Assembly (NCBI RefSeq): GCF_001194135.2
Contig: NC_068986.1
Coordinates: forward strand, 44,066,390 to 44,130,389
Direction: 5' to 3'
Source of the DNA: Octopus bimaculoides
Lineage: Eukaryota
Length of the DNA: 64,000 bases
How positions within the stretch are numbered: position 1 is the stretch's first letter; each line of letters opens with the position of its first letter. Shown here one piece after another: positions 1-64,000 of this stretch. Made by a program: the position numbers and the translations under genes. The notes under the pieces were generated by a model. It saw only the letters and a list, made by a program, of their open reading frames with translations. It did not search any database and was not told the DNA's origin.

Positions 1-330
1 GTGGTATGACGTCAGTGTCTGGGGAGGCTGACCGGAAGGGGAAAAAGGACAGAGGGAGCCTCGATCGGCATTCGTGCCTTTTTCGAACGGGGCTGTGGTC
101 AGGACAAGACGTGTTAAGCGACGGTCTAGGTTTGGAAAGGTTTGGGAGAAGCAGCTGCTATTCCTGGTGTACTTTGGGTCGGGGCAAGCTTCAAGGATCG
201 GATACCGCAAGACGGACTCACAGTCGAGGAAAGGAAAACCGAGGTAAGGCGATTACATCTACTCGTACGCACACACCACAGCCGTCAACGCTTCTAAAGA
301 CAAACTTTGTTTGTTTACTTTCATCGTAAA
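1..330 (+). promoter_or_regulatory. CpG-rich promoter/first-exon-like region with 5' splice donor at 244
   Basis: GC- and CpG-rich (roughly 20+ CpG in 330 nt against a CpG-poor background). Contains TGACGTCA (CRE) at 7-14, CCGGAAG (ETS-type) near 32-38 and GAG|GTAAGG at 243/244. CpG density decays rightwards. Confidence 0.5.
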
Positions 331-799
331 AGTTGAATTTATCGTTAGCATCTTATGAAGCTATATTTATAAGTTCTAAAATTGCAGAAGAATTCGTTAC
401 TGGGCAGTTTAGTTTAATGGTAAAACACTTGACATGTAATCACAGATGTGAGTTCGAATCTCATGGCTGGCCGGCAACGTATTTTTCTGCATTATATGGA
501 TATTTTATCCTGATCACGCTATTTTATAGCATTATCACACATTTGAGAAATAAATTTATTTCTGTTTCTTACAAATTTAAATATATTTCTTCCTGTTGCT
601 AACCCTTACTTTTCACATAAATTATTTTGATTCCACTGCATTTCACATGTCGAAACTATTGTAATTGCCAAGCTGCAAGATTTGTGTTCACAAGAGATGT
701 AAATAAGTGTTTTCCATTTTCATTCAAATGGTACCAGTGTGAAGACATGCAGAAACAACACACACACGTACACACATTATACATGCATTGTGGACTCTC

Positions 800-1230
800 T
801 TACTACTTCAACAAATGAAGATTCAGCAAGATACAGAAATATCCCAACCTTATGGCTACCTGTGTATAGAGTCAAAGCCGAAGACATCCTCTATCTGTCT
901 TCCTGTTGTCACTAGACTCATAAAGTAAGTGTGGTGGTGTTGGAGCTGGTGTCTTTGTTTACTGATCAACTTGCACGATGAATACTGGGCATATTTCTTG
1001 AAGAGCCATTCCTGCTCTCTCTTCCTTCAAACTTGTTATTGGTCTGGTGCAATATATACAAGCCCAGTACTTCTCAGGATGCAGGATTTGCATGGAGTTA
1101 TCTTCTCTTAGACGAGCAGCTAAAGAGCTGAAGGGCCTCATTTTCTCTGGGTCCATTAGGGTGTCTGTGAATGACATTCTGGAGGCAATTCCATTCATAC
1201 AAACATACATTAGCTCCCATTTAGTTTCCA
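800..1230 (-). mobile_element. Degenerate RTE-clade LINE ORF2 3' fragment
   Basis: Frameshifted translation includes ..PHLLYESSDNRKTDRGCLRL.., resembling the RTE motif PKQLLYGEL..GKR..GRPRLRY. Confidence 0.45.
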
Positions 1231-1789
1231 TCTAACAAATTTCACTCACAAGGTTGGCCGTCTAAGGAACTATTTACCCTCCTTGTCTCTTGATTTCATA
1301 AAATAAAAAAAAATTCTTTTTTTTCATAGTCATTTGTATTCCCATGTGTAGAATACAAATTCATAAAAATTTTCTGAAAATTCCAAAATATGAAAAAAGT
1401 TATCACCCAAGCTGTAACTGTTACATGCTGGCATTGACAATCTACTATAGCATTGTCTATTTTTCTATCCTAGCTACAGTACACTTACATTATCACATAA
1501 TTATGTTTTTAAGAATCTGTCTTTTGCTTCCATTTTATTTCATACAATTGGTAATCTCTTAGGCCTTAAATTGATGAAACATTGGTATTTTCAGAATGGA
1601 AGATGTAAAGAATTCATGTCCATTCACAAATGTTTACAAGAAACAGCTTTTAGCTGGAAGAAGACAAAATCTGTTGGAAGATGTGTTGCTATGTGTGATA
1701 GGAAATGGTTTCGGTAAATTTAATTTTTATTTTATATAATCTACCAAACTGAAATAGAGATTAAATAATAAAGGTTTTGATAAGTGGTT

Positions 1790-2010
1790 AAATATTGGTT
1801 TCAAATTTTGGCACAAGACCAAGTTCAGGGGAGGGGGTAAGTCGATTACATGGACCCCAATGTTCAACTGATACTTATTTTATTGACCTCGAAAGGATGA
1901 AAGGCAAAGTCAACCTCAGCAGAATTGGAACTCAGAACATGCAGACGGACAAAATGCCACTAAGCATTTTGCTCCGTGTGCTTACAATTCTACCATCTCA
2001 CCACCTTATA
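1790..2010 (-). mobile_element. tRNA-derived SINE, family C (Meta-domain-like core)
   Basis: Reverse complement carries GACTTTGCCTTTCATCCTTTCGAGGTCAATAAAATAAGTA, shared with copies at 8805-9880, 16038, 36262, 51680 and 53410. Confidence 0.8.
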
Positions 2011-3231
2011 AGTGGTTAAATATTTTCAAATGTTATTAGACATTATTAGACACTCTCTACAAAGTAGTTCCTAACAAAAGTCACAGAAACAATGCCAAAA
2101 ATGGAATGTTTGTGGAAGTCAGATTCTCAACATATGTAGGAGGGTAGTAAATCTGAATAAGAACTGACTGAAATTGTGACGAATTTTATATCCCATATGA
2201 GCATGGAATTGAGGACAATAACAAAGTATTAATTTGAGACTAAAAAGTGCACCAGGCTCAGGGCAGGTTTCTAAGTGCACATCTGTTGTTTGCCATCCAA
2301 CCACATTACTGACTATACTACAGAACACATACTAATTGTACTTCTTATATTAAGTACTATAAATCTGTTTTTTTCCTCCTATTCTTAACTACTTTATCCC
2401 CTCAAGATAGTCGGTTAGTTACTTAGTGCTAGCAAGATAGATTATGATACTAATGTTCTACATAACAAGGTGCCTCACTGTAGTTAACTAACTGATTTTC
2501 TTATGATAGAAAATCAATTTATGGCACCCAATTTGTGTGGTAGGTATTCTAAAGTGTAATTTTTATAAAGTGATCGCCAGCTAAGCAAAAGGCTAGTTCA
2601 AGTCCTGACAGTTAAACGTGGCTCCTTTCTGTTTCAATCTGTCCCAGTTTGCTAACAGATATAATCATTATTATAATTTTTGTGAAATTTGTATGTAACA
2701 TAACTTCCAGTTTGGTTTGCAACTTCCCTAACTCTCTTCTTATCTCCCTCTGTACATAGACAGACACATACATATATATTTCTCAAAACAGTTGTTTAAG
2801 ACATCAAGTTACCACTTTCAAAAATATAAAAGTTTCATCATAAGAGTAAGTTTATTGCAAAATGGAAAGAAAATTATGAATATTAGTTCAATCTTTCACC
2901 TTGTACGCTTGTAACCGAGACTACTCATGGGCATTGATCATTTAAGTTTTCTCTATTCAGTCATTTCAGAAAGTAGTTGAATGATTATTTTCTTACAGCC
3001 ATATTAAAATTCATATATTATTGAACAGTTTCTCATGAAAGGAGAATGCTTGATTTCACAAAGTCAAGCAAAAGATGTAGTGGCAACATTCTATCACTGT
3101 CATTACTTCGATCTCTCACTCACCCTCAGTTTGGTAGATATGTGTGTGTGTGTGTGTGCATGTGTCACTCTTAGTGCTAGTAGAGTATGTGCATGTGTAT
3201 ATATGTATATATATGTGTGTGTGTGTGTGTG

Positions 3232-3420
3232 CTGGTGGTACGTAAAAAGCTCCCACTACACTCTCGTAGTGGTTGGCGTTAGGAAGGGCATCCAGCTGTA
3301 GAAACTCTGCCAGATCAGATTAGAGCCTGATACAGCCATCTGGCTTGCTAGTCCTCAGTCAAACCGTCCAACCCATGCTAGCATGGCAAGTGGATGTTAA
3401 ACAATGATGATGATGATATA
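3232..3420 (+). mobile_element. Short retroposon 3' end, family D, with (GAT)n tail
   Basis: GGTTGGCGTTAGGAAGGGCATCCAGCTGTAGAAA...CCATGCTAGCATGG...GATGATGAT. Homologous pieces lie at about 12230-12435, 14960-15190, 16560-16690, 26340-26465, 50450-50570, 51470-51660 and 59400-59650. Confidence 0.75.
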
Positions 3421-3426
3421 TATATC

Positions 3427-3642
3427 ATTGCTGTTATGTCTAAATTTGGCCAAATGCGTTTTTGTCGATATTTATTTTTGCTTGCAATAATCGGTTCTTT
3501 TGGTCAAACTATCATATCTCCAGATGCCAAGATATGGAGATTGTCAAAGTGTAATACAATGGTTTTACTATGGAATGGTGAAACTATTTCTACATTTTCT
3601 GAAAAAGCAACATTTTGGATTTACAACACTTTTGCATAATAG

Positions 3643-3646
<4 letters not shown>
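3427..3646. mobile_element. Candidate MITE with 12-bp TIRs between TA runs
   Basis: ATTGCTGTTATG ... CATAATAGCAAT (1 mismatch), with TA repeats on both sides. Confidence 0.45.

Positions 3647-3647
<1 letters not shown>

Positions 3648-3686
<39 letters not shown>
3648..3686. repeat. (TA)n microsatellite
   Basis: Direct reading. Other long TA runs are at 7836-7873, 18683-18762, 29525-29549, 42170-42188, 42965-43020, 61750-61764 and 62043-62067. Confidence 0.95.
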
Positions 3687-3693
<7 letters not shown>

Positions 3694-4266
3694 AGTAACT
3701 ATGGAAGACTGGTGGGATTATTATTTGTATGGACTTAAAGATTGGTCGCTATTTAGTATATAATTTAGTTATTGTAGGTTTACTATTAATACCAATACAA
3801 TTATACATATTTCTTGTTGTAGTTTAATTTTAAAATTAGTGTTTAATCCTGCCTATATTTAGATTGAATACTGTTGTATATAGGGTAAATATATTTGAAA
3901 GTTGTTTGTTTGTGTGTTTTTGGGGGGGATTGTATGTTTGTTCCCAAACAACACTTCTTTTGATGCTGTTGACACTGCTGGATTGAATGATATTGCCCAG
4001 GTGTCAAAACTATAATGATATCCGTTGTGGCAGCTGATGATGGAGGTATGTTGGATTGTTGGTATGGCTGTTTTGTATATGTGGAATAGTATCGTAACAC
4101 ATCCTTTTGATAGGTGTGTGTGTGTCACTCTTACTGCTACCATTAACATGTAACCCAGCACATTCTGTCACTTGGCTAGGTCATTGTCAACAAAAGCCAT
4201 CAATCCTATCAAGCTTGCTTGATAAGAAGGGTGGTTTTCATTTCATTCACAAAACCTACTGAAAAC

Positions 4267-4860
4267 TTCTTATGGTCATAAAGGAAAGACGAGATGATGT
4301 TCAGCATGAAACTTGACACACCAAAAGATTGGAGCTTCCATAGAAGTCCAGCATACAAAACCCTATCAAATGCCTTAGAGATATCAAGAGCAACTACCCT
4401 AGCTTGACCAGATACATTCAAGGCACGATAAACCTGCTTGGATATAATAGTGAGAAGATCAGCAGTAGACTGTCTAGCATGGAAATCATATTGAGTGTAG
4501 GAGAATAAACGATTTGAGTCAAGATATTTTACAAGAGAGTCATTAATCAAGGACTCAAAAACCTTATTGGTGATTGGTAGTAGACTAATTGGTCTATAAT
4601 TATGAGGATTAGATCAATCACCACAGTTCTTAAAGACAGGAACAACAGTTGGGAATTTCCATAAAGAAGGCAAACAAGATTCTGAGATACACTTTCAAAA
4701 GAGCCTAGATAAGACAGAAGACAACTCAGGAGAGCACTTCTAAAAAACAATGACTGGAATAACATCAGGTCCAATTGCTTTACATGGATCCAATCGTACC
4801 ACAATGGCCACAACCTTAGCAGAAGTAATATAACAACTATGTAACAGTTTATCAGTTTTG
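4267..4860 (-). mobile_element. CR1/Jockey-group LINE reverse-transcriptase fragment
   Basis: LDPCKAIGPDVIPV..NYRPISLLP..QYDFHARQSTADLL..VVALDISKAFDRV..LLWKLQSFG, with stops and frameshifts. Confidence 0.92.
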
Positions 4861-5083
4861 AGAACTGATAACTTATCAAAATCCAATGCAGTAGTGTTGA
4901 TGTATTTTGTCTCCCAAGGAAGCATGTGATTGACTCACTTATCAAATATATTTCTACACAAAATTAAATAACATTTGAATGTATGATATAAATATTTCTT
5001 CAAATATTACTTCACTAATTAACATTTCAAACCATAAATTCAAATCAAACTTTTGATAATTTTTTTTTTCTTTTCCATTCCAG

Positions 5084-5235
5084 AGGCTATATTTTGAAAA
5101 TAATTTCTAGTGAATTTGCAGAAGTTTTTTTAGTTGATGTTGGTAACATTGCTGAAGTTAATTTTCAGTTTATCAGATTATCACCTGACGTTATTTGGAG
5201 GCTTTCTCCAATGGCTAGAGCCTTCAAAATACCAG
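5084..5235 (+). CDS. Tudor domain C-terminal half (exon, phase 2 to 1); continues the minus-strand exon 21808-21926
   Basis: Strong acceptor (T-run...TTCCAG|) and donor (CAG|GTAAGT). Encodes GYILKIISSEFAEVFLVDVGNIAEVNFQFIRLSPDVIWRLSPMARAFKIP, matching the Tudor/extended-Tudor consensus V.fvDyGn.e.v....lr.l.....lP..A. Confidence 0.88.
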
Positions 5236-5370
5236 GTAAGTTTATTACAATAAAAAGAATAATTATGAGAAAGACTGTTTTTATTTTCAATTCATCCCAT
5301 GAAAAGTTTTGTTTCAAGGCTGTCCATTATATCATAAGAAATATTTAGATTCTGTTTTGTCTTGTTTCAG

Positions 5371-5450
5371 AAAGTTTCAAAGAACTTCCTGGAAATGCTT
5401 TGCAAGAAAATTTATCATTGGTTATTCTTAAACTAGAAACTGCAAGTTCA
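5371..5450 (+). CDS. Exon following the Tudor core (phase 1 to 0)
   Basis: TTGTTTCAG| ... TCA|GTGAGT. Encodes ESFKELPGNALQENLSLVILKLETASS, in frame with 5084-5235. Confidence 0.85.
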
Positions 5451-6109
5451 GTGAGTATTTGATCATATGACTTTTCTGTAGCATAATAAAGCATGAGAAG
5501 TGATGGGTTTGTGCTTTAGTATATATTAAAGAAAATAGGCATCTTTACATAAAGTGAAATGTAGTTAATGCCACTTTTGTTCTCAGGATTCATAAAAAAC
5601 ATGTTACATAAGCTCCAAAATATTTTTCCAATTTTGAAATGAAATTTTAGGAAAATTAATTTTCCTTAAATTAGATGCTGGATAAATGTTCTGCAGTTTT
5701 TTTACATTAACAAATTCTAAGTTCAATTTTTATGTCTCTAGAATGTAAAGAGCTTATTATATAGAACAAGATTCAATTTTACTGCTACACATCTAATTTC
5801 ACAACAATGCAATTATTTGAGAATTGTTAATAACTTTTTTTTTTTCAAGTAAAATTAATCGCCACATCAAAGTGGCAGTTCCATGTTACTACTAGTTTAA
5901 CCCCAGGCAGATCGTCCACCAGCTGGTTATTGGTGCAGCCCTGCACCCTGTACATGTATACAACTAGCTATTTTGCCCTTTTTTTTTTTTAAAGGCTATA
6001 ATAAGTTTGTTAAAAATAAGTGTACAACACTCAAATATTCAGTTGAGCATGGTCTTAAATATAATTTTATATCAACATGTGAATAAAAGTCCATCTGAGA
6101 TTTGGAAAG

Positions 6110-6440
6110 CCTCAGCATAGGTGCAGGCATGGTTGTGTAGTTAAGAAGCTCAGTTTGCAGCAGTATGGTTTCAGGTTCAGTCCAATAGTGCGGCATCTTG
6201 GTCACATGTCTTTTACTATAGCCCTAGGACAACCAATGCTTTGTAAATGAATTTGGTTGATGAAAACTGTCGTCTATTTGTCCCCCCATTGCTGTTTGAC
6301 AATTGGTGTTGGTTTGTGCATGTCCCCATGACTTAGCAGTTTGGCAAAAAGAGACTGATAGAATAAGTACAAGATTTACTATAAGTACTGAAGTCAATTT
6401 GTTTGACAAAACTACAGTACAATGACTGAAACAAATAAAA
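6110..6440 (+). mobile_element. tRNA-derived SINE, family B
   Basis: GCAGGCATGGTTGTGTAGTTAAGAAG...GGTTCAGTCC head and ...GACTGAAACAAATAAAAG tail. Homologous to 58842-59245. Confidence 0.75.
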
Positions 6441-6684
6441 GGTTAATGGTTAAACTAGTTAACAGGATGAACTGTTCGGTTTTCAGCTCTGCTGTACCAT
6501 AGAAAGATTCTTATTAAAATACACCAATGCTTTTTTTCAATATATTATGTATAAAGTCCACATCTAAGCTTTTGTAAAAGGTATGAAAACCATATATTCT
6601 ACTTCTCCCTTCTTTAAAATAAGGGGCTAAATACCTATTCAACATAAATTGATTTTATATTTTTCTGTTGTTTTTTTTTTTCAG

Positions 6685-6717
6685 GGTTATATCACACTAG
6701 TGAAAATTAAAGATTGA
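6685..6717 (+). CDS. Terminal coding exon GYITLVKIKD*
   Basis: Long T-tract acceptor TTTTTTCAG|, phase 0, stop TGA at 6715-6717. Confidence 0.75.
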   Translation, partial: GYITLVKIKD

Positions 6718-7179
6718 TCCCAGATGAGCTGACTCTATAAATATTTTCTTAAATCATGTTTTTTTCTTTTTTTACTGAAATCTTCGAAGACCAAAATATG
6801 GAAGGGTTCCATGCAAACAGCAGTTGAGCATGGGTCAGTCAGTGCTAAGAAGCAGGCAAAGGCTTCCATTAAAGGCACCAAGTCGATCATTGTACTTCAG
6901 ATGACAATTATGTTGATTTAATAATGTTATTTTAACTGTGATCAGTAAGTCCATTGTGCAAATAGTAATGACAAGAAGCAAAAGAATATCTCCACTTGAA
7001 GATGTTTTTACTATGTTTGATGAAGTATGACTGCATTGTATTCAAACTTCTGTTGTGAATGACTTAGCTTTTCATCACACTGAGATCAACAAAGTAAATG
7101 CCAGTAATGCATTGAGAAGAGATTACAGCACTTCTTTTCTGTTTGTTTTTTTTATATATATATTTATATCATACATGAT

Positions 7180-7185
7180 AATAAA
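7180..7185 (+). terminator. Candidate polyadenylation signal AATAAA
   Basis: Lies about 460 nt after the stop at 6717. AATAAA is common in AT-rich DNA. Confidence 0.3.
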
Positions 7186-7187
7186 TC

Positions 7188-7592
7188 TTAACTCTTTCGC
7201 ATGAAGGTTGGTCTGTCAAATATGAGGGGGCACTGCAAAGTTCTTGGCTTTAAGGGTATTATGAAAGGCCTGATCGGAGACCAAACTTCTGAATTCTTTT
7301 ACCGGGCTTAGAAAAACTGAAGGGCCGCTGCAGTAAGTGTGTGAATCTGAGAGGAGAAGATGTTGAACAAAATCATAATTAACTGATCCTCCTGTATTTT
7401 CTTTTACCCAAAGCCAGGGACTTTTCAGCACCTCCTCATATAATGCTTATTTATTCATATTGCTTCAAAATAACCAAGAATTATCTCAAAGCTTCAAGAT
7501 TACAATGATGTGACTGTTTATTTTTAGAAAGACATTGTAGGGAGGTATGAATATTTGGGCCAGATATGGCCAATTTGAATGTTAAAGGGTTA
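7188..7592. mobile_element. piggyBac-like MITE (TTAA-CCCTTT...AAAGGG-TTAA family) interrupted by a mariner MITE
   Basis: Ends TTAACTCTTT / AAAGGGTTAA, with body TAGAAAGACATTGTAGG...GAATATTTGGGCCAGATATGGCC. Confidence 0.75.
7223..7438. mobile_element. Tc1/mariner-type MITE with TA target-site duplication
   Basis: TA|TGAGGGGGCACTGCAAAGTTCTTGGCTT ... AAGCCAGGGACTTTTCAGCACCTCCTCA|TA, about 28-bp imperfect TIRs. Confidence 0.8.
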
Positions 7593-7833
7593 AAGTTATT
7601 ATTTTGGTGCAAAGATAATTCACAAAACCTACTGAAAATTGATAACTTATCAAAGCCAAAGCAGTAGTGTTGATGTATTTGTCTCTCAAGGAAGCATGTA
7701 ATTGACTTACTTATCAAATATATTTCTGCACAAAATTAAATAACATTTCAATTTGCAAGAAGAATTCTTTTTTGTTTTTTATTTTACTAACCAATAAATG
7801 TATGACTAGAGCTGCCATACTCACATTAGCCAA

Positions 7834-7875
<42 letters not shown>

Positions 7876-8152
7876 CAAAACCAATCAAGAAGAAATGAAA
7901 CTTGTATGAAATACCTAGGAAGTGTTGTGAACTGGTTGTTAAAATTATAAGTTCTTTACATGACTCATAAATAAATTTAAAAAATGAAAATTGAAATTAT
8001 AGCTTCAGTGTAGCTTTTATGTAATACAGCAGTTTTGATCACAATCAAAAGCATTTTTTTGTTGAAAATTATATTGTTTTGCTCTTATTATATTTATATA
8101 ATAATTATTCTGATGAATCAATTAGCTTTCTTAATTTTGTTTACTGTGACAG

Positions 8153-8213
8153 GCTGGTGTCTCGTTCTCAGGAAATGTTGTGACCTCAGTTACTTACATG
8201 CCAAGGAAATCAG
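8153..8213 (+). CDS. Candidate alternative exon (phase 0 to 1) AGVSFSGNVVTSVTYMPRKS
   Basis: Acceptor TTTTGTTTACTGTGACAG| and donor CAG|GTAACC. Phase-compatible with 5371-5450. No homology recognised. Confidence 0.3.
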
Positions 8214-8688
8214 GTAACCAACCCTATGAGTCTTAGCACTTGAGACATTAAAGTCCAGGGGTTAATAATGAACATAAATTTATTAATTTATTATGAATAA
8301 CATAAATTAGACTATTGCTCAAATTTACATAGCTTGTGAGGAAAACAAAATTAGAATTTTCTTTTATTTCAAGGTGGGAAAAAAACAATAGATGATCCTT
8401 GGCTGTATACAAATTAAGTACCAGGATGGTAATGCAGTCCATTCCATGTTTTGCTAAAAAAAATGATATTGGAATATTCAAATCTTATACAAGAGATTTT
8501 GTGCTTTTTATCTAATTTTTTAAAGCTTATTCATTTACTTGAAAAATAAAAATTCTTCAACTGCATTTCAAAGGAAATGCAAAAATTTTCTTTATTAAAT
8601 CCATTTTATCAACTTCTTTATTTGATTGCTTTCTTCATTTACTTGAAAATTTAAGAAATCTGCTATTTTACCCCTATTTTTACTTCAG

Positions 8689-8780
8689 TGATAGCTGCTG
8701 AAGAGTTAGGTTTAACAAACTCAAGCACATTTCATTCAGCTAGTCCCTATGGCAGTCCAGTGTGTTCATTTCTACAATAA
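8689..8780 (+). CDS. Candidate alternative terminal exon VIAAEELGLTNSSTFHSASPYGSPVCSFLQ*
   Basis: Strong acceptor CCCCTATTTTTACTTCAG|, phase 1, compatible with 8153-8213. Confidence 0.28.
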
Positions 8781-8804
8781 GCAGATTTTTTTCTTTTTCA
8801 TTGT

Positions 8805-9880
8805 TAGAAAAAATAGCTAGAGTTGATAAAAGCAGGCAGATTGTTTGCTGAATGCTACATTATATCTAGTTCAAATCTGATGTCAACCTTTGCCTTTCAC
8901 TCTTTCAGAGTTGATAATTTAAGTACCAGTGAAACACTGGGGTCACTGTAATTGACTAGTCCCCTCCCCACAAATTTCAGCCCTTGTGCCTTTAGTAGAA
9001 AGGATTATTATTATTATTATTAAACCAGTGAGCTGGCAGAATTGTTAGTATGCTGGACAAAATGCTTAGCAGTATTTTGCCCGCTGCTACATTCTCAGTT
9101 AAAATTCCAGCAAGGTCAACTTTGCCTTTTATCCTTTCAGAGTTGATAAATTAAGTACCAGTGAAACTCAGGGGTCAATGTAATCAACTAGTCCCATCCC
9201 ACTAAATTTCAAGCCTTGTGCTTTTAGGAGGAAGGATTATTATTATTATTAAGGCAGTGAACTGACAGAATCATTAGCGCATCAGATGAAATGCTTAGTG
9301 GCATTTCTTCCAGTTCTTTACATTCTGAGTTCAAATCTTGCCAAGGTTGACTTTGCCTTTCATCATTTCAGGGTTGATGAAATAAATACCAGTTGTGTAT
9401 CGGGACTGATTGTAATCAACTAATTCCCACCCTGTAAAATTGCTGGCATTGTGCCAAAATTTGAAATTATTATTAAGGCAGCAAGCTAGGAGAATTGTTA
9501 GCAAGTTGAACAAAATACTTAGCAGCATTTTCTCATCCTTTCAAGGTCGATAAAGTAAGTGCCAGTTGAGCATTGGGGCCAATGTGACTAACTAATCCCT
9601 CTCCCTAAAATTGCTAACCCTGTTCCAAAGTCAGAATTATTATTTAGGGTAAGGTGCTAGCATGGTTGTTAGTGCATCAGGAAAAAATGCTTTGCAGAAT
9701 TTCTTCCAACTCTATATTCTACTTTCAAATCCCATTAGGGTTGATTCTGAATCTTGTCCTTTCAGATGAAATAAAGTACTAGTCACATCCTGGGGATGGG
9801 AGTGGGATCAGTGGTATAAACTAACCACCTCCCCTTAAAATTACTGGCTTGTGACTAAATTAGAGACCATTATTATTATT
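8805..9880 (+). mobile_element. Five head-to-tail diverged family C SINE copies
   Basis: Units at about 8805-9021, 9022-9250, 9251-9474, 9475-9645 and 9646-9880. Each has the CCTTTC..GATAA..AAGTACCAG core and an (ATT)n tail. Confidence 0.85.
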
Positions 9881-10309
9881 GCTTCAGACTAAATGGAAAA
9901 AGAGCAACATCTATGACTTCTGGGATTTTTTAATACTTCCAAGACTAGAGGAAAGAAACTATGGTTCATGGGTTATCAACCAGAGACTTGTTATGAATTA
10001 TTATAACAAAGTAGGTTCTCCTGAAGGGCATCAAGGACCATATAATGGTATTAATGTTAGCAATAGATTACAACCACCAAATATTACTTTCATCCTTCTA
10101 AAATCAATAGAATTACATTGGCATTGTACTAAATCAAAAGATAAATTTGTTTACTAAGATCCGTCTTTTATATATCTAAGTTTTCAATTGTATCAAATAC
10201 TCTTTTCTGCCAGCAGCAGTTTTTAGCAAGGTCACAAGCTACTTTCAGTATTATCAGAAACATTTTGTTTCACTTACATTACATGCAGTTTGGGGTATTT
10301 AATGGTGCA

Positions 10310-10590
10310 GTTTTAACTAAGAAGAGATATTGAGAAATTAATCTGATGGTATAAAGATACCACCTGTTATTAAGATCACTGAGAAATAATGATGGATACT
10401 AGTATAGGGGTGCTGCAGGATGATAAGGTAATAGAGAAATGAGAAGGTCTCAAAAGTACAAAATAAGGATTAGAAAGGTATTTGAAACAAAACTAAATGG
10501 AGGGAATGTTATCAATATGTGGGCCATGCTGTGTTGAGACACTCCTTTTCTATAATGGACAAAGACAAAGCTACAGGAAATAGAATATCA
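10310..10590 (+). mobile_element. Degenerate R4/Dong-like non-LTR retrotransposon fragment
   Basis: ..RIRKVFETKLNGGNVINMWAML.. resembles RR.RK.L.SKLNG.N.I.AIN.WAV. Confidence 0.5.
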
Positions 10591-12104
10591 TGAGGGATGA
10601 TGGCAAGGTTGGAATGGATTTAGATGAGTAGAGTCCCAGGAAGTGAATATAATACACAAAGCAGTTTTTTCTTGACTTATAGAAGTCAACATTTGTTATT
10701 GTAGTCTTAGCTACATATGGAATCTAACTGTAACTATCATTGAAATGGTTCATTTTTGTGTGATCTAAATTATTTATTCATCTGAATATTTTATTTATAT
10801 ATCCTAGAAAGAAAGAAAACAGAATATAATGGAACATTTTCAAGAGCCTTAAAATTTTGATACATGGCCTTCCTAACGCTTTTGAAATAACTAGGCAGTT
10901 AACAAAAAGTACTCAATGAAACATTCTTTTTCCATTTCAGTCAAGTACAGTAGGACACTGTATTTCAAATTATTCCTAGAGTCTATACAACAGGCTTTCA
11001 TTCACAAGACATGGGGACAATCAGAGTTTAAGTTAGAAGACAACCGACTGAAAGGTTATGCGGTGGAACTGAATCAGGAACCCCATGATTATACAATATA
11101 CAACCACTAAAATCTGATATTGATGAAGTTAGCTGCATTAACAAATTGATATCCTTTCTCTCACAAGAGCCATATCAACATTTACTTGAATGCATCCTTC
11201 AAATGTTCTTAAGGATTCATAAAATGCATTTTAAAGTCCTTGAATTACATCACTACATTGTAAGGTACTGAATTGCAGTAGATTAATAAATGGTGGAAAA
11301 TCGAATGGCACCTTGATTTGTTTCTGACATTGAAAGAAATATTCAGTCAAGCATGGCTGTAAGATGAAGAAGTTCAGTTCACAACCACATGGTTTCTGGT
11401 CTGGTCCAACCACATGTGTTTTTTTTTTTGTTTTTTTTTGCTATAGCTTTCAGCCAATCAATGCCATGTGAGGAAATTTGATGGATGGGACTGCAGGAAG
11501 TCTATTGTATGTGTGTATATATATATGGCGTGTGTATGATATTCCATGCATGTCATCTAAGTGAAGTAGTGTTGATGCTGACAATACCTGTTGACATGAC
11601 TGGCTGCTCTGCACTTTCAAAAACCTCTGGAATAAAAAAAATCCCTTACTCAAAAATAGATAAGATTTGGTAATAGGAAGACCATCTGGCTGTAAAATTT
11701 TGCCTTAAATAACTCCACATCCAAAACCATGTTAGCATGGGAAAATTGTTGTCAAATGAACAAATGATCAGAATATAAGGTCCTTATCAAATTTCTAAGA
11801 ATATCATAAGAACAATGTTACTGAAGTTTAATAAATACAACTGGAGTTAAGCATAATACATAATTTGAATTAGATTAATGGGAGACATGAAATATACTAA
11901 TTAACAATGTCTGAAGTTGACTGAAATATTTCACTCAGTTGTCTAATGAAGTTGTGAGGATTGTCATGTAGTGATAAATGACTTCAAGTTAGCAATGGTT
12001 AATTTTGATTCCTAGTCAAAGCCATCTTCATCTCATTCAGATGTCTAACAGTTTCAGAAAAGGCATGAATATCACAACCCACATTTCTTCCTACCCCTCT
12101 CTCA

Positions 12105-12596
12105 CCCTTTAGCATTCAGATTACTCCGTCAAATGTAATACTTTATTCATATTGTTTTCAATCAAATAAGCAATTACATAATCAAAATCTCAAAACTATA
12201 AGATAATTGAAAATGATCATCATCATTTAATGTAAATTGTCCATGCTGGCATGGGTTGGACAGTTTGACCAGGGCTAATAAGTTGGAAGGTTGCACCAGA
12301 CTCCAGTCTGATTTGGCATGGTTTTCTACATTTGGAAGGGCATCCAGCCATAGAAAAACATGCCAAATCAGACTAGAGTCTGGTCGGTCAAACCATCCAC
12401 CCTATGTCAGCATGGGCAACGGATGTTAAATGATGATTGATTTCAATTAATCATGGTTTATCTCATAGCTTTGTAATTGCTTATTTTTTAGAATGACAAT
12501 GTAGGGGTAGGTGTGAGAGGCCAGATCTGTTTAGTTTGGACATAAAGCAGGTAGAATATTTGGGCAGGATATGGCCAGTTTAAATGCTAAAGGGTT
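12105..12596. mobile_element. piggyBac-like MITE with nested family D retroposon
   Basis: CCCTTTAGCATTCAGATTACT ... AAATGCTAAAGGGTT. Confidence 0.75.
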
Positions 12597-14336
12597 GAAG
12601 ATCTTAGATTTCTTAACTACCTGAGAAAGGCAACAAGACTACAGCATACACACCCACACTGGTGTCATAACAAGCTACATTATATACAAATGCATATTCA
12701 AGAAAAATTATTAGCCAAATATGTGGAGATAAAAAATATTCCCACAAAATGTCTACAAAGTTAATGTTTACTTTATTATAGATATTTTGTGGGTATAACC
12801 AGGACATAGGATGTATTCTACACAATTTGATATGGTAGAATGGTAAGCTTTTGATTCACAAAAATCTGTTTAAAAGCTAAACATTAGAACCATAAAACAC
12901 TGTAAATCATCAGGCACTTCACTGTTTATCAGTCAAGCAAATGCAGATGCATATGCACACATACATACACACAACCACATCCCTTGTAGATAAATATACA
13001 TTCTTTTATAACATTTGGATTGTCAGAATGAAAAATCATTTTTATTTGAATATTTTCTATGAACATTTTCAACATAAGACAATACTGTTAATTTTTTTTT
13101 TCTTTACTTATGGAAAAAGAGTGGGGTGGATATTTTAAAAAACAGAAAAAAATTTATGTTGATTATATACATTGTCTGAGTGAAATACCACATTGGAGGC
13201 ACACTGTGGTCCTTCAACGGCCCTAGAAACCTAAGTTTTACCTATTAGATTTATGTTTTTCTGGAAATTCTGAATCTATCCCAATCTGATAATGAAATAC
13301 AATTATTTTTATGATTGACAGCTGTTCTATCAATAATAAAAACATTTTTCCATTACTTTTCACACTTAATAAATATAACACAAACCATTGCAATAAAATT
13401 TCAAGATAACACTGAAATTTCCATCCTGTTTTTTTTAGACTCCTAATCAAATATATCAATTGACTTTTATTTTTTTTTTTTTTATTATCATAAACAAAAT
13501 TTCCTATTCATACATACATATATACACACAAACAGAAGCCTTTCATTCATTCTCATACATATCAGCTTGGCAGTAAATTCTAACTTATCCATTTAATGTA
13601 AATGATTTCAGCTCAATGTTCATTGCTGCAATCATAGAGAGGTCCCATTAAATACAAAACAAAAAAATAGTAATGATTGCTTGCTAAAACAAGTGAATTT
13701 TAAATATATTTTTAAAACTTAGAAAAAGTGGTGGAAATACAAAATAATCTAAATATTAAAAAATGGGGATTTTTTTTTTTTTTCTTTTTTAGCAGAGATG
13801 TAGACGTTAAAAGCAGATTATCTCCCAAGTGACAAATTATTCAGAAAATTCTTCTATTCTTCAAGTATTTTTAAGTAACCAATTTCACTTTTGGAATAAA
13901 ATACTGAAAAAAAAANNNNNNNNNNNNNNNNNNNNNNNNNNNNNNNNNNNNNNNNNNNNNNNNNNNNNNNNNNNNNNNNNNNNNNNNNNNNNNNNNNNNN
14001 NNNNNNNNNNNNNNNNNNNNNNNNNNNNNNNNNNNNNNNNNNNNNNNNNNNNNNNNNNNNNNNNNNNNNNNNNNNNNNNNNNNNNNNNNNNNNNNNNNNN
14101 NNNNNNNNNNNNNNNNNNNNNNNNNNNNNNNNNNNNNNNNNNNNNNNNNNNNNNNNNNNNNNNNNNNNNNNNNNNNNNNNNNNNNNNNNNNNNNNNNNNN
14201 NNNNNNNNNNNNNNNNNNNNNNNNNNNNNNNNNNNNNNNNNNNNNNNNNNNNNNNNNNNNNNNNNNNNCAGCAGCAGGTATATACAGAAATTAGACACTC
14301 TGGTTACTTAATAGTCTATCTATACTATTTATACTG

Positions 14337-14685
14337 TGAAGGCGCAATAGCCCAGTGGTTAGGGCAGCGGACTTGCGGTCATAGGATCGTGGTTTCGATT
14401 CCCAGACCAGGCGTTGTCAGTGTTTATTGAGCGAAAACACCTAAGGCTCCGGCAGGGGATTGTGGCGAACCCTGCTGGACTCTTTCACCACAACTTTCTC
14501 TCACTCTTACTTCCTGTTTCTGTTGTGCCTGTAATTCAGGCTGAATATCCCCGAGAACTATGTTAAGGGTACACGTGTCTGTGGAGTGCTCAGCCACTTG
14601 CACGTTAATTTCATGAGTAGGCTGTTCCGTTGATCAGATCAGCTGGAACCCTCGACGTCGTAGGCAATGGAGTGCCAACAACAAC
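14337..14685 (+). mobile_element. tRNA-derived SINE, family A ((CAA)n tail)
   Basis: GGCGCAATAGCCCAGTGGTTAGGGCAGCGGACT...GGTTTCGATTCCCAG (A/B-box head) ... GGAGTGCCAACAACAAC. Confidence 0.9.
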
Positions 14686-14744
14686 TATTTATACTAAATA
14701 CAGATAGTTAAAGTTTAAAGATTTACAATTCAATCTACTTCAAT

Positions 14745-15318
14745 CTTTTAAGACTCAGACTACTCAGTCAAATGTAATGCTTATTCATTGACACTGTTTT
14801 GGTGGGATGAAGTAGTGAGAAAGAGTCTATAAATGTTGGTACTCACAGAGGGGATGATAGAACTGAGACTCCTGGCAGTTTGTTGTGCTTTAAAAGACAC
14901 ATCAAAGTGTGGTTACCCTTGCAGACAGGCTCGTCCCTTGCAACCCTCTCCAGCTGAGCATCCCTAATCTTGTGGGTGCTGGTGCCACAGAAAAAGCACC
15001 CATGCCAGTGCTGCGTAAGAGCATCCAGTACACCTTGTAAAATGGTTGGCGTTAGGAAGGGCTCCAGTTGTGGAAACCATACCAAAACAGACATGGAGCC
15101 TGAACAGCCCTTCAGCTGGTCAGCTCCTGTCAAACCGTTCAATCCATGCCAGCATGGAAAACGAACATTAAATGATGATGATGATGATGATATTTCATAA
15201 CTTCAAGATGAGATGATTTATTTTTAGAATAACATTGTAGAGTGGGTGTGAGAGACAGGATTCGGTTAGTGTGAATATAAGACAGGTGGAATATGGCCAG
15301 TTTAAATGCTAAAGGGTT
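14745..15318. mobile_element. piggyBac-like MITE with nested family D retroposon
   Basis: MITE halves at about 14745-14800 and 15200-15318 surround a (GAT)n-tailed insert. Confidence 0.65.
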
Positions 15319-16037
15319 ACAACATTACCTGTTTGTTCCCCAACTAAATTATTTTCTCCCAAATACCATCAATAATACTCTAATCTTCTCCCATTCCTTA
15401 CTGTATCATGCACTACTGTACCTAATTCTAACTTGCTACTAGCCAATCAGAGTGAGTTGGTGTTACTACATTTATTCGTGTATAATACACAACTATCTTT
15501 CAGGTTTTAAGCTAAATAATAGGATGCACATTATACATGAGAACTAAATGTTACTTATTTTTTTCCCTTGTCAAGTGCATCACCACATTTGATGGTAACA
15601 AACTTAACCGGAAGTGTACTACCTTTAATGTACTTTTCATAAATTGTACCTGAAAGTGACATGAATGCACTTCTAGTCCAGTGTACCAGAAAATGATATG
15701 ACTAGAAGTTAACTGATGAGTATCAAAGAGTTAATAGCATTACATTATTCTATGAAAATAAAAATATATTAAAATAAAAATATATTTGGCCCAATTTTCA
15801 AACACAAATCCTTTAGAATTATTGCTGTCAACATTCAGTAGGGAAGGCCAGAATTAATACTACCATTATCTAAATGCGAACATAGATGCAGGCATGGCTG
15901 CATGGTTAAGAACCTTGCATTGCAACCACATGGTTTCTGGTTCAGTCCCACTTAACAGCATCATGGGCAAATGTCTGCCACTATAACCCCAGGTCAACCA
16001 ATGCTTTGTGACTGATTTGGTTGGTAGAAACTATGAG

Positions 16038-16265
16038 GCAAGCTGGCAGAAACGTTAGCACGCCGGACGAAATGCTTAGCAGTATTTCGTCTGCCGCTAT
16101 GTTCTGAGTTCAAATTCCGCCGAGGTTGACTTTGCCTTTCATCCTTTCGGGGGCGATTAAATAAATACCAGTTACGCACCGGGGTCGATGTAATCGACTT
16201 AATCCGTTTGTCTGTCCTTGTTTGTCCCCTCTGTGTGTAGCCCCTTGAAGGCAATACAGAAATAA
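16038..16265 (+). mobile_element. Young family C SINE inserted in a family B SINE
   Basis: GGCAAGCTGGCAGAAACGTTAGCACGCCGG...GAGTTCAAATTCCGCCGAGG with CpGs intact. AAACTATGAGG is repeated at both flanks. Confidence 0.85.
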
Positions 16266-17263
16266 GAAACTATGAGGAAGCCCATCATACATGTATGTGT
16301 GTTTTTGTGTTCGTCTCACACCACTGCTTGACATCCAGTGTTGGTCTGTTTATGTATCCATGACTTAACAGTTCAGCAAAAGACACCAATGGAATAATGG
16401 ACATGATGTTTTGTTTGTTTCTTATAATTTTTTTGTGAGGGGTATGGTTTAAGCTGAGAAAGAAGGGCAGAGCTTTTGATCCTTTTTACAGGGTTCCAAA
16501 GTTGGTAGCAGAAAGAAAAGAAAATAAACTATGATTTATATGTTATCCTTAGACTAAAGACTTGGTAGAAACCAAGCCATGGTAGAAACCAAGCCATGGA
16601 ACCTGATGCAGCACCTGGCCTTACCAGCTCCTGTCAAGCCACCCAATCATGCCAGCATGGAAAACATATCAAATGATGATGATGATGAAGTTTTAGGTTT
16701 CTCTGAGCTAAGACCCCCAGCCCTGAGTGGGACCCCTGTGCCATGGCCCATATTAGCCCATACATAAATCTGTCCTTGGTGTTGACTGAATCACAAAAAA
16801 AAAAGGGAAGAATTTATGTAGTGTGAAAATGAACTATTGCTTATTGCTCCTTTCCTGATCTAGCAATCAGATTTTATAGAGAATAAGAGAAAGGGAGAGA
16901 GTGAAAGAATTACTCACATTTGCTTGAGATGCATCCTCAACAATTTTTATTGTCAATAACTGGTTAACCATAGCAGATGTTAATTTACATTCATCTAGTT
17001 AGAAAATAGCAAAAGAATATTTTAGATGGAGGAAGTACTGTAAACTAATTTTTAAAAAAGACTATACTGTTTAAAATGTAAACAAATTAAGTAAATTTAA
17101 GATTTAATTCTCCAATTCTAACTTGAGATAATATATTTAGAGGGAGATGAATGCAATAGGTATTGGACTTTTGATGACCAAATTTTGTTATATTAACAGA
17201 AAGAAGATAAAATACAACAGTAAGTCAATGTTTGGAGGTTGTTAATGTTGTTTAGTTTTAGAG

Positions 17264-17645
17264 TGGAGGCGCAATGGCCCAGTGGTTAGGGCAGCGGACT
17301 CGTTGTCATAGGATCATGGTTTCGATTCCCAGACCGAACGTTGTGAGTGTTTATTGAGCGAAAACACCTAAAGCTCCACGAGGCTCCGGCAGGAGATGGT
17401 GGTGAACCCTGCTGTACTCTTCCACCACAACTTTCTCTCACTCTTACTTCCTGTTTTTGTTGTGCCTGTAATTCAAAGGGTCAGCCTTGTCACACTGTGT
17501 CACGCTGAATATCCCTGAGAACTACATTAAGGGTACACGTGTCTGTGGAGTGCTCAGCCACTTGCACGTTAATTTCACGAGCAGGGTGTTCCGTTGATCG
17601 GATTAACTGGAACCCTCAACGTCGTAAGCGACGGAGTACCAACTA
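17264..17645 (+). mobile_element. Family A SINE
   Basis: Full-length homologue of 14337-14685. Confidence 0.9.
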
Positions 17646-17666
17646 CTAAACTACTTAGTTTTAGAT

Positions 17667-17954
17667 CAGCAGTTCCTAAACCTTTTAGGGCTGCAGCACC
17701 TGGGCTACACTCCTAGCGCCCCCTCCCCCCAGCACTCCATTCAGCATCACAAACATAGATCATTTTCTGCAGCAAATTCAAAACAACTGTATTTGACAAA
17801 TAAAACTTAACCTAATTAACCCATTATTTTGTTGCTTTTACATCCATCGCCCTCATTTGGTCACCCCATTATCACCTGACTTTTCTTTAATGCCACTCCT
17901 AGATCTTTCTACCACTCCTAGGGGAAACAGTACCATTCACTTTGGGAACCACTA
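17667..17954. mobile_element. hAT (Charlie-like) MITE
   Basis: CAGCAGTTCCTAAACC ... TTTGGGAACCACTA. Degenerate 8-bp TSD TTTTAGAT/ATTTATAT. Left part is homologous to 37569-37750. Confidence 0.75.
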
Positions 17955-17984
17955 ATTTATATCAACCTTCACCAAATACACTTA

Positions 17985-18701
17985 GATGCTCACTTTGCAA
18001 CCACATGGTTTTAGGTTCAGTCCCACTGTGCACCACCATGGGCAAGTGTCTTCTACTATAAACCCTGGACTGACCAATACCTTGTGAGTAAATCCGGTAG
18101 AGGGAAATTATGGAAGCCTATTATATAATATATATATATGTGTTTGTGACATATTTCAACTTCTAAAACACAAACATATTTTAACTAACCTAAAGTTTGC
18201 TTATGCCTAAACACTGTTTGTGTTGATACTGCTGAATATTTATATTTTTAGAAGATGGAGACTGAGGATGACATATGTTGATGCCCTAAAGGACAGACAC
18301 TGGTCTCTGGGAGACACAGGACATGGCAGCAATGATGAGGGACAAAGACCACTGGAGAGAACTCACCCATGGATCTCAGCAATTTTACCTGCCCTAGATA
18401 TATATATATATATAGTCAGTAAATCATAAATCTGAAAGAGAAGCACACTCTAAGTTATAGAGCAGTAGAGTATTTAGATACAGATAGTTATGGCTGGTCT
18501 ATGCAGTTACCCAGGGTTTCATGTCCATAAAGTGCTTAGCTTTACAATGCCCCATCAGACCCTAATGGCCAATGGCCAAAACCTCTTTGAAGAGAGGTTA
18601 TAGGCCATAGGACATTAGGGTCTGATAAGATGTTGTAAAGCTAAGTGCTTTATGGGTAACTCCATAGACCAACCATAACTATATTTATATATATATATAT
18701 A

Positions 18702-18766
<65 letters not shown>

Positions 18767-18950
18767 CAACTGCTTGTGTTTGTCACCCCACCACACCACT
18801 TGATAACTAGTGTCAGTTTAGTGGTTCAGCAAAAGAGACTAACAAAGTAAGAACCAGACTTAAAAATTAAGTATTGGTCTTGATTTGTTCAAGATGGTGC
18901 CCCAGCATGACCACTGTCCAAAGCTTGAAACAAGTAAAAGATAAAAGTCT
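17985..18950 (+). mobile_element. Family B SINE split by nested RTE 3' end and palindromic element
   Basis: Head at 17985-18135, tail at 18763-18950. RTE end ..RMTYVDALK..MMRDKDHWRE.. at about 18240-18398. Confidence 0.7.
18484..18682. repeat. ~200-bp foldback palindrome
   Basis: ATAGTTATGGCTGGTCTATG...AACCTCT ttga AGAGAGGTT...CATAGACCAACCATAACTAT. Confidence 0.9.
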
Positions 18951-20439
18951 ATCTAGATCTACACTATCTCAGGTGTCTTTTCTTCTTTTTTTAAGACAGT
19001 AGCGTGTGACTTGAGAGCGGTCTGGCTGCTACTTTTTGCAAGTGAAGTGTCTCCTCAAAAGCTTCCTTTGTTAACTTAAAGGTTTTCAGTAAGGGAAAGT
19101 TTATTAACCCTCCTTTACCATATTCCTGCCTGCATGTTCATACTGGTTTTGAAAATAACACTGTGTAACAAAATCTTTTTTTATTTATTTATTTATACTT
19201 TTTGGTCAGTAAGTGTTATTTCCTATTTGCTTCTATCTAGAAATGAAAGGAAATTATGACTATTCCTTTCAAATTTTGCTTTTGTGACCTGAACATCAAC
19301 TTTTTTGACACTGACCTATTTTCCATTACACTTTAGACAGATACAGCACTGAGTTGCTGAAGCAGAATTTTCTAGGACTTTTTAGAAGTTTCAAGAATGT
19401 TCTGGCAACACAGATGGCAGTATAAATACAGGGATCATAAGTTCAACAGTTCAGTTTTACTTCTAGCTATCCAAGTGGGGACTATGTTAAAGAAAGTAAA
19501 ATTCAAAGGAAATATTAGCCATTTTTCATACTTTCTAGGGAGTAAGCAAATAGGAAATAACAGTTGCTATCCAAGAGTAATCAATAATGTGGAAGGATTT
19601 AGAGAAATAACTTTATTGGTGTTAAACTGTTGTTTGGAACATAACAAAATGTTTTTATATAAAATTATAATGAACAGCTTTAATTTAAATATAATCAACA
19701 TCTTGAGCTAATATTGCATTTTTAGCATGATTTCTATGACTGGATGCCCTTCCTAACACCAACTATTTTATAGAATATACTAGGTGTATTTTAGTGGTAC
19801 TAGCACTACAGAGTTTGTCATGATGTCAGTAAGTGTAAAGAGCTCTCTCAAGCCCTGCATTGTCAATGCTGGAATCGATTATCACTCATTTATAAAGCAT
19901 AATGGATGTTGTGGAGTCAGCACTGTTGGAGCCGCCATGCAGGCTGCAAGGCAAAAGAGAACTCCTATGATGGGTGGAATAGATTTATTGTTGTGAAAGG
20001 ATGGTAATGGAGAGTGAATAGTGTTGGGATGAGAAAAATGAAGACAGGAGAAAGGAGAAGACGGAGAGCAATATCAGGGACTAGCAAGAAGGGAAGCAGG
20101 GAACAAGGTGGTCACCAAAGCCAATGATTGAAAGAAATACTTCTCAATAGCTGTTAGGTATTACAACCTTTAGAAGGCAAGTCACATTACATGACTTACT
20201 TACAGATGGAATTATTTAACTACAAACTATTCACACTTTACAGTAAAAATAGTTTAATGTAATGAAAGTCATCTATTTATCTATAAAATATTTTCCTCTG
20301 CAATTCAGAATTTTAAACCAATAGGGCCCTTAAAATCAACTTTACACAGAAAATAATTGAATTTATTCAGTTACTTCAGTAAATTATTATGCATGAAGAT
20401 ATTAAAATTATTTGCTATTTCATATCAAAATACTTGTTT

Positions 20440-20665
20440 TTAACCCTTTAGCATTTAAATTGGCCATATCTAGCCCAAATATTCTACTCATTTTGCATTC
20501 AAACCAGCCAGATCTGGTCTCTTATATTTACCCTGCAATATCATTCTAAAAGTAAACAATCACATCATTGAACTCTCAACGCTATGAGATAATGTCTCAT
20601 TAGTTCCAAACAGTGTGAATAAATAACCATCATATTTAACAGAGTAATTTGAATGCAAAGAGTTG
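20440..20665. mobile_element. piggyBac-like MITE
   Basis: TTAACCCTTTAGCATTTAAAT...GAATGCAAAGAGTT. Further copies lie at about 33945-34187, 40300-40529, 49082-49310, 51988-52178, 52290-52521, 53938-54160 and 57357-57582. Confidence 0.8.
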
Positions 20666-21012
20666 ATCTAGTAAAGTTTTTTTGCCTATGGAACCAGACT
20701 TCTTTTATACAGAAGTAGTTTAGTATATTTTGAATAGTGATTTTGAATAGTGATTTAAATGAATCCAGTAGAATCCTAATGAAATTTTGATTTAGAATCT
20801 AGAAGCAAAAAACAAGAATAAAGGAATACATTTAATCCAGACAACCAACTTTTTGTGTTCTGAATTAGAAAAGTGCAATTCAAGTAATTGCAGCGAAGTT
20901 TCCATTGTAATTTCTCAAATATGACATAAACACATTTCTCACTCCTTCCTCTTCAGAAAAGTAGTCCTTTGGAATCCTCATTCATATTTTTCCCTGCAAA
21001 TGTTGATTTATA

Positions 21013-21400
21013 CATTGGATGGCACTCCATTGGTTACAACGACGAGGGTTCCAGTTGATCCGATCAACAGAACAGCCTGCTCGTGAAATTAACGTGCAAG
21101 TGGCTGAGCATTCCACAGACATGTGTACTCTTAACGTAGTCCTTGGAGAGTTTCAGCGTGACACAGAGTGTGAAAAGGCTGGCCCCTTTGAAATACAGGT
21201 ATAACAGAAACAGGAAGAAAAAGTGAGAGAAAGATGTGGTGAAAGAATACAACAGGGTTCGCCACCACTCCCTGCCGGAGCCTCGTGGAGCTTTAGATGT
21301 TTTCGCTCAATAAACACTCACAACGCCCGGTCTGGGAATTGAAACCGCGATCCTATGACCGCGAGTCCGCTGCCCTAACCACTGGGCCATTGCACCTCCA
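21013..21400 (-). mobile_element. Family A SINE
   Basis: Reverse complement of the 17264 family. Confidence 0.9.
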
Positions 21401-21807
21401 CTGACTTATACATATGCTCAAATTGAACACCAATCATATTAATTTCACCAGTGTTGGAAGGTGTAGAAAGATTATAGGAACTACTCTTCCCCTCTTGTTT
21501 AGCTAATCAAAAATATATTTTTAAAAATTAATATACTAAATAAGCAAAGATATACTAACCAACACATTTGAAGATTTTGGTGTGAGGAAGAAATTTCCCA
21601 TATATGGGAGGGTGCCTCATAAAATATCTTGACTACCTCAATATTGCTAAGGTCAATATCCACAAAAAACCCACAAAAAACTGACTCCCATTTTGCTGAA
21701 TAAGTTCATGATATAACCATTATTATAAAAAAACAATGTTCTGGAAAATTCTTTGAAAATAGAAAATGGATTAAAATATTAATGAGTTATAATTAAGTCT
21801 TACTTAC

Positions 21808-21926
21808 TGGCTCCAATCATCCCAATATAAAGCGACACATTTATCATCAATTGGTGGATTATACTCTGGCCAATCATTGACAGACAACATCAATTCCTCG
21901 TGTAACTTTGAAAATTCCAAGGGACT
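21808..21926 (-). CDS. Tudor domain N-terminal half (exon, phase 0 to 2)
   Basis: Acceptor CTTTATATTTTAG| and donor CCA|GTAAGT. Encodes SPLEFSKLHEELMLSVNDWPEYNPPIDDKCVALYWDDWS, matching P..g..C.Aly..d.W. Confidence 0.85.
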
Positions 21927-22013
21927 CTAAAATATAAAGTTATATAAACATGTGTTTGTGTGTGTGAGCACATGGATATGTTAACACTCATAAACACACA
22001 CACACAGAAACAC

Positions 22014-22094
22014 CATAAACATATTTCCTTTGACACCTAATAGTCCAAAAGCATGAGTTTCAGTTTTACATATGACAAGGAATAACCATACCAA
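22014..22094 (-). CDS. Probable exon of the same gene, frame unresolved
   Basis: Strong acceptor TTCTATTTTCCTTATTTAAG|. Phase 1 reads VGMVIPCHM*, phase 0 reads LVWLFLVICKTETHAFGLLGVKGN. No strong donor. Confidence 0.35.
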
Positions 22095-23496
22095 CTTAAA
22101 TAAGGAAAATAGAAATAGAAATCACATTTTTATTGATATTTAAGTAGCCCATCATCATGTGGAGCTCGCTAATTACATGCATCATCATCATCATCATCAC
22201 TATCTTTTTAACATTCACCCTTCTATGAGGGGTTCAGACAAAGTTCATTGAGATTGATTTCCTATGGCCTGATACCCTTCCTGTTACCAACCCTCACCCA
22301 TTTCCAAGCAAGGTAACATTTCCTTGTAGCCAGACATCTTTTCACCGAAAATTAGAAATGAATGACACCACTTAATGATTGAGCAATGTCAAGGCAAGGG
22401 GACACAAACATACATATATATCAACATTGTTTTAACATCCACTGTTTCAAGCTCTCTGTTGAGGCAAATTTTCTATGGCCAAATCCCCTTCCTGTTATCA
22501 ACACTTGTTTCCAAATAAGGTAATATTTTCCCATGACCAGATATATTTATACAGAAGATTCAAAACGAAGGGCATTGTTCGTCTGATGGTGACGCTCATT
22601 TACAACCATCATGTGATATCAAGATAAGGACACACACACACACACGATAGGCTTCTTTCAATTTCCATCTTTCAAATTCACTCACAAAGCTTTGGTCAGC
22701 CGAAGACTTCAGAAGACACTTGCTCAAAGTGCAATGCACTGGAACTGAACTAAAAACCATGTGGTTGGGAAGCATACTCTTTGCCTAAATCATGCCAAAC
22801 AAAACAATTACAAATAGCAGAGGTGGTGGTGGTAGTGGTGGTGGTGGTACTTTCAATGGTTTATTGTTAAATAGAAACATACTCATACAATATATTTTCA
22901 ATGAAGAAATGCTAGGATATGTTAGCACTTTCTTCTTTTCTATACAGGCATAGATAGGACAGATCTATTATAAAGGTTTCATTGCAACTTGGTCCTGTAT
23001 ACTCTAATCTGGGGCCTATTGTTCTCATGTCTCAGGTCCTTTTCTTTGGTCTATCTTCCCAAATCGTAAATAATCTATACAAATGATCATCAGCCTCATC
23101 ATCATTTAACAGCTATGTTCCATGCTGGCAAGAGTTGGACAGTTTGACAGATTTCAATGGGCCCAAAGACAGCATCATTCTCCAGTATCTACTTTGGTAT
23201 GGTCTCTACGACTGGATGCCCTCCTTAATGCAAACCACTTCGCATTAAGTATGCACTGAGTGCTTTTCTCATGTCATCAGCACTAGTGTGGTCACCAAGC
23301 AGCTTGCAAGACTACGAACACAGGTGGAGAGGGACACCTGATGTTGGGAGAATGAGGAGCAGAGAGAAAAGTATGAAAGGAAAGGACTGGAGCAAAATGG
23401 GTTTCTTGTTGGAGAGGACCTAAATGACTAATCACATCTTAGGGGTTTGGGATAATCAGGTGGAGCTGGAAAGCAATATATATCAAACAACTTATT

Positions 23497-24052
23497 AGTT
23501 TACTCTTTTACTTGTTTCAGTCATTTGACTGTGGCCATGCTGAAGCACCGCCTTTAGTCGAGCAAATCAACCCCAGGACTTATTCTTTGTAAGCCTAGTA
23601 CTTATTCTATCGGTCTCTTTTGCCAAACCGCTAAGTGACGGGGACATAAACACACCAGCATCGGTTGTCAAGCAATGCTAGGGGGACAAACACAGACACA
23701 CAAACATACACACACACACATATATACATACGTATATACAACAGGCTTCTTTCAGTTTCCGTCTACCAAATCNNNNNNNNNNAACCGCTAAGTGACGGGG
23801 ACATAAACACACCAGCATCGGTTGTCAAGCAATGCTAGGGGGACAAACACAGACACACAAACATACACACACACACATATATACATACGTATATACAACA
23901 GGCTTCTTTCAGTTTCCGTCTACCAAATCCACTCACAAGGCTTTGGTCGGTCCGAGGCTATAGTAGAAGACACTTGCCCAAGATGCCACGCAATGGGACT
24001 GAACCCGGAACCATATGGTTGGTAAGCAAGCTACTTACCACACAGCCACTCC
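23497..24052 (-). mobile_element. Family B SINE containing an artefactual duplication at the 10-N gap
   Basis: Near-consensus copy. 23626-23772 is repeated at 23783-23929. Confidence 0.88.
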
Positions 24053-24764
24053 TGCTGATTTTAATATGTATTAAAGACCATTGTTTGATGTGAATGATAT
24101 TTGTGGCAAAGAGTAAACATTATTAAATATAAGAAAGTTTTTGACATGCAGAATGCTCAATATTCTAAACTAAAGCTAAAATAATGTAATCTAATATGAT
24201 GGACTCACCCATCAAAGATGATGTATGAGTGTTCAGCTTTTGTCAAATGACCCTGCACAAATGATTTGTTTTATAGTGATCAAATTATGTGTTGTACATT
24301 AGCTCATTCCTTCCATCAAATCGATGTTGTCTGAACAGGTGCATGCTGTACCATGCATCAGGTGTCGAAGTGATCACAGAGCAATACAAGATGAAGTGCT
24401 TCGCTCAAGAACACAATGCATGACTCGGTCTAGGAAATGAAACCACGATCTCATGATCATGAGTGCAACAGCCTAACCACTAGGTCTGCACACAAAGGAT
24501 ACTTGGAGATACAACTATTAATCATCATCATCATCATGCTAAAGCGAAATATTAAGATATACACGTGTATATATCTGTGTGTGTGTTTGTGTGTACCCTT
24601 GTTTTGATAGCACATGATGGATGTAAATGAGCATCACCATCATACAAGTGAGGTTGTTTATTTCCAGTCTTTCATGAAAAACAAGTCTGGTAATAAGAAA
24701 ATTGAGGTAATATCACCTTGCTTGGAAACAAGGTGAGCGAGGGTGACAGGAAGGGTTGTTGTTG

Positions 24765-25145
24765 TTGGCACTCCGTCGCTTACGACGACGAGGGTTCCAG
24801 TTGATCTGATCAACGGAACAGCTTGCTCGTGAAATTAACGTGCAAGTGGCTGAGCACTCCACAGACATGTGTACCCTTAACATAGTTCTTGAGGATATTC
24901 AGCATGACACAAAGTGTGACAAGGCTGGCCCTTTGAGTTACAGGCACAACAGAAACAGGAAGTAAGTGAGAGAAAGTTGTGGTGAAAGAGTACAGAAAGG
25001 TTCGCCACCATCCCTTGCTGGAGCCATGTGGAGCTTTAGGTGTTTTCAATCAATAAACACTCACAACACCCGGTCTGGAAATCAAAACCATGATCCTATG
25101 ACCACGAGTCCACTGCCCTAACCATTGGGCCATTGCGCCTCCACA
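24765..25145 (-). mobile_element. Family A SINE
   Basis: Same family as 21013-21400. Confidence 0.88.
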
Positions 25146-27091
25146 GACAGGAAGGGTATCTGTCTATAAAAAATCAGCTTCAACAAATTTCATCTAATTC
25201 ATGCAAGCATTAGATGATGATGATGATGATGATGATAACAGTTTTTTTTCCATGTTAGTGTAGGTTATGTGAATGTTATTGAAACATTGTTTTGCAGTTG
25301 GATGTTTTTCCTATCATTAACCCACACCTGTTTTTCATGTAATGATCTCTTATTCTACACATCTTCAAAAACACAAATCCATTAATTATTTTGTTGACAG
25401 GTAAATGGCAGCAAAATTCACTGCTTGTAAACATTCACACAGACATACACATACACATGTATATATCATCACCATCATCATCATTTAACACACACTTTCC
25501 TATGCTTGAATGGGTCTGATGGAATTTGTTGAAGCAGATTTTTCAAAGCCAGATGTCCTTCCTAACACCTACCACTTTACAGAGTGTACTTGGTGCTTTT
25601 TCATGTCACTGGCACTACCGAGATTGCCAAGTAACTTGCAAAACAAAACCTTTGGTTAAAGGAGTGTAGTGTTGAGGGAGGTAGCTTTATGCCAGGTGTT
25701 GCAAGGCAAAAGTATAACAGAGGGACAGGAGCAGAAGATGCATAATATTCTTTAATTCTTTAACACGTTTCAGTCATTTGACTGCGGCCATGCTTGAGCA
25801 TTGCCTTGAAGGGTTTTAGTCGAACAAATTGACCCCAAGACTTGGTCTTTTTTGCCAAACTGCTAACTTACAGGGACATAAACCCACCAACACCTTTTGT
25901 CAAGTGGCGATGGGGGAACAAACACAGACATAAACACACACACGCACATGGCTTCTTTCAATTTCTGCCTACCAAATCTACTCACAAGGCTTTGGTCAGC
26001 CCGACGCTATAGCAGAAGACACTTGACTAAGGTGCCACACAGTGGAACTGAGTCTGGAACCATGTGGTTGGGAAGCAAGCTTCTTACCATACAGCCATGC
26101 TTGCATGTATATGACAGGCTTCTTTCAGCTTCCATCAAATTTAATCAAAAGGCTTTGATCAGCTTGGGATCATAATAGGAGACTTGCTTAAGGACTGTGC
26201 AATGGGACTGAACCCAATATCACATGGTTAGGACACACCAATGCCTACACCTGTATGTGTGTGTGTGATGCGCTTCATATAGTTTCCATCAACCAAATTG
26301 ATTCACAAGACATTGGTCATTACTATTATTTAAAATTGCTTCACTTGGAAAGAGGTGAGGGTTGACAACAGAAAGGGCATCCAGCCATAGAAAATCCAGT
26401 TCAACAAATTCCAGCTGACCCATACAAGCGTGAAAGAGTGGACATTAAAACAATGATGATGATGAGGAAAATAATCTCAGAGTAGTGGAAGTTAAATGTC
26501 ACACAGCTGACACCCTTGTCAGAGACAATAACTAAAAATAATGTTATAGTGCATGTGTATGTTGTGATACTTTGTTCATTAAATTTGAACTAAATTGCTC
26601 ATGACTTATAAAATATTTTATTGCCTTCTGTTACACCAAACTGTAAATGCACAATGTACACTGTACTGGTAAATGTTGAGCAAATTATTATTTGCTGCTT
26701 CTTTTTAAAATATGCTAGCAGATCAAAGTTTCCAATAAATAGATAGATGAATATAAGAAATTCAATATGAATTTCAGATAATTATATGAATGACTGAGTC
26801 TGTAATGTATTGGGAGTCACTGAAGTTTTAGTTTCAACATATTTCAATGAATCAAGGATAAGTATTTTGATCTCAACACTAGCCAAATATTTCTTGAGTT
26901 TGACAACACAACCCATGATAACTGCTTACAAGATAAACTGAATCATTTGAGTGTTATAAACATGGACACAGTATAAAATAATTGACAGAATACAAACCTG
27001 GAAACCCAGTGGTCAATGGTCTTGGTTCAATACCAGCTCAATGAATTGCACTTCATATTTCAAAGTGCTAAGAATTCAAAAAACAAATTAC

Positions 27092-27415
27092 CTTCTTCAT
27101 CGAATTTCTTACGATGTTCATTTTTCACACTGCTAGAGCCTTCCTCGGAATGTTTTGACTTGATATCAGCTAGCTTGTTGCTGTTGTTATATTGACCATT
27201 TCTTCGTTTCTTTTTGCCATTCAAAAATCTGTGAGAATCCTGCATCGACATATGCCTATCATTTGTTCTATTTACATAATTTGATCTTCTGTCAGGATGA
27301 ACATGATTTGAACTATGAGATTCTTCAATTAAATCACTGGACTGAATACTACACTGCCTTAGTCTTTCATTTATAGAACTCATTCCATCCACTGAAGAAA
27401 CCTTTTTATCAAATT
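27092..27415 (-). CDS. Low-complexity linker exon (phase 1 to 1)
   Basis: CTTATTTTCATTTCAG| ... GAAG|GTAATT. 108 codons open: EFDKKVSSVDG...KKFDEE. In phase with 35873-36054. Confidence 0.85.
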
Positions 27416-27605
27416 CTGAAATGAAAATAAGTGTTGTTATGTGTGTGTGAGTGTGTGCAAGTGTATATGTGCGTGCACATACGTGTATGTACATGCATGT
27501 GTAAGAGCGTGTTTATAAATAATGACAGAGAATTTAATGTAATAAATATTAAAAATTGTAACTTTGCAAACACTAAATATGAGAAAAATAATAATGGTAT
27601 TATTT

Positions 27606-27850
27606 TAACCCTTCCACTGCAAAATTAAATTTCCACAAATGATGTTAAATAGCTATCAAAAAAAATAGATTGGTATTTTCTGCAAGTTATGTTGCCTCAA
27701 TAGATTTGACACTTTTCAACAAAAAATACTTTCAAACAGGACATAACTCAACAAAAGACAGATTGGTACATAAAACAAAACTGCTTTCTATAGCTACGGG
27801 TAATAAGATTTTGAGTGGATATATCTGATTTCTGGAGTAAAAGGGTCAAA
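27606..27850. mobile_element. Second piggyBac-like MITE family (also 30608-30847)
   Basis: TTAACCCTT...AAAATTAAATTTC...TGAGTGGAT.TATCTGATTTC...GTAAA(A)GGG in both copies. Confidence 0.65.
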
Positions 27851-28516
27851 ATCTTTGTCATTAATTTACCTTTTAACACCTAACATCAAATCAAAATGGA
27901 ATATTTTGCTTTGTTACACATAAGTAGAAGAAACCTAACTCTGAAAAATGATAACCATTGACAAATTTCAGGAAGCAAGTATCTATGTTGTGGTAAAAAT
28001 GTTTTGTAAAGCAGATAGACAATTATAATTATAATTAAGAGAATGCAAACTTGGTGCATCTTGGTAGCAGGTTCGCCTATGTGATTCAATTTCCCTGTGG
28101 AATTTTATTTCTTTGAAAAATATCATTTTTGCTTTATTTATTTAACAAACATGTTTCATACGCTTTCTGTAAAAGATGCGTATGTTTGATGCCTGCCACT
28201 AACAATTAATTTCACCTCAAGAGGTCACAGTCCAAGGTGGATTCCTCTCCAGATGAAACTACTAGTCATTCCAAAGAATTCAATTTCTAATACCTACAAA
28301 AAAACTGCTACGCTACAAAAACATCTAATGGTGTATTACCTGAAGAAGTAGCATTTTGTGAAAAAATGATCTTATATAATGTTATATAATCTTGCATATT
28401 GTCACATGCCAAATTATATGATGTATCATGGTGTTCATAAAAGTTTGATACGGAAACATTAAATAGTACCCAAAATACTCATTCATTTCATCTTTATTAC
28501 TAATACATATATATAT

Positions 28517-28806
28517 ATATATATAGTTTTAGGGAAAAGAACCAAGGTTCATGAACTCAACGATGAAAATCCACTGTCACATATAGAAAAATTAATAAGT
28601 AAAAGCACAATAAATAAGTATAATATAATGCAAAGTAAATATCATAAGATAATGATAATAAAACGACTACATATGTTTCATAACCAATTTTCAAATAGAA
28701 AGAATATTTAAATCAATTAAAACTATCGAAAATCAATCTACATCTGACAGTGGATTTTCATCGATGAGTTCATGAACCTTGGTTCTTTTCCCTAAAACTA
28801 TATATA
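28517..28806. mobile_element. Element with ~60-bp terminal inverted repeats embedded in (TA)n
   Basis: TAGTTTTAGGGAAAAGAACCAAGGTTCATGAACTCA.CGATGAAAATCCACTGTCA and its reverse complement at the right end. Confidence 0.85.
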
Positions 28807-29415
28807 TTTTATACTGTGAAACTTAATTTAATTTTAATTTTTAATAAATTGAATTTAATTGAGTTTTTACCTGTAAATTTGGATTTTTATCCCTAATATT
28901 ATTATATATATACATATCATTCTGCATGTGAGTACACAAGCTCTTCAGATAAGTTACAATAAAAGTAAGAGACTGACTCAAGCAAAATAAAATATATTAT
29001 TAATTTCATTTTTTTTCCCCAACAGTCAACACTAAATGGATATATATGTATGTGTGTGTGTGTGTGCATGAAAGCACATGGCTCAGTAATTACAGTGTCG
29101 GACTCACAATCATAAGGTAGTGAGTTCGATTCCCAGACCCAACTGTGCAAGTCACTTTATTTCACATTGCTCCAGTTCACTCAGCTATAGAAATGAGTTG
29201 CAATGTCACCGGTCAATATGTATATATATATATGTATATATTTCTACGTGAGTTAGAGGTTGGGAAGCCAACCAACTAAGGGATAGTCCTTATCCAATAT
29301 ACTGCTGGTAGTGTACCCAATTCTTCATATCCAAGTGCTAGTTATTGCGTGGCAATCTTGCAATTGAGTGTTATATATGGGCGGGAATAAAAAGTGGTTT
29401 ACCCTTAATTTATAC

Positions 29416-29524
29416 GGCAAATAAGAAAGTGGAGAGGATACAAAAACAACATACATCAGCCGGTAGACATTCTAACATGGCTGATGTATGTCGTTTTTGT
29501 ATCCTCTCCATTTTCTTATTTGCC
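29416..29524. repeat. 46-bp-stem hairpin abutting (TA)n
   Basis: Arms 29416-29461 and 29479-29524 differ at 2 positions. Loop is 17 nt. Confidence 0.9.
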
Positions 29525-29544
29525 ATATATATATATATATATAT

Positions 29545-29960
29545 ATATATGGAACAGCTGAACTACTGGGAAAGACTTAAAGAGCCACAACTTTACTCCC
29601 TGGAGTGAAGATGGGAGAGAAATGCACTGATATACACATAAAACACCTTGAAGGGGTTGGCACCAAACTTTGGTATCAAGAGCTATACCAGCATCCAAAA
29701 TGGGAAGTTACTGCAATATTTCAAAGGTTCTTAGCTATTCAATGCCTTGCCAAAGCATCTGAGGGATCTTCATGGAGTAGGGGTTAGTGTTTTCAAGAAA
29801 CAACTTCCTGCTGTCCAAGGTCCCAAATGAACCTACATCACAGAAAGAAACTCAAAAGAGGGCAGCAATGTCAAACTCCCTCTTTTTACCAAAAACCAAT
29901 CACATAAGACTGGCCATTGAGAAGATGAATACACTCGTGGTGTGCCAGCATGGCCACAGC
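29545..29960 (+). mobile_element. CR1-group LINE 3' end
   Basis: QLNYWERLKEPQLYSLE*RWER..LFNALPKHLRDLHGV..LLSKVPNEP. Confidence 0.85.
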
Positions 29961-31394
29961 CTTTGGGCTGCAATGCGTAAGAGAATATATCTTTTAAGTC
30001 TTCCCTTTGCTACTAGTTTGATGAAGGAAGCTTTGACTGTGAATGAATGAATGAACAACTAAATTAAGAACACTTTTTCCAGCATTTGTAAGCTGAAAGA
30101 AATGTAAATAAATAATTTGGGTTGACCTAGTTAATTTCCCTCCAATGTCAAACCAGTTTGTCAGACAGAGTAAACTGATTAAGCAAAGAAGTCCTCCTCC
30201 TGTAATGGTAGATGGGCAGGAGCATTCAATTAGGTGAAAGATGTATGACAAACATTAAAAAATATGATTAGCTGACCATCTGCTATTATCACAATACAAA
30301 TAGGTGTTTAGCCTTGAGTTAGGTAAAAATGAAACAAAAAAAAACCTCTGGGGAGAGTTTATTTCAATATTACAACATTTGGAACAATTTGTGAATATTT
30401 TTCCTGCCTTACTCTTGAGTTAAAACATGTCATTTTGCCAAAAGATTCACATTATGATGATCTTCTGCTCTTCTAATTGCAATATAAACTTGCTTAGGCC
30501 TAAATATTGACTTTGGCTAAGAACACTGAATTACCAGTGTAAAGTGATGAAAAGTGCATCAGTAAAGAGAAGTTATCATGCACATGATTGTATATGCAGT
30601 GTTGTTTTAACCCTTTAACTCCAAAATTAAATTTCATGGTTATTCCAGTAATGATGTTAAATGTTTATCAAAAAGTAGAATTGGAATTTTTTACAAGTCA
30701 ATTAACTACAGTAAATTTGACACATTTCAACTGAAAATAATTTCAAACATGACATTCCTCAACAATAGATAGATCGATATATAAAATTGCTTTCCCCCCA
30801 ATGAAATTTTGAGTGGATGTATCTGATTTCCACAGTAAAGGGATTAATAAAATATATGCACCTTACAGTCTAAACAAACTAGATTTTTACTGACATTCTC
30901 TTATATACTGCTTTCTGAATGAAAGAGCATGTGTGTGTATAAAACTATTTTAAAAAAAGGTTGTCTGTAGAAAACCATTTTAAAACACATTACATAAAAT
31001 CAAATATAAAAGTAAATAGAAACAGAAAAAGTTTACAAATGAAACATTCATTTCCTCCACACACATAGTTAACTAGCAAGCAAGTAGGTGATGAAGTACA
31101 CAAACAATGCAAACTTAATGTAATATTTTATTATACAATACATAGTACACAAAAAATTAAGATATAGATAGAACAACAAAACTATATTGATTGTTTATTA
31201 AATTTACATGATACACCATGTCTAGGTGCCAGGACTAAGTTTGAAGTTATAGTGTCTAAATTTATTGAAGACATACAAATGAAAAACAAGTAGAAAACTT
31301 AGACTTTCTAAATATATTTATTTATTTATTATTTCGCTGGGTAGGTAGAGACAGCTAGGAGAGGTTAATTTTTGACCTCTTGAGAGGTCATTTT

Positions 31395-32190
31395 TGACCT
31401 CTTGAAATCAATGGTTGGGATGAAAACATAGCCAGGGAAGGAATTTCAGAGACATGCAATTCTGAAGAAGAAAGATTGAGCAAAGTTAGATCTAGTGGGG
31501 GGTGCTTTACTGTATGGATGACAGGAGGAGAGACAAGTGAAATGCATGGATGTACATGGAAGTGTTATATACTCAGTTAAGTTCAGGAGAGCCATAGACC
31601 ATTGCTTTGTGTTTCTTTTCTTAGAGTAGAAGAGAGAGAGGGAAGACATTTCAACAATGGAAAAGTGGTTGAAGACTGTTGATGACTGAAGATTTGCCTG
31701 TCAAGTGGACGGCGAAATTTTGATGCAGTCCTGAATGTGCATGTGTGTAGAAACTGCATTATCTCAGATGTGCGAGCAGTACTTCAGTGTGGAGTGAACC
31801 TGCACCTTGTATAGGGTGAACAGTGATGCAATCTTCATTGTGGTTATATGTGTAGTCACCACAAAAGGTTATCAGAGATTGAAAGCCTAACATAGCATTT
31901 GAAATAAGTGTGATGGTCTTAGCTGTGTTGTTCACAAGTATTGAGGATGCAGCGCTGTCATTTTTCTCTGAGTTTCGGTGTAGTTGAATGAATGTAGGTT
32001 GTCAACTTTCTTCTGCAGGAGATTTTCAAATGTTCTGTTCATGGAGGATATGCGTGTCTGCAGAGAGAATATACGTCGATGAAGCTCAATTGCAGAAGGA
32101 GAGAGAAAGAGGTGTTCCATCAATATATGCCATGATGGAGCAACATAAGAGGAAACAGCTGTTCAGGTTGTTAGTAAAAGTCTAGAACTG
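31395..32190 (-). mobile_element. CR1/Jockey-group LINE 3' part, degenerate
   Basis: TLYKVQVHSTLKYCSHI..SLQPLFH..HPYSKAPPTRSNFAQSFF..L*NSFP. Confidence 0.8.
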
Positions 32191-34689
32191 CAATAGGCTA
32201 GTCACTAGAACAGATAGGTTAGTAATGGTCAATGTTGATACAAATTGGTTAGGATTTATAAATAAAAAGCGATTTATGTTGGTATACCTTGAGAAGAAGG
32301 AGAGACTAAGGTTTTGGGTAGGGTGCCCTTCAAAGATTCATGTAAAACCATGTTCTACGAGAGGGAGAAAGTAACTTTCCAGGAGGAGTCTGCTACATTA
32401 ATCTTTAATTTTCATGCAAACCTAATATAACTATTTTGTCATCTGCACTATATTTTGATTCATGTTTCCGATTCAACTTCAGCTACAATAATTGAACTCA
32501 CAATTCTTTCTGAGAGGATAATTTTAACCACAAAGCCACATTTGAGAATATAGTAATCAAACAGTGTTCACAATAAAATTACTAAAGTAAGATGAACAGT
32601 AAAATCAATCCGTGTTGGCCATAATCATTTACTTTTTTATCATAAATAAGACTAGAATTGTAGCCTCATATGTTTCTGATTTTATTTTATAACACATTTT
32701 TGTGAAGAACAGCAACTGGGATTTTAAGTTTCCAACAAACCAAGCTCTTTTATGATGGGTGAGAATGACAAGAAACCATTCATGCAACCCATGAAGAACA
32801 AAAATCACAAGAGGTTTTTGTTCAAAAACACCAGTTTATCAATATTCTAGCTAATGTTTACATTTTTTGCAGATGTACATTTGTGAAAGACATGCTCTAC
32901 ACACAGACACACACAATAAGTTTCTGTCTTCAAAATTTCACTCCATGGGCTAATCTAAGTTTATGGTAGAAGATACTTGTCCCAGGTGCAGTGCATCATG
33001 ATTGGATCCAAAACCATATGGTTGCAAAGTGAACTTCTTAAACTTGCAGCCAAATCTGCACCATACAACTATTAATTCCTTTACATAAGCATAAGATTTT
33101 CTATGTAGTTGTGGTGGACTATATATGCTGTTTAGTATAATAATACAATCAGATGACAAAATGCAGAGATGAGTGAGTACAACACAACACTTGGACTAAT
33201 ATGTTGGGGTGCTATTGCTAAGTTAAGAGAAGTGAAAAAGAAGAGGAATAAGAAAGAGAGTGAAAAAAATACACAAATTAAAAGTTAATTGTTTCAAGCT
33301 AATTAAAAAAAATCAGTTGTTGCAAATCAAGTCAATGCTTAATTATAATCAAAAATATTAGTAGTGGTCTACATTAGAGCAAGAAAAAAGTTAGTGGAAA
33401 GCAACAAAAACTAGATCTATTACTACACTGTGAGAAGAAATATTGAACTATTTTACATGCAAGCAAAGTAAACATTACTCGTACATGGTTTATATGTTTG
33501 TTATCTATGATGTAGTTCTGTTAGCACAGAGCATACTGCTACATATTATATAAAGTTTACTTTTCTTTATCATTAGCTAAGTGACAGGCAAACAATTAAG
33601 ACTGATACATTCAAGCTGTTCTTATTGTTGTTCCTTTACTTGTTTCAGTTATTGGACAGCAGCCACACACGAACACTACTTTGAAGCATTTAGTTGAACA
33701 AATCAACCCCAGTATTTTTGTTCTAATAGTAATGCTGAAGATGTCACAGGTACCAAACTGTATCAGCCCAAGTTAGCAGCCTTTCCTCTGGATAAACATA
33801 GGCGACATGCACACAAATACATGATCAAAACTAACTGACTGAGATTTTAGACAAATAATTTTACCTGAGAAATCATACTGTTACACAGTTTTCAAGTACC
33901 TAAACAAGTGGTTCTCAAACAGTCCACCATGGCACATTGATGTGCCTTAATTTTCTAGCATTTAAATTGGCCTGGTCATATCTGGGCCAAATATATTCCT
34001 GTTTTTTTGTTTTTTTTTTTGTACAAACTAGCCAGATCTAATCTCTCATATCTACTCTACAATATCATTCTAAGATAAACAATCACATCATCAAAATCTC
34101 AAAGCCACAAAATAATGCATGATAAATACAAAACAATGTGAATAAATAAGCATTACATTTCAGCATAAGCTGAATGCTAAGGAGTTAAAGGTATCTAAGC
34201 ATGCCGTAGAGTGTAAAAAAATATAATTTAAAGCATTAATAAATAGCAAATCCATATAAATGCCTGACAGCCTTGAAAAAAATGTATTATTCATAATTTT
34301 GCAATTCACAAATATGATTAACAAAAAAAGATAAGCAATAGTTTTCTGAATTTTTTTTTCTAAGTTTTAATTTTCAAACAAATCTAGGTGAATTTGTGAA
34401 TGACAATATTAGTAAATCACAATTCATCTAGCAATACAATTTATCTTACTACAATCTCACTAAAATGTAATTAATTTAAAAGTTGAAATCAAAACATTTT
34501 TACCAAAACAAATTGTAGTAGTGGTGGTGGTGAGGTGGTATGCATGTCGGCATGAGATATTTTGGCACCATCTATTTGGTATCACCAATTCAATGCTGAC
34601 TTCATTTTACATGAAACGTTTTAATGTTACTCCCATTTCCCCTATCTCCTTGTATCTCCATCTATTTATGATGTTTGTATATATGTGTA

Positions 34690-35141
<452 letters not shown>

Positions 35142-35872
35142 CATGTGTGTGTCTGCATATACACACAGGAATATGTTGGTTTGTTTTGTTTCTTACTGTT
35201 TAATAAATTTCTCTTTTAGTTGAACTGTGTTATACGTTAATTGTTGTAGAAACACACACACATACATTCAGTAAACTTCCATATAATTTGTCTACCACAT
35301 TTGCCAGTTTATAAGACACACTCTTCAATGAGACAAGCCCCTACTTTTCTTGGAGCAAAAAACAAAATTATTGTTTCATCACACACTCATACACTCGGTA
35401 TCCCATCCATAATATGGTTGCATTAGAGGCATATCAATTTTTTTTTTATGTGTATGCAAAAAAAAACTCATCTTATACACCAGCATATATGGTACTATAT
35501 TTCACACGTACATAGAATGGTCAGTCAATTGAAGATGACACTTGTCCAAGGAGCTACACAGCAGAATCCAAACTAGAAACACATGGTTGCAAAGTAAAGC
35601 AAACTTCTTAACCATGTAGATATATATATATGTCTTGAGTGTACGTGTGTGTACCTGTATGCATGCACATATATGCATACATACATATATGTGTGTGTGT
35701 AGATACAAACACATACATATACATACATATATATGTATGAGAGAGGTGGGTATGTATGTGTTTACACACTTGTGTGTGAGTGAGTGTGTGTGAATATACT
35801 TAGATTTTAAATGCATATATGATGTTAGATGAAACACAAAGAGAATACAAATTTTAAAAACGACAAACTTAC

Positions 35873-36054
35873 CTCTAACTTTAGGAGTTTTCTTCTTCAG
35901 TTTAGATCCAGTTAGCTTAGCTTCTTTATTGGTTACATAAGCTGGATCAACAAAGGCCACAAATAAATTGTGATTAAGATATTGTGCCTTGTCATATTTT
36001 TCAATAGCCATATAAGGATCTTGTAAGTTAGAAAAATAAAGAAAAGCCTGAGTG
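35873..36054 (-). CDS. RRM2 C-terminal part (RNP1, helix 2, beta 4) (phase 2 to 1)
   Basis: TATATTTTCAG| ... AGAG|GTAAGT. Encodes TQAFLYFSNLQDPYMAIEKYDKAQYLNHNLFVAFVDPAY...KVR. Confidence 0.88.
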
Positions 36055-37568
36055 CTGAAAATATAAAACAAACAAATTTCAGTTTAGACATACAAAATAT
36101 ATATTATTTTGTGTAATAATTACAGTTGTTCCCAGCCTGGAATGCTCGTATCCTTAAGTGTGCAGCAAAGAGGGTAAGTATTTACTTTATTAAAATCACT
36201 TTACAGAATAAATTTAACTTACACTTAAAGATATCTTTGCTATATTATTGTATATCTCATAAGGTGGAGAACTGGCAGAATCATTAGCATGCAGGACAAA
36301 CTGCTTAGTGGCATTTCACCCACCTTTACATTTCTCAGTTCAAATTCTGTCAAGATCGACTTTGTCTTTCATCCTTTTGGAATTAATGAAATAAGTACCA
36401 GTTGAGCACTGGGGTCAATTTAATCAACTTGCACCCTCCTTAACATTGCTGGCCTCATGCCAAAATTTGATACTATTACTGTATATCCCAGCATATAAAC
36501 CACACTTCTTTAATGCATTCAGAAAAGTAACAAACAATTGCTACTTGTCTAATGCAGCCATATTGCATTCAGGTTTTTTCCACAAAATATACATGTAAAA
36601 TAGAGATACATCTTATGATGCAAGACTTTGTCTTATATGCTAGCAAATACAGTGAGCACATCAAGAATTTCATTATTCTACAGAATTGTATGAGGTTCGT
36701 CAAAAAAAAAAAAGTTATTCATTAGAAAATTGAGTTTTTCATCTTTGAGTGCAATATTGCAATATTTTTGTTAGGGATGTGAAAGTAAATGAATCATTTC
36801 CTTGGGGTGTAAGACACAGAACAGGTTAGGAATCACTGAATTAGAGGTATGGTAAAAGCAGAAACCAAACAATTTATATTCTTAACTGTTCCTCCTTTTT
36901 TAACCTTCTTACAGGTTCCAACTACTAGCCTGTTGCCATGCTGAAGGACCAGCAGAACAATTTGTGCTGCTACTCTCTTATTTAGAAATACTCACTGAAA
37001 GTAAACTATGTGGTTCTTTTCACTCATTAATGTCAACTTTACAATATTAATTTTTGTCAAATTTATACATATAGACTAACTATCTCAGCTTATTCTTGAC
37101 AAAAGTGTTTAGAATGTTTAGGTCATCAAGGACTCAAATGACAGTTTTTGACTGCATGATCAATCTACAGAATTAAAGTCATTATGAAAAGCAAAACAAA
37201 AAAAATCTATTTGCCAACAATACATAATAGTCTTTAAAATAACACCATTGAGAAGGGTTCACCAAGGCCACGGCCTGCTGAGAGAACTCGGGTTCATTTC
37301 AGGTAGTCGCCATCCCAATTACCTGTAGATACTATAAACTGCACACCATAACCCAAAAACAAGTTGTTCTATAACTAAACACAGTTGCCTAAACTTGAGT
37401 AGGATTGCACATATCAGCATATCTGTGTATGTTTATATTTCCCAATCTAAAAAAAAAAAAATCCTAATAATATTAGAGTATTTATTATTGTATTAACTGT
37501 TACTTAGTTATTAATACAGTTGTATGCTGTTTATTAGATTGAACTGCAATCTACAGTTTGTTATAAAC

Positions 37569-39147
37569 CAGTGGTTCCCAAACTTTTTCAGACTGCTGCC
37601 CTGTTGGCACCCAGGCCACATTCTTAACAGCACACACATACCACCACAAACATAGACCTCTTTCTCCTGTGAATTCAAAGCAACTGTATTTCCTAATTGA
37701 TCCATCATGAATCCACCCTAATTAATCCATTATTTTGTTGATTTTACAATATAAAAGATTAAATTTACATCTCACCTGTAACTACATTGTTTTCATATTT
37801 TTAATGTGATAGATATACATTGTGCAGAGATATCAGCTTTTCAATGTCTGGCTGAAAGGTACTAAGAAGTAAACTTAGATCTCTGTGTTCAGTAATTTTC
37901 AGTCTGATTCTTCACTTAGAAAGAAGCTAGGCAACTGCACTGAAGCCCCACTCTACAAGATATGATGTTGGGAAGGCAATAAAATACATCTTGACTTTGT
38001 CCCACACTGTTGGGTAGCAGTCTGAAATATCCTTTTGCAATCAAAAATCCTGACATGATTTATTGAACTCTGGCCTCAGTTCAATATCATTTTAAAGTGA
38101 AACCAAATCTTCCTCCACTCTTCTTGTTTCCTCATTACTGATATCTAGGTATCACACAGACTGGTATTTTAATCAAAAATAAATATCCTGAAATCTGTCA
38201 GAAATGTCTCTATGCAGATGTAAACAAGACACTTGAATGTCATCTTCTGCAATGCACTTTATATTCTCCAATTCAGAGAGGCTTGGAAACAGAGAGTTGA
38301 TGACAGCTTATGTTACATTTGAATAGCTGTAACTTGGACAGAAATGTGGAGAGGGTTGATTTTACTCTGATAAGGTTTAACCTCATTTCCTTGCAGTTGC
38401 TAATTAACTTCATTGAACTTTGTGAATATATCTGTCATGTAAGCAATGTCATGCTCGATGTTTCTTGGTTCATCACAAAGAACAGAATAAGAATCTTGCA
38501 AGTATTCAACAACTTTTTTTAAAAAAGGGAATAGAAACTTTCAGGCTGTTTCCCTTTGTCAGCCATTGAACTTCTGTGTGCAACAACAAACATTCAAAAT
38601 CTTTACCATTCTCAGTACAGAGCTGTTGAAACAGTGAGGAATTATGAGCACATGCCTTGATTTTATTTACTGCTGTGATAACAATTTGTTAAATCTACCA
38701 CTTGGGTTATTTGCAACCAGATGTTACTTCTGGATTACTGAGTGCGCTGTAAACACATTAGGAATAACTTTTTCATTAAAATAATGAAGCTGCGATGACA
38801 ACTTACCATCGATGGTGTTCTATCTATTGCTCAAACACAAAATACTGACTTCTCTTTTGCATCTGTTTCAGTGGTTTTACAAATAATAGCTCTTTAACCA
38901 AACGTTAATCTTTGACAAAGCAAACATAAGCAAGAGACATACATTTATTGCTTGACAAAAAAGACTAACTTAACTGTAAGCTAAGTTTGGTAATTTTAAG
39001 AACGTTGCACAATATGTCTTCATTAGTAAACTTTTGAGGACTTTTTATATTTATTTTTGTTTTCTGTTCTTGAAATTAGTTTTCTTAAAACATTTTTCAG
39101 ATCGATTTAAACACCATCTCTTAGACTTGAGTGTACAATTGAAAAAC
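37569..39147 (-). mobile_element. hAT (Charlie/SCAND3-ZBED-like) transposase relic with 3' TIR
   Basis: LLLHTEVQWLTKG; AYMTDIFTKFNEVN*QLQG; LWDKVKMYFIAFPTSYLVEWGFSAV..QPDIEKLISLH. TIR CAGTGGTTCCCAAACT at 37569. Many stops and frameshifts. Confidence 0.92.
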
Positions 39148-39524
39148 NNNNNNNNNNNNNNNNNNNNNNNNNNNNNNNNNNNNNNNNNNNNNNNNNNNNN
39201 NNNNNNNNNNNNNNNNNNNNNNNNNNNNNNNNNNNNNNNNNNNNNNNNNNNNNNNNNNNNNNNNNNNNNNNNNNNNNNNNNNNNNNNNNNNNNNNNNNNN
39301 NNNNNNNNNNNNNNNNNNNNNNNNNNNNNNNNNNNNNNNNNNNNNNNNNNNNNNNNNNNNNNNNNNNNNNNNNTATAAACAAGGCTGTATTTTGATGTAT
39401 ATAATGCCTGAGTTCAATGCAAATCAATTCATGTTAAAAAAACTCCAACTGCATAACAGATTTCAAACTCATAAATATAATGACACTAAAAATATAAAAA
39501 TAAAAATGAAATTATTTTACTAAC

Positions 39525-39601
39525 CTCCTTTTAGAGTTTGAATTATTTACCATTTCAATTTGTGTAACATTATAGTCCCAAAATAATGCATTCAACTCGC
39601 C
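39525..39601 (-). CDS. RRM2 middle exon (phase 0 to 2)
   Basis: AAATATTTTCAG| ... GGAG|GTTAGT. Encodes GELNALFWDYNVTQIEMVNNSNSKR. Confidence 0.88.
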
Positions 39602-40765
39602 CTGAAAATATTTGAAAAATAACACCATGTTTGAACACTGACGTGAAAAAAAATTCAAAATACATACATATATATAAAATGAGCAGTGTTAGTATTTCCA
39701 TTTATGTAAATATGAATAAGTTTTGATACTATTTTTCTTTTTAAATTACTTTTTTTAGAATGTATTTTATGTATTTTTTTTTGTGAAAAACCATCTATTA
39801 TTTTTAGTTATGTCACACTTGTATTATGAATCCATTCTCTTAGCCTTTCATTGATTTAAACTAGATATTAGGTTCTCATCCTTTTGTATCAAATAACACA
39901 TGGGACATCTTATTTTCAGTTAACTTTCTGTCAGCTTCCAGAGCATTGTAGCATTAATGAAAAATAAAACGGTATAATTATACAAAACGATGAATCGATA
40001 AATGCATACACAGACACAGATGGATGCAAAAATGAATTACTGGTTGGAAAGATGAAAGGCATAATGAAAGGGAAATATCAGCTTTAACATTTTTTTTACT
40101 CCAAACAAGTTATAATATAGCCCAGAATGCTCATTTGTAAAGTATTTGCAGTACTAAAAAAGAAAAACTATATTATTTACAAGATAAATGTCAATGTACA
40201 GTCCTTGTACTGTTAATTTGTGATTGACTATCCAGTAAGTAAGAATTGTGTTACAATACGCTCAAGTGGTAAACTGGATTAAAACCTTAGCTAACAACAT
40301 TAACGCTTCAGCATTTAAACTGACCGTATCTGGCCTAAATATTCTACCTATTTTAAGTTAAAACTGGCCAGATTCAGACTTTCACATCTCCACTGCAATG
40401 TCATTCTAAAAATAAATAATCCCATCTTTGAAATCTCAAAGCTACAAGATAATACAGGATTAATTTTTTTTTAAATGTGAATAAATAAGCATTACATTTG
40501 ACAGAGTAATATGAATGCTAAAGGGTTAATGATTAAAGACTTAAATAGTCAAAACCAACTATGAAAATGAATAGCAGTGAAGCAAACAAATGACAAGTAC
40601 TTGTGAATGATAGCAGCCAATGGAAAATATGAAGTTCTCTAAGACTGAAACAGAAATACTAAAAGTTTGGGGTTTATCAACAGTTAAACCTCATTTAATC
40701 CATTAAGAAAATGATAATAAAGTTGAGGACAATGAAAGCAATATCATTATTGAGCTGTAACGTAC

Positions 40766-41001
40766 CTTTGTAGTTCCAATTGGAAAATTACCAACCAACA
40801 GTGCTATATGCGCATTTGATTTACTTGAACTAGTATCATTGCACTTAGCATTAGTGCTTAAGTGGTTTTGCTTAGATGAATTAGCTACTGCACGACCAAA
40901 TCCATTCGTTATAGCTCCACCAGAAAACTTGTTTAACTTTTTTGTGTTAACTACAGATTTTTGTTTATACTTATTTCGACTGTTGAAAATACTCGAACGA
41001 T
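40766..41001 (-). CDS. Linker plus RRM2 RNP2 exon (phase 1 to 0)
   Basis: TATTTATTACAG| ... AAAG|GTACGT. Ends ..HIALLVGNFPIGTTK (RNP2-like LxVGNxP). Confidence 0.88.
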
Positions 41002-42955
41002 CTGTAATAAATACAATAAACACCATATAAATGTTAACTAAAAAAAAAGAGCAATAATAATGCAATCAAAATGCAATTATTCTCAGTTTAAATGAGAAGA
41101 ATCACCATCCAAATGAGATCATTCATTATAAGTTTCTAAAATATTTTTTAAACAGACACTAAGCATTTGAGATTTAAATTTTTATTTTTGTCATTCATAC
41201 ATCCCTTTACACTGAGTGTTATCTTTTTATTTGTTGTTGCTACAATACATAAAATGCTACTGAATCCATATGAACAATCTTTAGAGATTTGATGTAACAA
41301 AGCAGATCCAGTTAATCCAACCCAACAGAGAGAAAATATGAAAACAAATATCAAAGTAATGGTAATGATCAATCATTCTGATGATAACTTGTCATTTACA
41401 ATTAGATCTACCTAATGTCTTATTCTTAAAATTTCACTTTTCAAGCTGAGAAAATCAATCTAACAGAAAATTTCATTGTGAGGGTTTTTGGGGTATCTTT
41501 CTATTTTTTTTTTTGTTTCTTATATAATGTTATATACTTTTTTTCATCGAACAGATATCTAATTTAGAATGCTAACAAGTTGAATATTATCACTGAGACT
41601 ACTTTCAATAGATATTTCTATTAAGCTTAACTTAAATACCCAATTTCTCTCTTGTTAAAGCTCACATTCTCTAATTTTGAAAATGACCACACAATAAAAA
41701 AAAAAATTCTTCTTTGAAGTCCTTCAGTCAACATAATATTCTTGACAAGTTCAGCAAAGTTTTCAAACTGCTTCCTAAAATAAGTCTCTCAACTGAAAAT
41801 ACTGTATCCTGAAATTGAAAGTACACTTTTAATTCACTCATAACCATAAACGTTCTTTCTCTCAATATTACAAACTTCTAATTTATTGGCAAAAATGATA
41901 TCAACAATTCTCTTCAGTGCATGTTATAAAATTTTATACTTGCAAATATATTTCTTCCATTAAGACATTCAACTACATTTACAATATTCACAACCATTCA
42001 GAGAAAAGAACAAATAGAAGTTTCAGCCAACAAGTCTTTACAACTGTGAATATCTGAAGGCCTACCCATTAAAACAGTTCAATTAAATATTAAACCTGCT
42101 GTACATGAAATGATGATGAGAAGTGGTTCTTAATGAAAATATACCACAAACAACTTTTTTTGTTACCCCATATATATATATATATATANNNNNNNNNNNN
42201 NNNNNNNNNNNNNNNNNNNNNNNNNNNNNNNNNNNNNNNNNNNNNNNNNNNNNNNNNNNNNNNNNNNNNNNNNNNNNNNNNNNNNNNNNNNNNNNNNNNN
42301 NNNNNNNNNNNNNNNNNNNNNNNNNNNNNNNNNNNNNNNNNNNNNNNNNNNNNNNNNNNNNNNNNNNNNNNNNNNNNNNNNNNNNNNNNNNNNNNNNNNN
42401 NNNNNNNNNNNNNNNNNNNNNNNNNNNNNNNNNNNNNNNNNNNNNNNNNNNNNNNNNNNNNNNNNNNNNNNNNNNNNNNNNNNNNNNNNNNNNNNNNNNN
42501 NNNNNNNNNNNNNNNNNNNNNNNNNNNNNNNNNNNNNNNNNNNNNNNNNNNNNNNNNNNNNNNNNNNNNNNNNNNNNNNNNNNNNNNNNNNNNNNNNNNN
42601 NNNNNNNNNNNNNNNNNNNNNNNNNNNNNNNNNNNNNNNNNNNNNNNNNNNNNNNNNNNNNNNNNNNNNNNNNNNNNNNNNNNNNNNNNNNNNNNNNNNN
42701 NNNNNNNNNNNNNNNNNNNNNNNNNNNNNNNNNNNNNNNNNNNNNNNNNNNNNNNNNNNNNNNNNNNNNNNNNNNNNNNNNNNNNNNNNNNNNNNNNNNN
42801 NNNNNNNNNNNNNNNNNNNNNNNNNNNNNNNNNNNNNNNNNNNNNNNNNNNNNNNNNNNNNNNNNNNNNNNNNNNNNNNNNNNNNNNNNNNNNNNNNNNN
42901 NNNNNNNNNNNNNNNNNNNNAATAATACATACATACATATACATACATACATACA

Positions 42956-43019
<64 letters not shown>

Positions 43020-43072
43020 TGACACATACATGCACATGTGCACACAGACATACAGGCACACATAAGACTTAC

Positions 43073-43258
43073 AGGTACCTTGATGATCTGAACTGGTGGA
43101 ATCATGCTTGCAATCTTCCAACTTGGGCATCTCATTACCACTTGCAGAATGGCTATTTTTAGATTTGGAGAATTTGTTTACATCTCTCGAATCTGAATTT
43201 CCACTTATTTCAGAAACATTCTCAGCCTCTGATGTATCTCCATCATTGCCTTTTTTGT
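43073..43258 (-). CDS. Ser/Asp-rich linker exon (phase 1 to 1)
   Basis: CATTTCTGTTTTAG| ... ACCT|GTAAGT, with an alternative donor at 43079. Encodes NKKGNDGDTSEAENVSE...DHQGT. Confidence 0.85.
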
Positions 43259-43478
43259 CTAAAACAGAAATGAAATATCTTTTGTCAAGAAAATGTAAAA
43301 AAGAAAAAAAATGCTAATCCACAGGTTCAAACAGTATTAATCCCTTGTACATACATACAGCCATAATATCACTCTTTATAACTTTATCTCAAAAATTTTA
43401 ACAAGTACTTATTTTATCAAAACAATCCATAACAAAAGTCAGATGCAACCCCTGCTCACCGGGTACTGAATTAAATGC

Positions 43479-44183
43479 TTTATATGTATGAGTGTTTAAA
43501 AATTTATACACAGGGAGAAGACCCTTGAGAGGTCTTCTTACATGCTAAAAATGGCAGTTAAACCCAAACCGCGGAAAAAAGAATTCTTAAGGCACGCTGT
43601 TAATGGCACTAGAGTGAACAAAATAAAAAAAATTAGTTAATCCCATACTCGAGTTTCATTATTAATTACCAAAATAAATTAATTAATTTCACATCCGTAG
43701 CTTGTCAGTGGGATCACTAAAAAATACGTAATTATGTATCTTTAATACGTACTGAAAACAGGTGCGCAAGACAGCTCCATCTTTATACATTATGGATTCA
43801 AATTTAGTACACAAGCATAGTTAAATAGCCCAGCAGTATTTGACTACACTCATGCACTAAATTTGAATCCATAATGTATAAAGATGGAGCTGTCTTGTGC
43901 ATATGCTTTCGGTACGTATTAAAGATACATAATCATGTATTCTTTAATGATCCCACTGACAAGCTATGGATGCCAAATTAATTAATTTATTTAGTCATTA
44001 ATAGCGAAACTCAAGTATAGGATTAACTAATTTTTTTTTATTTTGTTCACTCTAGTGCCATTAACATTATGCCTTAAGAACTATTTTTCTGTGGTTTGGG
44101 TTTAATTGCCTTTTTTAGCATGTAAGAAATCCCGTCAAGGGTCTTCTCTCTGTGTATAAATCTTTATACACTCATATATAAAA
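43479..44183. mobile_element. ~700-bp foldback element (about 330-bp arms, about 45-nt spacer)
   Basis: For example CACAGGGAGAAGACCCTTGA / TCAAGGGTCTTCTCTCTGTG and AAGACAGCTCCATCTTTATACATTATGGATTCAAATTTAGT / its reverse complement. Confidence 0.92.
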
Positions 44184-44399
44184 ATATGTTATGTCTTATG
44201 ACTTATATTATGCATGCAAATGGTAATAAATTATTTTTATGTGGCACAAGCACAGGCAAGGGCAGTTTTGCCAAGGTTTTTACAGCCAGATGCCCTTCCG
44301 AACACCAACCAATTTGCAGTGTGGACTGGGTGTTTTTAAGTTGCACCTTCACTGACAGGGTCACCAAGTACTTGCAAGACAAAAACTTTTAAGAAGGGA

Positions 44400-45120
44400 G
44401 GTGATGATGAAATGGTTATAGTGAAACAGATACAAGTGTCTTGCTGAAAGTATAAGGTTACCCGGCTGGAGAGAGAAAGATCAGGAATGAAGACAGAAAC
44501 AAGTGTGCTACCGCAAAGTAAATACACAGTTGCCCAACCTGAGGGAAGTGCAGGAGAGAGAGAAAGTGGGAGACCACAGGATGGAGATGGTGGCAAAATG
44601 CCATGCATACTCACAAGGAACAGGGATCAGAGTATAAATGAGATGGTTGAGTAAAGGAAGAGAGATATAGAAAGTGGCAAGTGCTAGGGCATAGCCTTGA
44701 GGTTCAAATGCCATAATATAAGTGACAGGATATTGCAAAGGGAATGCAATTAAAGAGTGCAAGTAAGTGACGAAAGACCTGGATATATAGAGAGTTGGAG
44801 GGGCTACTGGATAGCAATGATACAGAGGAACAGGGATGTGAGGACAGGATTGGGGAGTGAGAGCTAGGTGTAGTGAATGAAGGAGGAAATCCAAGAAAGA
44901 GATGTAAATTGGTTTGTTTGGATAGGGTGAGGGAAAAGTATTCTTGTTATGTGTGGGTGGAAGACCAAGGTCAGGGGCTAGCAGAAGGCAATAATAGAGT
45001 AAGACATGGCATGTGGGTAGAATACATAGGCCGAGGGCAAACAGAGAGTAATGATACAGTGGCACTGGGCCGAGAGGATAAGATTGGGGATGAGGAGGTA
45101 ATCATAGTACATAAAGTGGA
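44400..45120 (-). mobile_element. Highly degenerate Penelope-like RT region
   Basis: ..LNHLIYTL..HGIL..TSLRLGNCVFTL.. loosely resembles PLE RT (LIFTMDV.SLYT.IPH..GL..LLRLAELVLTL). Confidence 0.4.
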
Positions 45121-45197
45121 AATGTGAGAAAGAGAAACACACACAAACACAAATTACACAGACTACAATAACAACAAAGCATTTTCATACAACTTAC

Positions 45198-45304
45198 TTT
45201 TAAATTTCCTTAGAACAAGTCGACGACCATTTAGTTCTTTGTCACGGTATAACTCTAAGGCTTTTCCTGCTTCTTCATTATTGATACATTTAGCCATTCC
45301 ATAT
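45198..45304 (-). CDS. RRM1 C-terminal exon (phase 2 to 1)
   Basis: TTTGTTATTTAG| ... AAAA|GTAAGT. Encodes YGMAKCINNEEAGKALELYRDKELNGRRLVLRKFK. Confidence 0.92.
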
Positions 45305-45439
45305 CTAAATAACAAAAAAAAAAAAAATTCTGAAATATTTTCTCGAATTTAAAAAAACTGATCACATACGAACCATCAGTTTGTCAAACCTCTTGTTTCA
45401 AACTTGTAAAGTCCAAAAATATGAGGAAGGCTTTAGTTT

Positions 45440-45850
45440 TAATGCATCCATCCATCTTTTCTGCCCACTATTCTGGGGAGGTTTGCAGAGGAAGAGTCTT
45501 CAGGCAACCCCTCCACAGGATCCTATCAGAAGCAACAACAGACTTTCCAGCTGGATCCTCAAGCTTGACCAACTGAGACTATGGATATTATCCAGCCATC
45601 TTATTCTTGATTTACTCTTAGATCTCTTGCTGGTTGACTCAGCTTGAAGAATCTGTCTTACAATCCTTTCCAGGGACATTCTAATTACATGCCCATAGTA
45701 TGGAGTTGTGACCTCTCAATGTAGAGAAGTAGCAGCTCAGTCTGGAGAGATTCCAGCGGTCAAGCAGTCTCTTCAGGTTGAGCAACAAACTCTGTCAAGT
45801 AACATTACTCCAGAGATCCTTCAGAGAAACCCCATTTCTGCCACATGTAT
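45440..45850 (-). mobile_element. RTE-clade LINE 3' end
   Basis: Degenerate ..SLLLNLKR..LVKLEDPAGKSVVASDRILWRGCLKTLPLQTSPE, similar to RTE C-termini. Confidence 0.65.
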
Positions 45851-46082
45851 TATTAATCAAAGAGAAAAATAAAAATAAAAACTCTATGGAAACTATCTTT
45901 TCCAATAAGACCACAAATGAAAATAGTAATAAAGTTAAATTCATTTCAGATAATATTGTATTACTTATCAGCCATCACTGCATTTAAGCAGTTAATAGTT
46001 GATATAGTAAGGCAAAAGCAAGTCAATGATGGTTGGCACATTACAGCAAGGTTCAAGACAATAAAAACTTTTTATGTGTATG

Positions 46083-46309
46083 TTAACCCTTTTAATACCA
46101 ATCTGCCCAAGACTGCTCTTGCTCTCTGATATAAATAGTCTGTTTTAAAGCTATTTAAATTAAAACTCCCATCAGAATTCCTTGTTAATTTATGTTCCAA
46201 ACACCAATTTGATAATGACAAGGTTATTTTACTAAATACATCATTCTTTTCAAAATTATTTGAAAAAAGGCAGTATATTTCAAGAGAAATTTATTAATGA
46301 AAGGGTTAA
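46083..46309. mobile_element. Third TTAA/CCCTTT MITE type
   Basis: TTAACCCTTT ... AAAGGGTTAA, with an internal sequence different from the main family. Confidence 0.7.
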
Positions 46310-46551
46310 AATAAGTTTCTCCTATATAATTGCTCAATTATAGTCACTACCCAGTTTGGAAAATGAAAATTGAAAACAGTTCCAGACAGAAAGACAGAAT
46401 AACTAATGGCATACCGGACCTAACCTGACTTGAGGTTTAACAGCAATAATAATCATGAAATATCATCTGTGAAATCCAATAGTTTATATCTACATCAACT
46501 TAACTTGTCTATCAACAAAATTCATCAATAAACCTTAAGAAGGTTACTTAC

Positions 46552-46622
46552 GTTTTAATTCCATTGTTAATCAGTTTTAATTCAACAATTTTCACTTCTG
46601 AAAAGAATTTTTCAATTTCTTC
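46552..46622 (-). CDS. RRM1 middle exon (phase 0 to 2)
   Basis: CTTTTAAATTTCAG| ... AAAC|GTAAGT. Encodes EEIEKFFSEVKIVELKLINNGIK. Confidence 0.92.
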
Positions 46623-47392
46623 CTGAAATTTAAAAGACAGAAAAAAAGCTTAATTAATCTGTTAATATGATGGATTTGGGGGTTATAATTTCAGTTGTTT
46701 GAATATCATTTTGTGATATTTTTAACATTCTTTTCATAATTGGAAATTAGTACTTGTTCCCTAGCCTGTAGTTTCAAGGTTTGTATCAATTGGAGGGGCC
46801 TATGTAACTGAATGTGTTCATAAAATGTATCTATATTATATAAGTACAGGCATGACTGGATGGTTAAGAAGTTTGCTTTTCAATCACATAGTTCCAGGTT
46901 CAGTACCACCGTATGACACTTTCAGTCAAATAGTCAATTAAGAGAGATACCTATTTTGATCTTGACTTTTGACATGATGAAATTTAATTTGTTCTGGAAA
47001 TTGTAACTAATCAAAATCTCTGTAGTTTAATAAGTGTGATGGAAAGGCAAGTTTTATAGTCACCCATTACACATTGACACATAATCATCATTTTACATCT
47101 ACTTTCCTTGTTCACAAGAGCTAGACTAGTCATTTGGGTGGGGTGGGGGAGCTACTACTCTCATAAACTGGTGCTCATGTATCATTTTGGTTTGGTTTCA
47201 ATGGCTGGATAGCCTCGTTATTGCAAACCATTTGACAGAGTGTTGTGGGTGCATTTTCTGAAGGTACCTGCACTAAAAAGGTTTGATAAGTCCTCTCACA
47301 AGCCTACATTTTCTCAGTTTATTTGCCATCCACTTCTGTATTGGGTGAAAATGATATAAAAACAAATAACAAACAAAATGATACTGCCTTAC

Positions 47393-47433
47393 AAAAAAAA
47401 TAGAAGCACATGTTTTTATCCAATATTTCTCAT
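47393..47433 (-). CDS. Probable RRM1 N-terminal exon (phase 1 to 0)
   Basis: TTTTGATAAATTTTAG| ... TTT|GTAAGG. Encodes DEKYWIKTCASIFF and bridges the phases exactly, but the RNP2 match is weak. Confidence 0.6.
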
Positions 47434-47576
47434 CTAAAATTTATCAAAAAAAAACACTTATCTTAATGAGTGATAGAGATGAATGGCAAAGTTAATACAA
47501 ACAGGAATTGAGCTCATAATATAATGAAATTCATCCTTTCACCGTTTAAAAAATAAAATGCTAGTTGCACCTTCTC

Positions 47577-47686
47577 CCAAAATCTGTGGCACTGAGCCAC
47601 AGATTTTGGAAGAGGGTGTCAGAACCAATGTAAGAAAGAGGGTGTCAGAACCAATGTAAGGAAGAGGGTGTCAGAACCAATGTAAG
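47577..47686. repeat. 14-bp perfect hairpin followed by 3 x 26-nt tandem repeat
   Basis: CCAAAATCTGTGGC actga GCCACAGATTTTGG, then (GAAGAGGGTGTCAGAACCAATGTAAG)x3. Confidence 0.92.
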
Positions 47687-48341
47687 GAAAAGAAACTAAA
47701 AGTACTAAAAGCATTTAATCTGGCACTGAACCATTTTTAAGAACTTGCTAACGCAAGTACCAGTAATATACTACAATTGATTCTATTGATTCTTCCTTCC
47801 ACTCCAAACAAAAACTGACTTTGTACTTAGTCAAAAGAAACCAATATTTTACAAATTAGCTCATTCAGAAGAATTGACATATTTTCCCTCAACATCTCTT
47901 TTACTTCAAACATTCTATGGTGAATATGAGGAAGAAATCTGATATGTTATACAATGATAGCTTGTTTTTGTGCAGTTGACTTATTGACAAAATGTGGTTT
48001 AGATAAACTCATTTAACTCACAGATAAACGTAAAAGAGAAAAAGATGGCAACATTAATCTGTGAGTGAAGTGATTTAACAAAAAGCACTTTACTAAAAAT
48101 TATTGACTCAATGCATCAAATAAACAATTCAATAATTACTAACAGTATCAAAACTTTGCAGAAGACATCAAACCTATAGGGGAAACAAAATATAAAAATA
48201 TTCAAGAAAAAAAAAGACTTAAAATATCAAATGATTAAAATCCTAAAGATGTAAAACTGAAAAATACATTTACACTTACTTGTGATATATTTGTTGGAAT
48301 ATTACCAATGTAGATTATATCTACAAAGACAAAAAAAAATT

Positions 48342-48374
<33 letters not shown>

Positions 48375-48465
48375 GTAATAAATAAAATCAACAGAAAGAC
48401 TATTAGATATGAAGAAAAATCCAATTGATAAACACATTCAATAGAAATCAATATTATCAATTTAC

Positions 48466-48520
48466 CTATTTTGCCTTCTTCTCCAGCTGTTAAAGCTCTG
48501 TAATGTATATCAGCACTCAT
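48466..48520 (-). CDS. Probable first coding exon MSADIHYRALTAGEEGKI (exon from 48542)
   Basis: Acceptor TTTCATCATTGTAG| at 48543/48542, ATG at 48520, donor ATAG|GTAAAT (phase 1). Confidence 0.65.
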
Positions 48521-49514
48521 GTTGAAATTACTGTCAGCAATACTACAATGATGAAAGAAAACAAAAAAGAAATGTATGAATATACCAAAAACACTTGGGT
48601 TAGTTTAAAAGCTCGTAAACAAACAAGTAAAAGTTTGTATTAATGCATTTGGTAAGTAAAAATTCCACCATTCATTGGGTAACTGGAACCATGAGGATTA
48701 TTCAAGAAAGGATACACTGAAGTGGGTTTCCTGTTGCTTTCTCCTTACCCATGGGAAGAAAAGATTTCAACATCAGAAGCTCACAAATTACTCATCAATT
48801 ATACAATATACCCACCACTGCTATTGATCCAATGCAAAGCTACTGGAACTAGACCATTAATAGTTAAGTACTTCTGCCAAGGACAGAGCGCAGAGTCAAT
48901 GATGGAATAGTCTGTCTAATTAATAGACCAGCATCCCTTATTGATTCAGCCAGTGGTAATTTTCAAAGCACTTGGGTATGAAATTTGTACTAGAAAATAT
49001 TGAAAACTTGATGTTAATTATTACATGAACACTACAAAGATATAATAGAATTTTGTTCTTTCAACAATCACATGCTGTACATTAAACCTTTGGCATTTAA
49101 ACCAATCATATCTGACCCAAATATTCTACTCGTTTTATGTTCAAAACCAGCCAGAACTGACCTCTCCCACCTCCCCTTCAATGTCATTCTAAAAATAAAC
49201 AATCACATCATTGAAATCTCTAAGTTGCAATATAGTGCATGATTAATTGAAAACAATGTGAATAAATAAGCATTACATTTAACAGAGTAATGTGAATGCC
49301 AAAGGGTTAAACTGTCAAGGCCTTAACACTTAGTTAATGTATGTAGTTTATGTCACCTTATATAAAAATGCTCAGCTCTTGTATACAATTTTACTATAAA
49401 TATGCTGTAACTAAATTTACAAAATCGGTTTAAACTAAAGAAATCTGTTTGAAAAACCTACAATGGAAAGTGACCAAATAAACGCTAGGAGTTGAACTAG
49501 TGTTGGTAAAAGTA

Positions 49515-49850
49515 AGAAATGACCCCCCCCCCCCTCGGTCATGACTGACCATGGGATTGCACCTAGAAAGTTCCTCTGCAAGGCACAAGTCCAGGCAAGA
49601 CTGTTTATGGAAGGCCATCAGTTGTCCATGCATACCAGCCTCCCCTCTCCACGCCACCAGTGTTATCCAAGGGAAAGACAAAGACCAATACAGCTTGGCA
49701 CCTGTGATGTCGCAACTCATTTCTACAGCTGAGTCAACTGGAGCAACATGAAATAAAGTGTCATGCTCAAGAACACAACACACAGCCTGGTTTGGGAACT
49801 GAGCTCACTACCTCATGATTGTGAGCCCAATGCTCTAACCACTGAGCCAC
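49515..49850 (-). mobile_element. tRNA-derived SINE, family E (partial copy at 29075-29215, +)
   Basis: GTGGCTCAGTGGTTAGAGCATTGGGCTCACAATCATGAGG head. Confidence 0.8.
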
Positions 49851-50164
49851 TCTTTAAAAGAAAGTGAAAAAAAGAAAGCAAGATAGCTGAATAGGCTGCA
49901 AATAAGGAACCTATGATACTGCTCTAAATCAAAGTAAAATATCTCAGAACTGGTTATAAAACCCACAATTAAATACAGTATATGAGAAAACTAAAGTGTC
50001 ACCCATCATATGATGGATTTATTTGGGAAGTATACTTTTGCCACCATGGGTAATATCAGGAAATATGATATAAATTTCTATTAAATTCCTTGGCACTTAT
50101 ACAAAATGATGAAATGTATATTAATCTTCAAAAGCAAAAATATTTATTACCTTAAAATTAATTT

Positions 50165-50310
50165 ATGTGTGTGGTACATGCATGAAACAACCACTCAGAA
50201 GATCTCCACTCAGTTGGATTAATGACATAAAGGGAATGAGACTGCAATGGAGGAGGGCAAGATCAAGAACAGAATGGATGAAATATTGTGGTCAGCAGAT
50301 TGAAAGCAAC
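50165..50310 (+). mobile_element. RTE-type LINE 3' end
   Basis: RRSPLSWINDIKG..WRRARSRTEW resembles GRP..RW.DDI..W...A..R..W. Confidence 0.55.
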
Positions 50311-53300
50311 ATCCAACCAATCAAGTTGATCAAGGTGATGTATTTGTTTGTATATGTATGTGCTAGTTGTGTGTGTATGTGTGTGTGTGTGTCTCCTTGC
50401 TTTGATATCATGTGACAGTCGCAAGTAAGTGTCATGGTCATGGGGAAATATTACTCTGCTGGGAAATAAAAGTTGGTGACAGGAAGGGCATCCAGCTGTA
50501 GAAAAACTGCCTCAACAAATTCCATCTGACCCATGCAAATATGGAAAAGTGGACAATAAAACAACGATGTGTATGTGTGTGTGTGAGCATGTATATGTTT
50601 ATATATCTGTGTGTGTGTGCCTATATTTATACATACACATTTTTTAGTGTATCTGTCAATTAACCCAATGAAAACGTATTTCTGTTTTATAACATTTTTA
50701 TTTGTTTGTTCATCGATATAAAACTTTGTTTTATGGGAGAGAAATATAAAACATTGCTTTACACTTCAAACTGTTTAAATACCTTTGCAATTGATTGTTC
50801 ACATTTTATTACACATTTTCACTGTTCATCAAATAAATTTTCTCATTTCTTCTATAATACACTTTATAATTGACTTCTTCCCCTCCTCTTTCTGCCTTTC
50901 TACCTATCACCATTTCACCCTACTCTTATTTTCCCTCTCTCCCTTTTACTCCCTCTAATTTGTTTTATTATAACTGTTGTGCTTTCATTCTTGTCTCTTT
51001 CTCTAACTACCCTGTCATTTACTCCACCTCTTCCTCCTACTCTCTAGGATTCTATATCTCTTACTCTATGTGTGTGTGTGCATTCTTTACTCATTGCCTG
51101 CCACCAAGTATGTGCACTCATCCTCCAATGTTAACTCTCTCTGCATCTCTCTTTTCCTCTCTCTCCCCTTCTCTCTATACAGTATAAAGGACAACTAGAG
51201 AAATCATCCAACCAACCAACATTTATATTGACTATTATTAAATAACAACAGTAGTGTGGAGGACACAACTTAGCCATTCAGAAACACACAAAGACTACTG
51301 GTGCAGTTTGGAGCAATGAAAATTTCAACAACGGATTACAAGCAATAAATGTTTAGAAGTTAACAGCCTTTATGTGTTGGCTAAATTTGTCCTCTGTGAT
51401 GCGATCATTTTAGTTTCAACATATGATCTCAGATCAAAATACTTGTCATGCAAGTACATCATCATCATCATCATCATCATCGTCGTCGTCAGCATCATTT
51501 AACGTCTGTTGTTCAAGCTGGTATGAGCTGGACAGTTGACCAGAGCTGGCAAGCTGGGGGCTGCACCAGACTCCAGTCTGATTTGGCATGGTTTCTATGG
51601 CTAGATGCCCTTCCTAACACCAACCACTTTACAGAGTGTGCTGGAAGCCTTTACGTAACACCACATGGACATTCCCCATAATATTGATTTCACATTTTGG
51701 CACAAGGCCAGCAATTTTGAGAAAATGAGTAACTCGATTACATTGACCCCAGTGTTCAACTGGTTCTTACTTTATTGACCCTGAAAGGATGAAAGGCAAA
51801 GCCGACCTTAGCAGAATTTGAACTCTGAATGTAAAGATGGACTAATGCTACTAAGCATTGTGTCTGGTGTGCTAACAGTGCTACCAGCTTACTATCTTAC
51901 ATTTCCATAATATTACTTTTTAGACATGATGAAGGCCATTTAACAAAGCAAAATAATGAGTAATTAAATATATTTTGTATTTCAGCTTTAACCTTTAAGT
52001 ACTTTAAACTGGTCATATCCAGCCCAGATATTATACCTGTTTTATGTTTGTGCCAGCCTATTACACCTACCCTACAATGTCATTCTAAAAATGAATAATC
52101 ACTTTCTTGAAATCTCAAAAACGATGTGAAACATTAAGTATTACATTTGACAGAGTAACTTGAATGTTAAAGGATTAACAAGTGATTGTAAATGGAAGAA
52201 ATTTCAATAAAAGTAACGTGGAGTGATAATTTCCAGTTCCCTTCTCCATGGAAAGAGTAAACATTACAATCTAAAAGATACCTATTGATTAACTTTCTAG
52301 CATTTAGCAATTAAACCAGCCATATCCAACCCAAATATTCCACCTAGTTTATGTTCAGACTGGCCAGATGCAGCCTCTCATACTTATCCTACAATGTGAT
52401 TCTAAAAATAAACAATCACATCATCAAAATCTTAGTTACAAGATAATGCCTGTTCAATTCAAAACAATGTGGATAAATATGCATTACATTCAACAGAGTA
52501 ATCTGAATGTTAAAGGGTTAAACACTGTCGCCACTACCTGCAACAATAGGATCTGTGGATTCCTACTTTTCCTATCGGGAGTTTCCATGTCACGCGGGAT
52601 ATAGTTCCAAATCTGGTAAATTCCTCTTCAAAGTGCAGGTTTATCTTTATTTTTTACTTATTTCAGTCATTGGACTGCAGCCATGCTGGGGCACTGCCTT
52701 GAAGGGTTCAGTCAAATTAACTCCAGTACTTATTTTTTTAAAGTCTGTTTTATTCTATTGGTCTCTTTTGCCAAACTGCTAATTAACAGGAACACAAAGA
52801 CACACACGCATACACAGATACAGATAGATAGAGACAGACAGGCCTACAGACAGACAGATACATACATAGATGGATAGATGTAGCATGCGTGTGTATACAT
52901 ATGATACATATGTATAGTGGACTTCCACAGAGTTTCCACCCATTAAATTCACTCATAAAGCACTGGTTGGCTCAGGGTTGTAGTAGAAGACATTTGCCTA
53001 AGACGTTGCACAATGGGACAGAACTTGAAACCATATGGCTGCAAAGCAAGTTTCTAAAGGCCTTTTCTTTTTGTTTTAAATAGAAGGCCAGCAGTTCCTA
53101 GGCATGCAGCTTACTCTTCTCCTCATATCTCTTTTCTGCCACCTCACTCACTCACACTCTCTCTTTTCCCTTTTATTCCCTCTACATTTTATTTCTACTA
53201 TAATTTTCATGCTTTATGATACTGTTTTGAACTCTTGCACTTTCATTCCTCTCCCTTTCTCTCTCTAACTACTCTGTCACTTACTCCCCCACCTCCTCCT

Positions 53301-54169
53301 CTGTGATGCTATCTCCCAAAGTGAAAGGCATGGCAAGAACCAATACAGTTTGACACAGATGTCATCACAAGCCAAGAGCCACTACAAATAACACCTTGTA
53401 CAAAGCTGTAATAATTTTCTTAATCCATTGCCCAGGACTGGTACTTCATTTATTGGCCTCCAAAAGGATAAAAGTCAAACTCAGCAGAGTTCAAATCCTC
53501 TCAACTCAGATCATAGAGCTGGAAGAAATGCTGTAAAAATTGTTAATGCATCATACTCCAACAACTCTGCCAGTTTGCCACTATTAGTTTCCCTATATGC
53601 ACAGCCATTTAGAAAGATCGACTTAAATTTAGGTCTGTCACAAGCCCTAGGATTCATGAGGTTGAAACTGAACCCAAGTTCCATGGTGTACTTATACACC
53701 ATGAAAATACTCCCTACTGGGATGGGACGACTGTCCATTGCAGATTAACTTTCCAGCTACTGCTAGAACTCATTTACAGATGAGCAAACTAGATCAATGT
53801 GAAATGAAGTGCTGCTTTGTTCAAGATACAACACACTGCCTGGTCTGGGAATCGAAACCACTTTTAATTATGAGTGCAACAGGAAGTTTGTATCATAAAA
53901 CCAAAGGTTGTCTTGGGCAGGTTGGTTATGAAAGGGTTAACCCTTTAGCATTTAAACTGCCCATAACAGGCACAAATATTCTACTTGTTTGATATTCAAA
54001 CTGCCTGCATTTGACATTTCACACCTGTCCGACTATGTTATTCTAAAAACGAACAATTACATCATCAAAAACCTAAAGCTGAGACAATGCATGATTAATT
54101 ACAAGTAATGTGAATAAATAACATTACATTTGACAGAGTCACTGAATGTTAAAAGGTTAAATGGCTAGG

Positions 54170-55576
54170 TTTCCACATGGAGCAAGTGGAAATGTCATAA
54201 CTAACTTCACATCGGATCTGACATAACCAGATGCAATGGAGACAATATGGAATCCCCTTTCTATCCTTGTGGATACCTAAACCATAAGTCACCTGCTGGT
54301 TTGCCCATTATTGGATCCCTCTTGCTTGAATGATTTGAGAAATAACTCAAAGGCCATGTAAGAGTATTAAAACGTGGAACGGCTTGACATAGACACGAAA
54401 TATTCATAATAATCACCACTTCTTTTAAATCTACTGCATATGTGGAAAATCGGTGTGTTTGTTTCTGACGTTGTTAGCTAACACCTCCTACATTGTTTTA
54501 TTGATTTTGATGAACTTGACATGTGAGTAGTACTCATGCCTGAAAACCTCGTGACATACTTAGATTGTTGAAAAAATCAATAATACGGCCCCTGGAAGGG
54601 ACCTTTATATCTACCTCATATAACTAATTTTTTAAACAGCCAAGGGAAATAACCCATAGCATCTGTACAATATTTTTTAAACACTCAAGGGAAATAACCC
54701 ATTTCATTGTTTATGTTCGATTACTTTGAATACTGATTTGTTGTGTGTCCTATTTCTAATTTTTGCAGACAATATTACTTCTATACTTTATTTGACATGT
54801 GAGTAGAACTCATGTCTGGAAACCTCGTGACATACTTAGATTGTTGAATAAAATCGATAATAGGGACCTTCCAATGGATCCGTCTATCTACTACATATTA
54901 CTAATATTTTATTTAAATAACTCAAGGGAAATAACCTGCAGATTTTAGCAAAACGATCAATATTTGATTCTTATGATCAGCCAACCTAATTCTGCATTTC
55001 ACTACTCACAGTTTTCAACTGCTAAACATTATTATTGCACTTCCTTAATTTGAATCTTAAACCTTAAAGATTTCATTCATACATTTCTATACATACATCT
55101 TTTTTGAATGCCCATTACTCCAATAATTATGCATTTTTACAGTTACCCTTTTTCCATGACAGTAGATAAATTTTTTATTCCATAACGTATTTGTAGTGGC
55201 ATCATGCAAGCATAGCATGGATTCGATCTTCAATTGCCAAATTTCATTTAACGCTTCAACAGCACTTTTCTCATGGTAAAACAATAGTTTTTCTGTGAAT
55301 GACAGCAGTTATACATTTCCCAGAAGCCTTCACTAAGCAGAATAATGTCTTTGCTTCTCACCAACCCCCGACAATCTTTCTCGCCAACCTCCGAAAACCT
55401 CTCTTGCCAACCTCCAACAATCTCTCCCTCCTCCAGCTGACGGTTTTTTGTACTTTTTCATGACGAGAAATACACCTTTTGTGGCAGTTATAACGAAATT
55501 GCTTTCCTATATCAGAGTAATAAGGCATTTTAATAGGACAACTTTACCCCTGGGAATTACCGGGTACACCAGTTAG
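54170..55576 (+). mobile_element. Helitron-like element with internal duplicated module; 5' end uncertain
   Basis: 3' end CCCCTGGGAATTACCGGGTACACCAGTTAG|T. A module of about 140 bp is repeated at 54510-54660 and 54790-54935. Confidence 0.4.
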
Positions 55577-56330
55577 TACATACATAAATACAAAGTTATA
55601 CAGCAGATTCCTTAAGGAAAATATCAGTTAAAATATTCTTAGAAAATTTAAGCTATTTTTATTATTCATTAGTCACAAACTTCAAGTGTTGGCACTTACA
55701 ACAATCGATGTCTACAAGCATAGCTAATTATGTTATTCACTCATATAGACAAAAGGCTATGGAAATGTAATCAATATATAATGTAAATATACACCTATGT
55801 TACAAGCTTGCTTACTGCATTCTTCCCAATGTCAAAATATTAAAAGTGCCAATGAAGGAGCTTCCATGTTGTCATCTGGCATACTAGCAATCACTGCCAA
55901 TTCTCCCTCAAACTGCACCTTAAAAACTTAAAAAGGAAAGACATACTGAATAAAATAGTTTAAAATACACTATGTTTGGGGGAAAACGGGACAGTCAGGA
56001 CTGGAATCTGGGTTAAAAAATATTAAGAATGTTTCCTATCCACATTCTCAACAAATATAATTTCAACTCCTATAGCAAAACACTTTCTCTTCACTTTAAA
56101 ACATTTTTTTAAATATGTGAATCTAGTTACATCTATTATTTAAAAATATGACTGCAATTTTAATAACATTCCATTTAAGATCTGTTATAACTTTTATTTC
56201 ATAAATATTTTAAATGATAAAAGTATATAATGAGATAGGACTTTTTAAAATGATAAAAAAAAAAAGCACAAGTGACTGAAGTAGTACCTATAGATAGAAA
56301 ATTGAGCAGAAGTGTTCATAGAATCTAATA

Positions 56331-57142
56331 CAGTAGTTCTCAACTGAGGGCCATATATGATTCTGTGGGGTCCAAAGAAGCAAAATAGTAAATTGGGGAC
56401 CCACAGTAGTATAACGAAGTGTCCGTGAAAAAGTTTTGATTTAGACATATTTATTGCAAGAAACTGGTTTCTTTCTTTAACATTTTACAATATTTCAACC
56501 TACACAAGTTAATGTGTGAATAACAAAATAGGAATTTTGAAAGAAGCATTTATAAAACAAAATTCTTTGTCTAGTATCTTATTTCTTTGTTTACTATTTC
56601 ATTGAAGCAAGATGTTATATTACTCAAATATGAAGAATCTTGCCTCTTATAATATAGAAACATATCCCATGAGACCAGCAGACAAAATGGAAAAGTGTTG
56701 CCCCCAAATGATCTGTCTCAATAGTGGTGAGCAGAGATATGGTCTAGGGACCAAGAACATCAGAGGTATCAAGTGCCATTGGATTAAACATTAACCTGTC
56801 AGAGGGCAACTGAAACCTTGAGTTTTTTTTTTCTTTCTCAGTTTGACGAGCAGCAGAGCCTGGGCTGGTGGATGACCACGCTAAGTTGCCACTGGAGAAG
56901 GTATCACAGCATTGAGCATCCTAGACGAGAAGCCTACTGCCTTGGAACGGGGAAAATTATATCATCCAGCCTTCTACAGTCCCCTCAGTCTAGTCATGCT
57001 TTTTGATCTTCTTATGGGCAGCATGGCGTAGAAGGCAGCCAGCATTATGACAGCTTGACAGTGGGTGGAGGCCGATGGAGGTCCACCAGAATAGAATAGT
57101 AATCAAAGGGGTCCATAGATAAAAAAATGGTTGAGAACCCCC
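56331..57142. mobile_element. hAT MITE containing two oppositely oriented RTE fragments
   Basis: CAGTAGTTCTCAAC ... GTTGAGAACCCCCG. RTE pieces at about 56590-56810 (+) and 56835-57050 (-). Confidence 0.6.
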
Positions 57143-58841
57143 GATCTAACGTCAATTTCTAACTGAGACACTCACTGCATCTCCCTCTATCCATCTGTCA
57201 CTCCTCACTGTCTTACAAGCTTCTTTACCCACCCATACCACTTCTCTTTATTCACCTTCCTATAAGTTAAAGGCATGCCCTAACGCATCTTCACAACTGG
57301 GATAACAATGTATCCCTCCCAAAAAGACACTTGTTCTTGTCCCCTTATCAGTCTTTAACCCTTTAGTATTCAGATTACTCAGTCATATGCAATGCTTATT
57401 TATTCACATTATTTTGAATTAATCATACAGTATTTCATAGCTATGAGATTTCAATTATGTGACATTTTATTTTTTAGGATGACTTTACAGGGTAAGTGTG
57501 AGGGGTCAGATTTGGCCAGTTTGGACATAAAATAGGCAGAATATTTGGGCCAGATATAGCTGGTTTAAATGCTAAAGGGTTAACCCTTTCATTGCCTGGC
57601 ACGAAGCCACCTCACTCAAGACTACACTCTCACCTCAGTTGAAGGGGTCTTGTCTTGCAAGTTACTTGGTGGCCTCACTAGTACAAGTACCACATAAAAA
57701 GTACCTATGACACCAAAGAGTATAAAGTGGTTGGCACCTAGCTGTAGTAACCATGCCAATGCAGACATTAGAGCATGGCGCAGTCCTCTGGCTCACCAGC
57801 TCCTGTTAAACAGTACAACCCAGGCTGGCATGGAAAACATATGTGAAATGATGAACTTAGACACAAGGTCTTGTATGAGAATAAGGTATAGTTCAATAAA
57901 CCAACCCAATAATTTACTGGAAGAATGAATAAACTGTAAAGTCAAGCCAGATAGGATATGAACACTGAATGTGAGGGGCCATAACTAAATGCCTCATGGT
58001 ATTTTATGCAACATTTTACTGTTTCTACCAATTCACTGCCCTTTGTAATATCTGATATCAGATGGTTCGTTATTTTTGCTTTTACTTAGTATCTGAAGAA
58101 ATCTAGTGGTTAAGAACATAAGAGCAGTTAGGTTACAAATACACGAAATAGAAAATAAAGCTTACAATCTGAAGTGTTATAAGTCAAAAACAGTGCTGCA
58201 AGAGACAATCTTATATTTAGTGATGTCTTTCCTAATTGTTAAAAAAAAATGAATAAATAAATGAAATTATATCAACGTCATATCGATATTAGTAGAATAA
58301 TATTGAACATGAAGAGCAAATAAGTAGAAAGACAGTTATATAGAATTAGCATAGCACAAAGTTGAGCTGAACATTTAATTGAGAAATCTTGTGTGTACAA
58401 TATCTTCTAGCTTCAGAATACACATGTTTGATCAATATTCTACGATTATTCTGTAGCAAGTATATGAGGCAGCAGTAAGTTCTCAGTAAATGGGTTTTGC
58501 AGCCTGGTATTGATTTCCTCTGAATATTATTGTTTAATTGGAGAAGGAAACTATATTCACCCACACAGCATACCACCAGTCAGCACAGTCCTTTGTCATC
58601 CCCTTCATGTGGTGCAACAGCTTCAGAGTTGCCTTCATCACTTTGTGAGTGAGTGTGAAGTATTCTTCTCTTCATATTTGCATGTTAATTGTAAACACAA
58701 ATTACAGTCATATAAACTGTCACTTATTTGCAATTCTCCTGAAAAGCATGTTTGGTCACTGAGTTACTTATTGTTCAAATGACTAAGGGAAATATTGCAA
58801 TACTTTGCAATGAGTGAGCTGCAGACAAGAAGAGCATCCAT

Positions 58842-59245
58842 AGGCGCAGGAGTGACTGTGTGGTAAGTAGCTTGCTTACGAACCACATGGTTCTGGGTTC
58901 ATTCCCACTGCATGGCACCTTGGACAAATGTCTTCTACTATAGTCTCGGGCCGACCACAGCCTTGTGAGTGGATTTGGTAGACGGAAGACTGAAAGAAGC
59001 CCGTTGTATATATGTATATATATGTGTGTGTGTACATGTTTGTGTGTCTGTGTTCGTCTCCCCAACATCACTTGACAACCGATGCTGGTGTGTTTACGTC
59101 ACCGTAACTTAGCGGTTCGGCAAAAGAGATTGATAGAATAAGTACTAGGCTTCCAAAGAATAAGTCCTGGGGTCGATTTGCTCGACTAAAGGCGGTGCTC
59201 CAGCATGGTCAGTCAAATGACTGAAACAAGTAAAAGAGTAAAAGA
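58842..59245 (+). mobile_element. Young full-length family B SINE
   Basis: GGCGCAGGAGTGACTGTGTGGTAAG head, internal TA/TG repeat, GAAACAAGTAAAAGAGTAAAAG tail. Confidence 0.9.
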
Positions 59246-60417
59246 GGTATAAAAGAATTCACCTCAACATTTCATCTGATCCATGCAACCATTGAAAAGT
59301 GAATGTGAGAATGAGGATCTGACAATATACATCTATTTGTGTGTGCGTGTGTGTATGGATGCAATGATAGGTGACTAAGACCTTTGGTGATATACTGTGC
59401 TTGAGAAGACCTGTCAAACCAAGTGAGATTATAGTCGTGGCCGATGCTGGTGTTACATAACTGGCACCTGTGTTGGTGGCACATAAAAAGCTCCCACTAC
59501 ACTCTTGGAGTGGTTGGCGTTAGGAAGGTCATCTAGCCGTTGAACCATGCCAAATCAGATTGGAACCTGGTGCAGCTCCCCAGCTTTCAGTCAAACCATC
59601 CAAACCATACTAGCATGGAAAACAAACATTAAATTATGATGACGACGATGATGTTGACACCATTTTTACAACCATTTTCTATGCTGACACAGGTTGGACA
59701 TTTTGGCAGGATCCATTACATTGGAGGACCACATCTTGCTCAAGTGTCCCAGTTTTGGCATGGTTTCTTAGGTTGCATACCCTTCCTGATGTCAACCACT
59801 TTACAGAGTGTGTTGAGTGCTGTTTTCATGGCACCAGCACAAATGAGACCACCTCGTAACTAACAGAACTGAAGAGTATCCTCAACTTAAAAGCCAAATA
59901 GGAGATACTAACTTAAAAGCCGCCTGACAGGGCAGCTTTTAAGTAGCTCCTGTGGAGGGCTCTTCATTGGGCATTGGGCCCAACAATGACACTTCATGCA
60001 TTGTGTACATATTAAAGTTTATTAAATTTGAGCAATATTTTTCAAGCAATGAACAATTTTCATCAACACAATGAAATAATTTGTCGACTTGGAACTTATT
60101 GCAAAGCTGCATGATAAACATTTTTTGTCTCCCCATTCAGGGGTCAGTACAATTTTTTTTCTGTCCAACCTCTTTCTTTCTCTCTCTCTCTCTCTCTCCT
60201 TCTGTTGATTGCTTTCAACCATCACCATCACCAGTACCACCACCACAACTGCCATACACACACCAGACTTCTGACCCCACCACCATCAATACCTTTCACT
60301 TTGCTGCCGTCCCCTCCACCACTATCACCAGTCTTTCACATCGCTTACTATCATTACTGTCCCTGACTGCCTCAGCTACCACCACCACCACTATCATCCC
60401 TGTCGCTTCTACCTCAA

Positions 60418-61217
60418 TCTATCTTATAAATTAAAAGGCAAGTTGTCTGTCTGTCTGTGTGTAGAAGTGGTTCCACTTCTACTCCTACAGTTTTCAACCG
60501 AATATCACCAAATTTGACATGTGTGCTCTCTTTGACTTAGGACGCTTTTTCTTATAATTTTTTCCTCGAAATTCTGTGTCCCCCAACATAAACAGACTAC
60601 TCTCAATTCATCTAGGATTTGGCATGAGCCAGCAGAAAAACATGACACATACCCAGCTGGAAAAATCAATACTTTACTTTGTCAGCTGTGGTGAGCTCTT
60701 ATCAAATGCTTGCACAGTACTCCCTCTGTTTTCACATGAATGCTCTTTTTCATATAATTATTCCAACTTAAACTAGCCATTTCAAAACTCTTACCCAAAA
60801 TTAGAAATCCTTAATTCGGTCTGTTTGATTAACATTTTTGCCAACTACATTTTACAATTTTTTGGGTGCTACACATTCACCGCTTTTTCCTTAGGACTTT
60901 TTCTATTGTGTAAACTAATAATTTTCCACCATGACTAGATACAAAAGATCCAATATAGGTCAGCAAACAAATGCTGCAAAGAAAAGCAAATGTATGCATG
61001 CAAATGAATCTGCCGAGGACGCAGCCAGGAGGAACTCTCTCTAGTGGTTCGGCAAAAAACATTAATAGAATAAGTACTAGGCTTACAAAGAATAAATCCT
61101 GTAATTGATCTTTTCAACCAAAGGCAGTACTCCAGCATGGCTGCAGTCACAAGACTGAAAGAAGTAAACTATAAAATAAATATGCTAATTCCAAGCAAGG
61201 CCAGGTATCTCTGCTAG
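60418..61217 (+). mobile_element. Non-autonomous Helitron with nested SINE tail
   Basis: A|TCTATCTTATAAATTAAAAGG..(GTCT)n at the 5' end and ..GCAAGGCCAGGTATCTCTGCTAG|T at the 3' end. Confidence 0.55.
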
Positions 61218-61595
61218 TCACAACTACAGCTCATACTATTACTATCAACCCATAACCATCACAACTGTCAATCTACTACTGTCTCTATGCCTTCTATTAC
61301 TCTCATTCCAACGTGAGCATTAGTAGGAGTGTCAATGAATAGTGAGAGAGGGGGTCAAAGTGTGACACACTGACACACACAGATTAGTTTTCGCACTTAT
61401 TACATTAGAAGGAAGTCACTTTAAGTGAAATGTTGAGGGATTACAGTATGATAGTGGGAAGCACAAACAGGTTTGCTGTTGTGGAGGTGACTCATGGCTA
61501 CCTCAAAATTTACAAGGGTGGATAGAGGAAGCTGAAATGGAGCCCAAACAAAGATAAATACAGTTGTAAGTGCCAGAACATACCCTCATGAGAAC

Positions 61596-61750
61596 ATGTC
61601 CAGGAAGATGAATAGAAGAGAGCATAGATGCAGAAGGATTATCTCGAAACGTCAAAGACTTTCCGTATTCCCGAGCGTCATACTAATACATCCTTTTGTT
61701 ATTTACACCACCTGTCCTCGTCTGTTGTTGTTTTTTCGTATATTCTCCCA
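61596..61750 (+). mobile_element. Penelope-like pseudo-LTR remnant abutting (TA)n
   Basis: GCAGAAGGATTATCTCGAAACGTCAAAGACTTTCC resembles the PLE CTGAAGA..CCGAAACGTC motif. Confidence 0.45.
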
Positions 61751-62230
61751 TATATATATATATANNNNNNNNNNNNNNNNNNNNNNNNNNNNNNNNNNNN
61801 NNNNNNNNNNNNNNNNNNNNNNNNNNNNNNNNNNNNNNNNNNNNNNNNNNNNNNNNNNNNNNNNNNNNNNNNNNNNNNNNNNNNNNNNNNNNNNNNNNNN
61901 NNNNNNNNNNNNNNNNNNNNNNNNNNNNNNNNNNNNNNNNNNNNNNNNNNNNNNNNNNNNNNNNNNNNNNNNNNNNNNNNNNNNNNNNNNNNNNNNNNNN
62001 NNNNNNNNNNNNNNNNNNNNNNNNNNNNNNNNNNNNNNNNNNTATATATATATATATATATATATATCTAAGCAAGCATGGTCTTTTGGTTAAGAAGTTT
62101 GCTCCATAAATATCTGGTTTCAGGTTCAGTCCCACTGTGAGACAACTTGGACAAGTGTCTTCTACAATGGCCATGCACTAACCAAAACTTTGTGGGTTGA
62201 TCTAGTTGATACACTTAAGATAATTCCCAG

Positions 62231-63945
62231 CTAGTTGTGAACCAAACTTGAAAACTGGTATCTTTTAAATTGCTTGAAATTTTTTCTAAGTGAAGCAATC
62301 CTTGTATCTAGTCAATCCTGAAAATTTTAGCTCCTAACTATGTATGGTTCTTTTTTTAAGGGCATACAAGGTAGAGGGCTGAAGCAAATTGAGGAAGCTA
62401 AATCCTTTGGAAATAATGTATTTGTTTGAAAACAATAAAAAAAAAAGGTAGTGGTTTTAAGAACAATTAACAGATTTTGAATTAGTACAATTCACAAGCA
62501 ACATTACACACAATGGTTTCATATTTTAACAATAATGGATGTATAAAGCTTCATTTGTTTGCATCAATGATCATATGACTCAAGACATATTTTGCGTTTA
62601 TTGTTTCTAAAAGGTGACCACCAATTTCCTGAAATAGCTGTCTCACTATCACCAAAGCAACTTACTTTAGTAATGGGTGTACTGGACAGTACAAGAACTG
62701 CAAAAGCTTTGCAAATTTTTATAATCACCAAGATGACTGCTTGGCATTTTTTGTCACTTCTCATGGCAAAAATATATGAGATGGTGTTGGAGGTACCACC
62801 AAACAAGAAGTAACACTTGCAAGTTTACAATGTCCAATTCAGAACCAGATTTTAACATCCATTCAGTTATAGGAAATGAAAACCATTTTTAGAATTTCAG
62901 AGTTGTTTTATAAGGTAATTGTAGACATTAGGGGTTCATTTTTCCTCTTAGCCAATACATTCATCATTTCTGCAACATGAATTTCCTTTCCTACTTGAAG
63001 TTTTTGAAAAGAGTTTGCAACCGTTTGTTCTTGTTTTGTAACAAATACACCATTTCCAAAGGGCTCAAATTAGATTTTCACTCATCTATGCTGTGCAGGA
63101 ACCAGCATGTTAAAGAATAGACCCAATATTTCCTCTGCATGTTATAAAAGGCAACTAAAAAAGGCTGTAAAACCTTCACCAGTAACGACTGTCTAAACAG
63201 ACCCATGGGTTGGAAGGTTGTCACGTGAGAGGTGCACAGGTGTCATCCACCAGAAATAGGGAATCACCAACAAATGGAGGATGCAGCAACACAGTTACAG
63301 CACATGTCTCCATACTATGACTACTACTATGCTTAAGCCTACAATGTTTAAGTTGGTTTTTCCATGTAATTTTAAACCAGGTTTTTAGGGTTAGTTTATT
63401 ACAGTCTTAAAAGTTGAAACCATTTTTACCTGAAAATCCATGTTGCATTGATATTATTACAAAACTTATTTTTGAAAATAAAAAATCCCCACACTGGATT
63501 GGAATGGTGGGATCAAACATGATGGATTTGAGCCTTAGGCCAATGGAAATTGTTGTACAGGATGCCAAAACCCCCAAAATCATGTATTTCCAATTTTTTT
63601 TTTTCATTTTTAGGACTAGCTGGAAAACAAATGGGACACTCATTAGATAAATCCATCTTTCATTATTATTTATTTGTAATGTGTTCTTGAAGATGTACAT
63701 ACAAAATTTCAAAGGTTGAAAATGTCTTAATCTTCAGACATACGAAGTTAAATATAACTTAAAACTTAGAAAAATCCTCAAATTCAGTTCAGTCTTCTAT
63801 TTTGAATGCCCATAAAATCAGAACTTTAGATAGATAAGAGCTGAAATTTTCAAGATTGCCTGGGAAAAATTTTCGAGATTACCTAGGGAAAAATTCAGCC
63901 AATTTGAAAGACACTACCTTCCAAGTTTGGTTCACTATCAACTAG
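62231..63945 (+). mobile_element. DNA transposon relic with ~200-bp diverged TIRs and DDD/E transposase fragment (superfamily uncertain, Sola-like)
   Basis: YFSNGCTGQYKNCKSFANFYNHQDD..FFVTSHGKNI*DGVGGTTK at about 62625-62790. CTAGTTGTGAACCAAACTTG at 62231 matches the reverse complement of 63920-63945. Confidence 0.7.
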
Positions 63946-64000
63946 AATGCTCATACATACATACATGATGGCCGTCCACTCGTGACCGAGGAAGACCATT

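What the first reader, a model, noticed from the sequence alone, without database searches (positions are those of the whole stretch)
5084..21926. One Tudor domain encoded half on each strand, in exact splice phase
Seen in the sequence: the minus-strand RRM-RRM gene reaches exon 21926-21808, ending ..KCVALYWDDWS-CA|GTAAGT (phase 2). I found no continuation on the minus strand below it. The plus-strand exon 5084 begins A-GGC-TAT. Joining them gives CAA GGC TAT and ..CVALYWDDWSQGYILKIISSEFAEVFLVDVGNIAEV..LSPMARAFKIP, a continuous Tudor fold, followed by 5371-5450 and a stop at 6717. I found no Tudor N-half on the plus strand in 1-5083. Established knowledge: Drosophila mod(mdg4) builds mRNAs from exons on opposite strands by trans-splicing. 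Inference: there are four candidates. (a) An assembly mis-orientation involving the 353-N gap at 13916, which is the most likely a priori. (b) A real intronic inversion. (c) Inter-strand trans-splicing. (d) Tail-to-tail paralogues whose missing exons lie outside the window. The 1.6-kb 3' exon block would not fit in a 353-nt gap with the same introns.
Basis: partly seen in the sequence, partly recalled or inferred. Interest (0 to 1): 0.85.

Follow-up and report, generated by a model that had tools for sequence, protein, structure and literature searches.

The report
Two convergent paralogues, not a split domain
The "Tudor domain split between two DNA strands" is really two neighbouring, tail-to-tail duplicate octopus genes: one has its own complete Tudor domain on one strand, and the other keeps only fossil pieces of it, so this is ordinary gene-family evolution.

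Summary
The quoted sequences, splice sites and phases are real, and the joined peptide does score as a Tudor domain.

- **Missed exon.** The plus strand has its own Tudor N-half exon at 1595-1713. It is 119 nt and ends in phase 2. It joins 5084 in cis in annotated proteins of O. bimaculoides (LOC106871557), O. sinensis, O. vulgaris and Argonauta hians.
- **Minus-strand exon.** Exon 21926-21808 is the paralogous 119-nt exon of the convergent neighbour LOC106871559, an RRM-RRM gene with no Tudor domain in its product. The two genes share intron positions and phases, which explains the "exact splice phase".
- **mRNA evidence.** A spliced RNA contig shows the minus gene joining exon 9 directly to this exon in another frame. 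It stops at 21876-21874, 66 nt before the donor.
- **Assembly.** Two independent gapless assemblies show the same order and orientation, including across the 353-N gap. That gap corresponds to about 315 bp of intron in O. sinensis. Mis-orientation is refuted. Nothing calls for an inversion or trans-splicing.
- **Extra finding.** The minus gene keeps further fossil Tudor-region exons at 16994-16918 and 13903-~12955. Their splice sites are conserved with Argonauta. The C-half exon is missing.

Interest is low.

The parts
1595..1713 (+). Tudor N-half exon (exon 9, 119 nt, phase 0 to 2) of the plus-strand RRM-RRM-Tudor gene LOC106871557.
   Evidence: Sequence and splice sites. tblastn of XP_014773546.2, aa 360-400, 97.6% identity. 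The orthologous exon is 119 nt with the same phases in O. sinensis. The cis join scores 39.2 bits on TUDOR.
5084..5235 (+). Tudor C-half exon (exon 10, 152 nt, phase 2 to 1) of LOC106871557.
5371..5450 (+). Penultimate coding exon (80 nt, phase 1 to 0) of LOC106871557.
6685..6717 (+). Terminal coding segment GYITLVKIKD plus stop of LOC106871557.
21808..21926 (-). Exon 10 of the minus-strand RRM-RRM gene LOC106871559. It is a fossil Tudor N-half exon (119 nt). In the mRNA it is read in another frame as ESLGIFKVTRGIDVVCQ then stop; the stop codon is at 21876-21874. The GTAAGT donor is retained.
   Evidence: It is conserved, with acceptor and donor, in Argonauta hians, where the Tudor frame carries a stop.
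27092..27415 (-). Exon 9 of LOC106871559 (324 nt, phase 1 to 1). It ends in phase 1, whereas the paralogue's equivalent exon ends in phase 0. This puts the fossil exon out of frame.
35873..48520 (-). Coding exons 1-8 of LOC106871559 (the two RRMs and the linker): 48520-48466, 48320-48280, 46622-46552, 45304-45198, 43258-43073, 41001-40766, 39601-39525, 36054-35873.
   Evidence: Exact exon model. Spliced RNA contig L004. Pfam RRM_1 57.6 bits, two stretches.
16918..16994 (-). Fossil penultimate exon (77 nt, aactag| ... AAT|gtgagt) of the minus gene. It is probably now a 3' UTR exon.
   Evidence: An island conserved between Octopus and Argonauta, with its donor. The joined peptide matches the C-terminus of a Tudor-bearing family member.
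12955..13903 (-). Fossil terminal exon (tttttttttcag|TATTTT..., ancestral frame YFIPKVKLVT then stop), followed by about 1 kb of conserved presumed 3' UTR. The 3' end is approximate.
   Evidence: About 70% identity over about 1 kb to Argonauta. The polypyrimidine tract and CAG acceptor are conserved, and alignment is lost upstream of them.
13916..14268 (.). Assembly gap (353 N). It lies in the intron or intergenic sequence directly upstream of the fossil terminal exon's acceptor and corresponds to 315 bp in O. sinensis.

Best explanation
The window (Octopus bimaculoides CM046606.1, starting at 44,066,390) holds the 3' ends of two ancient paralogues arranged tail to tail.

**Plus-strand gene.** LOC106871557 is an intact RRM-RRM-Tudor (TDRD10-like) gene. 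Its Tudor domain is encoded entirely in cis by exons 1595-1713, 5084-5235, 5371-5450 and 6685-6717, together with an exon just upstream of the window.

**Minus-strand gene.** LOC106871559 has kept the two RRMs but lost the Tudor domain from its product.
- Exon 9 ends in phase 1, whereas the paralogue's equivalent exon ends in phase 0.
- The old Tudor N-half exon (21926-21808) is therefore translated out of frame for 17 codons and then stops.
- The C-half exon is gone.
- Two further ancestral exons survive as fossils at 16994-16918 and 13903-~12955.

**Why the halves fit.** Both genes inherited the same intron positions and phases. The fossil N-half exon of one gene therefore fits the C-half exon of the other in phase and in fold. 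The fit reflects shared ancestry, not a functional join.

**Shown and inferred.** The cis exon, the paralogous exon structure, the mRNA frame and the orientation in independent assemblies are shown. It is inferred that the fossil exons now serve as spliced 3' UTR exons.
For: 1. **Annotated proteins.** XP_014773546.1 and .2 (O. bimaculoides), XP_036359752.1 (O. sinensis), CAI9724516.1 (O. vulgaris) and GAB1607306.1 (Argonauta hians) all read ...KWFR|GYIL... across the cis junction.
2. **The cis exon.** It is at 1595-1713 with canonical splice sites. The cis join scores 39.2 bits on TUDOR against 31.9 for the chimera.
3. **Exon tables.** The Tudor gene runs 73, 44, 71, 137, 275, 77, 173, 179, 119, 152, 80, 33 nt. 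The RRM gene runs 55, 41, 71, 107, 186+236, 77, 182, 324, 119 nt. Phases are identical up to exon 8 or 9, and the N-half exon is 119 nt in both.
4. **RNA contig.** Logan contig SRR32601320_23136 (L004) matches the window at 97-100% per aligned block (100% in seven of ten). It splices 27092 to 21926 and reads ...DEEESLGIFKVTRGIDVVCQ then stop.
5. **Isoforms.** None of the 13 cluster members or isoforms of the minus gene carries a Tudor domain.
6. **Independent assemblies.** O. sinensis GCA_006345805.1 and O. vulgaris GCA_951406725.2 have no N in these loci. The O. vulgaris assembly was built from ONT long reads, and its annotation used Iso-Seq (PMC10700109). Both show the same convergent layout, 13.8-14.3 kb from stop to stop, and full colinearity with the window across both gaps.
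7. **Argonauta hians.** It has the same synteny and the same out-of-frame terminal coding exon. Its ancestral Tudor frame carries a stop.
8. **Fossil exons.** Their acceptor and donor sites are conserved. The joined peptide is 39% identical over 36 ungapped residues to the extreme C-terminus of a multi-RRM Tudor protein, P0025 (E 1e-4).
Against: - The RNA contig L004 ends exactly at 21808, the last base before GTAAGT. This suggests the donor is used and that the assembly graph branches there. I could not see what it joins.
- The fossil N-half exon is not significantly similar to the neighbour's N-half by BLAST alone. MAFFT gives 24-26% identity. Its homology rests on the Tudor profile, on exon length, position and phase, and on 38-40% identity to P0025.
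- I found no transcript contig for the plus gene's 1713|5084 junction. That junction rests on annotation in four species.
- The ancestral frame of the fossil exon is still open in the three Octopus species. They are too close for this to be informative: the exon is identical apart from one 3-nt indel.
Confidence: 0.93

Rival explanations
1. Assembly mis-orientation. The contig 1-13915 was flipped during scaffolding, so all Tudor exons really lie on one strand as a single gene.
For: The contig is bounded by N-gaps on both sides: a 3264-N gap ends at window position 0, and the 353-N gap starts at 13916. GCA_001194135.2 carries gaps of the same sizes as the window at this locus, so it gives no independent check of local orientation.
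Against: - Gapless O. sinensis and O. vulgaris sequences are colinear and co-oriented with the window across both gaps.
- The upstream exons of the plus gene, left of the 3264-N gap, are on the same strand as 1595-6717.
- Argonauta shows the same convergent layout.
- Flipping the contig would break the plus gene, which is annotated as one cis gene in four species.
Confidence: 0.01
2. Inter-strand trans-splicing of the mod(mdg4) type. The donor at 21808 is joined to the acceptor at 5084 to build a Tudor-containing protein from the minus-strand RRM gene.
For: - Phase compatibility and a Tudor-like joined peptide.
- The mRNA contig stops exactly at the donor.
- No canonical poly(A) signal lies within about 970 nt downstream of the donor.
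Against: - In the observed mRNA the exon is entered in phase 1 and hits a stop 66 nt before the donor, so the join would not be translated.
- Acceptor 5084 has a cis donor at 1713 that is used in all annotated models.
- Conserved cis acceptors exist downstream on the minus strand.
- In Argonauta the Tudor frame of the exon carries a stop.
- No chimeric ORF appeared in the protein searches. This is a weak negative: short ORFs are not held, and the 27-aa control was also absent.
Confidence: 0.01
3. A real inversion inside a single ancestral gene split its Tudor domain between strands.
For: Opposite-strand halves lie about 16.6 kb apart (21808 to 5084).
Against: - There are two complete sets of paralogous exons (RRM1, RRM2, N-half, penultimate, terminal), one set per strand.
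- The two genes are only about 24% identical in protein sequence, which indicates an old duplication rather than a split.
- The arrangement is shared with Argonauta.
Confidence: 0.01
4. The minus gene still makes a Tudor-containing isoform in cis, using unannotated exons: a phase-correcting exon between 27092 and 21926, and a diverged C-half exon between 21808 and 16994.
For: - The ancestral frame of the exon is open in three Octopus species, and their one indel is in frame.
- The donor is conserved.
- Window 18712-20528 has no aligned counterpart in O. sinensis.
Against: - A Pfam scan of all three frames of 21927-27085 finds nothing.
- tblastn with three family members finds neither an upstream Tudor exon nor a C-half on the minus strand in four species.
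- Argonauta has a stop in that frame.
- No annotated isoform has a Tudor domain.
Confidence: 0.03

Closest known systems
TDRD10 (tudor domain-containing 10): RRM plus a single extended Tudor domain, function unknown (table in PMC12147562)
   Same: The plus-strand gene has RRM_1 (two stretches) and one TUDOR domain. Its O. vulgaris orthologue carries the source name "domain-containing 10-like".
   Different: It has two RRMs rather than one. Orthology to vertebrate TDRD10 was not tested by phylogeny. The minus-strand paralogue has no Tudor domain in its product.
Drosophila mod(mdg4) trans-splicing of exons from opposite strands (cited from established knowledge)
   Same: Exons on opposite strands fit in phase and would encode a continuous domain.
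   Different: Here each strand has its own paralogous exon, the acceptor has a cis donor, the observed mRNA is out of frame with a stop before the donor, and no chimeric product was found.
Domain loss after gene duplication, with fossil (decayed) exons kept in the transcript
   Same: A duplicate keeps the N-terminal domains (RRMs) and loses the C-terminal domain. Leftover exons are still recognisable by length, phase, splice sites and residual sequence similarity.
   Different: The fossil exons keep conserved splice sites across Octopus and Argonauta. This suggests they were re-used as terminal coding and 3' UTR exons rather than simply decaying. That re-use is inferred, not shown.
Scaffold contig mis-orientation in gap-rich short-read assemblies
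   Same: The contig is flanked by N-gaps on both sides.
   Different: Its orientation agrees with two independent gapless assemblies.

Membership tests
TDRD10-like (RRM + single extended Tudor) | At least one RRM domain | tested here: met
   Pfam RRM_1, two stretches each: 41.4 bits in P0016, 56.1 bits in P0003, 57.6 bits in P0009.
TDRD10-like (RRM + single extended Tudor) | A single Tudor domain in the protein product | tested here: met
   This result is for the plus-strand gene. TUDOR scores 36.5 bits in P0016 and 33.2 bits in P0003, one stretch each. The minus-strand gene product P0009 has no TUDOR hit and fails this feature.
TDRD10-like (RRM + single extended Tudor) | Orthology to vertebrate TDRD10 by phylogeny | not tested
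   The only support is a source-given name on the O. vulgaris protein. No tree was built.
Inter-strand trans-splicing (mod(mdg4) type) | The acceptor exon lacks a cis donor exon on its own strand | tested here: not met
   The cis donor exon at 1595-1713 joins 5084 in annotated proteins of four species.
Inter-strand trans-splicing (mod(mdg4) type) | The donor exon is read in the frame that continues into the acceptor exon | tested here: not met
   The RNA contig L004 enters the exon in phase 1 and stops at 21876-21874.
Inter-strand trans-splicing (mod(mdg4) type) | Chimeric transcripts spanning the junction exist | tested here: inconclusive
   No chimeric ORF appeared. Raw reads could not be searched, and L004 ends exactly at the donor.
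Assembly mis-orientation artefact | The contig is bounded by gaps, so its orientation is unconstrained locally | tested here: met
   A 3264-N gap ends at window position 0, and a 353-N gap starts at 13916.
Assembly mis-orientation artefact | Orientation disagrees with independent assemblies | tested here: not met
   All aligned blocks are on the + strand and colinear with O. sinensis and O. vulgaris.
Convergent paralogue pair with domain decay | Shared exon-intron architecture (intron positions and phases) between the two genes | tested here: met
   Exon and phase tables. The RRM regions align at E 5e-14.
Convergent paralogue pair with domain decay | Residual homologous exons of the lost domain lie in the expected order on the gene's own strand | tested here: met
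   N-half at 21926-21808, penultimate exon at 16994-16918 and terminal exon from 13903. The C-half exon is absent.

The most novel reading that the evidence does not exclude
The donor at 21808 is conserved from Octopus to Argonauta, and the RNA contig ends exactly there. It might, in a minority of transcripts, be trans-spliced to the neighbouring paralogue's acceptor at 5084. This would yield chimeric RNAs between convergent paralogues. They would be non-coding past the stop, or coding only if an unknown upstream exon restores the frame. My evidence makes this unnecessary and unlikely but cannot exclude it without read-level data. A tamer and likelier novelty is that the fossil Tudor exons are kept as spliced 3' UTR exons. 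That would put the stop codon 66 nt upstream of two exon junctions, a layout that could expose the mRNA to nonsense-mediated decay.
Probability: 0.01. Interest if true: 0.8.

Novelty: already known. Interest (0 to 1): 0.1.

Why it matters
It matters mainly as a caution. Paralogous genes inherit intron positions and phases. A leftover exon in one copy can therefore look perfectly spliceable, in phase and in fold, to an exon of its neighbour, even on the other strand.

Both genes are already annotated in RefSeq for three Octopus species.

The one modest new point is how the RRM-only paralogue lost its Tudor domain:
- the frame shifts at the exon 9 to exon 10 junction;
- the C-half exon is lost;
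- three other ancestral exons survive with conserved splice sites, probably re-used as the terminal coding exon and 3' UTR exons.

This gives a clean, datable example of domain loss, older than the Octopus-Argonauta split. It is of minor interest to people who study Tudor-family or cephalopod gene evolution.

Tried and rejected
- **First protein search.** The 91-aa chimera returned nothing. This was a limit of the word index, not true absence. A longer composite query found the annotated genes.
- **Hand search for RRM motifs and exon candidates** by regex and splice rules found nothing useful. The annotated proteins then gave exact models.
- **Pfam on raw frames.** A scan of X-masked frames of 21927-27085 found no Tudor piece.
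- **Look-ups of P0001 and P0002** were not on record. Longest-isoform members worked.
- **L002 and L003** turned out to be the same assembly as the window, with gaps of the same sizes. I did not count them as independent.
- **Search for a C-half fossil on the minus strand.** I used the neighbour's, the O. sinensis and the P0025 peptides in four species. Only chance-level hits appeared.
- **Exact look-up of hypothetical chimeric ORFs.** They were absent, but the 27-aa positive control was absent too, so the test is weak.
- **Third homology search, for orthologues of the RRM-only gene outside Octopus.** It returned only its own cluster.
- **P0025 against the region upstream of the minus gene.** No hits, so P0025 is not the third neighbouring gene.
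- **Reading the 77-nt fossil exon as an in-frame alternative to exon 10** (exon 9 joined to 16994). This is in frame in O. bimaculoides, but the acceptor phase differs in Argonauta. I do not claim it as coding.
- **Suspected hAT-like transposase fragments at about 37.9-38.7 kb.** Pfam gave no hit.

Full report
**1. The observation**

- On the minus strand, exon 21926-21808 follows a ttttag acceptor. It reads SPLEFSKLHEELMLSVNDWPEYNPPIDDKCVALYWDDWS plus CA, then GTAAGT.
- On the plus strand, an exon starts at 5084 after ccag and runs to 5235. It is followed by 5371-5450 and 6685-6717 (GYITLVKIKD, then stop).
- The window has five N-gaps, including 13916-14268.
- The inter-strand join scores 31.9 bits on Pfam TUDOR (profile positions 30-120 of 121). 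The C-half alone scores 21.2 bits, and the N-half alone scores nothing.
- Ten shuffled or reversed N-halves fused to the same C-half score 19.0-19.7 bits, and their alignment begins only at profile position 74-75.

The minus-strand exon is therefore a real Tudor N-half, and the phase fit is real.

**2.

A composite query found annotated octopus proteins (sequences; names).

The plus-strand exons belong to O. bimaculoides LOC106871557 (XP_014773546.1 and .2). Its product reads ...NGRCKEFMSIHKCLQETAFSWKKTKSVGRCVAMCDRKWFR|GYILKIISSEF.... The peptide before the bar is encoded in the window on the plus strand at 1595-1713 (ttttcag|AATGG...TTTCG|gtaaat). The final CG joins the A at 5084 to give Arg.

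This cis join scores 39.2 bits on TUDOR, better than the chimera. The same junction is present in O. sinensis XP_036359752.1, O. vulgaris CAI9724516.1 (named "domain-containing 10-like") and Argonauta hians GAB1607306.1.

**3. The minus-strand gene**

It is LOC106871559 (XP_014773547.1 and XP_052824666.1, 443 aa). It has two RRM stretches and no Tudor domain.

Its ten coding exons map exactly to 48520-48466, 48320-48280, 46622-46552, 45304-45198, 43258-43073, 41001-40766, 39601-39525, 36054-35873, 27415-27092 and 21926-21874.

Exon 9 ends in phase 1. Exon 10 is therefore read as (E)SLGIFKVTRGIDVVCQ and then stops at 21876-21874.

A Logan RNA contig (SRR32601320_23136, L004, 1515 nt) is a fully spliced mRNA of this gene. 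It matches the window at 97-100% per aligned block (100% in seven of ten), against 96-100% for the other two Octopus species. It contains the direct 27092|21926 join.

None of the 13 cluster members or isoforms carries a Tudor domain. The alternative ends are an extra exon after exon 8 or intron retention.

**4. Why the halves fit**

The two genes are old paralogues: about 24% identity over the RRM-RRM region, E 5e-14. They share the same exon architecture.

| Gene | Exon lengths in nt (phases) |
|---|---|
| Tudor gene (O. sinensis) | 73 (0>1), 44 (1>0), 71 (0>2), 137 (2>1), 275 (1>0), 77 (0>2), 173 (2>1), 179 (1>0), 119 (0>2), 152 (2>1), 80 (1>0), 33 |
| RRM gene | 55 (0>1), 41 (1>0), 71 (0>2), 107 (2>1), 186+236 (1>1>0), 77 (0>2), 182 (2>1), 324 (1>1), then a 119-nt exon |

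The N-half exon is 119 nt in both genes and ends in phase 2 in its ancestral frame. Phase compatibility with the neighbour's C-half exon is thus inherited, not functional.

The fossil exon is 24-26% identical to the neighbour's N-half and 38-40% identical to the N-half of another family member, P0025. P0025 is a Logan transcript ORF of 896 aa with several RRMs and a Tudor domain; its N-half reads ...KKCVALYQEEWYRA.

**5. The gap and orientation**

L002 and L003 (GCA_001194135.2) have gaps of the same sizes as the window, so they are the same sequence and not independent. The window begins immediately after a 3264-N gap, so contig 1-13915 is gap-bounded on both sides. This is the situation in which a flip could occur.

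It did not occur.
- Merged gapless loci from O. sinensis GCA_006345805.1 and O. vulgaris GCA_951406725.2 are colinear and co-oriented with window 1-28000 and with the upstream part of the plus gene. The O. vulgaris assembly used ONT long reads, and its annotation used Iso-Seq (PMC10700109).
- Both species show the same convergent layout.
- Across the 353-N gap, window 13915 corresponds to O. sinensis 52039 and window 14272 to 52355. The gap therefore stands for about 315 bp of AT-rich non-coding sequence.
- The next 348 bp in the window (14336-14683) is a SINE insertion with a target-site duplication. It is absent in O. sinensis.
- Argonauta hians has the same synteny: a CPSF_A-like gene, then the Tudor gene, then a convergent RRM gene.

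**6. The rest of the decayed Tudor region**

No C-half fossil exists on the minus strand in any of the four species.

Comparison with Argonauta shows three conserved islands between the two stop codons:
- The fossil N-half exon. Its acceptor and its GT(A/G)AGT donor are conserved. In Argonauta the Tudor frame carries a stop, while the mRNA frame ESLAIFKVTREIDVCQ-stop is kept.
- A 77-nt exon at 16994-16918 (aactag|...AAT|gtgagt), with its donor conserved.
- A block of about 1 kb starting at 13903, preceded by a conserved polypyrimidine tract and CAG. Upstream of that point the alignment is lost.

Read in their ancestral frames, the last two give (D)ECKLTSAMVNQLLTIKIVEDASQAN|YFIPKVKLVT-stop. This aligns without gaps to residues 860-895 of the 896-aa P0025 (39% identity, E 1e-4). 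Its exon boundary falls where the neighbour has ...ETASS|GYITLVKIKD-stop.

The minus gene thus retains fossils of three of the five ancestral Tudor-region exons, in order and on its own strand.

I infer that these fossils are now spliced 3' UTR exons. The supporting points are:
- L004 ends exactly at 21808;
- no AATAAA or ATTAAA lies within about 970 nt downstream of the donor;
- the splice sites are conserved.

This inference is not demonstrated.

**7. Trans-splicing**

It is not needed, because acceptor 5084 has a cis donor. It would not yield a Tudor protein from the observed mRNA, because a stop lies 66 nt upstream of the donor. No chimeric ORF was found in the word-indexed search with a composite query that included the chimera, in an exhaustive HMMER search of 1.84 billion representatives, or by exact look-up. 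The last test is weak because the short control was also absent. Read-level junction counts would settle the matter.

**8. Verdict**

The sequence observation is real but incomplete. The split-domain reading is wrong. What is there is a pair of already-annotated convergent paralogues, one of which has lost its Tudor domain and keeps fossil exons. The novelty is small and so is the interest.

Noticed in passing
window 14336-14683 (+); also 17271-17637 (+), 21014-21393 (-), 24768-25136 (-): Copies of a tRNA-derived SINE (head GGCGCAATAGCCCAGTGGTTAGGGCAGCGGACT...). The copy at 14336-14683 is flanked by a CTATTTATACT target-site duplication and is absent at the orthologous O. sinensis site, so it is a lineage-specific insertion next to the assembly gap.
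   Followed up: partly
window 4212-4613 (-): A fragment of a reverse transcriptase (Pfam RVT_1, 50.1 bits). It lies inside the 3.4-kb intron between the plus gene's Tudor N-half and C-half exons.
   Followed up: yes
L003 29792-31377 (upstream of the window; RefSeq XP_014773546.2, aa 223-265): The O. bimaculoides model carries SLYWVHLMEFLPTPFLQIEQSYLPDGICDVSAFLLIETL where O. sinensis, O. vulgaris and Argonauta have the conserved RRM2 core STQSFIYFWNTFDLKRAIK. The stretch sits beside a 753-N gap (L003 30494-31246). It looks like a gap-induced mis-annotation.
   Followed up: partly
window about 58465 (+) and onward; L007 1-7333: A third gene lies head to head with the RRM gene. Its tiny first coding exon, ATGAGGCAGCAG|gtaagt, is conserved with O. 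vulgaris, where the model is a 368-aa RRM_1 protein. This may be a local cluster of RRM genes.
   Followed up: partly
L004 nt 1-99: The first 99 nt of the RRM-gene mRNA contig (5' UTR) match nothing in the window or in the fetched flanks of any species. An upstream non-coding first exon must lie further away.
   Followed up: no
window 43073 / 43079 (-): Exon 5 of the RRM gene uses two alternative donors 6 nt apart. They give the ...DHQGTYRSS... and ...DHQDRSS... isoforms. The RNA contig uses 43079.
   Followed up: partly
window 23634-23762 and 23791-23919 (-), flanking the 10-N gap 23773-23782: Identical open stretches (TETERSLLYIRMYICVCVYVCVSVFVPLALLDNRCWCVYVPVT) occur on both sides of the 10-N gap. 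This is either a tandem repeat copy or a duplication artefact of gap closure.
   Followed up: no
window 21847-21852 (-) versus O. sinensis / O. vulgaris: O. bimaculoides has GATGAT where the other two Octopus species have GAT. This is a 3-nt indel, in frame for the dead Tudor reading, and it lies in what is now 3' UTR. Otherwise the 119-nt exon is identical in the three species.
   Followed up: yes
window 18712-20528: About 1.8 kb between the fossil N-half exon and the 77-nt fossil exon has no aligned counterpart in O. sinensis or O. vulgaris. It is an insertion in O. bimaculoides or a deletion in the others. I did not characterise its content.
   Followed up: no
window 37900-38700 (-): Open stretches here looked to me like transposase fragments (e.g. 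CLLLHTEVQWLTKGNSLKV), but Pfam gave no hit. Their identity is unresolved.
   Followed up: partly
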